Shown here piece after piece: positions 1 through 64,000 of a stretch of 64,000 nucleotides of DNA. The translations under genes were made by a program, and so were the position numbers. The stretch covers positions 55,405 through 119,404 of the forward strand of contig SEFT01000011.1 of the NCBI GenBank assembly GCA_004144175.1, written 5' to 3'. The notes below the pieces were generated by a model. It saw nothing but the letters and a program-made list of their open reading frames with translations, had not been told where the DNA came from and ran no database searches. Numbering within the stretch: position 1 is the first letter of the stretch; the number at the start of each line of letters is the position of its first letter. The DNA comes from Sphingobacteriales bacterium. GTDB lineage: Bacteria; Bacteroidota; Bacteroidia; Chitinophagales; Chitinophagaceae.

Positions 1-900
1 ATATCTAAATGAAAATTCATTTCCATCCGACGGATTTGCTATCACACCTTCGTGGAGGGAGTTAGGATATACCCCGGGCGTGTTCAGATCAATAGACCCA
101 CCCGGCTCAACACCCAGACTCACTGGTAACGCTTGCCCCTTAAAAGTCACCCGAAATTCTAAGGTATCATTCTTTGAAATGGCAAGCCGTCCTTTAGCTG
201 GCAAAAATTTGACACCGCCTATTTTATTAAAGTAACTCCACACGTATGGAATGCTAAAAAAAGACTCGACTGATGTTTTAAATGGCAGTAATGTATTCGA
301 TTCTACTTCAGGATAGTGATCCTTTATAAACCATTGCGGTGGTGTATTAAAATAATAGGGATCGTAAGCATAAGAAAACTTGCCGGAACGAAGATACCCA
401 CTTCCCCAAGTAACATCAAGCAAATGCCATATGTTATTAAACATTACCGCATTCCAAGCATGACTGGCCTTTATTGGAAGACCTATCGAATCAATGTCAT
501 GGGCATAACCGCTAATAACACGACATTTAAGTCCTGCATAGTCGCACATTACCTTGTATAGCCTGGAATACCCACCACAAATACCTTTACGCGTATCGAG
601 CACATATGCGGCTACCTCATGATTATACCAGTCATCAAAGGAAATGGAAGGAAAGTTATGGGGAGGCTTAGCAATTTGCGACATGTAAGTGCCACCACTT
701 TTATACATTTCCACATCGTAGGCTACATTGATAGCAACCCATTTAAATATAGCCAGTGCTTTTAAGCTATCCGTACTGCTTTTAGCAACTATGGATCGTA
801 CAAGACTTTTGAACCTGGCAGAATCTGAGCTTGAAGTATTTGTTTGCCCAACAGCAGAAGAAATTACAAATAGAGAAAAGAAAAATAAAATTAGTCGCAC
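1..900 (-). CDS. Transglutaminase-like (KY/Cyk3-type) domain protein with signal peptide; 3' end runs off the window
   Basis: Missing from the ORF track. Translated by hand from GTG at 900: VRLILFFFSLFVISSAVGQ...KGICGGYSRLYKVMCDYAGLKCRVISGYA...SHAWNAV...WHLLDVTWGSG. This gives a Cys-His-Asp triad in a frame open to base 1. Confidence 0.85.
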   Translation of the reverse strand, partial: MRLILFFFSLFVISSAVGQTNTSSSDSARFKSLVRSIVAKSSTDSLKALAIFKWVAINVAYDVEMYKSGGTYMSQIAKPPHNFPSISFDDWYNHEVAAYVLDTRKGICGGYSRLYKVMCDYAGLKCRVISGYAHDIDSIGLPIKASHAWNAVMFNNIWHLLDVTWGSGYLRSGKFSYAYDPYYFNTPPQWFIKDHYPEVESNTLLPFKTSVESFFSIPYVWSYFNKIGGVKFLPAKGRLAISKNDTLEFRVTFKGQALPVSLGVEPGGSIDLNTPGVYPNSLHEGVIANPSDGNEFSFRY

Positions 901-1036
901 GCAGTTTGGGTATCGGTTAAGACAAATATAATAGCATTATTATTTTCACAGCGCCTCAAAGAAGCCTTAGCTTTTAACGAACCATACCCTGTTTATGGCA
1001 TTTATTTTATACAGCTATTGCTAAAAGTATCTAACT

Positions 1037-1225
1037 ATGGCAGATGATAAAAGCAAACGTGGCCCGCAAGACTCAACACGTGTCAATGTAAATGAGGATT
1101 ATGAATTGAGATATTGGACCATGCGTTTCAATGTATCGGCTGATCGCCTCAAAGAAGCAGTAAAAGAAGTAGGTCCTTCAGTCCGCGCGATAGATGAATA
1201 TCTCAACGACAGAACTTACGAATAA
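1037..1225 (+). CDS. DUF3606 domain small protein
   Basis: DDKSKRGPQD..RVNVNEDYELRYWT..F.VS...LKEAVKEVG is the DUF3606 pattern. Confidence 0.85.
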   Translation: MADDKSKRGPQDSTRVNVNEDYELRYWTMRFNVSADRLKEAVKEVGPSVRAIDEYLNDRTYE

Positions 1226-1272
1226 CAAGATATAGCCGTCAAATATAATTTTTAACTTTAAACTATACCAAC

Positions 1273-1461
1273 ATGAGCAACAGAAATCAATCAGACAATT
1301 CGTCCAAAAACAAAAAAGAGAACACCGAAGATAATACTAAAAAGCAAAGTGTCCAATACGACCAGCTTGCAGCGGAAGATGAAAAGACACGTACCAAAAA
1401 ACCTGGCAGTCAAAGCAATTCTTCTAAGACGCACAATAATGGACGCGGTGGAGGAAAATAA
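1273..1461 (+). CDS. Small hydrophilic, probably disordered hypothetical protein
   Basis: 62-aa K/N/S-rich ORF with A-rich upstream context, co-oriented with DUF3606 and followed by a terminator. Confidence 0.6.
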   Translation: MSNRNQSDNSSKNKKENTEDNTKKQSVQYDQLAAEDEKTRTKKPGSQSNSSKTHNNGRGGGK

Positions 1462-1472
1462 TATATCGACTT

Positions 1473-1513
1473 AAAGAGAATGGGTTGCTCATCTTGAGCA
1501 ACCCATTCTCTTT
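1473..1513. terminator. Bidirectional intrinsic terminator
   Basis: AAAGAGAATGGGTTGCTCA-tct-TGAGCAACCCATTCTCTTT, a 19-bp perfect stem between convergent genes. Confidence 0.9.
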
Positions 1514-1522
1514 TAAAAAAGA

Positions 1523-2488
1523 TTAAATACTTCTTAGTGCTGGCAATACGGATACGCCAAAGTCTTTTATAAAGTATTCCTGCGAACGATTGACGTTATG
1601 TAGTACTATTTTGTCGAAGCCTATATCCATATACTTCTGTATCTGCTTCGCATGGCTTTCAAGATCAGATGATACAAACACATGCTTGCGTATTTGCTGC
1701 CGGTCAACAGTACGTCCCAATTTGTCAAATTCAGCGACAGATGATGTTTCGCTAGCTACTTTACTATCAAATACATTTGTACGCCACTGATCATAAGCGC
1801 CTTCCATTGCCGCCTGCTCTGTTTTGTCGTATGAGATCTGCATTTTAAAGAATGCAGGTTTGTCCTTACCACCATTCTTTCTAAACGCGTTCAATATTTT
1901 ACGCGCATTTTCTACGCTACCTGTAGTCATCACCATTCCATCGGCCCAGCTACCAAGCCATGCCGCAGTTTCTTCAGATAGTGCGGCACCTACTACTAAT
2001 GGCGGCTTCTCAGGCAATGTGTAGAGTTTCGCATTTTCCACAGAAATGAGTTTCTGAGTATTTACGGTCTCCCCATTCAGCAGTCTTTGTATGATTTCTG
2101 TACACTCTCGCAGCCGTTCATTGCGCTCGGCTTTCTCGGGCCAGGGCTGCCCTGTAATGCTCTCGTTTAAAGCTTCCCCACTCCCTAGCTCTAGCCAAAA
2201 GCGTTTCGGAAACATTTCTGCAAGGGTAGCGGCAGCCTGTGCTACTATTGCAGGGTGGTGGCGGTATCCCGGCGTACATATCATTCCGAAAGGAAGTGTA
2301 GTTGCCTGCATAGCAGCGCCCAGCCAGGCAAACGAAAATCCGCTCTGCCCTTGCCTTTCGCTCCAGGGATAAAAATGCTCCGAGGAATGGATGGCATCAA
2401 AACCCGCCTGCTCCGCCATTATCGCATAACGGATCAGTTCACTCGGCTTAAATTGTTCATGCGAGGCGTGGTAAGCAATTTGACACAT
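1523..2488 (-). CDS. LLM-class flavin-dependent oxidoreductase (TIGR03885-like, non-F420)
   Basis: IAYHASHEQF, SEHFYPWSERQGQSGFSFAWLGAA, LGSGEALNE motifs. Confidence 0.85.
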   Translation of the reverse strand: MCQIAYHASHEQFKPSELIRYAIMAEQAGFDAIHSSEHFYPWSERQGQSGFSFAWLGAAMQATTLPFGMICTPGYRHHPAIVAQAAATLAEMFPKRFWLELGSGEALNESITGQPWPEKAERNERLRECTEIIQRLLNGETVNTQKLISVENAKLYTLPEKPPLVVGAALSEETAAWLGSWADGMVMTTGSVENARKILNAFRKNGGKDKPAFFKMQISYDKTEQAAMEGAYDQWRTNVFDSKVASETSSVAEFDKLGRTVDRQQIRKHVFVSSDLESHAKQIQKYMDIGFDKIVLHNVNRSQEYFIKDFGVSVLPALRSI

Positions 2489-2514
2489 ACTAATATCTCG
2501 AACCTTATGGCGTA

Positions 2515-2745
2515 TTATCTGATGTTAGGATTAGTTGCATTGCTGTCCGGCGCTTTAGCATTAGTAGTCGCACCAATTGTAGAATCAGGATTACCCCTGT
2601 CACCCGATGGAGCCTGCTCCATAACCGCTTCATTTCCTGAATTAGGATTGAGGTCCGAAGCTTTGGTAGAATCATACCCTTCTCTTGTGTCACCGCTTCC
2701 GCAACTTGCAAAAGCTATCGCTGCAATAAAAATGATCTTCTTCAT
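2515..2745 (-). CDS. Small lipoprotein
   Basis: MKKIIFIAAIAFASC lipobox followed by a low-complexity D/N/S/A tail; start moved to the second ATG. Confidence 0.75.
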   Translation of the reverse strand: MKKIIFIAAIAFASCGSGDTREGYDSTKASDLNPNSGNEAVMEQAPSGDRGNPDSTIGATTNAKAPDSNATNPNIR

Positions 2746-2765
2746 ATTATTGCAGTACATGAAAA

Positions 2766-3287
2766 TTATACCGCGGGCGCTTCTCGCTCCTCTACCCGCT
2801 TATCCAGCCACTGCTTTTTTTCAATCCGATACGACAGCATTAATCCCAGCCCTGCTCCTATGGCAACGAACGAAAAATAAATTATTGGCTCACGCTGATC
2901 CCTGATGCTTTCGTGACTGCCATAGCCATCAGCTAACGAGGTTGCGCTCATAGATATACCATGATCATTATTTGAAGTAACATTACGTACACTTCCCGGC
3001 ACAATTCTGCCCGTGCTATCCGTTACATACGTTTCAGAAATAACCTTATGCCCCAGCGCCTGCGTATCTATAAGATATCCAGTGATCAAGCCCAAACCCG
3101 CGCCGAAAAATAAGAGCCCATACTTAAGATTGGCAAAAGGTTTAGGTTGAGATACCATTGCCTTGGGGTGTAGGCCTTTTTCAATCATAGCCAGGTTTGC
3201 CCTTGTGCGTAGATAGTATATACCGAATAATGACCCAAAGAAAGCCAGTGCCGATATGATCATAAACATTGCCTCTGTCGCCTGCAT
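2766..3287 (-). CDS. DUF6249-family membrane protein
   Basis: N-terminal TM then YYLRTRANLAMIEKGL, NLKYGLLFFGAGLG and a C-terminal TM; divergent from an ECF sigma as is typical. Confidence 0.8.
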   Translation of the reverse strand: MQATEAMFMIISALAFFGSLFGIYYLRTRANLAMIEKGLHPKAMVSQPKPFANLKYGLLFFGAGLGLITGYLIDTQALGHKVISETYVTDSTGRIVPGSVRNVTSNNDHGISMSATSLADGYGSHESIRDQREPIIYFSFVAIGAGLGLMLSYRIEKKQWLDKRVEEREAPAV

Positions 3288-3330
3288 ATAGTTTTGTTTT
3301 AAAAGTTCGTGTTGTAGTTGTTACCTTATC

Positions 3331-3358
3331 AGACTACCATACACCATCGCAGGTTACA
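3331..3358 (-). promoter_or_regulatory. ECF sigma promoter for the DUF6249 gene
   Basis: Minus strand TGTAACC-N16-AGTCT. Confidence 0.7.
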
Positions 3359-3379
3359 AAAAAGAAAATAATTTTTCTC

Positions 3380-3407
3380 TGTAACCTGACTGTATCTTTC
3401 TGCGTCT
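3380..3407 (+). promoter_or_regulatory. Autoregulatory ECF sigma promoter
   Basis: TGTAACC-N16-CGTCT ending 12 nt before the sigma ATG. Confidence 0.75.
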
Positions 3408-3419
3408 ATTAATACCGGG

Positions 3420-4001
3420 ATGCGCCAACTGGAGGATACAGAAATAATAAAGCTGGTATTGCAGGGGCAGCAGGCACAGTATGGCCTGTTGGTCGCGCGG
3501 TATCAGCATTTTGTATTCACGCTGGCGCTACGTTTTGTGAAGAACCGCGAGGAGGCAGAGGAGATAGCGCAGGATGCCTTTGTAAAAGCCTACCGCTGCC
3601 TGTCCGATTATCGTGCGGAAGGAAAGTTCAGTACATGGCTATATACAATAGTTCGCACTACTGCGCTATCTACACTGAGAACAAGAAAAGGTAATGTGAT
3701 ATTAGCCGAACCGGAACAATTGAATGCGGTATTTGAGAACCAAAACACCAATACAGCTACCGTTAGTATTACAGAACAGCGCTCACAACAAGACTTAATC
3801 AGGAAAGCTATCAACTACCTGCCTGAAACCGATGCGCAAGTCCTAACTTTATTCTACACCGCCGAACAAAGTTTAGAGGAAATAGGTTTGATATTGGGAT
3901 TGAACGCTAACCATGTGAAAGTGCGCCTATTCAGGGCCAGGCAGAAGTTGCGCGACGTATTGGAAACCAAGTATCCAAATGAATTAAAACATTTAAAGTA
4001 A
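3420..4001 (+). CDS. ECF RNA polymerase sigma-70 factor
   Basis: Region 2 (AEEIAQDAFVKAY, KFSTWLYTI) and region 4 (SLEEIG..LGL....VKVRLFRARQKL). Confidence 0.95.
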   Translation: MRQLEDTEIIKLVLQGQQAQYGLLVARYQHFVFTLALRFVKNREEAEEIAQDAFVKAYRCLSDYRAEGKFSTWLYTIVRTTALSTLRTRKGNVILAEPEQLNAVFENQNTNTATVSITEQRSQQDLIRKAINYLPETDAQVLTLFYTAEQSLEEIGLILGLNANHVKVRLFRARQKLRDVLETKYPNELKHLK

Positions 4002-4005
4002 CAGC

Positions 4006-4512
4006 ATGAGCAATAGAGATGAAATAGAAATAGCGTTGTGGGATTATATAGATGGTACGTGCGGCACAAATGAGCAGCATCGTATAGCCACACTCATTGC
4101 CACCAATGCAGAGTGGAAGCAGACATATGAGGAGTTATTGCAACTGCATCACCATGCCTCAGAGGTAACCACCACAGAAGAGCCATCCATGCGCTTTACC
4201 AAAAATGTAATGGAAGCAATCGCACACACCAGCATTACACCTGTCACGCGCAAATACATCGACCTGAAATTGGTAAAAGGCATAGCAGCATTTTTCATAC
4301 TTACCATTGCGGGTTTATTCGGTTATACCTTGCTCCAGCTCGACTTCTCATCTGTATCTACAGCCCCCGTAAAAGATATATTTTCCAATATACCTCCCGG
4401 GACAACCGACATGATTAAAAACATAATGATCCCAGTAAATATAATTGCAGTAATCGTACTTGCCGACGAATTTCGTAGCAGAAGGCTCAGGATGAAGAAA
4501 GCAGGCCTATAG
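4006..4512 (+). CDS. Membrane-anchored anti-sigma factor
   Basis: 4 nt after the sigma gene; N-terminal LWDYIDG anti-sigma helix, EEPSMRFTKNVM motif and two TM segments. Confidence 0.75.
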   Translation: MSNRDEIEIALWDYIDGTCGTNEQHRIATLIATNAEWKQTYEELLQLHHHASEVTTTEEPSMRFTKNVMEAIAHTSITPVTRKYIDLKLVKGIAAFFILTIAGLFGYTLLQLDFSSVSTAPVKDIFSNIPPGTTDMIKNIMIPVNIIAVIVLADEFRSRRLRMKKAGL

Positions 4513-5160
4513 CCGCTGTAGCATATCCAGATCAAAGCTTTCCATGCTGCTCAGTTTAGCATCAGCCAATGCAAAGCGCGGGTCGTCAAAATGCAGTTCA
4601 TCTGGAATGACTACAACCTTCATCCTTGCTGCCTTACCTGCTATCATTCCATTTACCGAGTCTTCAAACACCATACAGTCGATAGCGCTGGAGCCAAGCC
4701 CTTTGGCGCAGTGCAGGAACACCGCAGGATGCGGCTTGCCCAGCTCCACTTCATCGGCCGATGATATACAATCGAAATAATCTTTGATCTTAAAATGCTC
4801 TACCAGCGCCATGATCATGCGCGTGGGCGATGACGAGGCAAGGCCGATCTTTATCTTCTGTTCACGCAGCAGTTCCAAGGTATCTATGATGCCCGGCATC
4901 ACCCTACCCTCGTTTTTTGAACATTCTATGATATCGTCCAGTATCTCTTCGGCCACATCGTTTGCGCTCGCGCCCTTCCAAGGGTAGCGGATGGCCCAGT
5001 AGTCGGTCACCTCGTGTATGCGCAGGCCGGTTGTCTCTTTAAATCGGTCAGCCGATATCGGTATTTGGTGCTTCTCTGCCACGCGGCGCATACTTTTGCC
5101 CCAAAGAGGTTCAGTATCAAGCAGTAAACCATCCATATCAAACAAAACCGCATTTATCAT
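4507..5160 (-). CDS. hxpB: HAD-family hexitol/2-deoxyglucose-6-phosphate phosphatase (HxpB/YniC-like)
   Basis: FDMDGLLLDTEP, LASSS, GKPHP and FEDSVNGMIAGKAARM motifs. Confidence 0.85.
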   Translation of the reverse strand: MINAVLFDMDGLLLDTEPLWGKSMRRVAEKHQIPISADRFKETTGLRIHEVTDYWAIRYPWKGASANDVAEEILDDIIECSKNEGRVMPGIIDTLELLREQKIKIGLASSSPTRMIMALVEHFKIKDYFDCISSADEVELGKPHPAVFLHCAKGLGSSAIDCMVFEDSVNGMIAGKAARMKVVVIPDELHFDDPRFALADAKLSSMESFDLDMLQRL

Positions 5161-5261
5161 CTATTGATCTTTAGAGGTGCAAATATCCACATTGGGGGAT
5201 ATTTCGGGTGAAATCGTACATATTTATTTTATCCTGCGTGTACTCATAATGGGCTAAACGC

Positions 5262-5269
5262 TATTTTTG
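5262..5269 (+). promoter_or_regulatory. Bacteroidota housekeeping -7 promoter element
   Basis: TATTTTTG (TAnnTTTG) upstream of the M16 operon. Confidence 0.6.
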
Positions 5270-5294
5270 CCGCAATTAACAATCACTTAAATAT

Positions 5295-6629
5295 ATGAAG
5301 CGGAAAGCTTTCTTAGCCATGTTGCTGGGAGCAACTGTGCTCACCAACAGCGCACAGGCTGCAGGCAATATCAAGTTTACAGAATATGATCTGCCCAACG
5401 GGCTGCACGTGATCCTCCATGAAGACCACTCTACGCCTATCGTAGCTGTGTCTATCATGTACCACGTAGGTTCTAAAAATGAAGATCCGCAGCGCACAGG
5501 TTTCGCGCACTTCTTCGAACATCTGCTGTTCGAGGGTAGCGACAATATGAAGCGCGGCGAATTCATGAAAATGGTACAGGCAGCAGGCGGACAGCTCAAC
5601 GCCAATACTTCTCAAGACCGTACTTTCTACTATGAAGTATTGCCCAGCAACCAGCTTGAACTGGCCCTGTGGATGGAAGCAGAGCGTATGAACTATGCTA
5701 AGATAGACTTGGAAGGCGTAGAAACGCAGCGCAAAGTGGTAAAAGAAGAAAAGAAACAACGCTACGACAATACCCCTTACGGCCAGTTGCTGAACGTGGT
5801 GTTTGAGAATGCATATACCAAGCACCCTTACCGCTGGTCGCCTATCGGTAAAGAGCAGTACATAGACCAGGCAAAGCTGGAAGAGTTCATGAACTTCTAC
5901 AGAACGTTCTATGTACCTAACAATGCTACGATGGTCATTGGTGGCGACATCAACCCTGAGCAAACGAAAGCATTCATCGCTAAATACTTTGGTGAGATAC
6001 CAAAAGGCACTAAAGCAATTCCTCGCCCAACTGAGAAGGAGCCGGTGCAAACTGCTGAGAAGCGCGTACAGTTCTACGACAACATACAGCTTCCTGCTGT
6101 TATCGTAGCTTACCATACGCCGGAAATGGGTACGGATGACTGGTATGCACTTCAGCTGCTGACGCAAACACTGTCTCAGGGTAAGAGTTCACGTTTCCGT
6201 AAGGAGATCGTAGAGAAGCAACAAAAAGGACTGGAAGTAGGTGCATTCATGCTGCCTAACGAAGATCCGGGTGTTGCCTTCATGTTCGGTATTGTAAACG
6301 CAGGTGTGTCTCCTGAAGATATGGAGAAATCAATGCTGGCCGAAATAGAAAAAGTAAAGACCGGAACTATTGGCGATGAAGAGTACAAAAAACTCATCAA
6401 CCAAGCCGAGAACGACTTCGTAAGCCAAAACCAGCGCGTCTTGGGCGTAGTAGAGAACCTGGCTACATACCATACATTCATGGGTAATGCCAACCTGATA
6501 AACACAGAGCTGGAGCGCTATACCAAAATAACAAAAGAAGACCTGAAGCGGGTTGCCAATAAGTACTTTACCAAAGAGAACCGCCTGGTGGTTTATTACT
6601 TACCAAAATCAGAGGAGAAGAAAGGGTAA
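5295..6629 (+). CDS. M16B zinc peptidase, catalytic subunit, secreted
   Basis: Signal peptide; inverted zinc motif HFFEH; ANTSQDRTFY; LELALWMEAERM. Confidence 0.95.
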   Translation: MKRKAFLAMLLGATVLTNSAQAAGNIKFTEYDLPNGLHVILHEDHSTPIVAVSIMYHVGSKNEDPQRTGFAHFFEHLLFEGSDNMKRGEFMKMVQAAGGQLNANTSQDRTFYYEVLPSNQLELALWMEAERMNYAKIDLEGVETQRKVVKEEKKQRYDNTPYGQLLNVVFENAYTKHPYRWSPIGKEQYIDQAKLEEFMNFYRTFYVPNNATMVIGGDINPEQTKAFIAKYFGEIPKGTKAIPRPTEKEPVQTAEKRVQFYDNIQLPAVIVAYHTPEMGTDDWYALQLLTQTLSQGKSSRFRKEIVEKQQKGLEVGAFMLPNEDPGVAFMFGIVNAGVSPEDMEKSMLAEIEKVKTGTIGDEEYKKLINQAENDFVSQNQRVLGVVENLATYHTFMGNANLINTELERYTKITKEDLKRVANKYFTKENRLVVYYLPKSEEKKG

Positions 6630-6671
6630 TTCCAACTACTTAACCGACCAAAAGCTTCAACAAATACAAAT

Positions 6672-8768
6672 ATGAAAAAGATATCACTCTCTATATTAAC
6701 TATTGCGCTGGCCATTGGCTCTACAACGGCGCAAAAACTTGACCGCAGCATCCGTCCAAAGCCGGGTCCTGCGCCTGAGGTAAGGCTGGGTAAGTCTGAA
6801 GACTTTACACTGCCTAACGGTATGCGTGTATTCGTGGTAGAGAACCACAAGCTGCCTACTGTCACTTATTCTATCCAGCTCGATATAAAGCCGGAACTGG
6901 AAGGTAACATGGCCGGCTACCGCGAGATGATGTCGGAACTGCTGACCAGCGGTACCAAGACACGCTCTAACGACAAGCTGAACGAAGAGATCGACTTCAT
7001 AGGTGCACGCATAGGCGCTACACACGAAAGCGTATATGCCAGCGGCCTTAAAAAGCACCAGAACAAGATACTGGAGTTGATGAGCGACATTACCATGAAC
7101 GCTGACATCAAACAATCGGAGCTCGACAAGATCAAAAAACGTTCATTGTCTGGCCTGGAGGCTGAAAAGAATGAGCCGGATGCGATGCTGGAGAACGTAA
7201 CTGCGGTTATCAACTTCGGTACACAGCACCCTTATGGCGAGGTGCCTACTGATAAAACAGTTAGCGCTATCACATTGGATAAAGCTAAAAGCTACTACAG
7301 CACTTACTTCCGCCCGAACGTAGCCTATATGGCCATCGTAGGTGATGTAACAGTAGCCGAAGTAAAACCATTGATAGAAAAATACTTTGGTGGCTGGAAG
7401 AAAGCAGACGTGCCTGTAGCAAAATACAGCGACCCTGCTGCTCCATCCGCTGCACGCGTAGCATTCGTACCGCGCGATGCTGCTGTGCAAAGCGTTGTGA
7501 ATGTGACTTACCCACTCGACCTGAAACCAGGCACGCCTGATGTGATCAAGGCAAGAGTAGCCAACTCAATACTGGGTGGTGGCTCTAACGGTCGCCTGTT
7601 CCTGAACCTGCGAGAAGCGCATGGCTGGACGTACGGCTCTTATTCTTCAATAAGCCAGGACGACCTGAAAGGCAACTTTACCGCTTATGCTAAGATGCGC
7701 AATGCCGTATCGGATAGCTCAGTAGCAGAGATCATTAAAGAAATGCGCAAGCTGCAGACTGAGAAAGTGGGTCAGGAAGAGCTGCAAAACCACCTGGTTA
7801 ACATGTCGGGTGCATTCGCTATCAGCCTGGAGAATCCTCAGACGATCGCTCAGTACGCCATCAACATAGAGCGCTATAACATGCCGAAGGACTACTATCA
7901 GAACTACCTGAAGAACCTGAGCGCAGTTACTGCCGAAGATGTTCAAAACATGGCCCGCAAGTACATCAACCCGGATAACGCTAACATCATCATAGTTGGT
8001 AGCAAAGACGATGTGGCCAAATCAATGGCTAGATTTACGAAAAGCGGTACGGTGGAGTACTTCGACAACTACGGTCAGCCATTGAAAGTAACGGCTACTG
8101 CCGCTGCTCCGGCTAACGTAACGGCTGCCGATGTAATGAAAAAATACATTGCAGCAATTGGCGGTGAAAAAGCGATCAATGCAATTAAGGACATCAAGAC
8201 TGTAAGCAAAGGAGCCCTTTCTGTACAGGGACAGCAGATACCGCTGACCATCACCGAGATGAAGAAAGCACCGAATAAAATGAAACAGGTGATAGAAGGT
8301 ATGGGCATGGTACTGCAAAAGCAGGTTTACAATGGAACTACCGGTTATAAGGAAGAGCAAGGTAAGAGGGCAGATTTGAGCGCTGACGAGCTGAAAGACG
8401 CTAGACAAGACGCCGACATATACGCTGACCTGCACCCTGAGAAATATGGTATCACACGCACCATTAAGGGTATGGATAAGGTAAATGACAAAGATGCCTA
8501 CATAGTAGAAGTGATGACTGAAGGCAAGAAATCCACAGAATACTATGATGTTGCTTCCGGCTTAATGGTGAAGCAAGTGTCCACACAGGAATCACCTGAA
8601 GGTGCAGCAGTAGTTTCGAGCGAGTTTTCGGACTATCGCGAGGTACCGGGCGCTAATGGTTATAAATTGCCTTACAGTGCGAAGCAAGGTATAGGACCGA
8701 TGACTATTTCAGCAACGGTTGAAACAGTTGAAATAAACAAAGGCATTGCCGATACAGAATTTAACTAA
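6672..8768 (+). CDS. M16B peptidase partner subunit (no HXXEH) with C-terminal LolA-like extension
   Basis: Signal peptide; M16 fold motifs (RLFLNLREAHGWTYG); zinc motif replaced by EMMSE; extra ~225-aa beta-rich tail. Confidence 0.85.
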   Translation: MKKISLSILTIALAIGSTTAQKLDRSIRPKPGPAPEVRLGKSEDFTLPNGMRVFVVENHKLPTVTYSIQLDIKPELEGNMAGYREMMSELLTSGTKTRSNDKLNEEIDFIGARIGATHESVYASGLKKHQNKILELMSDITMNADIKQSELDKIKKRSLSGLEAEKNEPDAMLENVTAVINFGTQHPYGEVPTDKTVSAITLDKAKSYYSTYFRPNVAYMAIVGDVTVAEVKPLIEKYFGGWKKADVPVAKYSDPAAPSAARVAFVPRDAAVQSVVNVTYPLDLKPGTPDVIKARVANSILGGGSNGRLFLNLREAHGWTYGSYSSISQDDLKGNFTAYAKMRNAVSDSSVAEIIKEMRKLQTEKVGQEELQNHLVNMSGAFAISLENPQTIAQYAINIERYNMPKDYYQNYLKNLSAVTAEDVQNMARKYINPDNANIIIVGSKDDVAKSMARFTKSGTVEYFDNYGQPLKVTATAAAPANVTAADVMKKYIAAIGGEKAINAIKDIKTVSKGALSVQGQQIPLTITEMKKAPNKMKQVIEGMGMVLQKQVYNGTTGYKEEQGKRADLSADELKDARQDADIYADLHPEKYGITRTIKGMDKVNDKDAYIVEVMTEGKKSTEYYDVASGLMVKQVSTQESPEGAAVVSSEFSDYREVPGANGYKLPYSAKQGIGPMTISATVETVEINKGIADTEFN

Positions 8769-8787
8769 GAAAAGCTTAGATGTAAGT

Positions 8788-8818
8788 AAAAGCCGCTACA
8801 GTTTCTGTAGCGGCTTTT
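8788..8818 (+). terminator. Intrinsic terminator
   Basis: AAAAGCCGCTACAG-ttt-CTGTAGCGGCTTTT. Confidence 0.9.
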
Positions 8819-8887
8819 TAGTTGTCATTATGTGACATTTTTTCATTTTTTAACCGTTTAAGCCCTGCATTTCATAGCATATCTGCT

Positions 8888-8895
8888 TACCTTTG
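8888..8895 (+). promoter_or_regulatory. -7 promoter element of the miaB operon
   Basis: TACCTTTG; favours the ATG at 8917 over the TTG at 8893. Confidence 0.65.
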
Positions 8896-8916
8896 TTTGA
8901 AACTGAATCGGAAATT

Positions 8917-10341
8917 ATGGCAGAAGTTCTGCACAAAGAAGTAGATGAGACGCGTCAGGGGGAAGCATATGCACCCTTTGCCGCCGACCCTAACCAATAC
9001 AGTAAGAAATTTTATATAGAAAGTTATGGCTGCCAGATGAATTTCAGCGATAGCGAGATCGTTGCCTCCATACTTCAGGAACAAGGATTCGGCGCTACCC
9101 GCAATTTAGAAGAAGCCAACCTGGTGCTGTTGAATACATGTTCTATACGTGAGAAGGCCGAGCAAACAGTACGCAGCCGCCTGCAAACCTTCCGCAAAAT
9201 AAAACAGCAGAACCCTGGTATGCTGGTAGGCGTGCTTGGCTGCATGGCCGAGCGCCTGAAAGCAAAATTTTTGGAAGAAGAAAAGCTGGTAGATATAGTA
9301 GTAGGCCCTGATGCCTATCGCAGCCTGCCCGGCCTTATATCGGAAGCCGAAGGTGGCCAAAAAATGGTGAACGTACTGCTGAGCCGCGAAGAGACCTATG
9401 CCGATATAGCACCTGTACGCCTCGATAGCAATGGCGTGTCTGCATTTGTAAGCATCATGCGCGGCTGCAACAATATGTGCTCTTTCTGTGTGGTGCCATT
9501 TACCCGTGGCCGTGAGCGCAGCCGCGATGCAGTGAGCATCGTAGCCGAGTGCCGCAACCTGTTTGAGAGAGGCTACCGCGAAGTAACCCTGCTGGGGCAA
9601 AACGTGGACAGCTACCATTATATGCCGGAAGGCAGCACCGACCTGGAGCAAAGCGTAACTTTTGCAACGCTGCTGGAAATGGTAGCACTAGTATCGCCTC
9701 TGCTACGCGTAAGGTTCAGCACGTCTCACCCTAAGGATATTACGGATGATGTGCTGTTTACAATGGCTAAGTACGAGAACATCTGCAAATACATACATCT
9801 GCCCGTACAGGCAGGCAATACCCGCATCCTACAGGCCATGAACCGTACCTATACACGGGAGTGGTACCTGGCTAAAGTAAAGCGCATCCGCGAGATAATG
9901 CCCGACTGCGGTATGAGTACGGATGTGATTAGCGGCTTCTGTACCGAGACTGAAGAAGAGCACCAGGACACACTCAGCCTGATGGACCTGTGCCGCTTCG
10001 ATATGGCCTACATGTTCTCCTATAGCGAGCGCCCCGGTACACTGGCTGCCCGCCGCTATACCGACGATGTGCCTGAAGAAGTAAAGAAACGAAGGCTCGA
10101 AGAGATCATATCGCTGCAAAAAAGCCACTCGGCCGAGATATACCTGAATGATATAGGCAAGACCTATAAAGTGTTGATAGAGGCTACCAGCAAACGCAGT
10201 GAACTGAACTGGAGTGGCCGTAACTCGCAAAACAGGATGGTGGTTTTCCCTAAAGGTGACCGTGACCTGAAGAAGGGCGACTATGTAGAAGTGAAGATCA
10301 CTTCGGCTACCTCTGCTACCCTGCGCGGCGAAATGATCTAA
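8917..10341 (+). CDS. miaB: tRNA-2-methylthio-N6-dimethylallyladenosine synthase
   Basis: [19 protein letters not shown], radical-SAM CNNMCSFC and C-terminal TRAM domain. Confidence 0.97.
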
Positions 10342-10385
10342 AACACAACAATACTGCTAACCACATATCCTTTGTAGACGAATTT

Positions 10386-11651
10386 ATGGATGTTCAAAGT
10401 ATAAAAAACAGGTTTGGTATCATAGGTAATTCCCCGGCGCTGAATCATGCACTCAGTACTGCTACACAAGTCGCCAATACAGATCTGTCAGTTTTGATCG
10501 CAGGGGAAAGTGGTGTAGGTAAAGAAGCATTTTCAAATATCATACATGCCTTATCGGCACGTAAGCACAATCCATTCATAGCCGTTAACTGCGGCGCTAT
10601 CCCCGAGGGTACCATCGACAGTGAGCTGTTCGGCCACGAGAAGGGTTCCTTTACGGGCGCAGTAGATAGCCGCAAAGGCTACTTTGAAACCGTGAACGGC
10701 GGCACCATCTTCCTCGATGAGATAGGTGAAATGCCGCTGGGTACACAGGCACGTCTGCTGCGTGTGCTGGAGACCGGGGAGTTCATCCGCGTAGGTTCTT
10801 CTAAAGTGCAGAAGACTGATGTACGTGTGATAGCCGCCACCAACCGCGACCTGCTGGAACATACCCAGAATGGTAAGTTCCGCGAAGACCTGTATTATCG
10901 CCTCAGCACCGTGCCTATACGCGTACCCGCCCTCCGCGACCGTAAAGAAGACATTCCCTTGCTGTTCCGCAAGTTCTCGTCCGACTTTGCCGAGCGTTAT
11001 AAAACACAATCGGTACAGCTGGATGCAGGTGCACAGCAATCGCTGGTAAACTACCCATGGCCCGGTAATGTGCGCGAACTGAAGAATATTGCAGAGCAGA
11101 TATCTGTACTCAGCACCGATAAGAACATAACCTCAGAATCATTCAAGGCATTCATACCCCAGCGCGAAACAAGTCGCAGCCTGGCGCTGATGCCGCCTGC
11201 AACGGCACCATCAGCTGGTCCGCAGAGCAACGAATACACAAGCAATACGGAACGCGACATCCTGTACAAACTCTTCTTCGACCTGAAGAAGGACATGAAC
11301 GAGATGAAGCAGATGCTGTTTGAGCTGGTACATCACCAGGGTGGCTTTACACCACCCCAACCGGTAGCCGAAGCTGCGCTGCTGCCTGCCACATACAATA
11401 ACAACGAAGCACCTGCCGTTATACCACAATCATACAACAATGGTACGCCTATACTCATCCAGCCCAATGACCATCGCGTAGACCATCATGAAGATGTGGA
11501 AGAATCATTGATGCTGGCCGATCGTGAGAAAGAATTTATCGTCAAGGCGTTGAAGAAACATAAAGGCCGCCGTCGCGATGCTGCCAATGAGCTGGGCATA
11601 TCAGAAAGAACACTGTACCGCAAGATAAAAGAATACGACATAGTAGAATAA
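10386..11651 (+). CDS. Sigma-54-interaction AAA+ / Fis-HTH regulator without a receiver domain
   Basis: Walker A GESGVGKE, ESELFGH-like SELFGHEKGSFTGA, FLDEIGE, REDLYYRL, C-terminal AANELGISERTLYRKI. Confidence 0.92.
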   Translation: MDVQSIKNRFGIIGNSPALNHALSTATQVANTDLSVLIAGESGVGKEAFSNIIHALSARKHNPFIAVNCGAIPEGTIDSELFGHEKGSFTGAVDSRKGYFETVNGGTIFLDEIGEMPLGTQARLLRVLETGEFIRVGSSKVQKTDVRVIAATNRDLLEHTQNGKFREDLYYRLSTVPIRVPALRDRKEDIPLLFRKFSSDFAERYKTQSVQLDAGAQQSLVNYPWPGNVRELKNIAEQISVLSTDKNITSESFKAFIPQRETSRSLALMPPATAPSAGPQSNEYTSNTERDILYKLFFDLKKDMNEMKQMLFELVHHQGGFTPPQPVAEAALLPATYNNNEAPAVIPQSYNNGTPILIQPNDHRVDHHEDVEESLMLADREKEFIVKALKKHKGRRRDAANELGISERTLYRKIKEYDIVE

Positions 11652-11663
11652 CAGCAACCATAC

Positions 11664-12161
11664 ATGCGAAAGCTATTCTTCCTGATACCAATACTGCTGA
11701 TAAGCCTGTATGGTTGTGGCCTGTACAGCTTTACAGGTGCCAGCATACAGGGTAAGACCATCAATATACATACGCTGGAAAACCGCGCGCGTAACGTAGT
11801 GCCCACCCTCAGCCCTACCCTTACCAGCAAGGTCCGTAATCGTATATTGTCACAAACAGGCCTTTCGCCTGTAAATACAACCACTGCCGATTATGACATA
11901 ACCGGCGTTATTACCACCTACGAGGTAACCGTAACCGCACTGCAAGGCAACCAAAGTGCTACGCAGAACAGGCTTACCATATCGGTAGCTATAACCTTTA
12001 AGAACCGCCTTGACGAAAAAGCGGATTTTACACAAACTTTTACCCGTTTTGCAGATTTCCCCGCCAGTAGTACCTTGCAGAGCCAGGAGAGCAGATTGAT
12101 AGAGAGTATAGGAAATGAGCTTGCCGACGATATTTTCAATAAAGCATTTGTAAATTGGTAA
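11664..12161 (+). CDS. lptE: LPS assembly lipoprotein LptE-family protein
   Basis: Lipobox LYGC, YSFTGASI, NRLTISV, LADDIFNKAFVNW; conserved Bacteroidota position. Confidence 0.85.
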   Translation: MRKLFFLIPILLISLYGCGLYSFTGASIQGKTINIHTLENRARNVVPTLSPTLTSKVRNRILSQTGLSPVNTTTADYDITGVITTYEVTVTALQGNQSATQNRLTISVAITFKNRLDEKADFTQTFTRFADFPASSTLQSQESRLIESIGNELADDIFNKAFVNW

Positions 12162-12173
12162 TGATTTAGGGCT

Positions 12174-13391
12174 ATGAGTACATCCCCGCTTACAATAAGG
12201 CAGATAACACAGTTATTAGAGTCGCCCGAGCTGATCGCAGCAGTCGACAAGGCGAATATTGCCCAGCTTAATGAGCAGTATCCGTATTTCGGTGTTGGGC
12301 GCTATATGCAGGCTGCACGCAGGCATATGGGCAAGCCTTTCTCGCCCGATATGATGACCGGGATGCAGCTATACAGGGGCAACTGGATATTTTTCCATCA
12401 ATTCCTCAACCAGTCTGCCAAAGGCGTACAGACCTATGCTGCTTACAATAAAGACCTATACGAGTCGACCACTACCGACGAGTTTAGCGCAGCGGTAATA
12501 GCGGCTGCGCCTGTTAGCAGGCCTGAGGAAGGATATATCCCGGAAGCTGTAACAGAAGAGTCGGAAGTAACAACTCCGACACCACAAGCTGTGGAGGAAA
12601 AACCGGATGTAGATGAAGAAGTATACGACGATGAAGCCCCAATCGAAATGCTGGACGTAGAAGCGCAGATAGAGGCATCGGCACAGCAGCACGAACACGC
12701 GCAGCAAGAACCGGAAGATAATGCTGATCGTACCTATACAGCTGAATCAGACGTGATGGGAGAAGGACTACAACAACCAACACAGCAGGAAGTAGAGAAA
12801 GAAGATAAACATAACCACCACAGCCATGTGGCCGAAACAATAGCGGCAGCTAAAGATGATAATGGCCGCTACAACCAGGACGATACCAATCTAGTACCGC
12901 CTGTATATGTGGAAGACTACTTTCGCCATGAAGGCGTACAGGTGCCCAATGATATACCGGATAGCCTGCGTCCTGCAACTGCCATACCGTTCTTCCACGA
13001 CGATAATGTGGATGAAGACAAATCGCTGATCGTAGTAAGAGGCTTCTCTGAATGGTTGATGCACCTGAAACGCAAACAGGAAAACGAGCTATCGGAAGAA
13101 GAAGATAAGAAAGCCTTAAAGGCTATGTGGCAAAAAGAAAAGCTGGCTGCTGCCATGGAAGAAGATGAAGAAGACGAAGAAATACCGGAAAACGTCTTTG
13201 AAATGGCCGTAAATTCTATTACCCAGGAGGAAGGACTCATCAGCGATTCATTGGCAGAAGTACTTGAAAAACAAGGCAAACATGATAAAGCAATTGATAT
13301 GTATCGTAAACTAAGTTTGCGTAATCCTCAAAAAAATGCTTATTTTGCCGACAAAATCGAGAAGATTCTCAAACAACAAAAAGGAACATGA
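12174..13391 (+). CDS. Conserved hypothetical protein with acidic linker and C-terminal TPR-like helix pair
   Basis: ISDSLAEVLEKQGKHDKAIDMYRKLSLRNPQKNAYFA C-terminus; lies between lptE and secG. Confidence 0.8.
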   Translation: MSTSPLTIRQITQLLESPELIAAVDKANIAQLNEQYPYFGVGRYMQAARRHMGKPFSPDMMTGMQLYRGNWIFFHQFLNQSAKGVQTYAAYNKDLYESTTTDEFSAAVIAAAPVSRPEEGYIPEAVTEESEVTTPTPQAVEEKPDVDEEVYDDEAPIEMLDVEAQIEASAQQHEHAQQEPEDNADRTYTAESDVMGEGLQQPTQQEVEKEDKHNHHSHVAETIAAAKDDNGRYNQDDTNLVPPVYVEDYFRHEGVQVPNDIPDSLRPATAIPFFHDDNVDEDKSLIVVRGFSEWLMHLKRKQENELSEEEDKKALKAMWQKEKLAAAMEEDEEDEEIPENVFEMAVNSITQEEGLISDSLAEVLEKQGKHDKAIDMYRKLSLRNPQKNAYFADKIEKILKQQKGT

Positions 13392-13723
13392 TCTCAATAG
13401 TTACTATACTTATCTTATTGGCCTGTGTAGTTTTGGCATTCATCGTATTGATACAAAACCCTAAAGGTGGTGGCCTTAGCGGCTCGTTTGGCAATCTTGG
13501 CTCGCAAGTAATGGGCGTAAAGCAATCGACCGACATTATGGAAAAAAGTACCTGGACCGTTATGGGTATCATTGGTGCGCTTTGCATCATTGCCGTAATG
13601 TTCTACGAAACGCCTAAAGCACTGAATAACAGGCAGCAAGGCGGTGCAGCACCGGCACAGCAACAGCAGCAAGCTCCGGCAACCGGCGGCCAGCAGCAAC
13701 AGCAGGCTCCAGCCAATCAATAA
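13388..13723 (+). CDS. secG: Preprotein translocase subunit SecG with Gln-rich tail
   Basis: VLIQNPKGGGLSGSFG, GVKQSTDIMEKSTW; ATGA overlap with the upstream gene. Confidence 0.95.
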   Translation: MISIVTILILLACVVLAFIVLIQNPKGGGLSGSFGNLGSQVMGVKQSTDIMEKSTWTVMGIIGALCIIAVMFYETPKALNNRQQGGAAPAQQQQQAPATGGQQQQQAPANQ

Positions 13724-13751
13724 CAACAACTAAATATTTTTTTAAATAACG

Positions 13752-13787
13752 TACCTACTCTGTAATATTGAGTAGGTATTTTATTTT
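13752..13787 (+). terminator. Intrinsic terminator after secG
   Basis: TACCTACTC-9nt-GAGTAGGTA followed by a T-rich run. Confidence 0.7.
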
Positions 13788-13794
13788 AAGGCTA

Positions 13795-14844
13795 ATGAGC
13801 TATACAGAGCAGGGCAAAAAGAAGTCAGGACTAGGGAAGATATTATTGTGGGTTTTAATTATCGGGTTATTAGTAGGCGCCTTTGCAGCATATAAGATCA
13901 TTGGCCCTAATACAGGTAACCTATCGAAAGGACAATACCTCTACATACGCACAGGTTCCACTTACGAGGATGTAAAGAAAGAACTGGAAGAAGGCGGCTA
14001 TGTAGGCGATATGTGGTCGTTCAACCTATTGGCAGAGCAGGCAGACTACCCTACTAAAGTAAAAGCAGGTAAATACCGCATCAACCGGGGCATGAGCAAC
14101 TACGACATGGTGCGTATGCTGCGCAATGGCAGGCAGGAACCCGTAAAGCTGGTAATAAACAAGCTACGTACCAAGGATGAACTTGTGACCTTTATAGGCA
14201 CCCGCCTGGAAGCAGATTCCAATGCACTTCGCTCAATGCTCAGTGACTCTTCATACCTGTCAGAGTTCGGGCTCAACAGCAATACAGCTATGTGCGCATT
14301 CATCCCGGATACCTATGAATTTTTCTGGAACACCAATGCAGATAAGACTTTCCGAAAGCTCTATAAGTACTACCAGGATTTCTGGACGGAGGACCGCAAA
14401 CAGAAAGCCAAAGCACAGGGCTTAACCGAGCAACAGGCTATTGTAGTGGCATCCATAGTGGATGAGGAAACCAACAAGAACGATGAGAAAGGCAATGTTG
14501 CCAGCGTATACCTCAACCGCAACAAGAAAGGGATGCGCCTGCAGGCTGACCCTACGGTGAAGTATGCAGTAGGTGACTTTACCATCAGACGCATCACGGG
14601 CGTACACCTGCAAACCAATTCGCCTTACAATACATACCTGTATGCAGGCTTGCCTCCCGGACCTATATGCACACCATCTAAAAAGAGCATAGATGCCGTA
14701 TTGAACGCACCAGCCACAGACTATATATTTTTCTGCGCTAAAGAGGATTTCAGTGGCTACCATCGCTTTGCTTCTAACTACGAAGAACATCAGAAGAATG
14801 CACGCCTCTACCAGCAAGCACTAAACTCGAGGGGTATATACTAG
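13795..14844 (+). CDS. mltG: Endolytic transglycosylase MltG
   Basis: N-terminal TM, ASIVDEET, LQADPTVKYA, SPYNTYLYAGLPPGPI motifs. Confidence 0.95.
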   Translation: MSYTEQGKKKSGLGKILLWVLIIGLLVGAFAAYKIIGPNTGNLSKGQYLYIRTGSTYEDVKKELEEGGYVGDMWSFNLLAEQADYPTKVKAGKYRINRGMSNYDMVRMLRNGRQEPVKLVINKLRTKDELVTFIGTRLEADSNALRSMLSDSSYLSEFGLNSNTAMCAFIPDTYEFFWNTNADKTFRKLYKYYQDFWTEDRKQKAKAQGLTEQQAIVVASIVDEETNKNDEKGNVASVYLNRNKKGMRLQADPTVKYAVGDFTIRRITGVHLQTNSPYNTYLYAGLPPGPICTPSKKSIDAVLNAPATDYIFFCAKEDFSGYHRFASNYEEHQKNARLYQQALNSRGIY

Positions 14845-14894
14845 CGCTGGTTCTGGCATTAATTTTAAGCAAATAAGCGTATAAGCGCGTCCCG

Positions 14895-15536
14895 ATGCAC
14901 ATAGAAGAACTGATACTAAAGACGAATTCATTGCAACGCACCCGGCTGTTTTATCATAAAACACTGGAGTTGGAAATACTTAAGGAAACTGACGAAGCTA
15001 TATCGTTCAAAGCGGGTAAAACTAAACTGACTTTTGAGCAGGTAACCGATGGAAAGCCATTCTATCATATCGCTTTCAACATTGTAAATAATAAGTTCTC
15101 AGATAGCTTCGAATGGATAAACAATAAGCTGGATATACTGCCTGTATCGGACGATATGCTGATTGCCGGCTACGATAACTGGAATGCGCAATCGTTCTAT
15201 TTCTACGATAATAACGGCAGCATCCTCGAGTTCATCACGCGTTTCGATCTGCCTTATCATTCAGATGAACCGTTTTCGCCCGACTGCATTATGGAAGTGA
15301 GCGAGGTAGGCCTTGTAACAGATGATATACAAGATCTGGCCGAAGAACTGAAGGTGGATTACGGCATCCCCCACTTTAAGAAAAATCCACCGCAACACGA
15401 CTTTATCGTAATGGGTGATGACTATGGCCTGCTGATACTCGTAAGGCCCAAACATGGCTGGGTGCCAACGCAACGCCCCGCACAAAAGTGTCCGGTAACG
15501 ATCATCAGCGACGATCAAAGAATAGAAGTAAAGTAA
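14895..15536 (+). CDS. VOC/glyoxalase-family protein
   Basis: Paired beta-alpha-beta-beta-beta repeats; YHIAFNI, SFYFYDNNGSILEFI. Confidence 0.85.
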   Translation: MHIEELILKTNSLQRTRLFYHKTLELEILKETDEAISFKAGKTKLTFEQVTDGKPFYHIAFNIVNNKFSDSFEWINNKLDILPVSDDMLIAGYDNWNAQSFYFYDNNGSILEFITRFDLPYHSDEPFSPDCIMEVSEVGLVTDDIQDLAEELKVDYGIPHFKKNPPQHDFIVMGDDYGLLILVRPKHGWVPTQRPAQKCPVTIISDDQRIEVK

Positions 15537-15566
15537 AAGTCCGGCAATGCCGGACTTTTACTTTAC
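15528..15566. terminator. Bidirectional intrinsic terminator
   Basis: GTAAAGTAAAAGTCCGGC-aat-GCCGGACTTTTACTTTAC. Confidence 0.9.
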
Positions 15567-15567
15567 G

Positions 15568-16461
15568 CTAGTGCTGGTACGCAGCCTCAAATTCCTTAGC
15601 AAAGTCACTGAGTTTCACGGTTCCTGTTTGCCCGTTGCTTGTAGCAAAGTAGTGCTCAGCCATCCTGCCCTCGCGCATTGATCTGCCCATCTCTACATAC
15701 TTCTCTGCAATTACAGCCGGTAAGCCCGCCTTCAACATGCCTTGCAATGACTGCTCATCTTCAAACACGATCCATTTCAGTCCTTCTTTACCCGACGCGC
15801 TACCCAGCACCGTAGCAATATCATCAGATGTAGGTTCGTCGCTTACAATGTAGCGGTGGCTCTTGCCCGTAAAGTCTAGTTTCAGCATCGCCTCAGCAGC
15901 TATTCTAGCTATGTCTTGCGTATGTACCATCGGTATCTTCTGACCCGGCAAACCGAAGTTGCCGCCCACGATGCCCATGTGTTTTATCATGTCGATATTG
16001 GCAAACAGGTTATAGAAGAAATAGGCTGGTCTCAAATGCAAAACATTCACGCCGTCCAGTTCATCCAGTGCCTGTTCTACCCGATGCAAGCCACTTACCG
16101 GGCCTACACCTTCGGGCAAGTGTGCGCCGATGCTGCTTAGGTTTACCACATGTTTTACGCCAGCTGCTACTATTGCTTGCTTGTAGTTCTGCCCTACGCC
16201 GGCTATAAAGTCCAGCCAGTCGCCTGTAACCGCAAAGTTGGGCGGCACCATGGTGTACACTGCATCTGCACCTTTAAAGGTTTCGGTCAGGAACTGTACA
16301 TCTTCTACACTACCAATTGCAGCCTTTGCGCCGATCGATGTCAGCGGCTCCAGGTTCTTTTCATTTCTACCAATGATAGTCACTTCATGCCCCGCATTGA
16401 TCAGTTGTTGTGCCAGTGGCTTCGAAATGTGGCCTGCGCCACCTGTAATTACGTACTTCAT
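15568..16461 (-). CDS. NmrA-like NAD(P)H-binding protein
   Basis: MKYVITGGAGHISKP Rossmann start; VNLSSIGA; LRPAYFFYN. Confidence 0.9.
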   Translation of the reverse strand: MKYVITGGAGHISKPLAQQLINAGHEVTIIGRNEKNLEPLTSIGAKAAIGSVEDVQFLTETFKGADAVYTMVPPNFAVTGDWLDFIAGVGQNYKQAIVAAGVKHVVNLSSIGAHLPEGVGPVSGLHRVEQALDELDGVNVLHLRPAYFFYNLFANIDMIKHMGIVGGNFGLPGQKIPMVHTQDIARIAAEAMLKLDFTGKSHRYIVSDEPTSDDIATVLGSASGKEGLKWIVFEDEQSLQGMLKAGLPAVIAEKYVEMGRSMREGRMAEHYFATSNGQTGTVKLSDFAKEFEAAYQH

Positions 16462-16529
16462 TTGTTTGCTTTTGTTTAGTTTAAGTTCAGTTATTATTGT
16501 ATATACAAATATAAAGGTCAAAAAAAATG

Positions 16530-16958
16530 CTACTCGTTTAGGCGGTCATGTACAGACACGATATTCTTTACCAGTTCCATTGATGGCTCATGTCCCAGTT
16601 CTTGTGCATAGCTCATGTGGAATGACTTGATACAAGACTCCATCTTTGGCACCAGGCCCTTTGCCTTGGCAGTTGGATATGCATGTATCATCTTTCCCTC
16701 TGTCTGCCTAATGATCAATTTTTCTTTTTCCAGTCTGTCCATGAGCCTCGTGATTGTAGATGGTGCCAGCATCAGTTGTTCGGTTATGACCGATGGCTGC
16801 GTCCCGGGATTATCTATAACATATAGCAACAAGTAGGCATGGCTCGGCGGCAACCCTACAGGCTCCCATGCCTTTATGGCAAGCCGTTCCATCTTCCGCG
16901 CCAATGCGTTGGACGCGAAATACAAACAACCGCTATACCTGCTCTCTGCCGCTTTCAT
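16530..16958 (-). CDS. MarR-family transcriptional regulator
   Basis: CLYFASNALARK, LAPSTITRLMDRLE winged HTH. Confidence 0.9.
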   Translation of the reverse strand: MKAAESRYSGCLYFASNALARKMERLAIKAWEPVGLPPSHAYLLLYVIDNPGTQPSVITEQLMLAPSTITRLMDRLEKEKLIIRQTEGKMIHAYPTAKAKGLVPKMESCIKSFHMSYAQELGHEPSMELVKNIVSVHDRLNE

Positions 16959-17060
16959 GATACAAATGTACAAAGCATACTTGCATATACAAATAAGATT
17001 TGCCGATAATCATTTTGCAAAAAACTATAACTACCGAATTAAGATTGAATATGGCTTTAG

Positions 17061-17471
17061 TTATTCTCCGCGTTCACTTGTAGACAGCGTATACTCCTTC
17101 TCCTTCCGGCTGTCATTCTTAAAATAAACGACGTAGTAGAATACCAGCAACAGCAATCCTGTAATAAATATACCTGCTGCAAAATGCCGGGTCTCTGTAT
17201 CATAGAACTCCCCTATCATCCATATAGAGTTGGCAATGATCCAGCAGCATACGGCTATGTTATGGAACAGTTCTGAGCGTACTGTCCTCGACTTCCAGGT
17301 GATATAGAAGGCTACGGCTACTGTCGGCACTACCATGACCATCCCTCCCGTCTCCCACTCCATGGCCCAGCAGGTATCTTTTACCAGCCAGAGGAGTATA
17401 TGCGCGTTTTCTATCCACCGGTAGGTGGCCGATACATGTATGGTTTGTTTGGTGGCAGGCTGGTTGTTCAT
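17061..17471 (-). CDS. Conserved four-TM hypothetical membrane protein
   Basis: ENAHILLWLVKDTCW and NIAVCCWIIANSIWMIGEF repeat-like halves. Confidence 0.75.
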   Translation of the reverse strand: MNNQPATKQTIHVSATYRWIENAHILLWLVKDTCWAMEWETGGMVMVVPTVAVAFYITWKSRTVRSELFHNIAVCCWIIANSIWMIGEFYDTETRHFAAGIFITGLLLLVFYYVVYFKNDSRKEKEYTLSTSERGE

Positions 17472-17481
17472 ATAATTCTAA

Positions 17482-18654
<1,173 letters not shown>

Positions 18655-18669
18655 GTAACCACATAACAG

Positions 18670-18702
18670 GAAACGCTGCCCACGGGTAGCGTTTCTGCTT
18701 TT
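18670..18702 (+). terminator. Intrinsic terminator between gap and pgk
   Basis: GAAACGCTGCC-cacg-GGTAGCGTTTC then TGCTTTT. Confidence 0.7.
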
Positions 18703-18706
18703 AATA

Positions 18707-18714
18707 TAACTTTG
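18707..18714 (+). promoter_or_regulatory. -7 promoter element directly before pgk
   Basis: TAACTTTG only 4 nt before the ATG. Confidence 0.55.
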
Positions 18715-18718
18715 AACT

Positions 18719-19930
18719 ATGAGCAAATTCAGCAACTATAATTTCAGCGGCAAGAAAGCCCTGATGCGCGTTGACTTTAACGTGCCTATAAAAGACGGTA
18801 AGATAACCGACGATACGCGTATACGCGCTGCCCTGCCTACTATTAAGAAAGTATTAGCCGATGGCGGTAGTGTAATACTGATGAGCCACTTTGGCCGTCC
18901 GCATAAGGATATGGAGAAAAAGCCGCACCTGACGCTGGCCGATTTTTCATTGAAGCCACTGGTTGCACACCTGAGCGGCTTGCTAGATACTGATGTACAG
19001 TTTGCAGATGACAGCATCAGTGAGGACGCTATAAATAAAGCTGCTGCCCTGCAACCTGGCCAAGTACTGCTGCTCGAAAACCTGCGCTACTATAAGCAAG
19101 AGGAAAAAGGCGACAAAGAATTTGCCGAAAAGCTATCGAAGCTGGGCGACGTATACGTGAATGACGCATTTGGCACAGCCCACCGTGCACATGCTTCTAC
19201 AGCTGTTATTGCGCAGTTCTTCTCTTCAGACAGCCGCATGTTCGGCCTTTTGATGGAAGGTGAAGTAGCTGCTGCTGAGCAGGTAATGAACAATGCACAG
19301 AAGCCTTTCACAGCCATCATAGGCGGCGCCAAAGTGTCTGACAAAATCATGATCATCGAGAACCTGCTCGATAGGGCTACTGATATCATTATCGGTGGCG
19401 GTATGGCTTATACCTTCTTCAAAGCGCAGGGATGCCACATAGGCAATTCGCTGTGTGAAGACGACCGCCTGGATACAGCAAAGGAACTGCTGAAAAAAGC
19501 AGAGGAGAAAGGCGTATGCATACATCTGCCAACAGACAGCATCATTGCTGATAAGTTTGATGCTGCTGCCAATACATCATCGGCTAACAACAGCGAAATA
19601 CCGGAAGGCTGGATGGGGCTAGACATCGGCCAGACGGCCTGCGGTCACTTCACTAAAGTGATCAAAGACTCTAAGACCATCCTCTGGAACGGTCCTATGG
19701 GTGTGTTCGAGATGGAGAAGTTTCAGCACGGCACTAAAGCAATAGCCGATGCAGTTGCCGAAGCTACTGCCGATGGCGCCTTTAGCCTGGTAGGCGGCGG
19801 TGACAGTGTTGCTGCGGTCAACAAGTTTGGCTACACCGACAAGGTAAGCTACGTATCTACAGGTGGTGGAGCCATGCTCGAATTCTTTGAGGGCAAAGAG
19901 CTACCGGGTATTGCTGCGATCAATAACTAA
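18719..19930 (+). CDS. pgk: Phosphoglycerate kinase
   Basis: [38 protein letters not shown]. Confidence 0.98.
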
Positions 19931-19944
19931 ATCGAATACCTCAT

Positions 19945-19988
19945 AAATAAATAAAGCCGACTCCTCGCGAAGTCGGCTTTATTTATTT
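19945..19988. terminator. Bidirectional intrinsic terminator
   Basis: AAATAAATAAAGCCGACT-8nt-AGTCGGCTTTATTTATTT. Confidence 0.9.
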
Positions 19989-20037
19989 TAGTAGTAACAA
20001 TGGAATTGAAGTACAATACAAGCTGCTATGCCTACCC

Positions 20038-21387
20038 CTACTGCTTGTACACCTTACCAGACATCTCTTTTGTATCTGCCGTGTAAATTTTATAGATATA
20101 TAAACCTGCAGGTATCTGGCTCATATCTATCTGCACATTGTTTGTCGCCGGCTTAACAATCTGTTTTACAAGCAAGCCAATCATATTGTACACACAGATA
20201 CGCTCAACATTCTGCAGCTCGCTTACATCCAGCGTAAGCATGGACTGCACCGGATTGGGGTATGCCTCCACAGTCGACTTTAAATGCAAACGATCTTTTA
20301 GACCTGTAGGTTCCAGCTTACCAACCACCTTGCATCCTGAGTCTGGCTGCGTGAGGAACGGGACAACAGATACGGCTACACGCTTATTAAAGTCAGAATA
20401 GCGGTCAGATATTTTTGCTTTGATCTTAGCAGAATCATTCGAACCGAAATAATTCCCCGAAAGGTCCAGGTCCACTGTAGCATCGCTCGCCACATCAAAA
20501 ATTTCGCTGCTGTCTATACAGTTGTTCCTGATTATTCCCTGTCCTGCACCCCTAAAGTGCATGCCTACTTTATTGTACCGTACCGTATTGCTTTCAAAAA
20601 TAAAATCCCCTTCATTCATTTCCACCCCCGATTGGCAATATGCCATTACATTATTGCTTATAGGATACTTCTGTTTTGCCCCACACATCAAACCATACAT
20701 ACAATCAATGATAACGTTATGCTGGAATCTTGCATTGTACGCGGCGAACGACGCACCTATACCCGAAGGATTGGTAATTTTATTACCGGTAATATCAATT
20801 TCACCCTCACCTTCAATATACATCGCCATCGTTGCCTTTACAGAAAAGGAATTGTTGACTATTTCACCAAAAGACCTGATCTCCATATTCACACCACCCA
20901 TCACATTGTTTTTTAAACACATGCTGTCTGTTTTGCCAATAAGTGAGTAGTCGTCTGAGGGCATATTGCAATTCGTAATACTTCCAAAGGACGTGTTCGC
21001 AAGATGAATGGTCCTGCTTACGTATGCGAAGTCGCAGTAGTTTAGCATAAAGTCGCCCGTACCACCATCATGCCTTACCTTGATGCCGTACCAAATAGCG
21101 GTATGCGGATTTCCAGAGGCTGTCGTAAACTTGATATGGTCTGTAGCAGTGCCGGAGGCAATTAATGACCCATCTACATATATTGTTACGCCATCTGTTA
21201 TTTTCATTTCTACCCCTGGCTCTATAGTCAGCAATACGTCCTTATCGACTAACACATCACCATCAATAATATAGGGGCTGTTCGCTTTAGTCCAAATCGT
21301 ATTTTGACTAATTACACCCTTAAAATTTGTAGCAAAGGAAGCAGTGAATAAGAAAGCTGAAATGAAGGTTAATAAAACTTTACGCAT
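20038..21387 (-). CDS. T9SS type-A cargo protein with right-handed parallel beta-helix
   Basis: Signal peptide; WTKANSPY; repeated I.NN/SN turns; C-terminal AYPNP...IYNMIG...PAGLYIYKI sorting domain. Confidence 0.88.
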   Translation of the reverse strand: MRKVLLTFISAFLFTASFATNFKGVISQNTIWTKANSPYIIDGDVLVDKDVLLTIEPGVEMKITDGVTIYVDGSLIASGTATDHIKFTTASGNPHTAIWYGIKVRHDGGTGDFMLNYCDFAYVSRTIHLANTSFGSITNCNMPSDDYSLIGKTDSMCLKNNVMGGVNMEIRSFGEIVNNSFSVKATMAMYIEGEGEIDITGNKITNPSGIGASFAAYNARFQHNVIIDCMYGLMCGAKQKYPISNNVMAYCQSGVEMNEGDFIFESNTVRYNKVGMHFRGAGQGIIRNNCIDSSEIFDVASDATVDLDLSGNYFGSNDSAKIKAKISDRYSDFNKRVAVSVVPFLTQPDSGCKVVGKLEPTGLKDRLHLKSTVEAYPNPVQSMLTLDVSELQNVERICVYNMIGLLVKQIVKPATNNVQIDMSQIPAGLYIYKIYTADTKEMSGKVYKQ

Positions 21388-21592
21388 AAAAAAGGTTTTT
21401 TAGGTTATCGTAAAAGTATAGAAATGATTGGAATTAAAATTAGGTTAACGTCGTGTCCTTGTCATTTATTCCCTTATTAAAAATGTAGCCTTAAGGCACG
21501 AATTGTACTCGCCTTAGTTACTCAATGCTTGGTTCAGGCATCGTATCTTCATTAGAATAGTGATATTCAGGCAAGATTAACATTCCTGTCCT

Positions 21593-21600
21593 TATCTTTG
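21593..21600 (+). promoter_or_regulatory. -7 promoter element of the ABC-F gene
   Basis: TATCTTTG about 105 nt upstream of the ATG. Confidence 0.6.
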
Positions 21601-21626
21601 CACTACCGCAAACGACAGTACTAATA

Positions 21627-21701
21627 ATGTAGACACATCTTTCTTTTAAGCCAAGACAAAAGAGTACCCGCCGGTACTGATTGTTCATTTTTAAAGAAAG
21701 A
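21627..21701 (+). promoter_or_regulatory. Putative attenuator-type 5' leader (start-stop uORF plus nested hairpin)
   Basis: ATG-TAG at 21627-21632; 21638-21649 pairs with 21690-21701 at 11 of 12 positions including G-U; inner AGTACC-cgcc-GGTACT hairpin. Confidence 0.4.
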
Positions 21702-21705
21702 ACCT

Positions 21706-23292
21706 ATGCTTAGTCTACAGCATATTACATACTTCCATCCTGATAAGGAGTTGTTATTCGATGACATAAGCTTCTCGATCAATAAACACGAAAAGATAGC
21801 CTTGGTAGGCAATAACGGCAGTGGTAAATCTACCCTGCTAAAGATACTTGCCGGCGAATTGCAGCCATCATCTGGCACTGTCAAGGCCGATGCAAAACCA
21901 TACTATATTCCGCAGCTTTTTGGCCAGCATAACGACCTTACTATTGCACAAGCATTGCAGATAGATAGCAAGCTGAACGCCCTGAAGGAAATACTAGCCG
22001 GAAATGTAACAGAGGCCAATATGAACACATTGGATGATAATTGGACCATTGAAGAACGCTGCTATGAAGTATTGGCCAACTGGCAACTTGAAGGACTTTA
22101 TCTCGAGCAAAAGTTATCCTCCCTCAGCGGAGGACAAAAGACCAAGGTATTTCTGGCTGGTATTGACATCCATCAGCCGGAAGTAGTGTTGATGGACGAG
22201 CCAAGCAACCATTTGGATGCCGCAGGCCGCATGCTGCTGTACAACTACGTCAGCAAGGCGAATGCTACACTGATAGTCGTAAGCCATGACAGAACACTAC
22301 TGAATCTACTTAACACAGTGTATGAGCTTAGCAAGCATAATATAAACATCTACGGCGGAAATTATGAATTTTATAGAGAGCAGAAAGCAATAGAAGCGGA
22401 AGCACTCAACAGCGACTTGCGAAGCAAAGAGAAGGCACTCCGTAAAGCCAGGGAAATAGAGCGTGAAACCATAGAGCGTCAGCAGAAACTAGATGCACGT
22501 GGCCGAAAGAAACAGGATAATGCCGGTGTGCCAACCATCATGCTGAACACCTTGAAAAATAATGCAGAGAAAAGTACATCGCGCATAAAAGATGCTCATG
22601 CCGAAAAAACAAACAGCTTAGCGAAAGACCTGAATGAACTGCGGAAGGAACTACCCGACAAAAACAAGATGAAGATAGGCTTCGATGATACATCACTCCA
22701 TCGCGGCAAGGTATTGCTAACCGCCAGAGACATTAATTACAGCTATGACGAAACGCTACTATGGCAATTGCCGGTGAGCTTCCAATTGACCAGCGGCAAA
22801 AGCATAGCCATAAAAGGTGCAAACGGAAGCGGCAAAACGACGCTAATAAAAATCATAATGGGCGCACTGCAACCAACGGCGGGCAACATGGAACGTGCAG
22901 CAGCAAACATTATCTACATCGACCAGGATTATACCCTGATACAAAACGCCAAGACTGTATACGAACAAGCACTGGCCTACAACACGGCAAACCTGCCAGA
23001 GCACGAGGTGAAAAGCCGGCTTACACACTTTCTATTTACTAAAGAATCCTGGGATAAGTCTTGTGATGCGCTCAGCGGTGGCGAACGGATGCGGCTTATT
23101 CTTTGCTGCCTTACATTATCGCAACAGGCACCGGATATTATCATATTGGATGAGCCTACCAACAACCTCGATCTTCAGAATATTGAGATACTCACAAATG
23201 CGATCAGCGATTATAAAGGCACCTTAGTAGTTGTATCACACGACGCTTACTTCCTGGAGCAGATAGGGATTGATGAATTTATCCAACTATAA
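21706..23292 (+). CDS. ABC-F family ribosome-associated ATPase
   Basis: Two ABC domains (GNNGSGKS/LSGGQ/MDEP; GANGSGKT/LSGGE/LDEPTNNLD), interdomain helical linker, no TM. Confidence 0.93.
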   Translation: MLSLQHITYFHPDKELLFDDISFSINKHEKIALVGNNGSGKSTLLKILAGELQPSSGTVKADAKPYYIPQLFGQHNDLTIAQALQIDSKLNALKEILAGNVTEANMNTLDDNWTIEERCYEVLANWQLEGLYLEQKLSSLSGGQKTKVFLAGIDIHQPEVVLMDEPSNHLDAAGRMLLYNYVSKANATLIVVSHDRTLLNLLNTVYELSKHNINIYGGNYEFYREQKAIEAEALNSDLRSKEKALRKAREIERETIERQQKLDARGRKKQDNAGVPTIMLNTLKNNAEKSTSRIKDAHAEKTNSLAKDLNELRKELPDKNKMKIGFDDTSLHRGKVLLTARDINYSYDETLLWQLPVSFQLTSGKSIAIKGANGSGKTTLIKIIMGALQPTAGNMERAAANIIYIDQDYTLIQNAKTVYEQALAYNTANLPEHEVKSRLTHFLFTKESWDKSCDALSGGERMRLILCCLTLSQQAPDIIILDEPTNNLDLQNIEILTNAISDYKGTLVVVSHDAYFLEQIGIDEFIQL

Positions 23293-23356
23293 CCTGCAAA
23301 GCAGTGAACGGTACTAAAGAGTACAAATATGGGAATGGGCAAATAAGCAGTAAAGT

Positions 23357-23383
23357 AAAAGGTCCGCTAGTCGCGGACCTTTT
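23357..23383. terminator. Bidirectional intrinsic terminator
   Basis: AAAAGGTCCGC-tagtc-GCGGACCTTTT. Confidence 0.85.
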
Positions 23384-23386
23384 GTT

Positions 23387-24196
23387 CTATTGCTGTTTAT
23401 TGTAATACTCCATCGCCTTCGGCAAGAATGTTTTTATATCGGCTATACGGGTATCGTCGCTTGGGTGCGTGCTGAGTATTTCAGGCGGATTTGCCGTGCT
23501 TTGCTGTTGCATCTTCTCCCAGAATGTTACAGCTGCGTTGGGGTTATACTTAGCATATGCCATGTAGTATAGTCCGGCCTCGTCCGATTCTGTCTCTTGT
23601 TTGCGAGAGAAAGCCAGCGTACCCAGCGTACTACCGACCCCAAAGGCCGCAGCAAAAAGTTGCTGTGCATCTGAAGGATTTTGTGACATAAGCGTGGACA
23701 GTGCCGCCCCACCATAGCTTGCCAGCAGTTGTTGGCTCAGGCGCTCGTTACCATGCTTCAGCACTGCGTGGGCTATTTCATGGCCCACCACTACGGCTAG
23801 CTCATCATCGGTAGCAGTTAAGGGTAGTATACCACTGTACACTACGATCTTACCTCCGGGCATACACCAGGCATTTGCCTGCTCATTGTTTATCAGGTTA
23901 AACTCCCATTGATAACCGCTGACGAGGCCAGACTGTCCAATGTCTGAAAGGTATTGTTGCACGCCTCCTATCACACGTGTACTCACTCTTGCAACCTTGT
24001 CAGCTTCAGGTGTACCTGTAACGGGCGGATTTTCATTTAAGAATGCTGTGTATTGCTCCTGCGCCATAGTCATTACTGTGCCGTCATCCACAAGGCTCAG
24101 CGTATTGCGACCACTGGCGTTCTTCTCGCACGAGTAGAAAGCCATTGACATTACGATAATACCAATTATGGCCGCGAAAAAATGTAGCTTTTTCAT
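23387..24196 (-). CDS. M48 family metallopeptidase, lipoprotein
   Basis: NAWCMPGGKI, HEIAH, FSRKQETESD, LSTHPS; FYSC lipobox-like. Confidence 0.93.
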   Translation of the reverse strand: MKKLHFFAAIIGIIVMSMAFYSCEKNASGRNTLSLVDDGTVMTMAQEQYTAFLNENPPVTGTPEADKVARVSTRVIGGVQQYLSDIGQSGLVSGYQWEFNLINNEQANAWCMPGGKIVVYSGILPLTATDDELAVVVGHEIAHAVLKHGNERLSQQLLASYGGAALSTLMSQNPSDAQQLFAAAFGVGSTLGTLAFSRKQETESDEAGLYYMAYAKYNPNAAVTFWEKMQQQSTANPPEILSTHPSDDTRIADIKTFLPKAMEYYNKQQ

Positions 24197-24338
24197 TATC
24201 CCTTTGCTGTTTGGTGATTATTAATAGCAATTTCGTACCAAAATCTGTAATCACTCGTAGAGGCAACGATACCGGAATGATAGTTAATCCGTTAGGCCAA
24301 AAATCTCACTCCGGATGGGCTGTCACAATCTTATACCA

Positions 24339-24791
24339 TTAGGTCAATCTTTTCTGGAAACACAAGCTGCTTTCTACACCGGCATATTGCCCGTAATTAG
24401 GTATACGGATGTAGCCACTTTTCTGATATAGCCTGATTGCCTCGGGCATTTTATCGCCTGTCTCCAGCACACAGCGGCTGTAGCCCAGTTCTTTAGCCCA
24501 CTGTTCCAGCTCGGCCAGCACAGCCACCGCTATACCTTTGCCCCGCATCTGTACAGCTACAAACATGCGCTTTACCTCCATAGCGTCAGTGGCATATTCT
24601 TTCATCGCACCACACCCTACTGCCGTACCGCCGACATAGGCTACTACCGCATGAGCTATGTTGTCCACCTTATTGTATTGGGCAAAGAAGGCATTCTTAT
24701 CTCCATTGCGGATGGCCAGATCGGCATCCAGCTGCTGTACCAGCCTACGGAAGTCTTCGTTGGCAGAGTTTGTCCGTTTGCATTTTATCAT
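24339..24791 (-). CDS. GNAT N-acetyltransferase
   Basis: VGCGAMK, EVKRMFV, RGKGIA, LETGDKMPEAIRLYQKSGY. Confidence 0.92.
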   Translation of the reverse strand: MIKCKRTNSANEDFRRLVQQLDADLAIRNGDKNAFFAQYNKVDNIAHAVVAYVGGTAVGCGAMKEYATDAMEVKRMFVAVQMRGKGIAVAVLAELEQWAKELGYSRCVLETGDKMPEAIRLYQKSGYIRIPNYGQYAGVESSLCFQKRLT

Positions 24792-25003
24792 AAACAGTCT
24801 ATTTAGCTGTAAAATTGTTATCTGCTTGTTGGTAGCCGCAATTTATAGCCAGGGTGAATTGATTTATCTCGGGATTATACAGAGGTCGCAGACGACTTGA
24901 TAATACGAACCTATCTACACTGATGAAACTGAAAAATATATGGTTGATTTTCAACGCCATACCAAACAATCCGGATTTATGTTTGTTATCGAATCGTGAT
25001 TTA

Positions 25004-25022
25004 ATGCTATAAAGTATAGCAT
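25004..25022. promoter_or_regulatory. Palindromic candidate operator upstream of the AhpD-like operon
   Basis: ATGCTATA-aag-TATAGCAT perfect inverted repeat ending 42 nt before the ATG. Confidence 0.35.
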
Positions 25023-25064
25023 AGCCAATAAGTAATGTTATTTTTATAAAGATCAACCCTTTTT

Positions 25065-25634
25065 ATGCGGAATACGATTTATAAGCTTACGGAGTATGAC
25101 CAGGCTACCCCCGGCGTACAGAACATATATGATGAGTCGAAAAGGATGCTGGGCCTGCCCTTTGTGCTCAACTGGATAAAATGCCAGGGCAGCAACGAAG
25201 ACCTGTTGACGGGTAATTGGACAAAGCTAAAGAACACGCTCATAGTAGGCAAAGTACCCAATATCCTCAAACAGCTTATTATTTACAATGTTTCGGCTAA
25301 GAAGGGATGCGACTATTGCAGCCAGGCCCATGGAATATTTGCCAATATGATGGGCAAATCGATGCATAGCGACACTGATTTTAAGATAACGGAGAACCTG
25401 GAAACAGAACTGGTACCTAAAAGCTACCGTACTGCCATCAGGGTTGTTACCAATGCAGCGCTGGCGCCTGCAAGCATTACCGACAAGGATGTGGAAGACT
25501 TGCAAGATGCAGGATTCTCAGAAGGAGAGATAACAGAGCTACTTGCACAGGCCGACCTTGTGAACATGCTCAATACTATAGCCGATATATCGGGCATTAA
25601 AATTGACAGCGAACTGCTGGAAATGGCCAACTAA
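25065..25634 (+). CDS. AhpD/carboxymuconolactone-decarboxylase-like protein with CxxC
   Basis: LKQLIIYNVSAKKGCDYCSQAH core; C-terminal DVEDLQDAGFSEGEITELLA..DLVNMLNTIAD. Confidence 0.85.
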   Translation: MRNTIYKLTEYDQATPGVQNIYDESKRMLGLPFVLNWIKCQGSNEDLLTGNWTKLKNTLIVGKVPNILKQLIIYNVSAKKGCDYCSQAHGIFANMMGKSMHSDTDFKITENLETELVPKSYRTAIRVVTNAALAPASITDKDVEDLQDAGFSEGEITELLAQADLVNMLNTIADISGIKIDSELLEMAN

Positions 25635-26488
25635 TGCCAGGCATTACAGATCATTCGGGCCCCGACATTGCGGCGCTCCGATACCGCGTTGTATATGAAG
25701 CGCTAGCAAGGCTTAGCTGCAATATCAATAAAAGCGAAGCGGTTAGTGAACTAAGGGATTGTATACACTCCGACCTCAAGTACCTATTCGACAGTGTAGC
25801 TGTACGCTTCCTGGTGACGGGTTCGCGGCAAATGAATACCTTTTCGATAGGGGCTAACGAGCGTACCGAAAAAGTATTTTCGCGCGAAGTAGAGTCTATC
25901 CGGTTTTCATTTGAAAAACAGGCTGCCGAAAGCCTGACCCCACAGCTAATAGACGGGAATGAGGCAGTTGAAAACGCTATCGGTGTATTCGTAAGTGAAG
26001 ACTTTCTGCAAAAGGTAGATGCTATTTGGGTTTTCTCCTTTGCCATACATGGCTTGTCGCTGGTGGCGTCGGTATATTCCGGGCCTGACCATAAATTTCG
26101 CAACACCGACATTGCTATCTTGAAGATCGTTTGCGAATCATTTTTGGCTAAGATATATAGCCTCGAACTGGTGCATGAGGCTGTGCTCGTACGGACCGAT
26201 CTGGAAGAAGCGGTAGTAAAAATTACCAGGCTGGTGAGTGAGCAGGAACTAATTATCCAACAACGCACCGAACAATTGCAGCTACGCAATGACCAGCTTA
26301 GCGAAATTGGCCAATTTAACGCCCATAATATACGCGAACCTCTGACACGCATATTTGGCCTGCTGGAGCTAAGCAAGATATCATCGCAGGACGAGACAAC
26401 AAATGACCTACTTCCACTGCTGTACAAATCATCGACCGACCTGGATGAAGCTGTAAAAAATGTAATTACTTTTATAGACGAAAAGTAA
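25634..26488 (+). CDS. GAF-like domain + coiled coil + histidine phosphoacceptor (HisKA), no ATPase domain
   Basis: TAATG overlap with the upstream gene; GAF-end helix KFRNTDIAILKIV; H-box NAHNIREPLTRIFGLL; ends after the second DHp helix. Confidence 0.8.
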   Translation: MPGITDHSGPDIAALRYRVVYEALARLSCNINKSEAVSELRDCIHSDLKYLFDSVAVRFLVTGSRQMNTFSIGANERTEKVFSREVESIRFSFEKQAAESLTPQLIDGNEAVENAIGVFVSEDFLQKVDAIWVFSFAIHGLSLVASVYSGPDHKFRNTDIAILKIVCESFLAKIYSLELVHEAVLVRTDLEEAVVKITRLVSEQELIIQQRTEQLQLRNDQLSEIGQFNAHNIREPLTRIFGLLELSKISSQDETTNDLLPLLYKSSTDLDEAVKNVITFIDEK

Positions 26489-26514
26489 TTGTCAGCTAGA
26501 AATATCACCACAAC

Positions 26515-26880
26515 ATGGAGGCAAGGAAAATAATGCTGGTAGATGATGAGCCCATCACCAACATGATAAACAAAAGAATGCTTCAGCACCAAAATCCTGC
26601 ACACGAAATTTTAGATTTTACGGATCCGGAAAAGGCTTCCAAAGAACTTAGCGGTATAGCGCCTGATATCATCTTCCTCGACATCAACATGCCCGTAATG
26701 AATGGCTGGCAGTTTCTCGAGGCAATGGAACGACAGCAACTACTCTACCCTGTAATAATGCTGACCAGCAGTACCAGCCAAACTGATAAAGAAAGAAGCA
26801 AGCAACACTCCAACATCAAAAAATTCCAATCTAAACCATTGAGGATCGAAGACCTGCCGACGCTGTTTGATGGTATTTAG
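26515..26880 (+). CDS. Single-domain response regulator (receiver)
   Basis: MLVDDE, IFLDINMPVMNGWQFL, MLTSS, SKP. Confidence 0.93.
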   Translation: MEARKIMLVDDEPITNMINKRMLQHQNPAHEILDFTDPEKASKELSGIAPDIIFLDINMPVMNGWQFLEAMERQQLLYPVIMLTSSTSQTDKERSKQHSNIKKFQSKPLRIEDLPTLFDGI

Positions 26881-26977
26881 TTTCACCTCATCTTTTTGTT
26901 CGATCAATAACAGGATTGATAAACGGGCACAGCTAGCGTAGAAATGAGAAAATGGAAACGATTTGCTTACGGGACCA

Positions 26978-27652
26978 CTAATTGCTTATAATGAACTCAA
27001 TAGAGTTTAAAGCCCGCATTACAGCATCCGGCGCTTGACATCTTATATCTGAAATTAAAACCTTATCACCATCGACCAGTTGCTGAAACCCTTTTTTCGT
27101 TTTGGTTGTGAAGACGGCGCCTTGCAGGCTTTCAGCATATATAGTGTTTCCCTTTCTTATTATGGCAATGGTTGCTTTGGTAACAGAAAATCTCATATCA
27201 AAATCGTAACAGGTCAACCTTGTAACTATGCCTTCTTGTGCCTGTAATACAGCCTTTGATATAACCCCACCCATTTTGCCGGCAACTGTAGCTTCAGGAT
27301 CCGGAACCTGTTTAACCCTAAACTCAGTAGTACCAAGGTGCTTTGCTGATTTTTTTTCGCTTATCGCTATCGACATCCGTCCATGCTTCTCGGGATATAT
27401 CAGGTAGCTACATTTGTCGCTACCCATTTCTACCTTGCCATTATCAACGGCTATAGTAAGTGCGTCGCATTTATAACCTTCAACGGCTATATTAATTGGG
27501 TTAGGTACACCAAGATACACGACATTCATCCTTGCGTTAGACACTACCATTCTCTGCGACTGAGCAACCAATGGCACAAAGCCCATCAAGACTGTTCCAA
27601 TAATTAAGATCTTTAGAATCCTCTTAGTAAGTGATGAAATGAGTTGCGGCAT
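26978..27652 (-). CDS. GldM-family protein with C-terminal domains only
   Basis: SNARMNVVYLGVPNPINIAVEG and EFRVKQVPDPEA resemble GldM/PorM distal domains; short signal-like N-terminus. Confidence 0.75.
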   Translation of the reverse strand: MPQLISSLTKRILKILIIGTVLMGFVPLVAQSQRMVVSNARMNVVYLGVPNPINIAVEGYKCDALTIAVDNGKVEMGSDKCSYLIYPEKHGRMSIAISEKKSAKHLGTTEFRVKQVPDPEATVAGKMGGVISKAVLQAQEGIVTRLTCYDFDMRFSVTKATIAIIRKGNTIYAESLQGAVFTTKTKKGFQQLVDGDKVLISDIRCQAPDAVMRALNSIEFIISN

Positions 27653-27764
27653 ATAAATAAAGTTACAAGTAGCTTCTCGATTTACGTATAGGAGACACCT
27701 CCTAATATAGACTTGCACTTGAAACGTTGTAAATAACTCATTGAAAATCTTATTTTTGGGCACT

Positions 27765-28445
27765 ATGCAGAATAACACGACAGACATTGATGAAGCGGTG
27801 GCTATCATCGAGCGCATATCTGTGGTGCCGGTGATACTGGAGATCGTATGCTATGTAACGGGCATGGGCTTCGCTGCCGTAGCACGCGTAACACAAGACA
27901 GGTGGATAGCCTGTGATGTACGCGACCTGATATGCTTCGGCCTGAAGCGGGGTGGCGAGTTAAAAATAGACACTACGCTGTGTAATGAGATCCGCGATAG
28001 CCGTACCGCCATCATTATAGACCATGTGGTGAATGATGCTGAGTACTGCGGCCACCACACGCCGGCTACTTATGGGCTCCAAAGCTATATATCTGTACCT
28101 ATTATCCTTGCTGATAACGATTTTTTTGGTACGCTTTGCGCCATTGACCCTAATCCCGCCAAACTAAAGAACAGCGCTATACCTGAGCTATTCAGCGCAT
28201 ATGCAGATCTTATAGCCTTCCTGATAGATGCAGTACGGCTGAACCCCGGTGCTGCAACGCAACTGCGCCAGCGTGCTGTAATGTCGCTGAGGGCACATCT
28301 TGTGAACACTACCGGCCATACAATGGAGCGCCATACCCATAACGGCAACAATGGCGAAGTATCAAGCGTACCGCTCGATGAGGTAATAACTAAGGCTGTG
28401 GCAGATGTAAGAGCCCTATCGAAATCTTTGAGCGCTGCGATATAA
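27765..28445 (+). CDS. Stand-alone GAF domain protein
   Basis: TGMGFAAVARVTQDRWIAC, TTLCNEIR, HHTPATYGLQSYISVPI, FFGTLCAIDP; no kinase core follows. Confidence 0.85.
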   Translation: MQNNTTDIDEAVAIIERISVVPVILEIVCYVTGMGFAAVARVTQDRWIACDVRDLICFGLKRGGELKIDTTLCNEIRDSRTAIIIDHVVNDAEYCGHHTPATYGLQSYISVPIILADNDFFGTLCAIDPNPAKLKNSAIPELFSAYADLIAFLIDAVRLNPGAATQLRQRAVMSLRAHLVNTTGHTMERHTHNGNNGEVSSVPLDEVITKAVADVRALSKSLSAAI

Positions 28446-28976
28446 CTACTCTACCGGACCAACTTCCAGCCGTGTAAAATCAACCGGAACAACCAGCAGC
28501 ATTAAAGCATAAATTAAATAGGACAAAACGATCATCATTGGGTAACGCATAAAGAAGGTGCCAATAAATTGCAGCCGTTCTTCGAATGACGAAAGAAAGA
28601 ACAACAGTATAATGGCAATTATAATCGGTAGCAGATACAGACTACATAGAGCTAATTGCTCACCTTCATAAATGGCGTAGTAAGTGTACAATGTATCCAG
28701 CCAGGCCCACTCTCCATCAAGTTCGTACCCTATAATTTCTTTGTTCAAAAAGGTGTAGTAGATTATAGCTGTAAATGTTGCTGCATTAAAAGCGGTTAGG
28801 ATCAACATGATCTGCCTGTGCTTCTTACGCCACACTCCAGGCGAATCGCTTGCCCGAATAAGGGCCGACAGTGGCCAAAGTACCAGCATTAGTATACCCA
28901 GCAGCAGATGATAATCGTAAGGTGCAGTTAGTATATCACCCGGTTCCGGGCCAGGGCCGTTTTGTAACAGTAACAT
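28446..28976 (-). CDS. Hypothetical four-TM membrane protein
   Basis: 176-aa ORF with four hydrophobic segments; its stop abuts the GAF gene stop. Confidence 0.65.
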   Translation of the reverse strand: MLLLQNGPGPEPGDILTAPYDYHLLLGILMLVLWPLSALIRASDSPGVWRKKHRQIMLILTAFNAATFTAIIYYTFLNKEIIGYELDGEWAWLDTLYTYYAIYEGEQLALCSLYLLPIIIAIILLFFLSSFEERLQFIGTFFMRYPMMIVLSYLIYALMLLVVPVDFTRLEVGPVE

Positions 28977-29003
28977 AACAGGGCTAAGCGTTGCCGATAC
29001 AGA

Positions 29004-29018
29004 ACAAGTTATGTGCCA
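29004..29018 (-). promoter_or_regulatory. Sigma-54-like -24/-12 element
   Basis: TGGCACATAACTTGT on the minus strand, 28 nt upstream of the membrane protein ATG. Confidence 0.4.
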
Positions 29019-29167
29019 AATAAGTAACGATACTCAATAGAATCCAACCCTTAAAGGCCTCTTGCAATAAGGGCATGTGTGCAGACCGAATTATTATAAG
29101 CAGCATAATTTACACAGGCATTTGCCCGTATAAATCATGCTGCCAGTATTATTTATAATGAACTAAA

Positions 29168-30190
29168 CTACGGATTACCGGCACCGCCTGATGCACCATA
29201 TATTTGCCCGGTAGAGAAGCTTGCATCATTGGCAGCCAGTTGCACATAGATAGACGCCAACTCAGCGGGCTGCCCCGGTCTGCCCAGCGGTGTATCTCCG
29301 CCAAACTTCTGAAGCTTTTCTTGTGTAGCGCCGCCGCTTACCTGTAATGGGGTCCATATAGGGCCGGGCGCTACTCCATTTACGCGGATACCTTTTGGCC
29401 CCAGGCCTTTAGCCAACGACTTTACATAGTTGGCATTGGCAGCCTTGGTTTGTGCATAGTCGAACAGTTCGTACGACGGATCGTAGGCTTGCTCAGATGC
29501 TGTTATAATAACCGACGAACCGGGCTTCAGATGAGGCATGGCGGCCTTAGTTATCCAAAATGGCGCATAGACGTTTGTCTTCATGGTCCAGTCAAATTGC
29601 TCGGTGGTTATCTCGTCGAAAGAAGCGTGTGTTTGCTGGCGTGCAGCATTATTTACCAATATATCGAGTCCACCCAAAGCGGCTGCAGCATCGGCCACCA
29701 GCTTTTTGCAGAAAGCCTCATCGCGCAGGTCTCCGGGTATGGCTACTGCCTTACGGCCTGCGGCTTTTATCAGCGCTACCACTTCCTGTGCATCCGGTTC
29801 TTCGGTTGGGTAATAGTTGATGGCCACATCTGCGCCTTCGCGTGCATAGGCAATGGCCGCCGCCCTGCCCATACCCGAATCGCCGCCTGTAATCAATGCC
29901 TTGCGGCCGCGCAGCCTTCCCGATCCTTTATAGCTGGTTTCGCCATGGTCGGGGCGCGGATTCATCTTGCTGGCAAGGCCCGGCCATGGTTGCGACTGGG
30001 CTTGAAATGGCGGGCGCGGATATTTGGTAGTGGGGTCGGTAAGGTCAGGAGCGCCTATGTCAGTTTTCGTCTTATCCTGCGCTACGGAGATGATGGGTTG
30101 CACCGCAGCCAAGGCCAGCGAAGCGCCAATACCGGCCAGCACCTTGCGGCGGCTGACCCTGTTGTTTTCACTCAAGGTTTCGTCGATCAT
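29168..30190 (-). CDS. YghA-like SDR oxidoreductase with twin-arginine leader
   Basis: ALITGGDSGMGRA, LVNNAA, YAQTK, NGVAPGPIWTPL; N-terminal VSRRKVLAGIGASLALAA. Confidence 0.9.
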   Translation of the reverse strand: MIDETLSENNRVSRRKVLAGIGASLALAAVQPIISVAQDKTKTDIGAPDLTDPTTKYPRPPFQAQSQPWPGLASKMNPRPDHGETSYKGSGRLRGRKALITGGDSGMGRAAAIAYAREGADVAINYYPTEEPDAQEVVALIKAAGRKAVAIPGDLRDEAFCKKLVADAAAALGGLDILVNNAARQQTHASFDEITTEQFDWTMKTNVYAPFWITKAAMPHLKPGSSVIITASEQAYDPSYELFDYAQTKAANANYVKSLAKGLGPKGIRVNGVAPGPIWTPLQVSGGATQEKLQKFGGDTPLGRPGQPAELASIYVQLAANDASFSTGQIYGASGGAGNP

Positions 30191-30350
30191 ATGTTTGTTT
30201 GGTTGGGAGATATGAAGTATGATGACAAAAAAGGCAAAGAAACCATGCCAGTTGCAGCAGCCCTTGGCCTTGCTCACGAACCTAGCGATACAACAAGGAT
30301 TTATTATCTATCTTTCTGCGCCGAAAATTACCCGGCATCCAATAACAAGT

Positions 30351-30614
30351 ATGAGCGCTGAGAATAAAGCCTTCTGGAAACAATACGACTTGCTGATCGC
30401 GTCACTGGAATCAAATGGGTTTACTGATATTCAACAAGAAGTAGCCGCGGCGAAGCTATTGGTAAATGGCTACCCCAATGGCTGGCAACAACTATTGGAT
30501 GAACTGAAGCGCATAGAACTTACTCATCGCGACCGTTTTATTCAGGAGCAAAGAATTATCTTTTTCTACCTCATTTCTCAACTGAAGAACAGCCTCGAGC
30601 CGGGTAGGTATTGA
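30351..30614 (+). CDS. Small hypothetical protein
   Basis: 87-aa helical ORF from MSAENK; the upstream extension in the track looks non-coding. Confidence 0.55.
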   Translation: MSAENKAFWKQYDLLIASLESNGFTDIQQEVAAAKLLVNGYPNGWQQLLDELKRIELTHRDRFIQEQRIIFFYLISQLKNSLEPGRY

Positions 30615-30660
30615 GTATTGAGAAGGCACAAAGCGAAATATGGTAACTAAGTCAGCTTCA

Positions 30661-31140
30661 CTACAAAAAACGAAAGCGGTTGATCTGCACAACAGGATTT
30701 GCAATCTTTACCATTTCTTGAAACCTGCTGAATACCTGTCGGTCAAGCGGTTGGAAGCTCACACTTTTTGAGTTATTCATTTCGTCCAGATACACCAGCT
30801 CCCACAGACGGATATATCCTAGCCTAATAGATGAGAGCCTGATAATATGTATAGAGCTTAAGGCAACCTTCTCTTCTCCATTTTTACTTTTTACGTACAG
30901 AAAGCCCGCATCGAATTCAAGAACCTTACTACGATCGAACACGATATAGAAGACAATATGCAGACAACAGAAAAATAGTACTATCAAATGATCAGTCATA
31001 CTCTCGACATTATCGCGGCCAGAAAAACCATCTTGTGCCAATGAGTATAAAAAAAATACCGCCAGTGCCAGTACGATAAACCTCATCCATCGCATGTTGG
31101 CTGACAGTCGCTGCCTTGCTGAAAATATTGTATCGGTCAT
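30661..31140 (-). CDS. Hypothetical protein, two TM helices plus PH-like beta domain
   Basis: Two hydrophobic helices then VLEFDAGFLYVK..GEEKVALSSI. Confidence 0.65.
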   Translation of the reverse strand: MTDTIFSARQRLSANMRWMRFIVLALAVFFLYSLAQDGFSGRDNVESMTDHLIVLFFCCLHIVFYIVFDRSKVLEFDAGFLYVKSKNGEEKVALSSIHIIRLSSIRLGYIRLWELVYLDEMNNSKSVSFQPLDRQVFSRFQEMVKIANPVVQINRFRFL

Positions 31141-31153
31141 CTATTGAATACGC

Positions 31154-31830
31154 TTAGCCCTTCTTGCCCAAGCCCGCACCCAGTGTGTACCTAACACCAA
31201 GCGACACCGGAACAAACTTATCGCGAGCCTCGAAGAAATAATCGCTGCTTGCAGCACGCAGCCAGCGCATACCTACTTCGGCATTAAGCCCTAGCTTGTT
31301 GTTTAGCTGGTATACGTAGCCGGCCTGCAGACCAAGCGATATCGCATTATAAGAGGCAATGGCCATCCTGGAGCCTACGATTGTACTTGGGCCGAATGCA
31401 GGGCCCAGCTGTTTAGACGTCACGAACCTAACATCCGAATTGCCTTTGAATCCTTTCATGTAGCCCAGAGATGCCCCGCCATACAGATAGTTTTTGGTAA
31501 CCCGATTTTGTAGTTGATAATAGCGGCTGGCATTATATAAGGCGATGCAATGATATACACCAGCCCATTAGTATTGGTTTGAGACTCATCGGTATATATG
31601 GCATCAGACGAACCTAACGTGATCTTGCCGACATCGACTGTAAAGCCTAATTGCAAGTGCCTGCCTAAATGTGTCAGTACTCTTGCCGATGCATAGCCAT
31701 TGACGCGGCCTTTGACGGTGCCATAGGCGGAAGGCAAATTATATTGTGTACCGGCATTGAGGCCAAGTTGTAGCTTTTGCGCGGTGGCTGCTATTGGCAG
31801 CGCCAGAAGAATTGTCAGGAAGCGTTTCAT
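31154..31830 (-). pseudogene. Outer-membrane beta-barrel protein split by a frameshift
   Basis: Track ORFs 31456-31830 and 31154-31459 join as ...GLPKNYLYGGASLGYMKGFK... if one base is added in the A5 run (T at 31491-31495); signal peptide and alternating beta strands. Confidence 0.75.
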
Positions 31831-31955
31831 AGGTTGTTATTTAAGTATGTACTAAACTACCAAAAAGACGGTAAAAAGAAAACCTGCGTTGGGTTATAAA
31901 AATATAGAGCTTACATCAAAACATATTACCTTACAGACCCCAGCATAACCAACAT

Positions 31956-32510
31956 ATGAGAAAGCTTATCTACGGCATCAACCTGACCCTGGACGGATGC
32001 TGCGACCATACCAAGGGCAACGGCTCACCCGATGTACACGAGTACTTTAGGGAGCTGATGGAGGGCACCGATCTATTGCTATATGGCCGTAAAACCTATG
32101 AGCTGATGGTACCCTTCTGGCCCGAGGTAGCTAAGACACAGTCGCTGGACGAAACAGGCAATGCCTTTGCAAAAACCTTCGATGCTATCGACCGCGTTGT
32201 GGTGTCGCGGACGCTGAAACAGGTAGATGATGCGCGTACCACCATGCTACAGGGCGACCTGAAAGAAGAGGTACTAAAACTAAAAGAGCAACCCGGCAAA
32301 GCCATATCTACCGGCGGGGTTGAACTACCCGCACAGCTGATAGAACTGGGGCTGGTAGATGAGTTCCATATTGTAATACAGCCGGTGATCGTAGGTGAAG
32401 GGCGGCGATTGTTTACCGAAATGCATATGCCCGAAAAGCTCGGCCTGAAGCTGATGGCAACAAAGACATTGCCCAGCGGGTCTGTGGCGTTGAGGTATGT
32501 TAAGGGATAA
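31956..32510 (+). CDS. Dihydrofolate reductase / RibD C-terminal family protein
   Basis: NLTLDGCCDH, LLYGRKTYELM, LGLVDEFHIVIQPVIVGEG. Confidence 0.9.
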   Translation: MRKLIYGINLTLDGCCDHTKGNGSPDVHEYFRELMEGTDLLLYGRKTYELMVPFWPEVAKTQSLDETGNAFAKTFDAIDRVVVSRTLKQVDDARTTMLQGDLKEEVLKLKEQPGKAISTGGVELPAQLIELGLVDEFHIVIQPVIVGEGRRLFTEMHMPEKLGLKLMATKTLPSGSVALRYVKG

Positions 32511-32517
32511 TCAGTGG

Positions 32518-32994
32518 CTAACTTCCTTCGGGTATATACGGCTTGCCCGGTACGCCCCAGCCCCATTTCGGCATCGGTTCGTTCTCGCTTAGATTAACGT
32601 CGTCGAGGTTGGAGTTGAGTACGGCTATTCTTGTACCCCACTCGATATAGGCTACAAATGCAGAGCGAAACTCAGGATCGTCGGGCAGGTCTATCTCATC
32701 GGCTGACTGTGTGAGCAGCTGCACCCAGCGTGCGCGGTGCGCTTCGGTCAGGTGCTTGCCGAGGTGCTTCAATATCATTTTGTAGTGGCTACCATCTTGC
32801 TCCGAATACAGGGTGGGTCCGCCAAATACCTCGGCTACAAAATGGCTTACGTGCCTCTGGTGTTCAGGCGACATATGCTTAAATACAGGCTCCAGCAAGT
32901 CATCTGCCAGTACCTTTTTATAAAAATTATCCATCAACTTGTCGAACACCGGCATGCCGCCGGCCCATTCGTATAGCGTAGGTATTGTTTCCAT
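32518..32994 (-). CDS. Group II truncated haemoglobin
   Basis: TLYEWAGG, FY..V..D..L.PVF, EVFGGP..Y, proximal KH, RWVQL. Confidence 0.9.
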   Translation of the reverse strand: METIPTLYEWAGGMPVFDKLMDNFYKKVLADDLLEPVFKHMSPEHQRHVSHFVAEVFGGPTLYSEQDGSHYKMILKHLGKHLTEAHRARWVQLLTQSADEIDLPDDPEFRSAFVAYIEWGTRIAVLNSNLDDVNLSENEPMPKWGWGVPGKPYIPEGS

Positions 32995-33150
32995 AGATTG
33001 TTGTGGCTAAGGTAAGCGTTGACCATGACTTATGGTATTAATTATGCTGATGTCGGTGTTTGCAAAAGGGCTTATGCTCGTAAAATTTTTTTTGCTGCTA
33101 CAGTGTGTGGATGCTGATTGTATGATGTGCATATGGTAGTGGTCGACGGT

Positions 33151-33210
33151 GCTGTAAAGCTGCTGTAATGCTGCTGTTGTGCTGCTGTTGTGCTGCTGCC
33201 AGGCTGCTCT
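33151..33210. repeat. Degenerate ~11-nt tandem repeat (GTGCTGCTGTT-like)
   Basis: gctgtaaa gctgctgtaa tgctgctgtt gtgctgctgtt gtgctgctgcc aggctgctct. Confidence 0.5.
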
Positions 33211-33716
33211 CGCGTAGCCGTTGTGCTGGCGTGACGCAGCTGCAAGGCTGTTGCGATGCTGGCGCAAGGCTGCTGAAAGAGGGTGTGTAAATCGCCTTGA
33301 TCACGAAAGAAAGTTTAGTTTGCAGGTGCTGTAGGGTCATGACTGCAATATAAATACTTGTGGGATGGAATGCCGTTTTGCACACCCTGATAGTTTGTGG
33401 ATTTTTTGGGAACTGCAAGATGCTATAAATAGATAAAGGACTGCTGTTATGCAGTCCTTTACTTTCGATCATGAAAATCCAATTACCACTTTCTCTCTAT
33501 CTCACTTTCACAAAACGCTTATTCACAAATCCTATCTCCCAAACCAATCACCTCTCTTTCACTTCTCACAATCGCTCACACCAGGTATGTAAAAACTACC
33601 GTGCCAAGGCTGGAACCAACTATGGCAGCGGCTGCTAGGCTTTTGTATGTGAAGCGTATATTTTTAGCTCCATCGATTAAATAAGTTGAGCATCTTGCCA
33701 ATAAATGCATCATGGC

Positions 33717-35504
33717 CTAGGATGCTATTGAATACGTTTTTTCTACAATCTTATGTATAATACAATCTAGCTCAAGAGCATTAGTTTGAAGCGTATCGAG
33801 ATATGGCGTCGTTTCATGGCTGTTAAGCGATGTATTGATAAGTATATCTACAATACCCATGATATTGGCTAATGGCCTTCTTACTTCGTGAGATTGTATA
33901 AATGCAATCTCCCTCAATACACGGTTCTGCTCTGTAAGATGAGCCATAGCTTTCTTCAGCTTTCTTTGGTTTTTCTTTCGCTCTGTAACATCCCGCGAGT
34001 TGACTATGATTCCTTGTACCACCTCGTCATTCAGCATATTGGTACATATGGTTTCAACCCAGTGCCATCTATTGTCTCTGTCCTTAAATCTGAATTCGTG
34101 TAGCTTCAGCTCCTTGCTGGTAGCTACGTTGGCCAGTTCTGATTTTGCTCTTTCGATATCCTCCTTATGAATAAAATCCAGCGCGTTTTGTCCTAGTAGT
34201 TCTTCGCTGGTATAACCAAATATCTGCGACACGTTGTTGCTGATAAACTTGTAGGCACCTCTTTCGTCAATAATGCCTACCATATCTGCGCCCTTGTTAA
34301 TTAGCGCCATAAACCGGCGTTCGGCTAGTTCTCTCTTCAACTCGGCCTCGTGTAAAGCGGTAGCATCTCTGCCAACGCAAAACATAGTACGCTTCTCAAC
34401 ATCCCACCTTGCCGACCATAAAATATGAACCAACCGGCCGTCTTTTGCCACGAGTCTGTTTTTGAAAGCTGTTATGTTGTTTCCGTCCGTGATGCCGGCT
34501 GTAACGTCTTCTGTTTTCAGCAAATCGGCTGGCGATACAAAATTGGAAAAATGCCTGCCTTCCATATCTTCCGGCTCAAGCCCCAGTATTGAAATCACCG
34601 AGTCGCTTACTGAGGTATAGTAACCGTTGGCATCTACAGTTGCAATGATATCGGGCGACGAATGAATAATGGCTTGCAACTTGTCCGTACTTTCCTGAAG
34701 CAACCTTTCCTTTTCCTCCAGTATTCTGTTCTTTTCCTCTATCTCTTTCATCTGCATCTTAACTGCAGTTATATCGTGTGAGTGCCCGGCTACGCCTACT
34801 ATTTGCATATCGGCACCGTCCTTTATCGGGTTCAGGGTAAGCTCGATGTAATGCGCCTGCCCAGACGCTGGAAACTCAATGAAGTCTTCCTGCACTACGG
34901 TTTCTCCGTTCAAAGCTCTGCCGTAGAGTTCCCGCCATTTTTGCGATTCGGCCTCATCCCCCAGATCAAGCACGCAGTCGCCAATATCAATCGATAAGCC
35001 TGTGTATAAACGTATATTTTGCCGGAAAGTACTGTTTGCGGCAAGCAGACAGCCGTTGCGGTCGATGGACCAAATTGCATCGGACGAGGCATTAATGATC
35101 GCTTCCTGTTGGTTCTTCTGATAGCTGACTGTTTCACTTAGCTTTTTTCTAGCTGTCATATCTTCCAGGAAAATAGACAGGCCATTTTCTGAGGGATATG
35201 TCTTAACTCGTACCCAAAGATCATTCGGCTCGTAGTACTGTTCCAGCTCTGTAGCAACATTTTGCTGCTTCGAACGCAGATATTCGCAGTGAAAAATAGT
35301 ATTTACTGCTTCGGGGAATACTTGCCATAGGTTATGGCCAAGTACTTCCGCTTTTGGTCGATTCAGAATTTTTTCTGCTGCACTGTTCCAGTAAAGTACT
35401 TTCCAGTCGTTATCTACATAACAGAACCCGTCAGAAATAGATTCCAATATGCTCTCTACCACCGACATACCCGATGGTTGGTTATCCAAATATCCCTTTA
35501 TCAT
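33717..35504 (-). CDS. Multi-PAS protein ending in HisKA, no ATPase domain
   Basis: About four PAS repeats (YWNSAAE, AANSTF, SVSDSV, FISNNV); H-box QSHEVRRPLANIMG; stop about 45 aa later. Confidence 0.9.
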   Translation of the reverse strand: MIKGYLDNQPSGMSVVESILESISDGFCYVDNDWKVLYWNSAAEKILNRPKAEVLGHNLWQVFPEAVNTIFHCEYLRSKQQNVATELEQYYEPNDLWVRVKTYPSENGLSIFLEDMTARKKLSETVSYQKNQQEAIINASSDAIWSIDRNGCLLAANSTFRQNIRLYTGLSIDIGDCVLDLGDEAESQKWRELYGRALNGETVVQEDFIEFPASGQAHYIELTLNPIKDGADMQIVGVAGHSHDITAVKMQMKEIEEKNRILEEKERLLQESTDKLQAIIHSSPDIIATVDANGYYTSVSDSVISILGLEPEDMEGRHFSNFVSPADLLKTEDVTAGITDGNNITAFKNRLVAKDGRLVHILWSARWDVEKRTMFCVGRDATALHEAELKRELAERRFMALINKGADMVGIIDERGAYKFISNNVSQIFGYTSEELLGQNALDFIHKEDIERAKSELANVATSKELKLHEFRFKDRDNRWHWVETICTNMLNDEVVQGIIVNSRDVTERKKNQRKLKKAMAHLTEQNRVLREIAFIQSHEVRRPLANIMGIVDILINTSLNSHETTPYLDTLQTNALELDCIIHKIVEKTYSIAS

Positions 35505-35602
35505 TATATGGCCGTTTATAGTTTGTCTGAAGAAAAAACTAGCTCATGATATAAATCATTGAAAATCTGTTATTTATCACTTGTTTGTTGAATCCCTTAA
35601 TG

Positions 35603-35610
35603 TAAATTTG
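35603..35610 (+). promoter_or_regulatory. -7 promoter element of the receiver gene
   Basis: TAAATTTG. Confidence 0.5.
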
Positions 35611-35669
35611 CAAAATAGTTTGAACATTTTCCATAGTAGAAGGGACTTATTTTTAAAACATCATATAAA

Positions 35670-36053
35670 ATGGAATTTATTGTAATAGACGACGACAGAA
35701 CTGTTCAAATGCTTAGTAAAGCCATCATATTGAGAGTAGCTACCGGTGCCAACGTTGTGCCCTTTTTAGACCCTTATGATGGGCTAGAATACATCAATAA
35801 AGAGCTCTCAACAACTACGCGAAAATGCATCGTGCTGCTGGATATCAATATGCCGGGAATGAATGGATGGGAACTACTGCAAAAGATAAACAGCGACGTG
35901 CTAGCAAAGCAACATTATATCTATATATACTCCTCCTCTATCGACCAGAAAGATAAGCAACGGGCAGACGAACATGCAGGAGTAGCTGGCTTTATAGAAA
36001 AACCCCTAACGCTGGATAAAGTGCAGTTGCTGCTTCAAACTGCGGCTCAATAG
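35670..36053 (+). CDS. Single-domain response regulator (receiver)
   Basis: VIDDD, LLDINMPGMNGWELL, YSSS, IEKPL. Confidence 0.93.
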   Translation: MEFIVIDDDRTVQMLSKAIILRVATGANVVPFLDPYDGLEYINKELSTTTRKCIVLLDINMPGMNGWELLQKINSDVLAKQHYIYIYSSSIDQKDKQRADEHAGVAGFIEKPLTLDKVQLLLQTAAQ

Positions 36054-36217
36054 AGATTTGAACTATCACACCGGCTTTAGTATAAATGCAGGCGGTTGGG
36101 AGACCTATTTGCTCTCCCATGATCTAAGTCTCTCTGCGAACGACTTAAACCAGTTGGAAAGTTATATTGTTGAAAGAATACGGTAGTTGGGGAATGATAT
36201 TACCATCCATCAATCAG

Positions 36218-36247
36218 AAAAGGCAGACCTATGAGGTCTGCCTTTTT
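36218..36247. terminator. Bidirectional intrinsic terminator
   Basis: AAAAGGCAGACCT-atg-AGGTCTGCCTTTT. Confidence 0.9.
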
Positions 36248-36264
36248 ATTCAAGCAACAATATC

Positions 36265-37128
36265 TTAGTTCAACAGATCACCCAAGCCAAATGCACCCAA
36301 CATTGTTTGATGCTGTATTTGTACTGCATCATTTGAGGCTTTTACTAAATGCCCTGTAGCCGGATCGACCACCGTACGCAATGGCCTTTGTCCCTTTGGT
36401 GTGTTTATCAAATCTACAATAGCATCTGCCACATCCTGTGGGTTTGGCTTTACGGTTTCAAACAACTGTGCGAGACCTGCCCCCATTTGGCCAGGTATTT
36501 GAAGTAATGAACCATAGCCGTCATTCACACCCGGATCAGAACCCGCTTGCACTTTTCCTAAAATATCGGTAGGAAACGCGCCCGGTTCTACTACTGTTAC
36601 GTCTATTCCTAAAGATTTCACCTCATAATGTAGGCCTTCACTCAAGCCCTCCAGGCCAAACTTTGCTGCGCTGTATACAGCCATAAAAGGAAATGAAAGC
36701 CTTCCTGCACCACTGGATACGTTGACGATCAGGCCTTCCCCCTGCTTCCTCATGTGTGGGAGCGCCAATTTCATCAACCTCCAGTAGGCTACTACATGCA
36801 TATCCAGCATATCCTGCACATCCCTGGTAGTAAAGCTTTCGGTTACCCCTACCGCTCCGTAACCGGCGTTGTTTACCAACACATCGATCCTGCCTTCCTT
36901 AGCAATAATTTCGCCAAATACTTTTTGCACATTCGCCTCGTTGGTAAGCGCTACATCTACTACTGTAATGTTGTCAACTGCAGATAGTTCTTTTGCTTTG
37001 TCGCTATTCTTACCGTTTGTGTCTCTCATGGTGGCATATACCTTATGCCCCAGCGCGGCCACGCTTTTTGCGGTTAACCATCCAAAGCCACTGTTTGTCC
37101 CTGTAATCAATACAATCTTTTGAGTCAT
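36265..37128 (-). CDS. Classical SDR oxidoreductase
   Basis: LITGTNSGFG, VNNAG, YSAAK, VEPGAFPT. Confidence 0.93.
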   Translation of the reverse strand: MTQKIVLITGTNSGFGWLTAKSVAALGHKVYATMRDTNGKNSDKAKELSAVDNITVVDVALTNEANVQKVFGEIIAKEGRIDVLVNNAGYGAVGVTESFTTRDVQDMLDMHVVAYWRLMKLALPHMRKQGEGLIVNVSSGAGRLSFPFMAVYSAAKFGLEGLSEGLHYEVKSLGIDVTVVEPGAFPTDILGKVQAGSDPGVNDGYGSLLQIPGQMGAGLAQLFETVKPNPQDVADAIVDLINTPKGQRPLRTVVDPATGHLVKASNDAVQIQHQTMLGAFGLGDLLN

Positions 37129-37161
37129 TTCTGTTGTGTTTAAATTTCTAAACCAAAGTTG

Positions 37162-37180
37162 GTGACATTTTGTAACTTTG
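37162..37180. promoter_or_regulatory. Candidate HxlR operator overlapping a -7 element
   Basis: GTGAC-N5-GTAAC imperfect inverted repeat overlapping TAACTTTG (37173-37180). Confidence 0.4.
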
Positions 37181-37221
37181 AGACATAAGGTAATAGTTTA
37201 TTTTAGTCAACAATCTTTCAA

Positions 37222-37599
37222 ATGAGTAAGTTAGTGACACTAAGGAAACCAGCTGAATGTGCTACCGATAACACGATGTGTACTGCGTCGCTTAAAGCAA
37301 TTCAGGATATAATGGACATATTGGGTGGTAAATGGAAAATAGCAATCGTGACATGCCTCTGTTACAATCCCAGACGATACAGCGAACTATTAAAGCTTGT
37401 AGATGGAATTTCAGGTAAGGTATTGAGCCGTGAATTGAAAGACCTGGAGATGAATAAACTGATCGTGCGGACTGTAAAGGATACACAGCCTATAAGTGTA
37501 GAGTACGCGATAACCGAGTATGGAAATACATTCAAGGAGCTTATTCAGACAATGGCTGAATGGGGCATCAAGCACAGGAAAAAGATAATAGGGAAATAA
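37222..37599 (+). CDS. HxlR-family winged-helix regulator
   Basis: DILGGKWKIAI, ISGKVLSRELKDLE, VEYAITEYG; divergent from the SDR. Confidence 0.93.
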   Translation: MSKLVTLRKPAECATDNTMCTASLKAIQDIMDILGGKWKIAIVTCLCYNPRRYSELLKLVDGISGKVLSRELKDLEMNKLIVRTVKDTQPISVEYAITEYGNTFKELIQTMAEWGIKHRKKIIGK

Positions 37600-38084
37600 G
37601 GGGGGGTATTTCGCGTCGTTGACGCTAGATTGTCGGTAAGACAAGTAAGACATTCTTTACCCTTACTATCTACCTTGTGCTGCGCAGGCACAAGAATGCT
37701 GGGCTTCCGGCTATACTGCATTCTTGCGCCAACGGAGTTTATCTTTAGCTGCTCTCGCAACGTAGCCAGAATAATCGAGGTTCGCGTGTTATTGGCATCC
37801 AGCTTGGTTAATATTGCCTCTAGCTCTGTATTCGTTTTAATATTGCTGTTTAGCAAAGTGTCAAATCCCCTGATCTCTTGTTTTTGCTTCGATATTTCAA
37901 TGGCCTGCCAGCACTGCACGACTGCTATCATAATGCTCAATCCTATCGCAATCAGGGCGAGATCATTTTGTTTCTTTGCAGCTTGTTTCGCTTCTAATTT
38001 TTCTTCAGGCGATGGCTCCAGAGCTTTCTTCAATGCACGCCATTGTAATGGCTCATGCATACTATGTCGGTTAACTGGCTTCAT
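37545..38084 (-). CDS. Hypothetical single-TM protein, paralogue A (C-terminus probably eroded)
   Basis: HEPLQWRALKKALEPSPEEKL leader, TM, coiled coil; the last 55 nt overlap hxlR antisense. Confidence 0.6.
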   Translation of the reverse strand: MKPVNRHSMHEPLQWRALKKALEPSPEEKLEAKQAAKKQNDLALIAIGLSIMIAVVQCWQAIEISKQKQEIRGFDTLLNSNIKTNTELEAILTKLDANNTRTSIILATLREQLKINSVGARMQYSRKPSILVPAQHKVDSKGKECLTCLTDNLASTTRNTPPYFPIIFFLCLMPHSAIV

Positions 38085-38093
38085 ATCGGACGA

Positions 38094-38837
38094 TTATGGT
38101 GTCTTTGGTGACGGCAATTCGATGTTCAGTAGTGAATCAGCTTTATAAATTGCAGTTCTAATGTCGCTGCCTACGTAACCCGCCATCCTCTGATCTTCGC
38201 TGTCTTCTCGAGGAGTTGTCTCAAAATAAAAATCAAAACCGTCGATGCCAGCGATAACCCTATTCCAAAGCCAAAACAAAATACTGTTACGAATAATAAA
38301 AGGGCTTGACGATGTCGCTTGAAAATGCTTCAGCAGTTTAGAAATTGTGTTATTAAACTCGCCTGCGTTTGTCGCCAGTAATACTTCCTTCCAGTATATG
38401 ATCTGAATGTTCTGTAGATCTGCTTTAAACTTTATCAGGGATGCTCGGTACTCATCATCTCGTACATCACTATGTAGCTCTAGTTGCCGATGCATTGCGA
38501 GCGATACTCCGTCGCTTTTTTGATTGTTAGTATCAAGCTTAACAAGGATAGAGTGCAACTCGTGGTTTTGAATCACGTTACTGAGCAGCAAAGCATTTGT
38601 ATTGATCAACAATGAATCGAACCTTTTCATCATGTCTTTCTGATCCCCTAGGCGCTCGGCTTGTTCGGTCTGCCTATTAAAGACATATACGGAAATGATA
38701 ATTGAAATTACAGCTAGTGAAGTCTGCGCAATTGCCGACCACCTGGTGAACAGCTTTTCATCTGGAGATGGCTCTAGCGCTTTCTTTAGGGCACGCCAGT
38801 GTAGTGTTTCATGTTTGTGTTGCGGGGAATGTTTCAT
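38094..38837 (-). CDS. Hypothetical single-TM protein, paralogue B
   Basis: HETLHWRALKKALEPSPDEKL leader, TM, coiled coil, helical C-terminal domain. Confidence 0.7.
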   Translation of the reverse strand: MKHSPQHKHETLHWRALKKALEPSPDEKLFTRWSAIAQTSLAVISIIISVYVFNRQTEQAERLGDQKDMMKRFDSLLINTNALLLSNVIQNHELHSILVKLDTNNQKSDGVSLAMHRQLELHSDVRDDEYRASLIKFKADLQNIQIIYWKEVLLATNAGEFNNTISKLLKHFQATSSSPFIIRNSILFWLWNRVIAGIDGFDFYFETTPREDSEDQRMAGYVGSDIRTAIYKADSLLNIELPSPKTP

Positions 38838-38863
38838 AGACTATTCCAACTTTACTTATTGGC

Positions 38864-39661
38864 TCAGTCGTTGCTAGTGCCCACATAAATTATTTGCCCC
38901 TTTTCAAACATGTACCATTTTGCCATATCCGAAGCATCGCCGAACACAAATTTTTCAAGATCAGTATGTACAAATATTCTTTGGTTTTTATTCACATGAT
39001 TATCCCAGCCAACAAAATCGCATAGTTCAGCTTTCCCGTCGATTATCATAGTGTCGCTACCCTGTCTCCATCCGAAAAGTGCATTTTGTCCAGGTAAATA
39101 AACTCTAAGTGATTCCTTATTAGTCACCCTCGATTTTTCGGAAGCCGGGATTATAACGACTGGATTATACCATTCTCCTGATTTTGGGCCAATAAGGTAC
39201 CCCTTTTTACCATTTGGCATCGTTGTGATAGATATCAGGTAGTTATTAGCATCGCTCACGCCAATAGAGGTATCAACATTGAAGGTAGTTATAGAAGAAT
39301 TTGGCGAGTTGACAATATTGCTACTACCTGTTACAGTCACCGGCTGCGTGACGGCAACATTGGAAATCCCTCTTATTGTATTGCCTATAGGTTTCGAAGC
39401 CTTTGATGAGACCTTGGTTGTTCCTCCGGAATCATGAGTGGCAATAACGATTTGCCGATCATCCTTTGGATTATCCAATGAAGTTTTTGCTGGAGGAATC
39501 AGAGAACCATACTTGCTCGAGAAGCCATATTTATTCGCAATAATGATGCATACTAAAAAAATTATGATCACAACAGCTGCAGCAAGCGTCCAGTAGTAAA
39601 GTCCCGGTTTTTTTTCAATAAGCTTGGGGACATTTATTTCGTGTTTGCTGTTGTTGTCCAT
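38864..39661 (-). CDS. Hypothetical membrane-anchored protein with S/T-rich linker
   Basis: TM LAAAVVIIIFLVCIIIA, low-complexity linker, beta-rich C-terminal domain. Confidence 0.7.
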   Translation of the reverse strand: MDNNSKHEINVPKLIEKKPGLYYWTLAAAVVIIIFLVCIIIANKYGFSSKYGSLIPPAKTSLDNPKDDRQIVIATHDSGGTTKVSSKASKPIGNTIRGISNVAVTQPVTVTGSSNIVNSPNSSITTFNVDTSIGVSDANNYLISITTMPNGKKGYLIGPKSGEWYNPVVIIPASEKSRVTNKESLRVYLPGQNALFGWRQGSDTMIIDGKAELCDFVGWDNHVNKNQRIFVHTDLEKFVFGDASDMAKWYMFEKGQIIYVGTSND

Positions 39662-39664
39662 ACC

Positions 39665-39820
39665 TTACATTTTAGCTGCCTTCTTAAGCGCCTCGATAAG
39701 ATCTTGCTGTTGTTTTATTACCTCGTCTTTCTCTTTGATGAGCGCCAGCAAATGGCCTTTGGGTAGTAGCTTGTTGCGGAACAAGCAGAGAAGCAATTCA
39801 TTCGATAAAGCAATATCCAT
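39665..39820 (-). CDS. 51-aa coiled-coil ORF, possible regulator remnant
   Basis: Hand-translated MDIALSNELLLCLFRNKLLPKGHLLALIKEKDEVIKQQQDLIEALKKAAKM; stop 3 nt before the next ATG. Confidence 0.45.
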   Translation of the reverse strand: MDIALSNELLLCLFRNKLLPKGHLLALIKEKDEVIKQQQDLIEALKKAAKM

Positions 39821-39934
39821 ACTTTGGTGATATTTATTCTAAAATAGAGATAAAAGTCAGCAACACCAACAGTAAATGCATCTGCAAAAAAACAAAAAAG
39901 GCCTGAAGTAAACTTCAAGCCTTTGTAGATCTAG

Positions 39935-40008
39935 TAGCGAAGACGGGAGTTGAACCCGTGACCTCAGGGTTATGAATCCTGCGCTCTAACCATCTGAGCT
40001 ACCTCGCC
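39935..40008 (-). tRNA. tRNA-Met (CAT), elongator type, CCA not encoded
   Basis: GGCGAGGTAGCTCAGATGGTTAGAGCGCAGGATTCATAACCCTGAGGTCACGGGTTCAACTCCCGTCTTCGCTA; G1-U72 pair and no initiator features. Confidence 0.93.
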
Positions 40009-40019
40009 AAAACGGATGG

Positions 40020-40027
40020 CAAAAGTA
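40020..40027 (-). promoter_or_regulatory. -7 promoter element of tRNA-Met
   Basis: TACTTTTG on the minus strand, 11 nt before the tRNA 5' end. Confidence 0.7.
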
Positions 40028-40046
40028 GGTAAAAAGTTTAAATTTC

Positions 40047-40484
40047 CTAGCCTATGGCCAGATGATTTTTTAGATCGGTGCTGAGAACCGCTATCCGCGC
40101 GGTTTTGTAGTCGTAAGTTACCATGCCCGTCTTGGCGTGGGCAATGTCTTTCCGGCTCCCATTGCGCTCTGTGCTAATATGATAGAGCAGGTCGAATGAG
40201 CGGTCGGCTACTTCTGCGGCATATATGCATATGGTAAGCACGTCGCCATAAAACGCCTCGCCCCGGTAGGCAATCATCACATCGGCCATGATCATCCCTA
40301 CCCCACCAGCATCCAGTTCGGTATAGCCCCACTGCGATAGCAACTGCATACGGGCCTCGTGTATGATGGACAGCAGGCGGTCGTTGCCCAGGTGGTTGCC
40401 ATAGTTGATATCGGTAATGCGTACGGGTATGCTGATGGTCGCTAACGGTTTTTCGTCGGGAAACTTTATTTTTACGCGGGTCAT
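40047..40484 (-). CDS. Hotdog-fold acyl-CoA thioesterase
   Basis: VRITDINYGNHLGND, IIHEAR, AHAKTGMV. Confidence 0.9.
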   Translation of the reverse strand: MTRVKIKFPDEKPLATISIPVRITDINYGNHLGNDRLLSIIHEARMQLLSQWGYTELDAGGVGMIMADVMIAYRGEAFYGDVLTICIYAAEVADRSFDLLYHISTERNGSRKDIAHAKTGMVTYDYKTARIAVLSTDLKNHLAIG

Positions 40485-40508
40485 GTCAAATCGATTATCC
40501 TTCTTCTT

Positions 40509-41120
40509 ATGAAAATTATATGCATCGGCAGAAACTACGGAGCACACGCAAAGGAACTAAATAATGAAATACCTACCGAGCCTGTGATATTTATGAAGCC
40601 CAAAAGCGCCGTGCTGCTGCCCGACAAGCCGCTGTATTACCCCGAGTTTACCGACGACCTGCACTACGAGTGTGAGCTGATCGTGAAGATAGGCAAGAAC
40701 GGAAAGTACATACAGGAGAAGTTTGCCCACAAATACTACAGCGAGATAAGCGTAGGCATCGACTTTACCGCCCGCGACCTTCAGGAGAAACAGAAAAAGA
40801 AAGGCCTGCCCTGGGAGATAGCCAAGGCATTTGACGGCAGCGCTGCGATAGGCAGGTTTGTACCTGTAACCGAGGGAATGGACTTGCAAAAGCTCCACTT
40901 CCAGCTAAAGAAGAATGACGAGCTGGTGCAGGACGGGCACACCGCCGATATGATGTTCCCCGTCAATAAGATCATTGCCTATGTATCGCAGTTCTTTACC
41001 CTCAACATCGGCGACCTTATATTTACGGGCACTCCATCGGGTGTGGGGCCGGTTACGGTGCAGGACAAGCTGGAGTGCTACCTGGAGGGCGAAAAGCTGA
41101 CAGAAGTGAACATTCGCTAA
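40509..41120 (+). CDS. Fumarylacetoacetate hydrolase family protein
   Basis: KIICIGRNY, HYECEL, DFTARDLQ, AKAFD, FTGTPSGVG. Confidence 0.95.
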   Translation: MKIICIGRNYGAHAKELNNEIPTEPVIFMKPKSAVLLPDKPLYYPEFTDDLHYECELIVKIGKNGKYIQEKFAHKYYSEISVGIDFTARDLQEKQKKKGLPWEIAKAFDGSAAIGRFVPVTEGMDLQKLHFQLKKNDELVQDGHTADMMFPVNKIIAYVSQFFTLNIGDLIFTGTPSGVGPVTVQDKLECYLEGEKLTEVNIR

Positions 41121-41167
41121 ACGGCGGTTGTTATAAAGCCAATAAAAAAAACCTTGAATAGGCCAAA

Positions 41168-42052
41168 GTGAAGATTTATAATCCTAAGAAGTGGTTCCAG
41201 ATACTGTTTGAGTTCCATACGTCCGATACGCTGCGCAAGCTGGGTGTGCTCATCCTCATCATAGCAGCATATTCGGGCCTGGTAGCATTCCTGGAGCTGC
41301 ACTATTTCGACATCCGCAACCACCCCTGGCTAAAAAATATGAACCTGCTGCACAACCTGCTGGGTTTTGCATTGTCGCTGTTGCTGGTATTCCGCACCAA
41401 CACCGCCTACGACCGCTGGTGGGAGGGCCGCAAGCTTTGGGGGGCACTGGTAAACAACAGCCGCAACCTGGCCATCAAGATGCAGGTACTGCTGCCCAAG
41501 GACGACATACAAGACCGGCACTACTTTGCCAAGATGATACCGCTGTATGCAGCCGTGCTGAAAGAGCACCTGCAGGCAGAAAGCACCCGCCTGGCGCTGG
41601 ACGATGTAGACCACCCCGAAATACGGAATCTGCTGCAAGACAAACATGCGCCGAACCAGATAGCACGGCTGATACACCACAAAGTAATAGAGCTGCAAAA
41701 CAGAGGATTGATCAGTGGTGAGCAATTGCTGTTCCTCAACCCCGAGCTGATGAGCTTTACCGACATATGCGGCGCCTGCGAGCGTATCAAGAACACGCCT
41801 ATCCCCTATTCGTACAGTGCATTTATCAAGAAGTTTATCTTCATCTACATCATGACACTGCCCTTTGGCTACGTGCCGCAGCTGGGCTATTGGATCATGC
41901 CGGTGGTAGCGCTGGTATTCTATATACTGGCCAGCCTTGAAGTGATAGCCGAAGAGATAGAAGACCCGTTTGGCACCGATGCCAATGACCTGCCTATGGA
42001 CAGGATAGCGGATAATATACGGAAGCATGTAGTAGAGATACTGGAGGGCTAA
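41168..42052 (+). CDS. Bestrophin-family channel
   Basis: LLVFRTNTAYDRWWEGRKLWG, CERIKNTPIP, IEDPFG. Confidence 0.95.
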   Translation: MKIYNPKKWFQILFEFHTSDTLRKLGVLILIIAAYSGLVAFLELHYFDIRNHPWLKNMNLLHNLLGFALSLLLVFRTNTAYDRWWEGRKLWGALVNNSRNLAIKMQVLLPKDDIQDRHYFAKMIPLYAAVLKEHLQAESTRLALDDVDHPEIRNLLQDKHAPNQIARLIHHKVIELQNRGLISGEQLLFLNPELMSFTDICGACERIKNTPIPYSYSAFIKKFIFIYIMTLPFGYVPQLGYWIMPVVALVFYILASLEVIAEEIEDPFGTDANDLPMDRIADNIRKHVVEILEG

Positions 42053-42136
42053 CCGCAGACGGGCATGTATCCCAAATCTGCTTTATCTTCGGGATGGCTA
42101 ATGCTAGGTAACACAGACTTTTAATACCGGGAAACG

Positions 42137-42811
42137 ATGGATGTAAAAATAGAAGAGAGCTGGAAGGAGCAGTTGAAGGAAGAGTTTAAGCAGGATTATT
42201 TTAAGGCGATCAGGGAGTTTTTACGGGCCGAAAAAGTGGCGGGCAAAACGATATACCCTGCCGGGCAAAATATCTTCAACGCATTCAACACTACACCGTT
42301 TGATGAGGTGAAGGTGGTGATACTGGGACAAGACCCATACCATAACCCCGGCCAGGCGCATGGGCTTAGCTTTTCGGTACCGAAGGGTGTACAGCCGCCG
42401 CCATCGCTGGTCAATATTTTTAAGGAAATACACGAGGACCTGGGACTGCCCATACCAAAGCATGGCAACCTGGAGCACTGGGCCAAACAAGGCGTACTGC
42501 TGCTGAACGCCGCACTCACCGTAGAGGCGCACAAGCCAATGAGCCATAGCAAAGTGGGCTGGCACCACTTTACCGACGATGTGATACGCATTGTATCAGA
42601 GAAGAAAGAGCATGTGGTGTTTATACTCTGGGGGGCATTTGCTAAAGGCAAAGCTGTGCTGATAGATACGAATAAACATTTGGTGCTTACATCGGCACAC
42701 CCATCGCCGCTGTCGGCGCATAATGGGTTCTTTGGTAGTAAGCATTTCAGCAAGGCCAATAAATGGCTGGAACAAAAAGGGCTGGGCCCGATAGACTGGT
42801 CCTTAGACTAG
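42137..42811 (+). CDS. ung: Uracil-DNA glycosylase
   Basis: [20 protein letters not shown]. Confidence 0.97.
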
Positions 42812-42820
42812 CAACACACA

Positions 42821-43573
42821 ATGAACATTATAAAACGAGTACTCGGACATATCTTCTTTGTATACGCATTGCTGCTGTTTGTAGCAACAATGCTGATCGT
42901 AGTGATGCCAATATGGCTCACCTCATTCATGAAGGAGCCGCAGCGGTCCAAATGGCTGCATGGCATCTTCCGCGTGTGGATGGGTGTATATATGCCGCTG
43001 GCAGGATGCCCTGTGATACGCAGGGGTAAAGAAAAATTCCAGCCGGGGCAATCGTATGTCGTGGTTACCAACCACAATTCGTTTGTGGATATACCGGTGT
43101 CGTCGCCATGGATACCGGGGCCGAATAAAACGCTGGCTAAGATAGAGATGGCTCGTATACCAATATTTGGTTTGATCTACACGGCGGGCTCAATACTGGT
43201 GGACCGCAAGAGCGACCAAAGCCGCAGGGAGAGCTTTGCTAAAATGCAGGCTACACTGGACATGGGCCTGCACCTCTGCCTTTACCCTGAAGGAACACGC
43301 AACAAAACAAAACAACCGATACAGACCTTCTACGATGGAGCTTTTAAGACGGCTATACGTGCGCAGCATCCTATAATGCCTGCAGTTATCTTCAATACCG
43401 GAAGAATATTGCCGCACAATGTACCCGCATGGGCATGGCCGATGCCGGTGCATTTTGACTTCCTCGACCCGATACCTACTAAAGGGTTGGCGCTCAGCGA
43501 CACTGCCGAACTGAAAGCCAGGGTGCATCAGTTGATGACGGACTATTACGTAGCAAACCGCGATAAGAAATGA
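42821..43573 (+). CDS. Lysophospholipid acyltransferase (PlsC-like)
   Basis: NHNSFVD, LYPEGTR. Confidence 0.92.
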   Translation: MNIIKRVLGHIFFVYALLLFVATMLIVVMPIWLTSFMKEPQRSKWLHGIFRVWMGVYMPLAGCPVIRRGKEKFQPGQSYVVVTNHNSFVDIPVSSPWIPGPNKTLAKIEMARIPIFGLIYTAGSILVDRKSDQSRRESFAKMQATLDMGLHLCLYPEGTRNKTKQPIQTFYDGAFKTAIRAQHPIMPAVIFNTGRILPHNVPAWAWPMPVHFDFLDPIPTKGLALSDTAELKARVHQLMTDYYVANRDKK

Positions 43574-44346
43574 CCTTTTACATTATAGGCAGCGGCAATA
43601 TGGCCTGGTTCCTGGTTACAAGGCTAACGGGTGCGGGGCATGTATGCAAGGGTGTGTACAGCCGTAATCATGATACGGGCAGTCAATTAGCGGATGCGTT
43701 TGGATTAAAGCAGCTTTCATCGCCCGAAGAGATACAGGACGATGCCGACTGCTGCATTATGGCCATTGCCGATGGCGCGATCGACGAAGTCGTAAAGCGA
43801 TTATCACTTAGCAATACGGTGCTGCTGCACACAGCAGGTGCCGCATCTATCAATCTTTTATCATCTGCTACGCAGCATTATGGTGTGCTGTGGCTCATTT
43901 ACAGCATTGTAAAGAATAACCTGCCGGAACATAGACAAATTCCTTGTGCTTACGAATATTCGGATACCAGAGCCAAAGAAGTGATACAGCAGTTAGCCAA
44001 CAGCATTACAGACATTACCTATGAAGCCGACGGCACCTCGCGCAAATGGCTGCACCTGTGTGCAGTGTTGAGCAACAACTTTACCAACCATATGATGGCC
44101 ATTACCGATGAACTATGCCGCAGAGAAGGCATACCATTCGATATGCTGCGCCCTATATTGTCGCAAACATTTGAGCGGACGACCACTACTCCGCCCCGTG
44201 CATTGCAAACAGGCCCCGCCCGACGGAACGACGAAAAAACCATGACCAGCCATATGAAGATGTTGGACGACCACCCTGAGTGGCAGCGCATCTACCAGGC
44301 TGTCAATGAGTCGATAAAGGCTATGTATAAGTCCGGCAACCAATAA
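43570..44346 (+). CDS. Rossmann-like and DUF2520 domain protein
   Basis: IIGSGNMA, LHTAGA, LHLCAVLSNNFTNHM, QTGPARRND. Confidence 0.9.
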   Translation: MTFYIIGSGNMAWFLVTRLTGAGHVCKGVYSRNHDTGSQLADAFGLKQLSSPEEIQDDADCCIMAIADGAIDEVVKRLSLSNTVLLHTAGAASINLLSSATQHYGVLWLIYSIVKNNLPEHRQIPCAYEYSDTRAKEVIQQLANSITDITYEADGTSRKWLHLCAVLSNNFTNHMMAITDELCRREGIPFDMLRPILSQTFERTTTTPPRALQTGPARRNDEKTMTSHMKMLDDHPEWQRIYQAVNESIKAMYKSGNQ

Positions 44347-44360
44347 AAGGCGCGAAGCAT

Positions 44361-44368
44361 TAACTTTG
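44361..44368 (+). promoter_or_regulatory. -7 promoter element of fdx-iscX-kdsC
   Basis: TAACTTTG. Confidence 0.6.
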
Positions 44369-44390
44369 CCGCAAATTATTGCACCTTTTC

Positions 44391-44729
44391 ATGTATACTA
44401 TCAATTTTAAATTTGAACAAAAAGGGCTCGAACCGGTAACCATAGACAATGTGGAAGCAGGACAAAGCATTCTGGAGATAGCCCTTGACAACAATATAGA
44501 ACTGCACCACAACTGCGGCATGGTATGCGCCTGTAGCACCTGCCATATATACCTGGAGAAAGGCGAAGACCTGGTTGCTGAACTAAGCGACAAAGAAGAA
44601 GACTTTATAGACCGCGCGCGCAACCCGAGGCTGTCATCGCGCCTGGGCTGCCAGTGTGTGCTGGAAGACGGCGGCAGCGGTACGCTGGAAGTAACGGTAC
44701 CCGATCAATCATTAATTCACGGAGAATAA
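44391..44729 (+). CDS. fdx: ISC-type [2Fe-2S] ferredoxin
   Basis: HNCGMVCACSTCH and SRLGCQ. Confidence 0.92.
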   Translation: MYTINFKFEQKGLEPVTIDNVEAGQSILEIALDNNIELHHNCGMVCACSTCHIYLEKGEDLVAELSDKEEDFIDRARNPRLSSRLGCQCVLEDGGSGTLEVTVPDQSLIHGE

Positions 44730-44742
44730 TATTTATACGAAC

Positions 44743-44982
44743 ATGGCTCATTACGAACCACCGATACACTGGAACGACTACGAAGACATTGCCCTGAAGC
44801 TATACGAGCGCTTTGGCGACGACTTTGGCGAGCAGAAGATATACCGCATACGCTTTACCGAACTGCTGGACTGGGTGCTGGAGATACCGGGCTTTGAAGG
44901 TAAGCGCGAAGAAAGCAACGAAGGCCACCTCGAAATGATACAATCGAGCTGGGTATACGAATGGCGCGATAATCAGAAATAA
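44743..44982 (+). CDS. iscX: Fe-S cluster assembly protein IscX
   Basis: HWNDYEDIALKLYE, IRFTELLDWVLEIPGF, LEMIQSSW. Confidence 0.88.
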   Translation: MAHYEPPIHWNDYEDIALKLYERFGDDFGEQKIYRIRFTELLDWVLEIPGFEGKREESNEGHLEMIQSSWVYEWRDNQK

Positions 44983-44987
44983 AAACG

Positions 44988-45494
44988 ATGAACGTACTGG
45001 AACTTTTTGCTCCTATCCGCGTATTTGTGTTTGATGTAGACGGCGTATTAACCAATGGTAATATACTAGCTACCGAAGACGGCCACCTGCTGCGCAGCAT
45101 GAACATCAAAGATGGCTATGCGCTGCAACTGGCCATCAAGAAGGGCTATAAGGTATGGATCATATCGGGTGGCAAGTCGGAAGCCGTGCGCAACCGCCTG
45201 CACAAGCTGGGCGTTACGGACGTACACATAGGCATCGAGACCAAGAAAGAAGCATTGCAGGACATAGCCCTGACCGCACATACCGCTTACGAGCAGGTGC
45301 TGTACATGGGCGATGACATACCCGACTATGCTGCGATGCAACTATGCGGGCTGCCTTGCTGCCCCAACGATGCAGTAATGGAAATAAAACAAGTATCTAA
45401 ATACATCTCTCCCTACAAAGGCGGGGAAGGATGTGTGAGGGATGTAATAGAAAAAGTACTGAAACTAAACGGCGACTGGGACCTGCCCCTGTAG
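44988..45494 (+). CDS. kdsC: KDO 8-phosphate phosphatase (KdsC/YrbI family HAD)
   Basis: FDVDGVLTNG, KDG, IISGG, MGDDIPD, GGEGCVRD. Confidence 0.9.
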   Translation: MNVLELFAPIRVFVFDVDGVLTNGNILATEDGHLLRSMNIKDGYALQLAIKKGYKVWIISGGKSEAVRNRLHKLGVTDVHIGIETKKEALQDIALTAHTAYEQVLYMGDDIPDYAAMQLCGLPCCPNDAVMEIKQVSKYISPYKGGEGCVRDVIEKVLKLNGDWDLPL

Positions 45495-45502
45495 CCGTTT
45501 AG

Positions 45503-45862
45503 TTATTTCTTCTCGAAATAGCCGTTGAGGCGAAAAAGGTCGTCGCTGCCATTCTTCATAGCGGCGCTTACGTTATAGCTCCTTCCGCTTTGCTGCCAGC
45601 TAATCTCTATCATAGGCTGCTCGTCCGACGTAACCATCTGTAGGAACTTTACCTGGTCCATATTGCGCATCCACAGGTTCTGGTCGGTCTGCTGCTCCAG
45701 CAATTCCTTTACCATCTCCATCATACACACACCGGGTACCACGGGGCGACCCGAGTTGCTGGCTTTAAATATATCGTGCTGCGAGTTGAACGCGATCTTG
45801 CACGATACGCTGTTGGGGTCGCGCTGAAGGTACTGGATGCGGTAAAAATCATTCATTAACAT
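45503..45862 (-). CDS. FabZ/ApeI-like hotdog dehydratase
   Basis: FNSQHDIFK....PVVPGVCMMEMVKE and VKFL; the usual catalytic His position (GHFP) is not evident. Confidence 0.75.
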   Translation of the reverse strand: MLMNDFYRIQYLQRDPNSVSCKIAFNSQHDIFKASNSGRPVVPGVCMMEMVKELLEQQTDQNLWMRNMDQVKFLQMVTSDEQPMIEISWQQSGRSYNVSAAMKNGSDDLFRLNGYFEKK

Positions 45863-46129
45863 ACCTGGGTCGTATTTAGTTCATTAAGAAATAGGGGGAT
45901 CGCCCCATGCAGGCTTCTAAAGTTCATCGTACACCTGCACTTATATAAGACGGACAAAAGACGCCCTACCCCTATGCCGACATTGTAATTTTTTTGTCAG
46001 CAAAGAGGGAATTGAATATTCCCGACTTATATAGTTGAAACGATCTGTGTATGTAGTATAGCATGTAGCGTGCCAAACTTTGAGAACGGCACGGATGTAT
46101 GTCAGGGAATTGTTAGATGATGGGGCTTA

Positions 46130-46153
46130 GTGTCAGTTGGAAGCAACTGACAC
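46130..46153. other. Perfect 10-bp hairpin upstream of kptA
   Basis: GTGTCAGTTG-gaag-CAACTGACAC. Confidence 0.5.
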
Positions 46154-46211
46154 ATTGGAAATGCAACCAAAGAAAAAAACTAAATTTATTTGCAGGAATG
46201 ATAACAGCTAT

Positions 46212-46760
46212 ATGAACGAAAAACAACTTACGAAGACCAGCAAGTTTTTAAGCCTGGTACTACGTCACCAGCCCGAAACAATCGGTATAGAGCTGGACAA
46301 CAATGGCTGGACTGACGTGAAAACATTGATCGAAAGGGCTAATGCGTACGGCGTAGAGCTAGATGAAGCAACTTTGGATCATCTTGTTGCAACAAACTCA
46401 AAAAAACGCTTTGCTTTCAATGACGCTCATGATAAAATAAGAGCCAACCAAGGGCATTCTGTTGATGTGGAACTTGGATTTCCAAGCCGACTGCCACCTG
46501 AGATACTTTATCATGGTACAGGCGAGAAATCAGTTCAATCGATTATGGATAAAGGATTAGACAAAGGCAGCAGACACCATGTGCATCTGAGCGCTGATAC
46601 CGAAACGGCAAGCAAAGTTGGTCAACGCCATGGGAAGCCTTTCATTTTCGAGGTGATGGCCGGACAAATGCATAAAGACGGTTTTGCATTTTATATCTCT
46701 GATAACGGGGTATGGCTGACAGAACATGTACCCGCTAAATATCTGACAAGTGCCCAATGA
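46212..46760 (+). CDS. kptA: RNA 2'-phosphotransferase (Tpt1/KptA)
   Basis: SKFLSLVLRHQP, KKRF, IRANQGHS, LYHGT, RHHVHLS, NGVWLT. Confidence 0.96.
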   Translation: MNEKQLTKTSKFLSLVLRHQPETIGIELDNNGWTDVKTLIERANAYGVELDEATLDHLVATNSKKRFAFNDAHDKIRANQGHSVDVELGFPSRLPPEILYHGTGEKSVQSIMDKGLDKGSRHHVHLSADTETASKVGQRHGKPFIFEVMAGQMHKDGFAFYISDNGVWLTEHVPAKYLTSAQ

Positions 46761-46890
46761 CAGTCATCACATCGTTAACCTAAAAAATCCACCCACAAAG
46801 CTTTTCACCCTGTAAATCACCCTCATCAACCGCACCGTGGCCGTGCTTACAAGCCTATCTTCAATGTCCCTAAAAAGAGCATTGAGCTAT

Positions 46891-47781
46891 ATGACTACTG
46901 ATTTACTTGCAGGCCTGCGAAAGGTACTATTGACTACATCACTTTTATCAATCTGCATTGCTGCGGTGGGGCAAACACAGATACCCAATGGTGGCTTCGA
47001 GAACTGGAACGCTACCGGCATAAAAGCGCTCGCAGGCGGCTGGGTATTGTCCGACGAAACAGGCATGGGCTGCAAAACCCATACTTCTATACGCACTACC
47101 GATAAAGCAGCCGGTAACGCCGCCCTGCTGCTACAGAATGCCGATTGCGCATTCCGTAATCCGCATGAAGGTTTTGCTACTATCGACTTCGCGATGACAG
47201 GCAGGCCCGACTCATTGAAATTCATGTACAAGATGGAAGAAGTGAGTATGGATACGGCAAGTGTAATATTGTTCCTATGGCGCGATGTGAATGGTACAAG
47301 AGAGGCAGTCGCAGATTTTATTTACCCGATAAAAGGTAGCCAGTCGGAATACAAGCAAGTGTCGGTTACTATACCATACGTATCGAATGCCATGCCCGAC
47401 TCTGCTTTCATTTGGATAGCTTCTGATGGAGGACGTTTCCCTGCTATGGGAAATAAGCTATGGGTAGATGAGCTGCAATTTGTGTACGGGCAATTTCCTG
47501 CTTCGGTAAATAACATTACTCAACTTGTTGGCGATGTACGCGCATACCCTGTACCAGCGTTGCATCAGGTATCCATTAGTTACTGCCTGGCTACCAAAGG
47601 AAACGTAGCAATACGCATCTATGACGTTAATGGAAAAATACTGATGGAGACCATAAGTGAAGAGTTAGCCGGCCCGGTGATATCGAACGTCGAACTGAAA
47701 GACTTTACTCAGGGATTATACTTTTTTAGCGTACAGCCGCAAAGGGGTGAAAAGGTAATCGGGCAGTTTGTGAAACAGTAA
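46891..47781 (+). CDS. T9SS type-A cargo protein with carbohydrate-binding-like jelly-roll domain
   Basis: Signal peptide, QIPNGGFENW, RPDSLKFMYK, LWVDELQF; AYPVPA...GLYFF CTD. Confidence 0.82.
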   Translation: MTTDLLAGLRKVLLTTSLLSICIAAVGQTQIPNGGFENWNATGIKALAGGWVLSDETGMGCKTHTSIRTTDKAAGNAALLLQNADCAFRNPHEGFATIDFAMTGRPDSLKFMYKMEEVSMDTASVILFLWRDVNGTREAVADFIYPIKGSQSEYKQVSVTIPYVSNAMPDSAFIWIASDGGRFPAMGNKLWVDELQFVYGQFPASVNNITQLVGDVRAYPVPALHQVSISYCLATKGNVAIRIYDVNGKILMETISEELAGPVISNVELKDFTQGLYFFSVQPQRGEKVIGQFVKQ

Positions 47782-47866
47782 GTAAACCCAAACTAGAACA
47801 TAAGCATCGCGAAGCAATAAAACCCTGGCGGCTGTATTTACCGTAACTTTATATAAAAATAAACTT

Positions 47867-49183
47867 ATGGTAAAAAACCTTTACACTTCAAAACACTTCT
47901 TTTTTCTACTCTGCCTGTCGCTTATTGCCGGTATACAGCAAACACAGGCAGCACCCTACTGCACACCGGCTACAGGAACCGTATTTGCGTCTGCAATGGC
48001 AACTAATGTTATTACATCTATTAGCGTGCCTTACACGGGGCTTAGCAGCGCTATGGGTACCAATTCGAATGGCTATACATCTGTTGTGTTTGCAGGCTCC
48101 AATCCTAAATTTCATCAAGGTAGCACTTATGTAGTGAACGCCAACGTAGCCAGTGCAGGCGATGTAGCCGCCTGGATCGATTTTAATCGTGACAGCACGT
48201 TTCAAAATGTCGAGATGGTACCTATGACTATTTCAGGCACTACAGCTGTGGGTATGGTAACTGTACCGGCAACAGCGTCGTTAGGCACTACACGCCTCCG
48301 TATAATGGGTGCTGCCAGTCCTAATATACTGCTGGGCCCATGTGGCAATACAACACGCGGCGAGGCCGAGGACTATCTTATTGAGATCATTGTGCCTACT
48401 ACATGCGCTGCACCCTCAGCTCTTACATCAACGGGCGTAATAAGTACCTGGGGCAAGATGAAATGGACCGGGACTGCCAGTAGTTATGACTATGCCTTGG
48501 GAACCACGAAAAAAATACCCACAACTGTTACCAATACCACAGCTGATAGTGCGGTATTTACAGGACTGACTGGTGGTAGCAAATACTATTTCTATGTGCG
48601 TAGCATTTGTGGCAATACCGATTTTTCGGAATGGGCTTTAGATTCTTTTACTACCCCAGTGTGCATAGGTCCAGCATTTTCGATATCAAACATCACCGAT
48701 AGTAGCGTGATGTTTTCCTGGACGGCAGCGCCTGGAGCCATTGCTACCGAATACGCACTGAATACAAACGCTACCGGCCCTAACGGTGCATGGGGTCCAC
48801 CCCCGACTCCTGCAACGTTGTACAAGATTACAGGACTGTTGCCTAATAAACTATACTATGTGCACATGCGCAGCATTTGCCCCGGCAATGACAGTTCTGC
48901 TTGGAGAACAGGACCGTTTAGTACAACAAACCTTTCGGTAAGCAGCATACATGGCGGCTTGGCAACCTGCTACCCTAACCCGGTAAGAGGTGAGCTAAAT
49001 GTAGTATTGGCTAAAGACGCGGAAATTGTATTGTACGATCTTTCAGGAAGAGAATTTATACGTACAACCAGTGCAGACAACAAAGCCGTTATAGATATGA
49101 GGCACTATGACAATGGCATTTACTTCCTTAAATGCATCAGTGATCAGCAGTCTAGCACCATGCGGATACTGAAGGAAAACTAG
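47867..49183 (+). CDS. T9SS type-A cargo protein with GEVED and two fibronectin-III domains
   Basis: AWIDFNRDSTF...GTTRLRI...GEAEDY; two YY..VRSIC FN3 repeats; CYPNP CTD. Confidence 0.9.
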   Translation: MVKNLYTSKHFFFLLCLSLIAGIQQTQAAPYCTPATGTVFASAMATNVITSISVPYTGLSSAMGTNSNGYTSVVFAGSNPKFHQGSTYVVNANVASAGDVAAWIDFNRDSTFQNVEMVPMTISGTTAVGMVTVPATASLGTTRLRIMGAASPNILLGPCGNTTRGEAEDYLIEIIVPTTCAAPSALTSTGVISTWGKMKWTGTASSYDYALGTTKKIPTTVTNTTADSAVFTGLTGGSKYYFYVRSICGNTDFSEWALDSFTTPVCIGPAFSISNITDSSVMFSWTAAPGAIATEYALNTNATGPNGAWGPPPTPATLYKITGLLPNKLYYVHMRSICPGNDSSAWRTGPFSTTNLSVSSIHGGLATCYPNPVRGELNVVLAKDAEIVLYDLSGREFIRTTSADNKAVIDMRHYDNGIYFLKCISDQQSSTMRILKEN

Positions 49184-49200
49184 ACATTGACGCCATAATG

Positions 49201-49236
49201 ATAACGTAAGCCCTGCAATTGCGGGGCTTACGTTAT
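49201..49236 (+). terminator. Intrinsic terminator
   Basis: ATAACGTAAGCCCTGC-aatt-GCGGGGCTTACGTTAT. Confidence 0.85.
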
Positions 49237-49332
49237 TTAAATACATCCAAAAGACTCTCCCCAATTTGATCAAATCAGTAAACCGTACCACAAAACCAAT
49301 GTTTTTTACTATTTATCATTGTATAGTGGCCG

Positions 49333-49340
49333 TACCTTTG
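49333..49340 (+). promoter_or_regulatory. -7 promoter element close to the AraC start
   Basis: TACCTTTG 7 nt before the ATG. Confidence 0.55.
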
Positions 49341-49347
49341 GGTAGTA

Positions 49348-50244
49348 ATGAAAAAGGTAAAAAATACAATTCCGGTATATGATATATGCGCTCTGGAGCG
49401 CAGCAACAGCAGTACCAATAGCCAAATCATTGCCGAGCCTTTTGCAGAGTATCTGAAAGCCCATCCCAACCTGCATCTGGCGCACCGACATTCCTTTTAC
49501 CATATTGTATTATTTACCAAAGGTGGCGGGTTTCATACCATAGATTTTGAACGGTTTGATGTAACGGCAGGACAGATATACTTTATGATACCAGGGCAAG
49601 TACATAGCTGGAATTTTGAGGGAGAAACAGATGGTTTTGTCATCAACTTTTCGGAACACCTGTTTGAGCACTTTCTTGTCAGTAACGAATACCTGGAGGC
49701 GTTTTCGTTCTTCCAGGGCATAGCGGCCGATGGAGTTGTGCAGCTGCAACCAAAGGCATTAGCAGAAGCTCAGGAGATCATTCAAAATATAGTACGAGAC
49801 ATGGAGCAGCCGGACGCTTATACCAATGACTATGTGCGTGCATCTCTTATAGCCTTGTTTATCAGCGTAAGCAGGCAAGCATCGAGGACGATTGCGCCGA
49901 CTGCAAAGCCACACAACCAACTATTGCTGGTCAACTTCAGAAAGCTGGTGGACAAGTACTACAGCGACAAACGCTTGCCGAAAGACTATGCTGCCTTGCT
50001 ATACATTACACCCAATCACCTGAATGCCCTGTGCCAGGATATGATAGGAAAATCGGCAGGCGAAGTGATACGGGACAGGATACTATTAGAGGCTAAAAGA
50101 CTATTGATAAATGCCGACATGAATATCTCCCAAATAGCAGCAAAGCTGGAGTTCACAGACAACTCTCACTTCTCAAAGTTCTTTAAGAAGTATACGAACA
50201 GTACTCCAGAGGAATTTCGAAGAAAAGCGACAACTAACATTTAA
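49348..50244 (+). CDS. AraC-family regulator with cupin sensor
   Basis: HRHSFYH, GQVHSW, YAALLYITPNHLN, FSKFFKK. Confidence 0.95.
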   Translation: MKKVKNTIPVYDICALERSNSSTNSQIIAEPFAEYLKAHPNLHLAHRHSFYHIVLFTKGGGFHTIDFERFDVTAGQIYFMIPGQVHSWNFEGETDGFVINFSEHLFEHFLVSNEYLEAFSFFQGIAADGVVQLQPKALAEAQEIIQNIVRDMEQPDAYTNDYVRASLIALFISVSRQASRTIAPTAKPHNQLLLVNFRKLVDKYYSDKRLPKDYAALLYITPNHLNALCQDMIGKSAGEVIRDRILLEAKRLLINADMNISQIAAKLEFTDNSHFSKFFKKYTNSTPEEFRRKATTNI

Positions 50245-50256
50245 AGACAACATATT

Positions 50257-50682
50257 ATGTGTGCAAAAATAACAGGCTCCGAACCGGGCTTAGTGTACAG
50301 TGTATTGACCAATAAGTGCCCACGATGCAGGCAGGGCAACCTGTTTACAAATCCTAATCCTTACAACTTTAAAATCACGATGCGCATGCCCGAGCATTGC
50401 CCTGTATGTGGCCAGCAGTACGAGTTGCAGACCGGCTTTTTCTTCGGCACGGGCTATGTGAGCTACGGACTATCTGTGGCACTCATCGGGTTTATCTTTA
50501 TTGCCTGGACACTTACAGTTGGCTTATCTTATAAAGACAATAGCATCTTTTGGTGTCTTGGTGTTGCTGCCGCTACAACGCTATTACTACAGCCTGTGTT
50601 GCAGAGATTATCTCGCTCCATATGGATCGCATTTTTCGTACGGTACGATAGCACCTTTGTGAACAGCACAAAAACCACTTAG
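50257..50682 (+). CDS. DUF983 domain protein
   Basis: KCPRCRQG, HCPVCGQQYE..GFFFG..YVSY and two TMs. Confidence 0.88.
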   Translation: MCAKITGSEPGLVYSVLTNKCPRCRQGNLFTNPNPYNFKITMRMPEHCPVCGQQYELQTGFFFGTGYVSYGLSVALIGFIFIAWTLTVGLSYKDNSIFWCLGVAAATTLLLQPVLQRLSRSIWIAFFVRYDSTFVNSTKTT

Positions 50683-50723
50683 CAGATCAACTGGCAGTAC
50701 AATATTGTTCAACGCCTGCCTAT

Positions 50724-52759
<2,036 letters not shown>

Positions 52760-52783
52760 TACTAAATAAAAACAACAACGATA

Positions 52784-53842
52784 ATGACAACAACAAACGT
52801 AAAAGCATTCGGCACAGAAGCAGCCGACGCTGCATTAAAGCAACTCAAAATTAACCGCAGAACACCGACACCGCACGATGTAGAGATAGAGATACTGTAT
52901 TGCGGTGTTTGCCACTCCGACCTACACACAGCAAAAAACGAATGGCATGGTACCGTGTACCCCTGTGTACCCGGCCATGAGATAGTTGGCAAGGTAGTAA
53001 GCGTTGGCGACCATGTGAAGAAATTCAAAGTAGGTGACCTGGCCGCTGTGGGTTGCCTGGTAGATAGCTGCCGCGAATGCGACTACTGCAAAGAAGACCT
53101 GGAGCAGTATTGCGCTAACGGACATACACAGACCTACAACTCACCCGACAAACACATGCCCAGACAAACCACTTACGGTGGCTATTCGGAAAGCGTGGTA
53201 GTGGACGAAAGCTTTGTGCTGCGCGTACCGGAGAATCTCGACCTGGCTGCTACTGCGCCATTGCTTTGTGCTGGCATTACTACTTACTCCCCGCTGAAGC
53301 ACTGGAATGTTGGCCCAGGTAAGAAAGTAGGTGTGGTAGGCCTCGGCGGATTGGGACATATGGGTGTTAAGATTGCCAAAGCAATGGGTGCCGAGGTGAT
53401 CGTATTTACCACATCAGCATCAAAAGTAGAAGATGCAAAACGACTGGGTGCTGATGACGTAGTACTATCGAAAGATGAAGCGCAGATGACAAAGTATGCA
53501 GGCAAGCTGCATTTTGTGCTGGATGCTGTTTCAGCGGAGCATGATATCAATGTTTACCTGAACCTGCTACGTGTAGATGGTTCACTCGCGCTAGTAGGTG
53601 CCCCGGAGCAACCATTGCCGGTAGCTGCATTCAGCCTTATACCATACCGCAGAAGCTTCTCGGGCTCTATGATTGGCGGCATTGCTGAAACGCAGGAGAT
53701 GCTTGACTTTTGCAGCAAACACAATATTGTATCAGATATTGAGCTGATAAACATACAGCAGATTAATGAGGCTTACGAGCGATTGTTGAAAGGCGATGTG
53801 AAGTACCGCTTTGTGATAGACATGGCTTCGCTCAAGAACTAA
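52784..53842 (+). CDS. Zn-dependent NAD(P) alcohol dehydrogenase (cinnamyl-ADH/YahK type)
   Basis: CGVCHSD, GHEIVG, CRECDYC, PLLCAGITTY, GLGGLGH. Confidence 0.95.
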   Translation: MTTTNVKAFGTEAADAALKQLKINRRTPTPHDVEIEILYCGVCHSDLHTAKNEWHGTVYPCVPGHEIVGKVVSVGDHVKKFKVGDLAAVGCLVDSCRECDYCKEDLEQYCANGHTQTYNSPDKHMPRQTTYGGYSESVVVDESFVLRVPENLDLAATAPLLCAGITTYSPLKHWNVGPGKKVGVVGLGGLGHMGVKIAKAMGAEVIVFTTSASKVEDAKRLGADDVVLSKDEAQMTKYAGKLHFVLDAVSAEHDINVYLNLLRVDGSLALVGAPEQPLPVAAFSLIPYRRSFSGSMIGGIAETQEMLDFCSKHNIVSDIELINIQQINEAYERLLKGDVKYRFVIDMASLKN

Positions 53843-53863
53843 TAACAATAAGACAATATCAAT

Positions 53864-53905
53864 AAAAACAGAGAGACCTCTACATGTAGAGGTCTCTCTG
53901 TTTTT
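53864..53905. terminator. Bidirectional terminator, perfect 42-bp palindrome
   Basis: AAAAACAGAGAGACCTCTACATGTAGAGGTCTCTCTGTTTTT. Confidence 0.9.
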
Positions 53906-53918
53906 ATATAAATGTTCA

Positions 53919-54995
53919 TTAAAGTCTTTCGTATAATGCACGCAGGCGTTCACGGGTCATTTGCTGCTGCCAGTCTTTGCCCAGTGCATTTTCCCAAAGC
54001 GGCGCCATACCCAGCGATACGTTTATCATCGTATCGAACTGCTCATCGGTAAGGCCTTTAGTCACACCAACAGGAATGTCAATACCATTCTGCGCTACCA
54101 TCTGGTGGAATTCTTTTACGCCCTCGGGGTAGAACTCTTCAAGATGATTGAATACGATACAATTGCCAATGCCATGCTTCGTACCCAGCAGATAGCTAAG
54201 GCCGTAGCTCACCGCGTGTGCCACACCCACCTGCGAGTACGCAATGCTCATACCACCTGCATACGATGCCATCATCAATTTTTCGTCACTCTCGTCATTC
54301 CAGTCTTTCTGATGCAGGAATACTTCCTGGCATAACTCCAGTGCCTTCTCGCCATAAGAGCGGCTGAATGCGTTGATGAAGGTACCTTGCAACGATTCTA
54401 TGCAATGGATATAACAATCCATACCTGTGTAGAAACGCTGGTTCTTTGGTGCGCCCTTTATCAACTCGGGGTCCAGCACTATCTGGTCGAATGGTGTGAA
54501 GTCGGAGTTCATGCCCAGCTTACGCGTAGGGCCAGTAAGCACGCAGGTGCGCGACACCTCAGCACCTGTACCCGACAAAGTAGGTATGCCTGCTTTGTAT
54601 ACTGATGGATATTTTACAAGATCCCAACCCTGGTAGTCGTGTGCGTTGCCCGGGTTGGTCATCATGATAGATACAGCCTTTGCCAGATCGAGCGTAGAGC
54701 CGCCGCCAATGCCTATAATGCCGGATACATTGCCATGCTCATCTTTCAGCTGTTGTGCTATCTTATCTACATAGGTAGTCTTGGGCTCGTCGGTTACATC
54801 GGCTATTATCAATTCGTCACTGCCGCGCAATGGTATGCGCGCTTTGAATTGTTCGTCGTTCGCAAAATGGTGGTCGAGTAAAAAGACCATCGGTAGGTTG
54901 TCCTTGCGCTGCGGTGTCAATATCTCGTCCAGTTGGTTGAAACATCCCCTGCCATATACCACATAGTCCACCATTTTAAAGTTGCGAAACTTCAT
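53919..54995 (-). CDS. kdnB: Fe-ADH family enzyme, KdnB-like (Kdo 8-oxidase)
   Basis: GGGSTLDLAKAVS, YQGWDL, PTLSGTGAEVSRT, GMDCYIHCIESL, GGMSIAYSQVG.AHAVSYGL, EEFYPEGV match KdnB as I recall it. Confidence 0.75.
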   Translation of the reverse strand: MKFRNFKMVDYVVYGRGCFNQLDEILTPQRKDNLPMVFLLDHHFANDEQFKARIPLRGSDELIIADVTDEPKTTYVDKIAQQLKDEHGNVSGIIGIGGGSTLDLAKAVSIMMTNPGNAHDYQGWDLVKYPSVYKAGIPTLSGTGAEVSRTCVLTGPTRKLGMNSDFTPFDQIVLDPELIKGAPKNQRFYTGMDCYIHCIESLQGTFINAFSRSYGEKALELCQEVFLHQKDWNDESDEKLMMASYAGGMSIAYSQVGVAHAVSYGLSYLLGTKHGIGNCIVFNHLEEFYPEGVKEFHQMVAQNGIDIPVGVTKGLTDEQFDTMINVSLGMAPLWENALGKDWQQQMTRERLRALYERL

Positions 54996-55034
54996 ATATC
55001 CTGCTTGTAATTAGTATGATGAATAATAAGGTTG

Positions 55035-55042
55035 CAAAGTTA
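55035..55042 (-). promoter_or_regulatory. -7 promoter element for kdnB
   Basis: TAACTTTG on the minus strand just past the kdsB stop. Confidence 0.55.
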
Positions 55043-55048
55043 ACAGGA

Positions 55049-55792
55049 TTATTCTAATCCTGCCTTTTCCATAAATGCCTCTGCGCGCTGTATGTCTTCA
55101 GGCATGTCTATCTCTACACCCATATACGATGATATCACCATCTTGATAGGCACACCATTCTCAAGGAAACGCAGACATTCGATCTTCTCGGCCATCTCCA
55201 GCGGCGACTGCGGCCATTTGGTAAAGTTGAGCAGCGCTTGTTTGCGAAATGCATAAACGCCTATATGCTCGTAGTAAGTAATCCCCAGATCGCGATTGCG
55301 CAGGTATGGTATGGCGCTGCGTGAAAAGTACATCGCATTTTGACGGAGGTCGAGCGCCACTTTTACAAAGTTCGGGTCATGCGCCAGCTCTTCATCTTTC
55401 AGCTTTTGCACTATGGAAGCTACCTGTATATTCTTACCCGTTTCGTCGGCAAATACCTTTAGCAGCTTTTCCAACGGTGCTTTCTGTACGAAAGGCTCAT
55501 CACCCTGTACGTTTACAAATATATCAGCATCTATATCTTCGGCTATTTCGGCAATGCGGTCGGTGCCGCTTTCGTACTGGCCTTTGCTCATCACGGCTTG
55601 GCCGCCATATTGCTCTACTTCCTGCTTTATCTGCTCACTGTCCGTTACTACGATCACTTCGTCGAATAAGCCAGTATTAAGTGTAGACTCCAGCGTGCGA
55701 CGGATAACTGTTTTCCCTTTAATGTTGGCCAGCAGTTTTTCGGGGAAGCGTGTAGCCCCAAGGCGTGCCGGTATCATTGCAATTGCTCTCAT
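55049..55792 (-). CDS. kdsB: CMP-KDO synthetase
   Basis: IPARLGATRFPEK, SGTDRIAE, NVQGDEP, YFSRSAIP, HIGVYAF, EKIECLRFLE. Confidence 0.96.
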   Translation of the reverse strand: MRAIAMIPARLGATRFPEKLLANIKGKTVIRRTLESTLNTGLFDEVIVVTDSEQIKQEVEQYGGQAVMSKGQYESGTDRIAEIAEDIDADIFVNVQGDEPFVQKAPLEKLLKVFADETGKNIQVASIVQKLKDEELAHDPNFVKVALDLRQNAMYFSRSAIPYLRNRDLGITYYEHIGVYAFRKQALLNFTKWPQSPLEMAEKIECLRFLENGVPIKMVISSYMGVEIDMPEDIQRAEAFMEKAGLE

Positions 55793-55909
55793 TCAATTGT
55801 GGTTTTAAGTACAGTGAAAATAAGGATTAGAACATTAATATAGCGTCAGGGCCGTACTTATCAATATCATAAAATTGACAGCCGTGCTCTGAAAACATGG
55901 AAGATTAAG

Positions 55910-56299
55910 CTATTTCCGTTTCAGCATGCCCAATATCATCATAAGCCATCCGAGGATGAAGAATACGCCTCCTATGGGCGTAATAATTCCGATCCCGCGC
56001 AAGCCCACCACCTCATTCATTTTAAGCCAGGTAAGCAAGTACAGCGAACCGCTGAACATAAGAATGCCAATGATGAAAAACAAGGCCGATAGCCGCACCT
56101 GCTTAAAGGGAAAGGAGCCGTAGATAATGCCCGCGGCTAAGAGTGCAAAGCTGTGATAGAACTGGTATTTTACGCCTGTCTCAAATGTCACCAGCTGATC
56201 GGGGCTAAGTACTTCTTTTAAGGCATGGGCACCGAAGGCACCGAGTATTACGGCAAGGGCGGCAAAGAAAGCGCCCATCAGGATGGCCGGTCTGTACAT
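55910..56299 (-). CDS. DUF423 membrane protein
   Basis: GAFGAHAL, FETGVKYQFYH, FSGSLY, ITPIGG. Confidence 0.93.
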   Translation of the reverse strand: MYRPAILMGAFFAALAVILGAFGAHALKEVLSPDQLVTFETGVKYQFYHSFALLAAGIIYGSFPFKQVRLSALFFIIGILMFSGSLYLLTWLKMNEVVGLRGIGIITPIGGVFFILGWLMMILGMLKRK

Positions 56300-56796
56300 C
56301 TGGCTATGATTTGCGCAAAGGTAGCTACTGAGAGGTTCTCTACGTCCAAAATATAGTGGGCCTGCTCATAGTATTTTTTCCTTTTTTCGAGCAGTTCATG
56401 CAGGGTGGTTTTAATGTCTTTGCCCTGTAGCAGCGGACGGTTTAATTCGCTACGGCGCACATTCATCACCAACGTATCTATAGACGCTTTCAGATAAATG
56501 ACGTACCCCGCTGACTGCATTGCAGAAAGATTGTCATTAAATGCAGGCGTACCTCCTCCACAGGCTACGACGGTTGGCTGGTCTACGCTTTCCATAATTG
56601 TGAAAACTGCCTGTGTTTCCTTTTCCCGGAAAGCCGACTCGCCCTGACGCTCAAAAATATCGCTGATGCGCTGCCCTGCTCGCTGTTCTATGTACATGTC
56701 GAGGTCTATAAAATGCATATTCAGTGCATCAGCCATCTTTTCGCCCCAGTATGTTTTGCCTGCGGCGGGCATCCCTATCAGGAAGATCAGGTTCAT
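56278..56796 (-). CDS. aroK: Shikimate kinase
   Basis: GMPAAGKT, DLD, FREKE, CGGGTP, RPLL. Confidence 0.93.
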   Translation of the reverse strand: MNLIFLIGMPAAGKTYWGEKMADALNMHFIDLDMYIEQRAGQRISDIFERQGESAFREKETQAVFTIMESVDQPTVVACGGGTPAFNDNLSAMQSAGYVIYLKASIDTLVMNVRRSELNRPLLQGKDIKTTLHELLEKRKKYYEQAHYILDVENLSVATFAQIIARCTDRPS

Positions 56797-58046
56797 AGCT
56801 TGCCATGTATAAATTTCCAGATGGCTACAAGGGACATTTGGACGGCTACTTCTTTGTTGCGCGTGCGGTCGTAGTGCAGCTTGAACTTGCAGGTCCGGAC
56901 GTCATCTTTATCAGCTACGGCAATCCATATGGTACCTACCGGAACACGATCGTCTTCCCCACCGGGACTTAGCAGGCCTGTTATGCCAAGGGCGTAAGTA
57001 CTTTTCAACACCTTCAATGCGCCCTTAGCCATTTCTATGGCTGTTTCTTCACTCACCGCGCCATGCGCTTCCAGCGTTTCTTTCTTAACGCCTAATACCT
57101 CTTCCTTCACAAAGTTTTGATAGCACACAATACCGCCATTGAAGTAATGGGCCGAACCCATTATCTGGGTAATGAGGTGGGCTATATTGCCGCCCGTGCA
57201 GCTTTCCGCCAGCCCTACGGTAGCCTTCCGTTCTAGTAATAAGCGACCTATGATATGCTCCATCGGCAAGTCTTCCAGCGACACCACAATATCCTCCAGA
57301 CGGTTGGCTATCTCCTCCTGCCGCATTTCAATCTCCTTAACCAATGCTATTTCGTCTTTGCCCTTGCCTGTAAGGCGTAGACGAACCATATTGGGCGATG
57401 GCAGGTAGGCCAGCTTTATATGTGCCGGCAATGCAGCTTCCAGGTATTTAATGCGCTCGGCAAGGAAGCTCTCGCCCTCACCTACCGTGATAATGGAACG
57501 ATGTACCAATGCATCGCTAACAAACTGCATACGCAGGCGCGGTATTACCTCATCTTCCATTATAGCCATCATTTCGTAGGGTACGCCCGGCATGGCTATT
57601 ACGATTCTCCCCTCTTTCTCAAACAACATACCCGGAGCCGTACCCATACGGTTGAAGAGCACCGTGCAGCTATCAGGTACTTCTGCCTGTTTCAGGTTCA
57701 CATCCAGCATCGGGCGTTTGCGTTTTTCAAAGATGCCCTTCACATGCTCCAGTACACGCTCGTCTGTCACCATACTACCACCAAAGTATGAAGTCAGTAA
57801 TGGCTTAGTGATATCGTCGGCGGTTGGTCCGAGGCCACCTGTTATAAGTAATACTGAAACACGCGGCAATTCTTCATCTATTGCCTTACGGATGGCTTCT
57901 GCGTCATCGCCCACGGCCACCCTTCGTATCACCTCCATGCCGAAATCATTCAGCCTTTGTGATATCCAGGCCGAGTTTGTATCTATTGTTTGTCCTATCA
58001 GCAGCTCATCGCCTATGGTAATGATGGATGCTTTTGCGTTAGCCAT
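56793..58046 (-). CDS. cinA: CinA family nicotinamide-mononucleotide deamidase-related protein
   Basis: TIGDELLIGQTIDTNS, GGLGPTADD, PGVPYEM, AESCTGG, GAVSEE. Confidence 0.95.
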   Translation of the reverse strand: MANAKASIITIGDELLIGQTIDTNSAWISQRLNDFGMEVIRRVAVGDDAEAIRKAIDEELPRVSVLLITGGLGPTADDITKPLLTSYFGGSMVTDERVLEHVKGIFEKRKRPMLDVNLKQAEVPDSCTVLFNRMGTAPGMLFEKEGRIVIAMPGVPYEMMAIMEDEVIPRLRMQFVSDALVHRSIITVGEGESFLAERIKYLEAALPAHIKLAYLPSPNMVRLRLTGKGKDEIALVKEIEMRQEEIANRLEDIVVSLEDLPMEHIIGRLLLERKATVGLAESCTGGNIAHLITQIMGSAHYFNGGIVCYQNFVKEEVLGVKKETLEAHGAVSEETAIEMAKGALKVLKSTYALGITGLLSPGGEDDRVPVGTIWIAVADKDDVRTCKFKLHYDRTRNKEVAVQMSLVAIWKFIHGKL

Positions 58047-58057
58047 GTGTAGCTATA

Positions 58058-58471
58058 TTATTTGGTGAAGAATGGTTCGAGCCTCTTATGCAGCTCTTCG
58101 TGCATCTCTACTTTTTCTTTCTTCACAGGGTCGTAGAACACCAGTGTTGTAACGCCAACATTCAACAACTGTCCCTGCTCATTATACAGCTCCGAATGGA
58201 ACTGGATCTTGGGGCTGTCAGGTAATTGCTTCAGTATGGTCTTTACGGTAATGAGGTTATCATACAGCGCCGGGCGAAAGTATTTTACGTTCAACTCTAC
58301 CACAGGCATCATGACGCCCATCTCTTCCAGCTCGCGGTAGGTAAAGCCCAGCTGGCGGATGGCTTCAGCACGGCCTACTTCGTAGTACAGTGCATAATTG
58401 CCATAATAGAGATACCCCATCTGGTCGGTCTCTCCGTATCGTACACGTATCTCGGTAGTGGAAATATACAT
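58058..58471 (-). CDS. YbgC/FadM-family acyl-CoA thioesterase
   Basis: RVRYGETDQMGYLYYGNY..YYEVGR. Confidence 0.93.
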   Translation of the reverse strand: MYISTTEIRVRYGETDQMGYLYYGNYALYYEVGRAEAIRQLGFTYRELEEMGVMMPVVELNVKYFRPALYDNLITVKTILKQLPDSPKIQFHSELYNEQGQLLNVGVTTLVFYDPVKKEKVEMHEELHKRLEPFFTK

Positions 58472-58517
58472 TTAAGTCAAAAGTTAAAAGTCAAAACCAA
58501 AAAGTAGCGGGTGAAGA

Positions 58518-59300
58518 TCACTTAGTCAATATCGGCTTGTCGGCATCTTTCATTGAATAGATGGCGTTGGCTTGGTTAAGGCAGGTGAGCGTCAGGTCGT
58601 TGATGCAGACATGCGGTGGTAACGTGGCGCAGTAGTAAACTACATTGGCAATATCCTCTGCACTTAAAGGTTGCAGGCCTTCATATATACCCTTTGCTCT
58701 TGCTTCATCGCCTTTGAAGCGCACCAGCGAGAACTCTGTTTCTGCCATGCCGGGGTTAATGGCTGTTACCTTAATACTATACGGCAGCAGATCGATACGC
58801 ATCGATTGTGTGAGCGCGTCTACAGCAAATTTTGTAGCACAGTATACATTACCATTTTTATAGGCAGTCTTACCTGCCGTAGAGCCGATGTTGATGATAT
58901 GCCCGCTACCCTGCGCCTTCATCAAAGGTGCTACCTGGCGTGTGATGTAAAGTAAGCCTTTTATATTGGTGTCTATCATCGCTTCCCAGTCATCCACGCT
59001 ACCCTCTTCTATCGAAGACATACCTGCTGCAAGGCCGGCATTGTTCACCAGTATGTCTATACGGCTTGCTTGTTGTTTCAGGTCTGCTATCGCAGTTTCA
59101 ACCTGCTGCCTGTTCCTTATGTCGAAACAGAGCGTAATCACCTGCGTCTTGAACTGTTGTTGCAGGTCGGCCTTGATGGCATCCAGCCTTTCCTGGCGGC
59201 GGCCTGTTATGATGATGTTGTATCCATTTTGGGCAAAGAGGTAGGCTATTGCTTTACCGAAGCCCGAGGTGGCGCCGGTCACTAAGATGGTTCTGCTCAT
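58518..59300 (-). CDS. NADP-dependent SDR (YdfG-like)
   Basis: TGATSGFG, NNAGLA, YCATK, INPGMAETEFSLVRF, PPHVCIN. Confidence 0.93.
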   Translation of the reverse strand: MSRTILVTGATSGFGKAIAYLFAQNGYNIIITGRRQERLDAIKADLQQQFKTQVITLCFDIRNRQQVETAIADLKQQASRIDILVNNAGLAAGMSSIEEGSVDDWEAMIDTNIKGLLYITRQVAPLMKAQGSGHIINIGSTAGKTAYKNGNVYCATKFAVDALTQSMRIDLLPYSIKVTAINPGMAETEFSLVRFKGDEARAKGIYEGLQPLSAEDIANVVYYCATLPPHVCINDLTLTCLNQANAIYSMKDADKPILTK

Positions 59301-59366
59301 TAGTTGGTATTCAAGGCCGTAAAGATACCCTGCCTATGGGGCAATAACAAAAATGCAGTGTTATGG

Positions 59367-61298
59367 CTAACGTATCAGTATAGCGTCGCCCTTTATCAGT
59401 TCATCCTTGCCAAACCTGTTGGTAACACTCAGCACCCAGAAATAAGTGCCCAGATCGGCGGTCTCACCTTTGAACCAACCATCCCAGCCGTCGAAGAAGG
59501 TCTTGGTCTCATACACCATTTCGCCAAAACGGTTAAAGACACGGAAGTATTTGATATTGGCGTAGCCCACGCTTATCGGGCGTAGCTTGTCATTCTTGCC
59601 ATCACCATTTGGCGTAAAGGCCGTCGGCACCCACAGAGATGGCTGCCCTACTACCCATACTTTGATAGAATCGTTTCCTTCGCAGCCTGTAACAGTCGAT
59701 ATGTGTACATTATACGAATACCTACCCGTGTCCGGGTAGAAGCCGGTTGGGTTATTACGCTCGCGGAAATTGAGCCCGGTCGATGGCGTCCATACATAGT
59801 AGTTGCCGCCGGTGGCATTGAAGTTGATGATCTCGCCTTTTACAATAATTGTATCGTTGCCGGCAAACGGCACAAAGCGTTCGATACTGACTACTTTTGT
59901 GGCTGTATCCCTGCACCCTTTCACATTCTTAGATACCAGCATCACGTTATAATCGCCACCTACATTCCAGGCATGTTTAGGGTGCTGCTCGCTTGACTCC
60001 GTATTATCGCCGAAGTTCCAGTACCAGCCATCTATGGGCTTGAAACTAGCATCCGATTTATCGGTAAAGCTGATCTCCGACCTAGGGCATTTCAGGCCGC
60101 TAAATTCGTAGTCTGTAGTATGTGTAGGATATACCTTTACAATACGGCTGATGCTATCGGGGCAGGTAGAACCGGGATTTACTACCAGCTTTACTACGTA
60201 AGTGCCCGTATCAGGATAAGTGTAAGTAGGCTGAAAATCTGTTGACGCAGCACCGGCTACGCCGAAAGACCAGTCGTAAGCAAAGCCGCCCGTACTTTGG
60301 TTCACAAAACCTACCTGTAGGCTGTTGCACTGCACTACATAGGTATTGAACTCTTCAGAAAACTGCGGGATATTTGCTACTACAGCCTTTGAACAGTTAG
60401 TTACCACAAACTGAAATTCACGCTTCACGGTATTTATCACCTTGCCACCTCGCCATTCGTCGCAACAAACGGTAACGACATAGCGGCCTAATAAATTAGG
60501 GGTGCCGCTAATCATACCTGTGGCGGGGTTTATCTGGATGGTAGGATTACCTGCTATTGGCCGGGACGCTGAGAAGCCGGGCATATATCTTACCAGACCA
60601 GGATTTGTAGATAAGGGCCATGGTTTAGCATCCTGGTTGCTGCCACCTTCAAATGACTGGCAGAAAGAATAACTAAGGGAGTCGCCATCAGGGTCTGAAG
60701 CCGAATGATCGTAAACGAGCGGGTTATTTACACAGATGATCTGTGGCGGAAAATTTTTGTAAACTGCGCTGTTGTTGCAGGTGTTTGGTGGTATATCACA
60801 GAAGTAGGTAGCGCCTGTAGTATTCGGGAACATGATATTATTCACCGACTCATTGCGACAGCAACGAATGTACATGATCCGGTACCCGCTATTGTTGGGC
60901 CGGAGGGTACGTGTAAATATGAAAGTAAGCTTTGTAAGACAAGTAGGTGGTGGATTGTTAACGCAACTGTTGCTGAAGTTTGGCGGCACCACCGTCGATG
61001 ATGTAGACCTTACAGAATCGAGCGAAGGCGGGCCACCATCAAGGTTGAAAACGCCTATAAAAGCGGGATCGTCGTCCGCACGGGCTGCACCATGCCCTGT
61101 GAGGCAATCCTGATATATATCGAGCCTTATTTCATAATTATTGCCGCCAATGCACCTGTAGGTCATTTCGCCACCTACTATATGCGAGGCATACAAGCTG
61201 CCTGCGCGCCAGAGTAGTAATGCGATTAACAGGAAAACAAAACGATATGGAGCTTTAGGGTTCCTCATGCTGCACGGTAGCAATGTAAAACGCCTCAA
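59367..61298 (-). CDS. T9SS type-B (CHU_C) cargo with Cys-rich N-domain and PKD repeats, paralogue 1
   Basis: SHIVGGEMTYRC, two PKD (W.FG) repeats, PTAFTPNGDGKND...FNRFG...WDG CTD; start could be 61268. Confidence 0.92.
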   Translation of the reverse strand: MRRFTLLPCSMRNPKAPYRFVFLLIALLLWRAGSLYASHIVGGEMTYRCIGGNNYEIRLDIYQDCLTGHGAARADDDPAFIGVFNLDGGPPSLDSVRSTSSTVVPPNFSNSCVNNPPPTCLTKLTFIFTRTLRPNNSGYRIMYIRCCRNESVNNIMFPNTTGATYFCDIPPNTCNNSAVYKNFPPQIICVNNPLVYDHSASDPDGDSLSYSFCQSFEGGSNQDAKPWPLSTNPGLVRYMPGFSASRPIAGNPTIQINPATGMISGTPNLLGRYVVTVCCDEWRGGKVINTVKREFQFVVTNCSKAVVANIPQFSEEFNTYVVQCNSLQVGFVNQSTGGFAYDWSFGVAGAASTDFQPTYTYPDTGTYVVKLVVNPGSTCPDSISRIVKVYPTHTTDYEFSGLKCPRSEISFTDKSDASFKPIDGWYWNFGDNTESSEQHPKHAWNVGGDYNVMLVSKNVKGCRDTATKVVSIERFVPFAGNDTIIVKGEIINFNATGGNYYVWTPSTGLNFRERNNPTGFYPDTGRYSYNVHISTVTGCEGNDSIKVWVVGQPSLWVPTAFTPNGDGKNDKLRPISVGYANIKYFRVFNRFGEMVYETKTFFDGWDGWFKGETADLGTYFWVLSVTNRFGKDELIKGDAILIR

Positions 61299-61358
61299 TT
61301 TACATCATTATTTTGTGCGGATATCACCGCTGCGTAAAATGGTACAATCCGGCAATGG

Positions 61359-63257
61359 CTATCTCACCAGGATAGCATCGCCTTTCACCAGTTCTTGCTG
61401 GCCAAAGCGGTTGGTGGCACTCAGCACCCAGAAGTAGGTGCCGATATCGGCCATCTCTCCTTTATACCAGCCATCCCAGCCGTCATAGAAGTTGTTGGTC
61501 TCGAATACCATTTCGCCAAAGCGATTAAACACACGGAAATACTTTATACCGGTGTATCCTGCTGATATGGGTCGGAGCAGATCGTTCTTACCATCTTTAT
61601 TAGGGGTAAAGGCATTAGGCACCCATAGCGATGGCTGGTTGACAACCCATATGCGTATAGAATCTTCGCCCTGGCAACCTTTGAGGCTTTTGATAAACAC
61701 ACGATAGGTAAACCTGCCGGTGTCGGGATAAGTGCCTGTTGGGTTACTTCGCTCCGAAAAATCGAGATAAGTAGATGGAGTCCAGATGAATTCTGTTCCT
61801 CCCGTTGCATTAAAGTTGATCTTCTCGCCTTTAACTATGACTGTATCGTTACCGGCAAAGGGCTTAAAGTCTTCTATAGCTACTTCCCTGCGTGCTGTAT
61901 CCACACACCCCCTTATCGAGGTAGAAGTGAGGGCTACATTATATACGCCACCCTTAGCAAAGGAGTGTGTTGGGTTTTGCTCTGTTGATATGCCCTCGTC
62001 ACCAAAATTCCATAGCCAACCGGTAATGGGCTTGTAGGTAGCCGAAGAAAGGTCGGTAAATTGTATAGGTAAATTTGGGCATGGCAGCCCCGAAAACTCA
62101 AAATCAGCTTTGTATTCAGGATACACTTTTACAAAGCGTGTGATACTGTCTGGACAGGTAGAACCCTCATTTACTACGAGCTTTACAATATATACACCGG
62201 TATCAGGGTAAGTATAAGTTGGCTGAAATTCAGTTGAAGTACCGCCGGGCACACCAAAATCCCATTTATAGGCAAAACCACCCGTACTTTGGTTGATGAA
62301 GGATACCGTTTGCGAACGGCACTCTACAATGTATGTATTGAACTCAGTTGAAAACTGCGGAATATTAGCCACAACGGCTTTAGAGCAGTTGGTAACCACA
62401 AACTGAAATTCGCGCTTCACCGTATTTATCAGCTCGCCGTTCCGCCATTCGTTGCAGCACACCGTTACCACAAAACGCCCGAGCTGATTGGGCGTACCAC
62501 TGATCATTCCCGTGGTAGGATTGATCTGTAAAGCGGGTGTGCCCGAAATAGGCCTGCCCGATGAATACCCGGGAGCATATAGCACAGTCCTCGGAAACTG
62601 AGTAGTGGCAAATGGCTTGGGATTAAAATTGTCACCGCCTTCAAACGATTCGCAAAAAGTATAACTCAATGAATCACCATCTGCATCGCTGGCAGAGTGG
62701 TCATATACCAAAGGGTTATTTATGCAAATGATCTGCGGTGGAAAGTTCCTGAATGATGCACCACTATTGCAACTAGCTGTGCTGGCAGGTGGTATGTCAC
62801 AAAAATAAGTAGCCCCTGTTTCGCTGGGGAACAAGATATTATTGATGGCGGCATTGCGGCAACAACGCACATAAGCTATACGATAGCCCCGCTGATTGGG
62901 ACGCAATGTGTAGCGTTTGAAAAAAGTAACTTTGGTAAGGCAGGTAGGTGGTGCATTGTTAACGCAGCTATTGTTGAACTCGGGTGGAACAACAGAAAAT
63001 GAAGATGCAGAGATAGAGTCATTGAAAAGAGTGCCGTCGTCGAGATTAAAAACAGTGATGAATGCAGGCGTATCCTGTGCCCTCGCCAGGTCCTGCCCAT
63101 TAAGGCAATCCTGGTATATATCTAGCCGGAGTTCGTACACATTTTGCCCTACGCATCTGTAGGTCAATTCTCCGCCTACGATATGTGAGGCCATAACCTG
63201 CCCTACTGACCCCAGCAGGAGTACCAGCAGACATGCTATGAAAATATGACCCTTCAT
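61359..63257 (-). CDS. T9SS type-B (CHU_C) cargo with Cys-rich N-domain and PKD repeats, paralogue 2
   Basis: SHIVGGELTYRC, same architecture, PNAFTPNKDGKND CTD. Confidence 0.92.
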   Translation of the reverse strand: MKGHIFIACLLVLLLGSVGQVMASHIVGGELTYRCVGQNVYELRLDIYQDCLNGQDLARAQDTPAFITVFNLDDGTLFNDSISASSFSVVPPEFNNSCVNNAPPTCLTKVTFFKRYTLRPNQRGYRIAYVRCCRNAAINNILFPSETGATYFCDIPPASTASCNSGASFRNFPPQIICINNPLVYDHSASDADGDSLSYTFCESFEGGDNFNPKPFATTQFPRTVLYAPGYSSGRPISGTPALQINPTTGMISGTPNQLGRFVVTVCCNEWRNGELINTVKREFQFVVTNCSKAVVANIPQFSTEFNTYIVECRSQTVSFINQSTGGFAYKWDFGVPGGTSTEFQPTYTYPDTGVYIVKLVVNEGSTCPDSITRFVKVYPEYKADFEFSGLPCPNLPIQFTDLSSATYKPITGWLWNFGDEGISTEQNPTHSFAKGGVYNVALTSTSIRGCVDTARREVAIEDFKPFAGNDTVIVKGEKINFNATGGTEFIWTPSTYLDFSERSNPTGTYPDTGRFTYRVFIKSLKGCQGEDSIRIWVVNQPSLWVPNAFTPNKDGKNDLLRPISAGYTGIKYFRVFNRFGEMVFETNNFYDGWDGWYKGEMADIGTYFWVLSATNRFGQQELVKGDAILVR

Positions 63258-63270
63258 TCAATAGACTTTA

Positions 63271-64000
63271 TCAATTACCAAAACAATACGACGTAAACTT
63301 CTTCAAATCCTCTATCAGCTTTTTTTCATCTTCGAGCATACTCATATGGCTAACATCGGGGTATACAGATACGAACGTTCTATCCGAAAGCTTGCTTTGC
63401 TCTGCGATCTTCTCAGGAGGGGCTATGGTGTCTTCTTTTCCTACTATCCATTGAACGGGATAGTTTGCACTACTCAATATACTCACTCTTTCGGGCCTGT
63501 TTATCATCGCTTTGTAAAAAGCGATGATGCTCTCTGCCGGCAGCTGCAAGCCGCGCTTTACCTGTTGCTCTATTACTTCGGGGTATTCTTCTTTAAACTT
63601 CTTCGAGAACAGGTTGGGCGTCATTTGCCTGATAAATGCATCTTTACCACCTTTCTCTATCAAAGCGATCGACTTACGGCGTGTTTCCTTCTTCTCTTCA
63701 TCATCGGCACTGGCAGTAGAATGTACCAGTGAGAGGCCTGCCAGCTTGTCTTTAAATCTTTCGGCAAAGGCAAAGGCCGTGTAGCCGCCCATAGAATGGC
63801 CTGCAACTACAGCTTTGTCGATACCTTCGTTTTCTAATATCAGGTTGAGGCTATCCGCCATGTCTTCGATCGACAAGTCGCCTGTAAAAGTGCTCTCGCC
63901 CGCGCCGGGAAGGTCGGGCACTATTACAGTAAACGATTCGGACAAAGCGGGAACTACTTTTCGCCACAGGTCTCCGTTCTCCGGAAAACCATGTACCAGT
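63271..64000 (-). CDS. Alpha/beta hydrolase; 5' end outside the window
   Basis: Frame open to base 64000 (LVHGFPENGDLW); PDLPGAG, nucleophile GHSMGG, HMSMLE. Confidence 0.92.
   Translation of the reverse strand, partial: LVHGFPENGDLWRKVVPALSESFTVIVPDLPGAGESTFTGDLSIEDMADSLNLILENEGIDKAVVAGHSMGGYTAFAFAERFKDKLAGLSLVHSTASADDEEKKETRRKSIALIEKGGKDAFIRQMTPNLFSKKFKEEYPEVIEQQVKRGLQLPAESIIAFYKAMINRPERVSILSSANYPVQWIVGKEDTIAPPEKIAEQSKLSDRTFVSVYPDVSHMSMLEDEKKLIEDLKKFTSYCFGN

Follow-up and report, generated by a model that had tools for sequence, protein, structure and literature searches.

The three genes at 25065-26880 of the DNA analysed here, a stretch of 64 kb referred to as the window, are best explained as a conserved two-protein cytoplasmic sensor, made up of an AhpD-fold protein and a GAF-like domain, together with a local output. 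We assign this reading a probability of roughly 0.6, whereby it is inferred that the two proteins touch, what the signal is and in which direction phosphoryl groups flow. Directly observed are the obligatory pairing of the two genes, the interchangeable outputs, the protein folds, the conservation of key residues and the single origin of those partner proteins that end before an ATPase domain (the short forms). The evidence points to a sensor of this kind that is common in Bacteroidota and has not been described before; in the literature, no description of a pairing between an AhpD/CMD-type protein and this GAF-like domain was found. For most two-component and partner-switching systems of bacteria, the signal that is perceived is not known, and accessory sensors that are soluble, H-NOX among them, provide some of the few examples in which it is biochemically traceable. 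With a cysteine-bearing protein of 190 residues and an adaptor domain of 160 residues, which are paired invariably throughout Bacteroidota that abound in the sea and in soil, a tractable module is available that offers a route to cytoplasmic sensing in these bacteria.

All three genes are located on the forward strand, in line with the co-orientation given in the original prediction, and comprise, as read from the open reading frames, the CMD gene (25065-25634, 189 amino acids), gene 2 (25634-26488, 284 amino acids) and gene 3 (26515-26880, 121 amino acids). The predicted overlap of the first two genes is found in the sequence TAATG at 25632-25636, where the ATG of gene 2 overlaps the TAA stop codon of the CMD gene. 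No membrane segment or signal peptide was seen in the products of these two genes, both of which are modelled as compact soluble folds. The CMD gene product, our proposed sensory subunit, is labelled in public records as 'carboxymuconolactone decarboxylase family protein / AhpD family alkylhydroperoxidase'. It matches the Pfam CMD model (PF02627) with 25.6 bits at a cut-off of 23, and its AlphaFold model (pLDDT 90.5) displays the all-helical AhpD-like fold, so that membership in the AhpD/CMD superfamily is met. Its closest solved relative by sequence is AhpD of D. radiodurans, and PDB entry 6k40 is matched with E = 3.7e-8. With the TIGR01926 proteins (6k40, 2oyo, 2prr, 3c1l; PA0269) it shares the fold at a TM-score of about 0.8 (0.77-0.82 in Foldseek for the four structures) and, with PA0269, also the C-x-Y-C-x3-H hairpin motif (PMC3141380). 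The TIGR01926 model itself, however, is matched with E = 4.7e-13 but only 49.3 bits, which is below the curated cut-off of 81.8.

The motif GCDYCSQAH, for which the gene had originally been called AhpD/CMD-like, corresponds to residues 81-89, with the CxxC element C82-D-Y84-C85 encoded at 25308-25319 and H89 at 25329-25331. Hence, the catalytic C-x-[Y/H]-C-x3-H of AhpD-like enzymes is present, with rare exceptions among metagenome sequences. AhpD-like enzymes additionally use a proton-relay glutamate (or histidine) located 12 residues before the first cysteine (PMC3141380). This residue is missing in the CMD protein, which carries Gln70 (25272-25274) at the respective position, aligned to a glutamate in 6k40. 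Glutamine occupies the relay position in 75/75 genome-locus orthologues and in all 26 rows of a further sample, i.e. in every subfamily sequence examined, unlike in the TIGR01926 proteins. C40 (25182-25184), Q70, C82, Y84 and C85 are invariant in the 75 genome-locus orthologues and H89 is kept in 74 of them, which gives the subfamily signature Q-x11-C-x-Y-C-x3-H plus the additional cysteine C40. This extra, almost always conserved cysteine and a C-terminal helix with hardly any variation, AQADLVNMLNTIADISGIKID, set the subfamily apart from its AhpD-like relatives. Across orthologues, conservation of the CMD protein by far exceeds that of its partner (50-76% vs 17-37% identity). This very high conservation and the retention of four of the five relay residues would suit a working enzyme as well.

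Recruitment of an AhpD-type fold to signalling instead of bulk detoxification has a eukaryotic counterpart in the sestrins, which are large, two-lobed AhpD-fold proteins used for sensing, namely of leucine for mTORC1. The comparison is by analogy only, as the much larger sestrins have no detectable sequence relationship to the CMD protein.

Gene 2 starts with a divergent GAF-like input domain (25634-26110, residues 1 to about 158), which is followed by a coiled coil and a DHp helical hairpin (26108-26488) with His231 in the H-box NAHNIREPL. The AlphaFold model (pLDDT 90) places an alpha/beta domain at residues 12-150, which Foldseek positions among GAF and LuxR-type ligand domains at target TM-scores of about 0.6-0.7, with probability 1.0 to the GAF domains of Lcd1, PtsP and NifA as well as to LuxR-type ligand domains. 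The fold is that of a GAF domain, in which helices flank a mixed beta-sheet and a signalling helix comes next. Together with the reading of the H-box, this bears out the originally proposed architecture of GAF-like domain, coiled coil and H-box. By sequence, the window protein has no match to the Pfam GAF model, and all Pfam and NCBIfam models miss the domain; the sole GAF-type match is a weak one to GAF_2 (E = 0.0056) in one relative (L082). Neither the CMD subfamily nor the GAF-like domain is captured by current Pfam/NCBIfam models, and the two sequence families defined here thus mark an annotation gap. The GAF-like family is small, with 188 clusters among 1.84 billion proteins in a profile search, and its position is always N-terminal, starting at residues 1-36 in the 150 best proteins carrying it. 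Conserved residues of gene 2 products are R18, Y21, E22, K49, E94, P103, D159 and K173. Conserved cysteines are confined to the CMD partner, which has three of them, while the GAF-like domain has none.

Downstream of the CMD orthologue, which is 49-76% identical, the gene for the GAF-like domain directly follows in 76/76 evaluable genome loci and in 43/43 evaluable metagenome loci, always on the same strand and with a spacing of 1-110 nt. The genome loci originate from Flavobacteriaceae, Sphingobacteriaceae, Spirosoma and other Cytophagales as well as one Puniceicoccaceae bin; the metagenome loci were found with the CMD alignment. Examples of tractable laboratory strains with the triad are Leeuwenhoekiella blandensis MED217 and strains of Christiangramia/Gramella and of Spirosoma. 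Four outputs were verified with the CMD gene upstream. The DHp-only protein with receiver, as in the window, is found in about 100 loci, whereas others have a full kinase with HisKA and HATPase_c (L021, L044, L054, L058, L061, L065-L068, L070, L118, L121 and L123, with L065 being that of Thermoflexibacter ruber), a hybrid kinase-receiver (P0190, whose CMD gene lies 14 nt upstream and is 49% identical) or a SpoIIE/PP2C phosphatase (L105). Fusions of the GAF-like domain to a PAS-kinase, an Hpt-ATPase and STAS, as well as further hybrid forms, also exist, the gene context of which has not been established. According to the original prediction, recurrence of CMD homologues beside the same GAF-like domain with different outputs would support a sensor module, and homologues mostly lacking signalling neighbours would refute it. 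With pairing at 119/119 loci and four verified output types, the former check is positive and the latter outcome did not occur; at the same time, the trait expected of an accessory sensor, a gene recurrently located beside partners with varied outputs, is met.

Stand-alone cytoplasmic sensors controlling an adjacent kinase are known from H-NOX/HnoK (HnoX-HnoK), PII-NtrB and NreA-NreB. In common with these systems, a small soluble sensor gene is co-oriented beside a signalling partner without other obvious input, and one sensor family serves different outputs in different genomes. In contrast, the fold of the sensor proposed here is that of AhpD/CMD proteins, with a CxxC, and not a haem- or nucleotide-binding one, and its partner invariably carries a GAF-like adaptor dedicated to it, a contact with which has not been shown. 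None of the solved relatives of the CMD protein is known to have such an obligatory signalling partner.

The same data bear on the assumption that the CMD protein is an ordinary antioxidant enzyme, i.e. a peroxidase or AhpC-reductase-type defence protein that only shares a transcript with the two-component genes or is under their control. The database names and the D. radiodurans AhpD as nearest solved relative speak for it; a pairing that persists at every evaluable locus with kinase, hybrid-kinase and PP2C outputs does not, nor does the absence of the relay glutamate from the subfamily. Moreover, the receiver has no DNA-binding output and, therefore, cannot directly regulate the operon, and the annotated neighbourhoods, although not surveyed systematically, contain no AhpC or peroxiredoxin gene apart from one SCO1/SenC protein (L065). 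We consider this explanation improbable.

Harder to set aside, though still unlikely, is coupling through a metabolite. Here, the AhpD-fold protein would be an enzyme (e.g. a thiol-dependent reductase, dehalogenase or decarboxylase) whose substrate or product binds to the GAF-like domain, and the gene linkage would reflect a small molecule common to both proteins instead of any contact between them. Small molecules are the usual ligands of GAF and LuxR-type folds, and coupling could hence proceed in this way; indeed, ligand-binding GAF domains and the autoinducer domains of LuxR/TraR are among the best structural matches of the N-terminal domain in Foldseek. Conservation of the CMD protein at the level of an enzyme, with C-x-Y-C-x3-H kept, fits as well, and other chemistries do occur in the fold family, e.g. 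in the debrominase Bmp8 (6ohj, TM 0.75). On the other hand, the general-base glutamate is replaced by glutamine throughout the subfamily sequences examined, no transporter or pathway genes accompany the pair, with neighbours differing between lineages, and sensors for the substrate of an enzyme are not normally kept in a fixed gene order, with hardly any spacing, across phyla and four output types.

Regarding the output in the window, gene 2 was predicted to stop before any HATPase domain, and this holds: no HATPase domain is matched by Pfam, the protein stops 53 residues past His231, and the model consists of a long helix (residues 159-247) and a return helix (252-283) with nothing beyond residue 283. 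The only Pfam match is a sub-threshold HisKA (residues 230-280, 20 bits vs a cut-off of 26.9). Thus, a DHp hairpin with a phospho-accepting histidine (His231 of AHNIREPL, encoded at 26324-26326) is present, whereas the catalytic HATPase_c with its N, G1 and G2 boxes is not, although long-form relatives have it. Within the 64-kb window, a search with our own HMM gave no HATPase_c-like open reading frame. An acidic residue at H+1 is needed for autophosphorylation, and threonine or asparagine at H+4 for phosphatase activity (PMC3510030). Neither residue requirement is fulfilled by the short forms: among the 99 of them, the histidine is present in 99/99 and H+4 is glutamate in 99/99, while H+1 is non-acidic in 95/99 (asparagine in the window protein). 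The acid at H+1 is kept in all 15 ATPase-bearing relatives.

A truncated kinase in decay, that is, a pseudogene or annotation artefact within a non-functional module, could also lack HATPase_c and have a HisKA below the Pfam cut-off, and two Mesonia loci (L072 and L073) do look fragmented. Nevertheless, the 99 short forms end uniformly 53-70 residues past the histidine, keep this histidine and the H+4 glutamate invariant, and form a single group of several families on one side of a branch with support 100 in the tree; they arose once. At nearly all loci the short form is succeeded by the receiver gene, the two mostly overlapping by 4 nt (the Pelobium locus L001 has no adjacent receiver), and the AlphaFold model of gene 2 is confident throughout. 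Because of this conservation pattern among the short forms, decay is effectively refuted and retains hardly any probability. As far as gene 3 is concerned, it matches Response_reg over its full length (residues 6-116, E = 1.5e-18), and the lone CheY-like receiver with intact DD/D/T/K residues that had been predicted is confirmed by D10/D11, D56, T84 and K107.

Of the HisKA proteins in SMART, 3.66% have no HATPase, and split or incomplete kinases such as CheA3/CheA4 of R. sphaeroides are among the systems described (PMC3591291). With these, as with Spo0B and ChpT, the window shares an ATPase-free phospho-accepting helical domain beside a single-domain receiver. In contrast to split kinases, no partner ATPase subunit was found nearby, within the 64 kb, and, unlike Spo0B and ChpT, gene 2 has no remnant of a degenerate CA domain. 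The motif HE/DxxN/T, which flags bifunctional split kinases (PMC3591291), is absent from gene 2 since its H-box reads H-N-x-x-E. In two respects the original prediction has to be corrected, one being the palindrome discussed below and the other the ATPase-less DHp: the same DHp-only cassette also follows PAS and membrane sensor domains, both in the window and elsewhere, and is consequently not special to the pair of CMD protein and GAF-like domain.

For the two-protein sensor, the following sequence of events can be proposed. The AhpD-like protein would perceive the signal, most likely through its cysteines, the thiol/disulfide or adduct state of which would change, or, alternatively, by binding a small molecule; a redox nature of the signal is inferred, as is the physical contact in which the protein would dock onto the GAF-like domain. 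Candidate sites for this contact are residues 160-181 of the CMD protein, in its C-terminal helix, and R18, Y21, E22 and K49 of the GAF-like domain. The latter would relay the change via its C-terminal helix to whichever output it is fused to. In the window, this output is a DHp-only 'half kinase' unable to autophosphorylate, which would bind the adjacent receiver and set its phosphorylation either by reversible His-Asp phosphotransfer or by sequestration. Phosphoryl groups would have to come from elsewhere, for instance from a second kinase, from an ATPase encoded as a separate subunit or, via the receiver, from acetyl phosphate; the phosphodonor and any gating of phosphotransfer or phosphatase activity remain inferences. 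Chances are evenly balanced that, beyond this, base-disabled AhpD-fold proteins constitute a new class of stand-alone cytoplasmic sensors that respond to redox state, to electrophiles or to a small ligand, with a private GAF-like adaptor that is plugged into outputs of the His-Asp, hybrid-phosphorelay and partner-switching (PP2C, STAS) types and, in Flavobacteriia and Sphingobacteriia, feeds an ATPase-less DHp/receiver pair of unknown phosphodonor. If true, this would be a sensor analogous in function to H-NOX on a peroxidase scaffold, comparable to the sestrins of eukaryotes. ATPase-bearing and ATPase-less forms of one sensor also represent a natural experiment on kinase chemistry, in which the short forms have shed the residue for autophosphorylation, and this bears on the role of the small percentage of HisKA proteins that lack an ATPase domain.

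Upstream of the CMD gene, the perfect palindrome of the original prediction, ATGCTATA-AAG-TATAGCAT (25004-25022, 8-N3-8), is real and lies 42 nt before the start codon, between the CMD gene and a divergently oriented GNAT gene. Neither statistics nor comparison lend it weight, however: perfect palindromes with arms of 8 bp and spacers of 0-10 occur 50 times in the window, in six cases with a spacer of 3, and in the two orthologous loci closest to that of the window (L079 and L001), the upstream region does not conserve the palindrome. As evidence of an operator it was rejected on these grounds; it may be one, but nothing supports this.

Several further observations concern the gene surroundings. 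A natural fusion of CMD protein and GAF-like domain was not found among the 150 best proteins with this domain, and apparent overlaps of the two genes in L071 and L111 proved to be only upstream extensions of the open reading frame in another frame. At one locus (L133), a transposase open reading frame instead of a CMD gene precedes the gene of the GAF-like domain. Protein P0005, although likewise DHp-only, was rejected as a family member, as its N-terminus is of membrane type and no CMD gene accompanies it. A wider conserved operon was likewise rejected, as only the pair or triad is conserved and the neighbours vary by lineage: GH3, CTP synthase and a QSregVF_b protein are found in Flavobacteriaceae, STAS with an RsbW-like kinase and SCO1 in Thermoflexibacter, and TonB receptors, MurB and GldM-like proteins in other lineages.

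Three genes follow one another on the forward strand of the window, and open reading frames, Pfam and structural models agree on the anatomy originally predicted for them: an AhpD/CMD-like protein, a GAF-like protein with a DHp hairpin and no ATPase domain, and a lone receiver. Gene 1, the CMD gene (25065-25634), encodes a CxxC protein of 189 aa, which matches the Pfam CMD model barely above threshold and TIGR01926 only below that model's cut-off, and whose closest solved relative by sequence is AhpD from D. radiodurans (6k40, E = 3.7e-8). Its AlphaFold model, built on 26 orthologues, is all-helical (pLDDT 90.5) and superimposes on 6k40, 2oyo, 2prr and 3c1l with a TM of about 0.8. Gene 1 ends in a TAA that shares bases with the ATG start of gene 2 (25634-26488, 284 aa). 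In Pfam, the sole match of its product is a sub-threshold HisKA hit (residues 230-280), and its model (pLDDT 90) comprises an alpha/beta domain (12-150; hereafter N-domain), which Foldseek groups with GAF domains and LuxR-type ligand domains, then a very long helix (159-247), and finally a return helix (252-283). Since nothing comes after this DHp hairpin in either Pfam or the model, gene 2 lacks an ATPase domain. Gene 3 (26515-26880, 121 aa) encodes a receiver over its full length, in which the phospho-acceptor pocket residues are all present. The products of genes 1 and 2 are both predicted to be soluble. Across the 64 kb of the window, a purpose-built HMM detected no gene for HATPase_c. Interpretation of gene 2 as a decayed kinase was excluded by the conservation pattern. 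A 317-aa open reading frame antisense to gene 2 (25651-26604, reverse strand) is most likely a shadow of this conserved gene and not a gene itself.

The CMD protein is unusually conserved, with 58-76% identity in public proteins from Flavobacteriaceae, Spirosoma, Cytophagales and others. Using it as query, 78 genomic loci were fetched and their ORF maps searched with HMMs for the parts of gene 2 (N-terminal domain, DHp, ATPase part) and for the receiver; two loci stop just past the CMD gene and could not be evaluated. In all remaining 76 loci, the CMD gene is directly followed by a co-oriented gene with the N-domain. Approximately 64 of them contain the DHp-only form seen in the window (short form, 274-297 aa), followed by a receiver of 119-134 aa which usually overlaps it by 4 nt. 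In ten others, from Cyclobacteriaceae, Roseivirgaceae, Thermoflexibacter, Catalinimonas and Cytophagales or Sphingobacteriales MAGs, the next gene encodes a long form of 426-492 aa with N-domain, coiled coil, HisKA and complete HATPase_c, and none of these ten has a receiver gene after it. A second, independent sample of 49 metagenomic loci, retrieved with an alignment of diverse CMD orthologues, gave the same linkage, as the N-domain gene is present in 43 of 43 loci whose downstream sequence extends for 300 nt or more. This census is centred on CMD and takes in orthologues of at least about 49% identity. Look-ups from the gene 2 side gave three agreements, two of them full triads (P0004 on L079 and P0002 on L132) and the third a CMD gene upstream of the hybrid kinase P0190 (on L081), and one exception, P0003, where an IS3-type transposase ORF (L133, 1-540) lies 184 nt upstream of the gene 2 orthologue at the expected place of the CMD gene. 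That contig is too short to reveal a CMD gene further upstream.

Several single loci deserve mention. In Mesonia aestuariivivens and M. mobilis, CMD, N-domain and DHp matches are scattered over several short ORFs, and the module looks pseudogenised. The module is also found outside Bacteroidota: a complete short triad is present in a Puniceicoccaceae MAG binned as Verrucomicrobiota, reflecting either horizontal transfer or faulty binning, and two high-GC contigs of unknown origin (L081, L082) with a DUF1501 neighbour carry hybrid-kinase forms. Directly 3' of the receiver, locus L023 encodes a 78-aa QSregVF_b protein (7806-8039; PF12843, E = 2.6e-27), and most Flavobacteriaceae loci have an ORF of about 77-80 aa at this position, which is missing from the window.

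When 1.84 billion representative proteins were searched exhaustively with an HMMER profile of just the N-domain, no more than 188 clusters passed E <= 0.001; the domain is N-terminal in essentially all of them, and protein lengths form classes. Pfam scans of the long classes identified hybrid kinases with receiver (P0175, P0186, P0190, P0202, P0216), PAS-kinases (P0205, P0222), a protein with Hpt and HATPase (P0233) and a STAS fusion (P0191). Among the hybrid kinases, the contig was readable for P0190 only, where a 202-aa gene ending 14 nt upstream encodes a protein 49% identical to the window CMD protein and carrying KCQG, LKQLI and GCKYCTFLH; the upstream genes of several N-domain architectures remain outside the count. 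In metagenomic locus L105 (3995-5871), a CMD orthologue is followed after 2 nt by an N-domain (E = 1.3e-16) fused to a SpoIIE/PP2C phosphatase, so that the module here feeds an output of the partner-switching type in place of His-Asp signalling. In Thermoflexibacter ruber (L065, 5176-7835), a STAS protein and an RsbW-like HATPase_c_2 kinase stand directly 5' of the pair of CMD gene and full kinase; this STAS protein is anti-anti-sigma-like, and a SCO1/SenC thiol-redox protein is encoded just downstream on the other strand. Because long forms, P0190 and L105 all have the CMD gene upstream, as do the DHp-only forms, the pair is confirmed with four different outputs: DHp-only protein plus receiver, full histidine kinase, hybrid kinase-receiver and SpoIIE/PP2C phosphatase. 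Recurrent adjacency of the CMD gene to one GAF-like domain with different outputs had been set beforehand as the test of a sensor module, and the constant pair with varied outputs (76/76 and 43/43 loci) supports it.

Such invariant pairing over four outputs speaks against the CMD protein being an ordinary antioxidant gene, a reading which is further weakened by a receiver without DNA-binding domain and by the loss of the relay Glu, and which we consider improbable. AhpD-like proteins use a proton relay of the form Glu-x11-Cys-x-Tyr/His-Cys-x3-His, in which Glu or His deprotonates (PMC3141380). Across 75 CMD orthologues, C40, Q70, C82, Y84 and C85 are invariant, H89 is kept in 74 and the C-terminal helix AQADLVNMLNTIADISGIKID is nearly invariant. 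Twelve residues before the first Cys, the subfamily always has Gln where the aligned residue of 6k40 is Glu; therefore, four of five relay residues are kept and the base is gone. Judged from residues alone, this pattern would be more in keeping with a slow thiol switch than with an efficient peroxidase. Rare metagenomic variants are H89Y (L061, 5998-6558), C40Y alone (L122, 3044-3634) and C40Y with C82S (L121, 1809-2369), the joint loss in L121 hinting that these two cysteines may cooperate.

The best supported interpretation, to which we assign a probability of roughly 0.6, is a two-protein sensor: the AhpD-like protein would perceive a signal, most likely thiol oxidation or modification, and act on the GAF-like domain, which in turn would drive whichever output is fused to it. 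Contact between the two is inferred, without interaction data. The N-domain has no conserved cysteine in the alignment of relatives, its conserved positions being R18, Y21, E22, K49, E94, P103, D159 and K173. Coupling of both proteins through a shared small molecule is the main rival, for which one can cite that GAF and LuxR folds characteristically bind ligands and that some enzymes, e.g. Bmp8, share the fold of the CMD protein; we regard it as possible, though rather unlikely.

In gene 2 homologues, the H-box differs sharply between short forms and those with an ATPase domain. An acid at H+1 is needed specifically for kinase activity and Thr/Asn at H+4 for phosphatase activity (Willett and Kirby; PMC3510030). 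All 99 short forms keep the His and have Glu at H+4, H+1 is non-acidic in 95 of them (N 79, S 9, T 5, K 2), and in the 15 forms that bear an ATPase, H+1 is always Asp or Glu. By these criteria, the short form would match neither the canonical kinases nor the canonical phosphatases while retaining its phospho-acceptor, which leaves reversible phosphotransfer with the receiver or simply binding to it. In a maximum-likelihood tree of 66 non-redundant sequences, all 43 short forms fall on one side of a branch (SH-aLRT 100), consistent with a single origin, although the alignment includes the DHp columns and these may partly drive the split.

The DHp-only cassette is not unique to the CMD module. 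A second ATPase-less protein in the window (33717-35504, reverse strand) has four PAS domains and a DHp with H-box QSHEVRRPL, ends about 55 residues after the His and is divergently oriented to a similar single-domain receiver (35670-36053, forward strand); hence, this genome combines DHp-only/receiver pairs with more than one kind of sensor domain. A 275-aa PAS-DHp protein is encoded on L079, and a membrane-anchored DHp-only protein (L131, 4001-5065; H-box YNSHNIREPLTRIMG), with a DHp sharing 48% identity with the window's, has neither a CMD gene nor an adjacent receiver, which suggests shuffling of the cassette among different sensor domains. As HisKA proteins without HATPase make up 3.66% of those in SMART (PMC3591291) and have been named 'incomplete kinases' in a 2026 preprint (10.64898/2026.02.27.708494), the half kinase belongs to a known but uncharacterised class, and the new element is the AhpD-like partner with its private GAF-like domain. 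The names given to these proteins in public records are generic throughout ('histidine kinase dimerization/phospho-acceptor domain-containing protein', 'histidine kinase', 'hypothetical protein', 'carboxymuconolactone decarboxylase family protein'), and neither Pfam nor NCBIfam holds a model for the N-domain or one specific to the CMD subfamily. Control of an adjacent kinase by a stand-alone sensor protein is known in principle; a pairing of an AhpD/CMD protein with the input domain of a kinase was not described in any paper returned by full-text literature searches.

The perfect palindrome reported upstream of gene 1 (25004-25022) does exist, but it carries no weight as evidence, being one of 50 of comparable kind in the window and not conserved at the nearest two orthologous loci. 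In the window (26978-27817, reverse strand) and on the related contig L079 (324-2360), the module adjoins proteins bearing the third and C-terminal domains of GldM, on L079 together with GldN; these may be gliding/T9SS paralogues and have no known link to the module. Two genes 3' of the triad, the window encodes a stand-alone GAF protein of 234 aa without output domain (27741-28445, forward strand; Pfam GAF, E = 1e-9), which in other genomes lies outside the conserved module.

Follow-up and report, generated by a model that had tools for sequence, protein, structure and literature searches.

A constrained N-terminal peptide shared by two tandem paralogues from a rare Bacteroidia family of predicted single-pass membrane proteins

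Genes and features of the locus

The window is a 64,000-nucleotide stretch of one contig from a Sphingobacteriales bacterium. Directly 3' of a tRNA-Met gene, it carries a block of four ORFs on the minus strand, the last two of which are named here orfA and orfB (Table 1). No Pfam domain was found in any of the four. The GC content of the block is somewhat low, at 0.40-0.45, and GC3 is 0.39-0.48 compared with a mean GC3 of 0.52 in long ORFs. The surrounding genes encode SDR, HxlR, thioesterase-like and FAH-like proteins as well as signalling proteins.

The first two ORFs of the block lie in one frame, and direct reading of the sequence finds only a TAA and one GGT codon between them. A word-indexed search of 5.8 billion protein clusters with the 265-aa ORF returned only the query itself, and its single-sequence AF2 model has a pLDDT of 38 and is confident for the TM helix only. 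Because the terminator-like hairpin stands right after the tRNA-Met gene, the four-ORF block would need its own promoter. There is no exact match to the Bacteroidota -7 box, TAnnTTTG, upstream of the block (39820-39897).

Table 1. Features of the locus, and relatives of orfA and orfB found elsewhere (positions refer to the window unless another locus is named)
Feature	Position	Strand	Remarks
HxlR-type regulator gene	37222-37599	+	Convergent; Pfam HxlR E 8e-23; 3' end overlaps the orfB tail
orfB	37545-38084	-	179 aa; slower-evolving paralogue; canonical family motif; most of the C-domain apparently lost
orfB, juxtamembrane motif ISKQKQEIRGFDTLL	37851-37895	-	Canonical family motif, from alignment with relatives
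orfB, predicted TM helix	37899-37955	-	Residues 44-62; Kyte-Doolittle window 2.06
orfB, peptide block HEPLQWRALKKALEPSPEEKL	37995-38057	-	Residues 10-30; core 38007-38042
orfA	38094-38837	-	247 aa; putative full-length, fast-evolving family member; best coding score of six frames; N-terminal extension, TM, drifted juxtamembrane motif, helical stalk, C-terminal alpha domain
orfA, juxtamembrane motif LGDQKDMMKRFDSLL	38607-38651	-	Drifted form of the family motif, from alignments
orfA, predicted TM helix	38679-38735	-	Residues 35-53; Kyte-Doolittle 19-residue window 2.06
orfA, peptide block HETLHWRALKKALEPSPDEKL	38751-38813	-	Residues 9-29; WRALKKALEPSP core 38763-38798
265-aa ORF	38864-39661	-	One N-terminal TM helix; upstream of orfA, ends 26 nt before the orfA start
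51-aa ORF	39665-39820	-	Coding score 0.287
Terminator-like hairpin	39897-39924	-	12 pairs and T-run; immediately after tRNA-Met
tRNA-Met (CAT)	39934-40008	-	Edge of genus-wide conserved synteny
Family member P0003
Family member, L103	1456-2148
Family member, L105	276-977
Family member, L113	1471-2043
Family member, L102	1423-1935		Partial
Family member, L120	1474-1962	-

Coding status of the pair and constraint on the shared peptide

The products of orfA and orfB are 43% identical across 115 aa (BLASTP E 1e-25). Identity at the three codon positions is 0.50/0.66/0.32 overall and 0.81/1.00/0.48 in the 21-codon block that contains the peptide, where HETLHWRALKKALEPSPDEKL aligns with HEPLQWRALKKALEPSPEEKL. 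By the Nei-Gojobori method, pN is 0.40 and pS 0.89 over the whole alignment. The annotated frame has the highest coding score of the six, and neither gene has a broken frame within the homologous 115-120 codons, although synonymous sites are saturated. The scores themselves are low for this genome, at 0.085 and 0.156 against a genomic mean of 0.287 (sd 0.107). The main value of the analysis is methodological and for annotation: the paralogue comparison shows that two "hypothetical" ORFs without database matches are real protein-coding genes.

A 12-residue peptide, WRALKKALEPSP, occurs exactly in both proteins and lies within the extended core H-E-x-L-x-WRALKKALEPSP-[DE]-EKL. It was first noticed in a sequence-only reading of the window, and the synonymous differences that this reading listed for 6 of the 12 codons are all exactly right. 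The motif holds 7.0 synonymous differences in 9.3 synonymous sites (pS 0.75) and 0 non-synonymous differences in 26.7 sites. Outside the motif, the alignment has a pS of 0.89 and a pN of 0.48; synonymous sites are saturated in both parts. When the identity pattern is shuffled, about 0.2% of the shuffles contain an identical run of at least 12 residues (p ~0.002). In the other five frames the two copies differ or carry stops. A pN of 0 together with saturated pS shows constraint at the level of the protein, as the sequence-only reading had proposed, and not gene conversion or an RNA or DNA element. The peptide offers a clean case of a lineage-specific short segment under near-absolute constraint in a fast-evolving protein.

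A rare family behind the pair

The two proteins had been described as orphans. This holds insofar as neither matches a named family, but distant relatives do exist, and a bridging search places orfA and orfB in a rare family of Bacteroidia membrane proteins that is missing from Pfam and NCBIfam. When 1.84 billion representatives were searched in full with a HMMER profile, only P0003 matched (E 9e-4); in pairwise comparison it is 38% identical to orfB across 88 aa (E 4e-13). The family profile matches orfB with 96% probability (hhalign, E 1.2e-9), and a combined profile of orfA and orfB with 92%. orfA alone gives no family-profile match in the juxtamembrane region. Its membership follows from its match to orfB, at E 1e-25, and from the match of the combined profile. 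orfA and orfB are old tandem duplicates within the family.

Members are 120-233 aa long. Their N-terminus is short and basic and leads into a TM helix. The juxtamembrane motif S-x-Q-Q-x-x-I-K-G-F-D-x-L-L comes next, then a helical stalk and finally a small alpha-helical C-domain marked by N-P-Y-L-x-K-N..L...W. The juxtamembrane motif of orfB aligns with ISKQKQSINGFETLL, ISKQQVDIKGFDSLL, VSQQQQSIKGFDTLL, ISHQQVEIKGLDSLL and AHQQQEIKGFDTLL in the relatives. The C-domain is not universal, since it is absent from P0003 and the G441 protein stops just past the C-domain motif. Distribution is patchy, with members in 6 of 401 genomes of the class and in 4 of 18 genomes of one genus. Searches of 21 congeneric species and of 400 genomes from the taxonomic family found neither orfA nor orfB.

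The family appears to be previously undescribed. Neither Pfam nor NCBIfam nor the PDB has a match for it, and profile searches of the PDB returned coiled-coil noise only. An alignment of orfA, orfB and P0003 gave 0 confirmed matches in metagenome and viral contigs, and a literature search by genus name turned up nothing relevant. In the word-indexed search of 5.8 billion protein clusters, orfA and orfB matched only themselves; this search is insensitive here, since each query missed even its own paralogue.

The relatives differ from the pair in two ways. None has the WRALKKALEPSP extension, with P0003 retaining only R....L.P....KL, so that among the family members found a predicted cytoplasmic N-terminal extension of about 30 residues is carried by orfA and orfB only. 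The relatives are also single-copy, stand-alone genes in unrelated neighbourhoods with no conserved neighbour, whereas orfA and orfB are paired. They adjoin housekeeping genes (Y-family polymerase-like, xseAB-like, dnaK, mnmE-like and Amidase_3). As single genes with short N-termini, they suggest that neither the extension nor the pairing is needed for the basic function of the family.

Each protein of the pair has one hydrophobic segment after the peptide, as the sequence-only reading had seen. The N-terminal side of this segment holds 7 K/R and 4 D/E in orfA and 9 K/R and 6 D/E in orfB. From this mild positive-inside bias, the family probably consists of single-pass inner-membrane proteins with the N-terminus in and the C-terminus out, and the peptide most likely lies on the cytoplasmic side. 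The weaker shared stretch taken earlier for a coiled coil (FD[ST]LL...EL..IL.KLD.NN) is present, and is predicted to be helical at low confidence only. An AF2 model of orfA from a 3-sequence alignment is too poor (pLDDT 46) to reveal a fold or an interface. At low confidence it runs as a helix, a break and a long helix through the TM segment. The short first helix covers residues 12-21 and breaks at EPSP, and local pLDDT is highest in this block. The core of the peptide is predicted to form a basic amphipathic helix ended by a Pro-Ser-Pro turn.

The two copies have diverged unevenly. They are sisters in the tree (support 99/97), with branch lengths of 2.0 for orfA and 0.57 for orfB, and core identity to other members is 16-27% for orfA and 24-37% for orfB. 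Outside the peptide, the pair has diverged to roughly 40% identity or less. orfB, the copy nearest the family consensus, keeps the juxtamembrane motif and appears to have lost most of the C-domain. That domain appears to be retained in orfA, where SSPFIIRNSILFWLWNRV aligns with NTYLLKSDTLNTLWVRAY (a weak match to the family profile, hhalign E 0.005, 7% probability), and the juxtamembrane motif of orfA has drifted. The C-termini had been called unrelated. In agreement with this, the orfB tail looks non-genic: its last 62 codons have a codon-usage score of -0.071, under the 5th percentile of genomic 60-codon segments, and it runs 55 nt into the convergent HxlR gene. Against it, the tail may hold a relic of the C-domain, RNTPPYF compared with NPYIF/SPFII, although the match is weak. 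Downstream of orfB, tblastn in other frames detected no significant remnant of the orfA C-domain.

Three known kinds of bitopic protein were compared with the pair. Rz/LysB i-spanins have the same type II bitopic architecture, with the TM helix at the N-terminus and a helical domain in the periplasm, but typically only a few residues precede their TM helix. The model TIGR03495 phage_LysB matches P0003 below threshold (E 0.053; 13.8 bits, where the cut-off is 92.75). It does not match orfA or orfB, and no holin, endolysin, o-spanin or prophage context is present. FtsL/FtsB (DivIC) are likewise small and bitopic, combine a TM helix with a helical zipper in the periplasm, and act as a heterodimer of two related subunits. 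P0003 matches NF049847 FtsL at E 0.029, far under the cut-off; orfA and orfB do not match, their genes lie outside any cell-division cluster, and the patchy distribution of the family is incompatible with an essential divisome role. CnrY-type anti-sigma factors (class II anti-sigma domain) resemble orfA and orfB in plan only: their cytoplasmic N-terminus is short, conserved and helical, a single TM helix follows, and the periplasmic part varies. No anti-sigma or sigma-70 r2/r4 Pfam match was found in orfA, orfB or 14 neighbouring ORFs. No ECF sigma gene is present among the scanned neighbours, and the nearest regulator is the convergent HxlR gene.

Explanations of the peptide

The best explanation, which we hold to be somewhat probable, is that orfA and orfB form an old tandem pair of a rare family in which the frozen peptide is a cytoplasmic contact surface and the two products form a hetero-oligomer. 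Both copies would have to keep this surface, and it could meet a cytoplasmic protein common to both, the other copy or the inner membrane leaflet. Degeneration after duplication would have been complementary, with orfB retaining the juxtamembrane motif and orfA the C-domain; such retention fits two subunits that act jointly, held together by their TM and stalk helices. A contact site on a hetero-oligomeric membrane pair is our best guess for the peptide. Topology, docking, heteromer formation and any physiological role are inferred here, the docking and heteromer ideas from two sequences. The peptide would in any case make a convenient pull-down handle for a partner.

The motif could instead serve membrane insertion or topology, or anchor the protein to the inner leaflet as an in-plane amphipathic helix, without docking to a protein. 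This is unlikely. The predicted helix is two-faced: W/L/L line one side and R/K/K/E the opposite side, and its hydrophobic moment is 0.58-0.60. It also sits about 10-18 residues ahead of the TM helix, with a proline turn at its end. However, an anchor of this kind would tolerate conservative swaps, and 12 of 12 residues are frozen. The moment also falls just under the Eisenberg "surface-seeking" line. The other members insert with short, unrelated basic N-termini, so the family needs no such helix.

Rather improbable is the possibility that one or both ORFs are non-functional, with orfB a decaying duplicate, the block an unexpressed relic and the motif a trace of past selection. With its non-genic-looking tail and the overlap with HxlR, orfB might be in decay rather than serve as a functional subunit. 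The low coding scores, the missing canonical promoter box, the strong terminator just upstream and the in-frame TAA that splits the upstream ORFs point the same way. Decay fits poorly with two frames that have stayed intact while synonymous divergence became saturated, with the lack of any non-synonymous motif change in either lineage and with the position of orfB nearest the family consensus.

The sequence-only reading had proposed that the peptide is a tag, for docking or targeting, carried by a variable family of membrane proteins in a phage-exclusion, defence or polymorphic-effector locus. We regard this as improbable. The position of the block is suggestive, since content 3' of the tRNA-Met gene differs between relatives and one congener has, at this position, genes for an excisionase-type HTH_17 protein and for a DpnII/MboI-type restriction endonuclease. 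The somewhat low GC and GC3 and the patchiness of the family also favour it. The motif itself does not behave as a portable tag. Its exact form, searched as degenerate DNA, had 0 matches in 185,579 species genomes, IMG/VR viral contigs and JGI metagenomes; a relaxed form was likewise absent from 400 genomes belonging to the taxonomic family, and no third copy was found in the genome of origin. The motif is therefore unique to this pair across these searches, an outcome that the sequence-only reading had itself, jointly with a lack of translation, counted against its proposal, and true relatives in other Bacteroidia lack it. With no occurrence elsewhere in the data searched, the peptide is better seen as a local curiosity than as a widespread tag.

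Nor does the context support a defence or effector locus. PADLOC-DB 2.0 gave no match for orfA, orfB or the 51-aa ORF, and for the 265-aa ORF a sub-significant match to PDC-M18A (E 0.0069, 13.8 bits). PHROGs, Pfam and NCBIfam returned nothing significant for orfA and orfB; the sub-threshold matches (Lectin_N, FtsL and LysB) mirror the TM-plus-helix plan. tblastn found 0 matches in 50,697 phage and 72,556 plasmid records. No integrase, toxin or secretion genes were found among the neighbouring ORFs scanned, and no hallmarks of polymorphic toxins or effector-immunity systems (Rhs, T6SS, T9SS CTD and similar) in the four ORFs or scanned neighbours. A tRNA-targeted integrative island is not supported: beyond a break in synteny at the tRNA and a modestly reduced GC there is no sign of one, with no integrase among the ORFs scanned and no att-like direct repeat of at least 14 nt involving tRNA-Met in 30000-40100. 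The relatives, as single genes beside housekeeping genes, also speak against the proposal. A further proposal has a similarly slim chance of being right, namely that the peptide is a short linear docking motif by which a bitopic heteromer recruits a specific cytoplasmic partner, and that the tRNA-adjacent four-ORF block is a new membrane-anchored sensing or phage-exclusion module derived from the undescribed family. With a general targeting signal, a defence system and an effector locus all unsupported, the wider biological impact is probably small.

That the identity reflects a nucleic-acid element (an RNA structure, a binding site or an antisense ORF) or a recent gene-conversion tract is effectively refuted: antisense ORFs do cover both N-terminal regions (37630-38148 and 38695-38877), but the antisense peptides differ at 5 positions, the antisense frame has a negative coding score, Rfam matches only the tRNA and nothing in the motif region, the motif pS is as saturated as elsewhere, which excludes recent conversion, and 7 of the 36 motif nucleotides differ, all 7 of them synonymously in the sense frame.

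The orfA and orfB membrane proteins

By sequence comparison, orfA and orfB are duplicates within a rare, undescribed family of membrane proteins, and the conserved N-terminal peptide they share is specific to their lineage. The two genes, nine bases apart, belong to a block of four ORFs that lie on one strand, 3' of a tRNA-Met gene. BLASTP aligns orfA residues 9-123 with orfB residues 10-117 (43% identity, E 1e-25). Within this alignment, the block HETLHWRALKKALEPSPDEKL of orfA is paired with HEPLQWRALKKALEPSPEEKL of orfB, and a 12-residue core is identical in both, with the same six synonymous codon differences that the sequence-only reading had listed. Each protein has a single hydrophobic segment (residues 35-53 in orfA and 44-62 in orfB) with a mildly positive N-terminal side, and the topology is predicted to be N-in/C-out.

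Positions of the block features (window) and of family members at loci in other genomes (L-handles)
Feature	Position	Strand	Remarks
tRNA-Met	39934-40008	minus	strand of the block
51-aa ORF	39665-39820	minus	upstream, tightly packed; coding score normal, 0.287
265-aa ORF	38864-39661	minus
orfA	38094-38837	minus	247 aa
orfB	37545-38084	minus	179 aa
Family member	L103:1456-2148
Family member	L105:276-977
Family member	L113:1471-2043
Family member	L120:1474-1962	minus
Family member	L102:1423-1935

Among the six possible frames, the annotated one scores best by codon usage in each of the block's four ORFs. For orfB, orfA, and the 265-aa ORF these scores are low (0.085 to 0.167, against a genomic mean of 0.287, sd 0.107). 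A pN that is low relative to pS, together with the existence of distant homologues, shows that the N-terminal 115-120 codons of orfA and orfB encode protein, and both ORFs are coding on this evidence. The final 62 codons of orfB have a coding score of -0.071, which is under the 5th percentile for 60-codon segments of this genome, and the 3' end of this tail overlaps that of a convergent HxlR gene by 55 nt (37545-37599). The C-terminal tail of orfB is probably degenerate read-on. The HxlR-type regulator gene is divergently paired with an SDR gene at 36265-37128.

A rare family in the Bacteroidia

Word-indexed protein searches found no relatives of orfA or orfB. A HMMER profile search of 1.84 billion representatives gave one weak match, the 120-aa protein P0003 (E 9e-4). 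Aligned directly with orfB, P0003 matches convincingly (38% identity over 88 aa, E 4e-13), with ISKQKQSINGFETLL opposite ISKQKQEIRGFDTLL. Queries with P0003 and then with a seven-sequence profile in 400 Bacteroidia genomes added five members (ORFs of 162-233 aa) from two further taxonomic families. Against a family profile built without the window proteins, orfB scores 96% probability (hhalign, E 1.2e-9). These comparisons place orfA and orfB in a rare Bacteroidia family and, with P0003 and the five others as distant members, the pair are not the true orphans they had been taken for.

Members of the family have a short basic N-terminus and a TM helix followed immediately by S-x-Q-Q-x-x-I-K-G-F-D-x-L-L, then a helical stalk, whose length varies, and a C-domain with N-P-Y-L-x-K-N..L...W. 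The family has no match in Pfam, NCBIfam, or PDB. Across the class, 6 of 401 genomes carry a member, and within one genus 4 of 18 do, a patchy distribution. The relatives elsewhere are single genes adjoining unrelated housekeeping genes: a Y-family polymerase-like gene, xseAB-like genes, dnaK, an mnmE-like gene, and Amidase_3. The gene for P0003 (L014:6001-6363) lies directly downstream of an Amidase_3 gene in three independent metagenome contigs (L014, L015, and L016). All three end at most ~110 bases past the gene, which points to assembly breaks at a repeat or in a variable region.

The WRALKKALEPSP extension is absent from all relatives found outside the window, and P0003 retains just R....L.P....KL of it. 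The genome itself holds no third copy of the core, even with four substitutions allowed. The pattern W-R-A-L-K-K-A-L-E-P-x-P (~46 bits by our own count, with far fewer than one chance hit expected) has no match in 185,579 species, represented by one genome each, or in IMG/VR and JGI metagenomes; the relaxed W-R-x-L-K-K-A-L-x-P-x-P has none in 400 genomes of the same taxonomic family. In the data searched, the motif is unique to the orfA/orfB pair, and this confinement does not support a widespread tag, or the tag on a variable membrane-protein family that the sequence-only reading had suggested.

Constraint on the peptide and history of the pair

The two genes are paralogues, and a maximum-likelihood tree groups orfA with orfB (support 99/97). 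Their branch lengths are very unequal (2.0 for orfA versus 0.57 for orfB), and across the core region identity to other members lies at 24-37% for orfB and only 16-27% for orfA. The canonical juxtamembrane motif is retained in orfB, which has lost most of its C-domain; in orfA the motif has drifted and now reads LGDQKDMMKRFDSLL, and the C-domain is kept, with a weak hhalign match to the family (E 0.005). Duplication with subsequent complementary degeneration would be expected to leave such a pattern, though orfB could instead be decaying. Most striking is that the N-terminal peptide has stayed unchanged even along the fast orfA branch.

Nei-Gojobori comparison of orfA with orfB gives 7.0 synonymous differences over 9.3 synonymous sites in the core (pS 0.75) and 0 non-synonymous differences over 26.7 sites; outside the core, pS is 0.89 and pN 0.48. 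The duplication is old, since synonymous sites are saturated throughout. As this saturation extends into the core, a recent gene-conversion tract is excluded as the source of its identity. At the first, second, and third codon positions, identity is 0.50/0.66/0.32 overall and 0.81/1.00/0.48 within the shared 21-codon block, the signature of protein-level selection. When the identity pattern was shuffled along the alignment, a run of at least 12 identical residues arose in ~0.2% of trials. The original observation is thus borne out and its argument for selection is sound; the constraint, on these substitution patterns, acts on the peptide itself. A nucleic-acid element behind the core identity is effectively excluded: read in either shifted sense frame or in any of the three antisense frames, the copies differ or have stops; the coding score of the antisense ORF over orfB is negative; and an Rfam scan matched the tRNA as the sole RNA element.

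Possible roles and genomic context

The peptide would lie in the cytoplasm as a contact surface that both copies must keep, and orfA and orfB may cooperate by way of their TM and stalk helices. Alternatively, the core could be an in-plane membrane-anchoring helix. It is amphipathic (hydrophobic moment 0.58-0.60). A poor AlphaFold2 model from three sequences (pLDDT 46) puts residues 12-21 in a short helix, followed by a break at EPSP and a single long helix (25-89) that passes through the TM segment. In plan, the pair resemble i-spanins, FtsL/FtsB, and short anti-sigma factors; the membership tests run for each were negative.

The organism is a member of the Chitinophagaceae and, going by what its nearest genomes are called, falls in or close to the genus Flavipsychrobacter. 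A strong terminator-like hairpin directly follows tRNA-Met. A defence or exclusion role is hinted at by genomic context alone. Synteny with same-genus species begins exactly at the tRNA and runs rightward; to its left, 20000-39930 has only scattered matches in other genomes. The 3' flank of the tRNA varies among relatives (loci L009:1-1500 and L020), with an excisionase-type HTH_17 gene and a DpnII/MboI-type restriction endonuclease in a same-genus species (G015) and an M24 peptidase in others. GC content is 0.40-0.43 at 37000-40000, against ~0.50 rightward and 0.46 for the genome. The surroundings of the block in the window yielded no integrase, att-like repeat, or phage gene, and the suggested defence or effector locus is not supported.

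The 265-aa ORF, tightly packed upstream of orfA on the same strand, has one TM helix and no relatives were found for it. It is in frame with the 51-aa ORF, with only TAA and one GGT codon between them (39659-39670, ...AAKM*GMDNN...). The two could be a nonsense-split 318-aa gene, a case of stop-codon read-through, or two coupled genes. Farther left, a 279-aa ORF (26978-27817, minus strand) matches the gliding/T9SS protein GldM over its third and fourth, C-terminal domains alone (Pfam E 1e-11 and 4e-15), and looks like a GldM-like protein that is either stand-alone or truncated.
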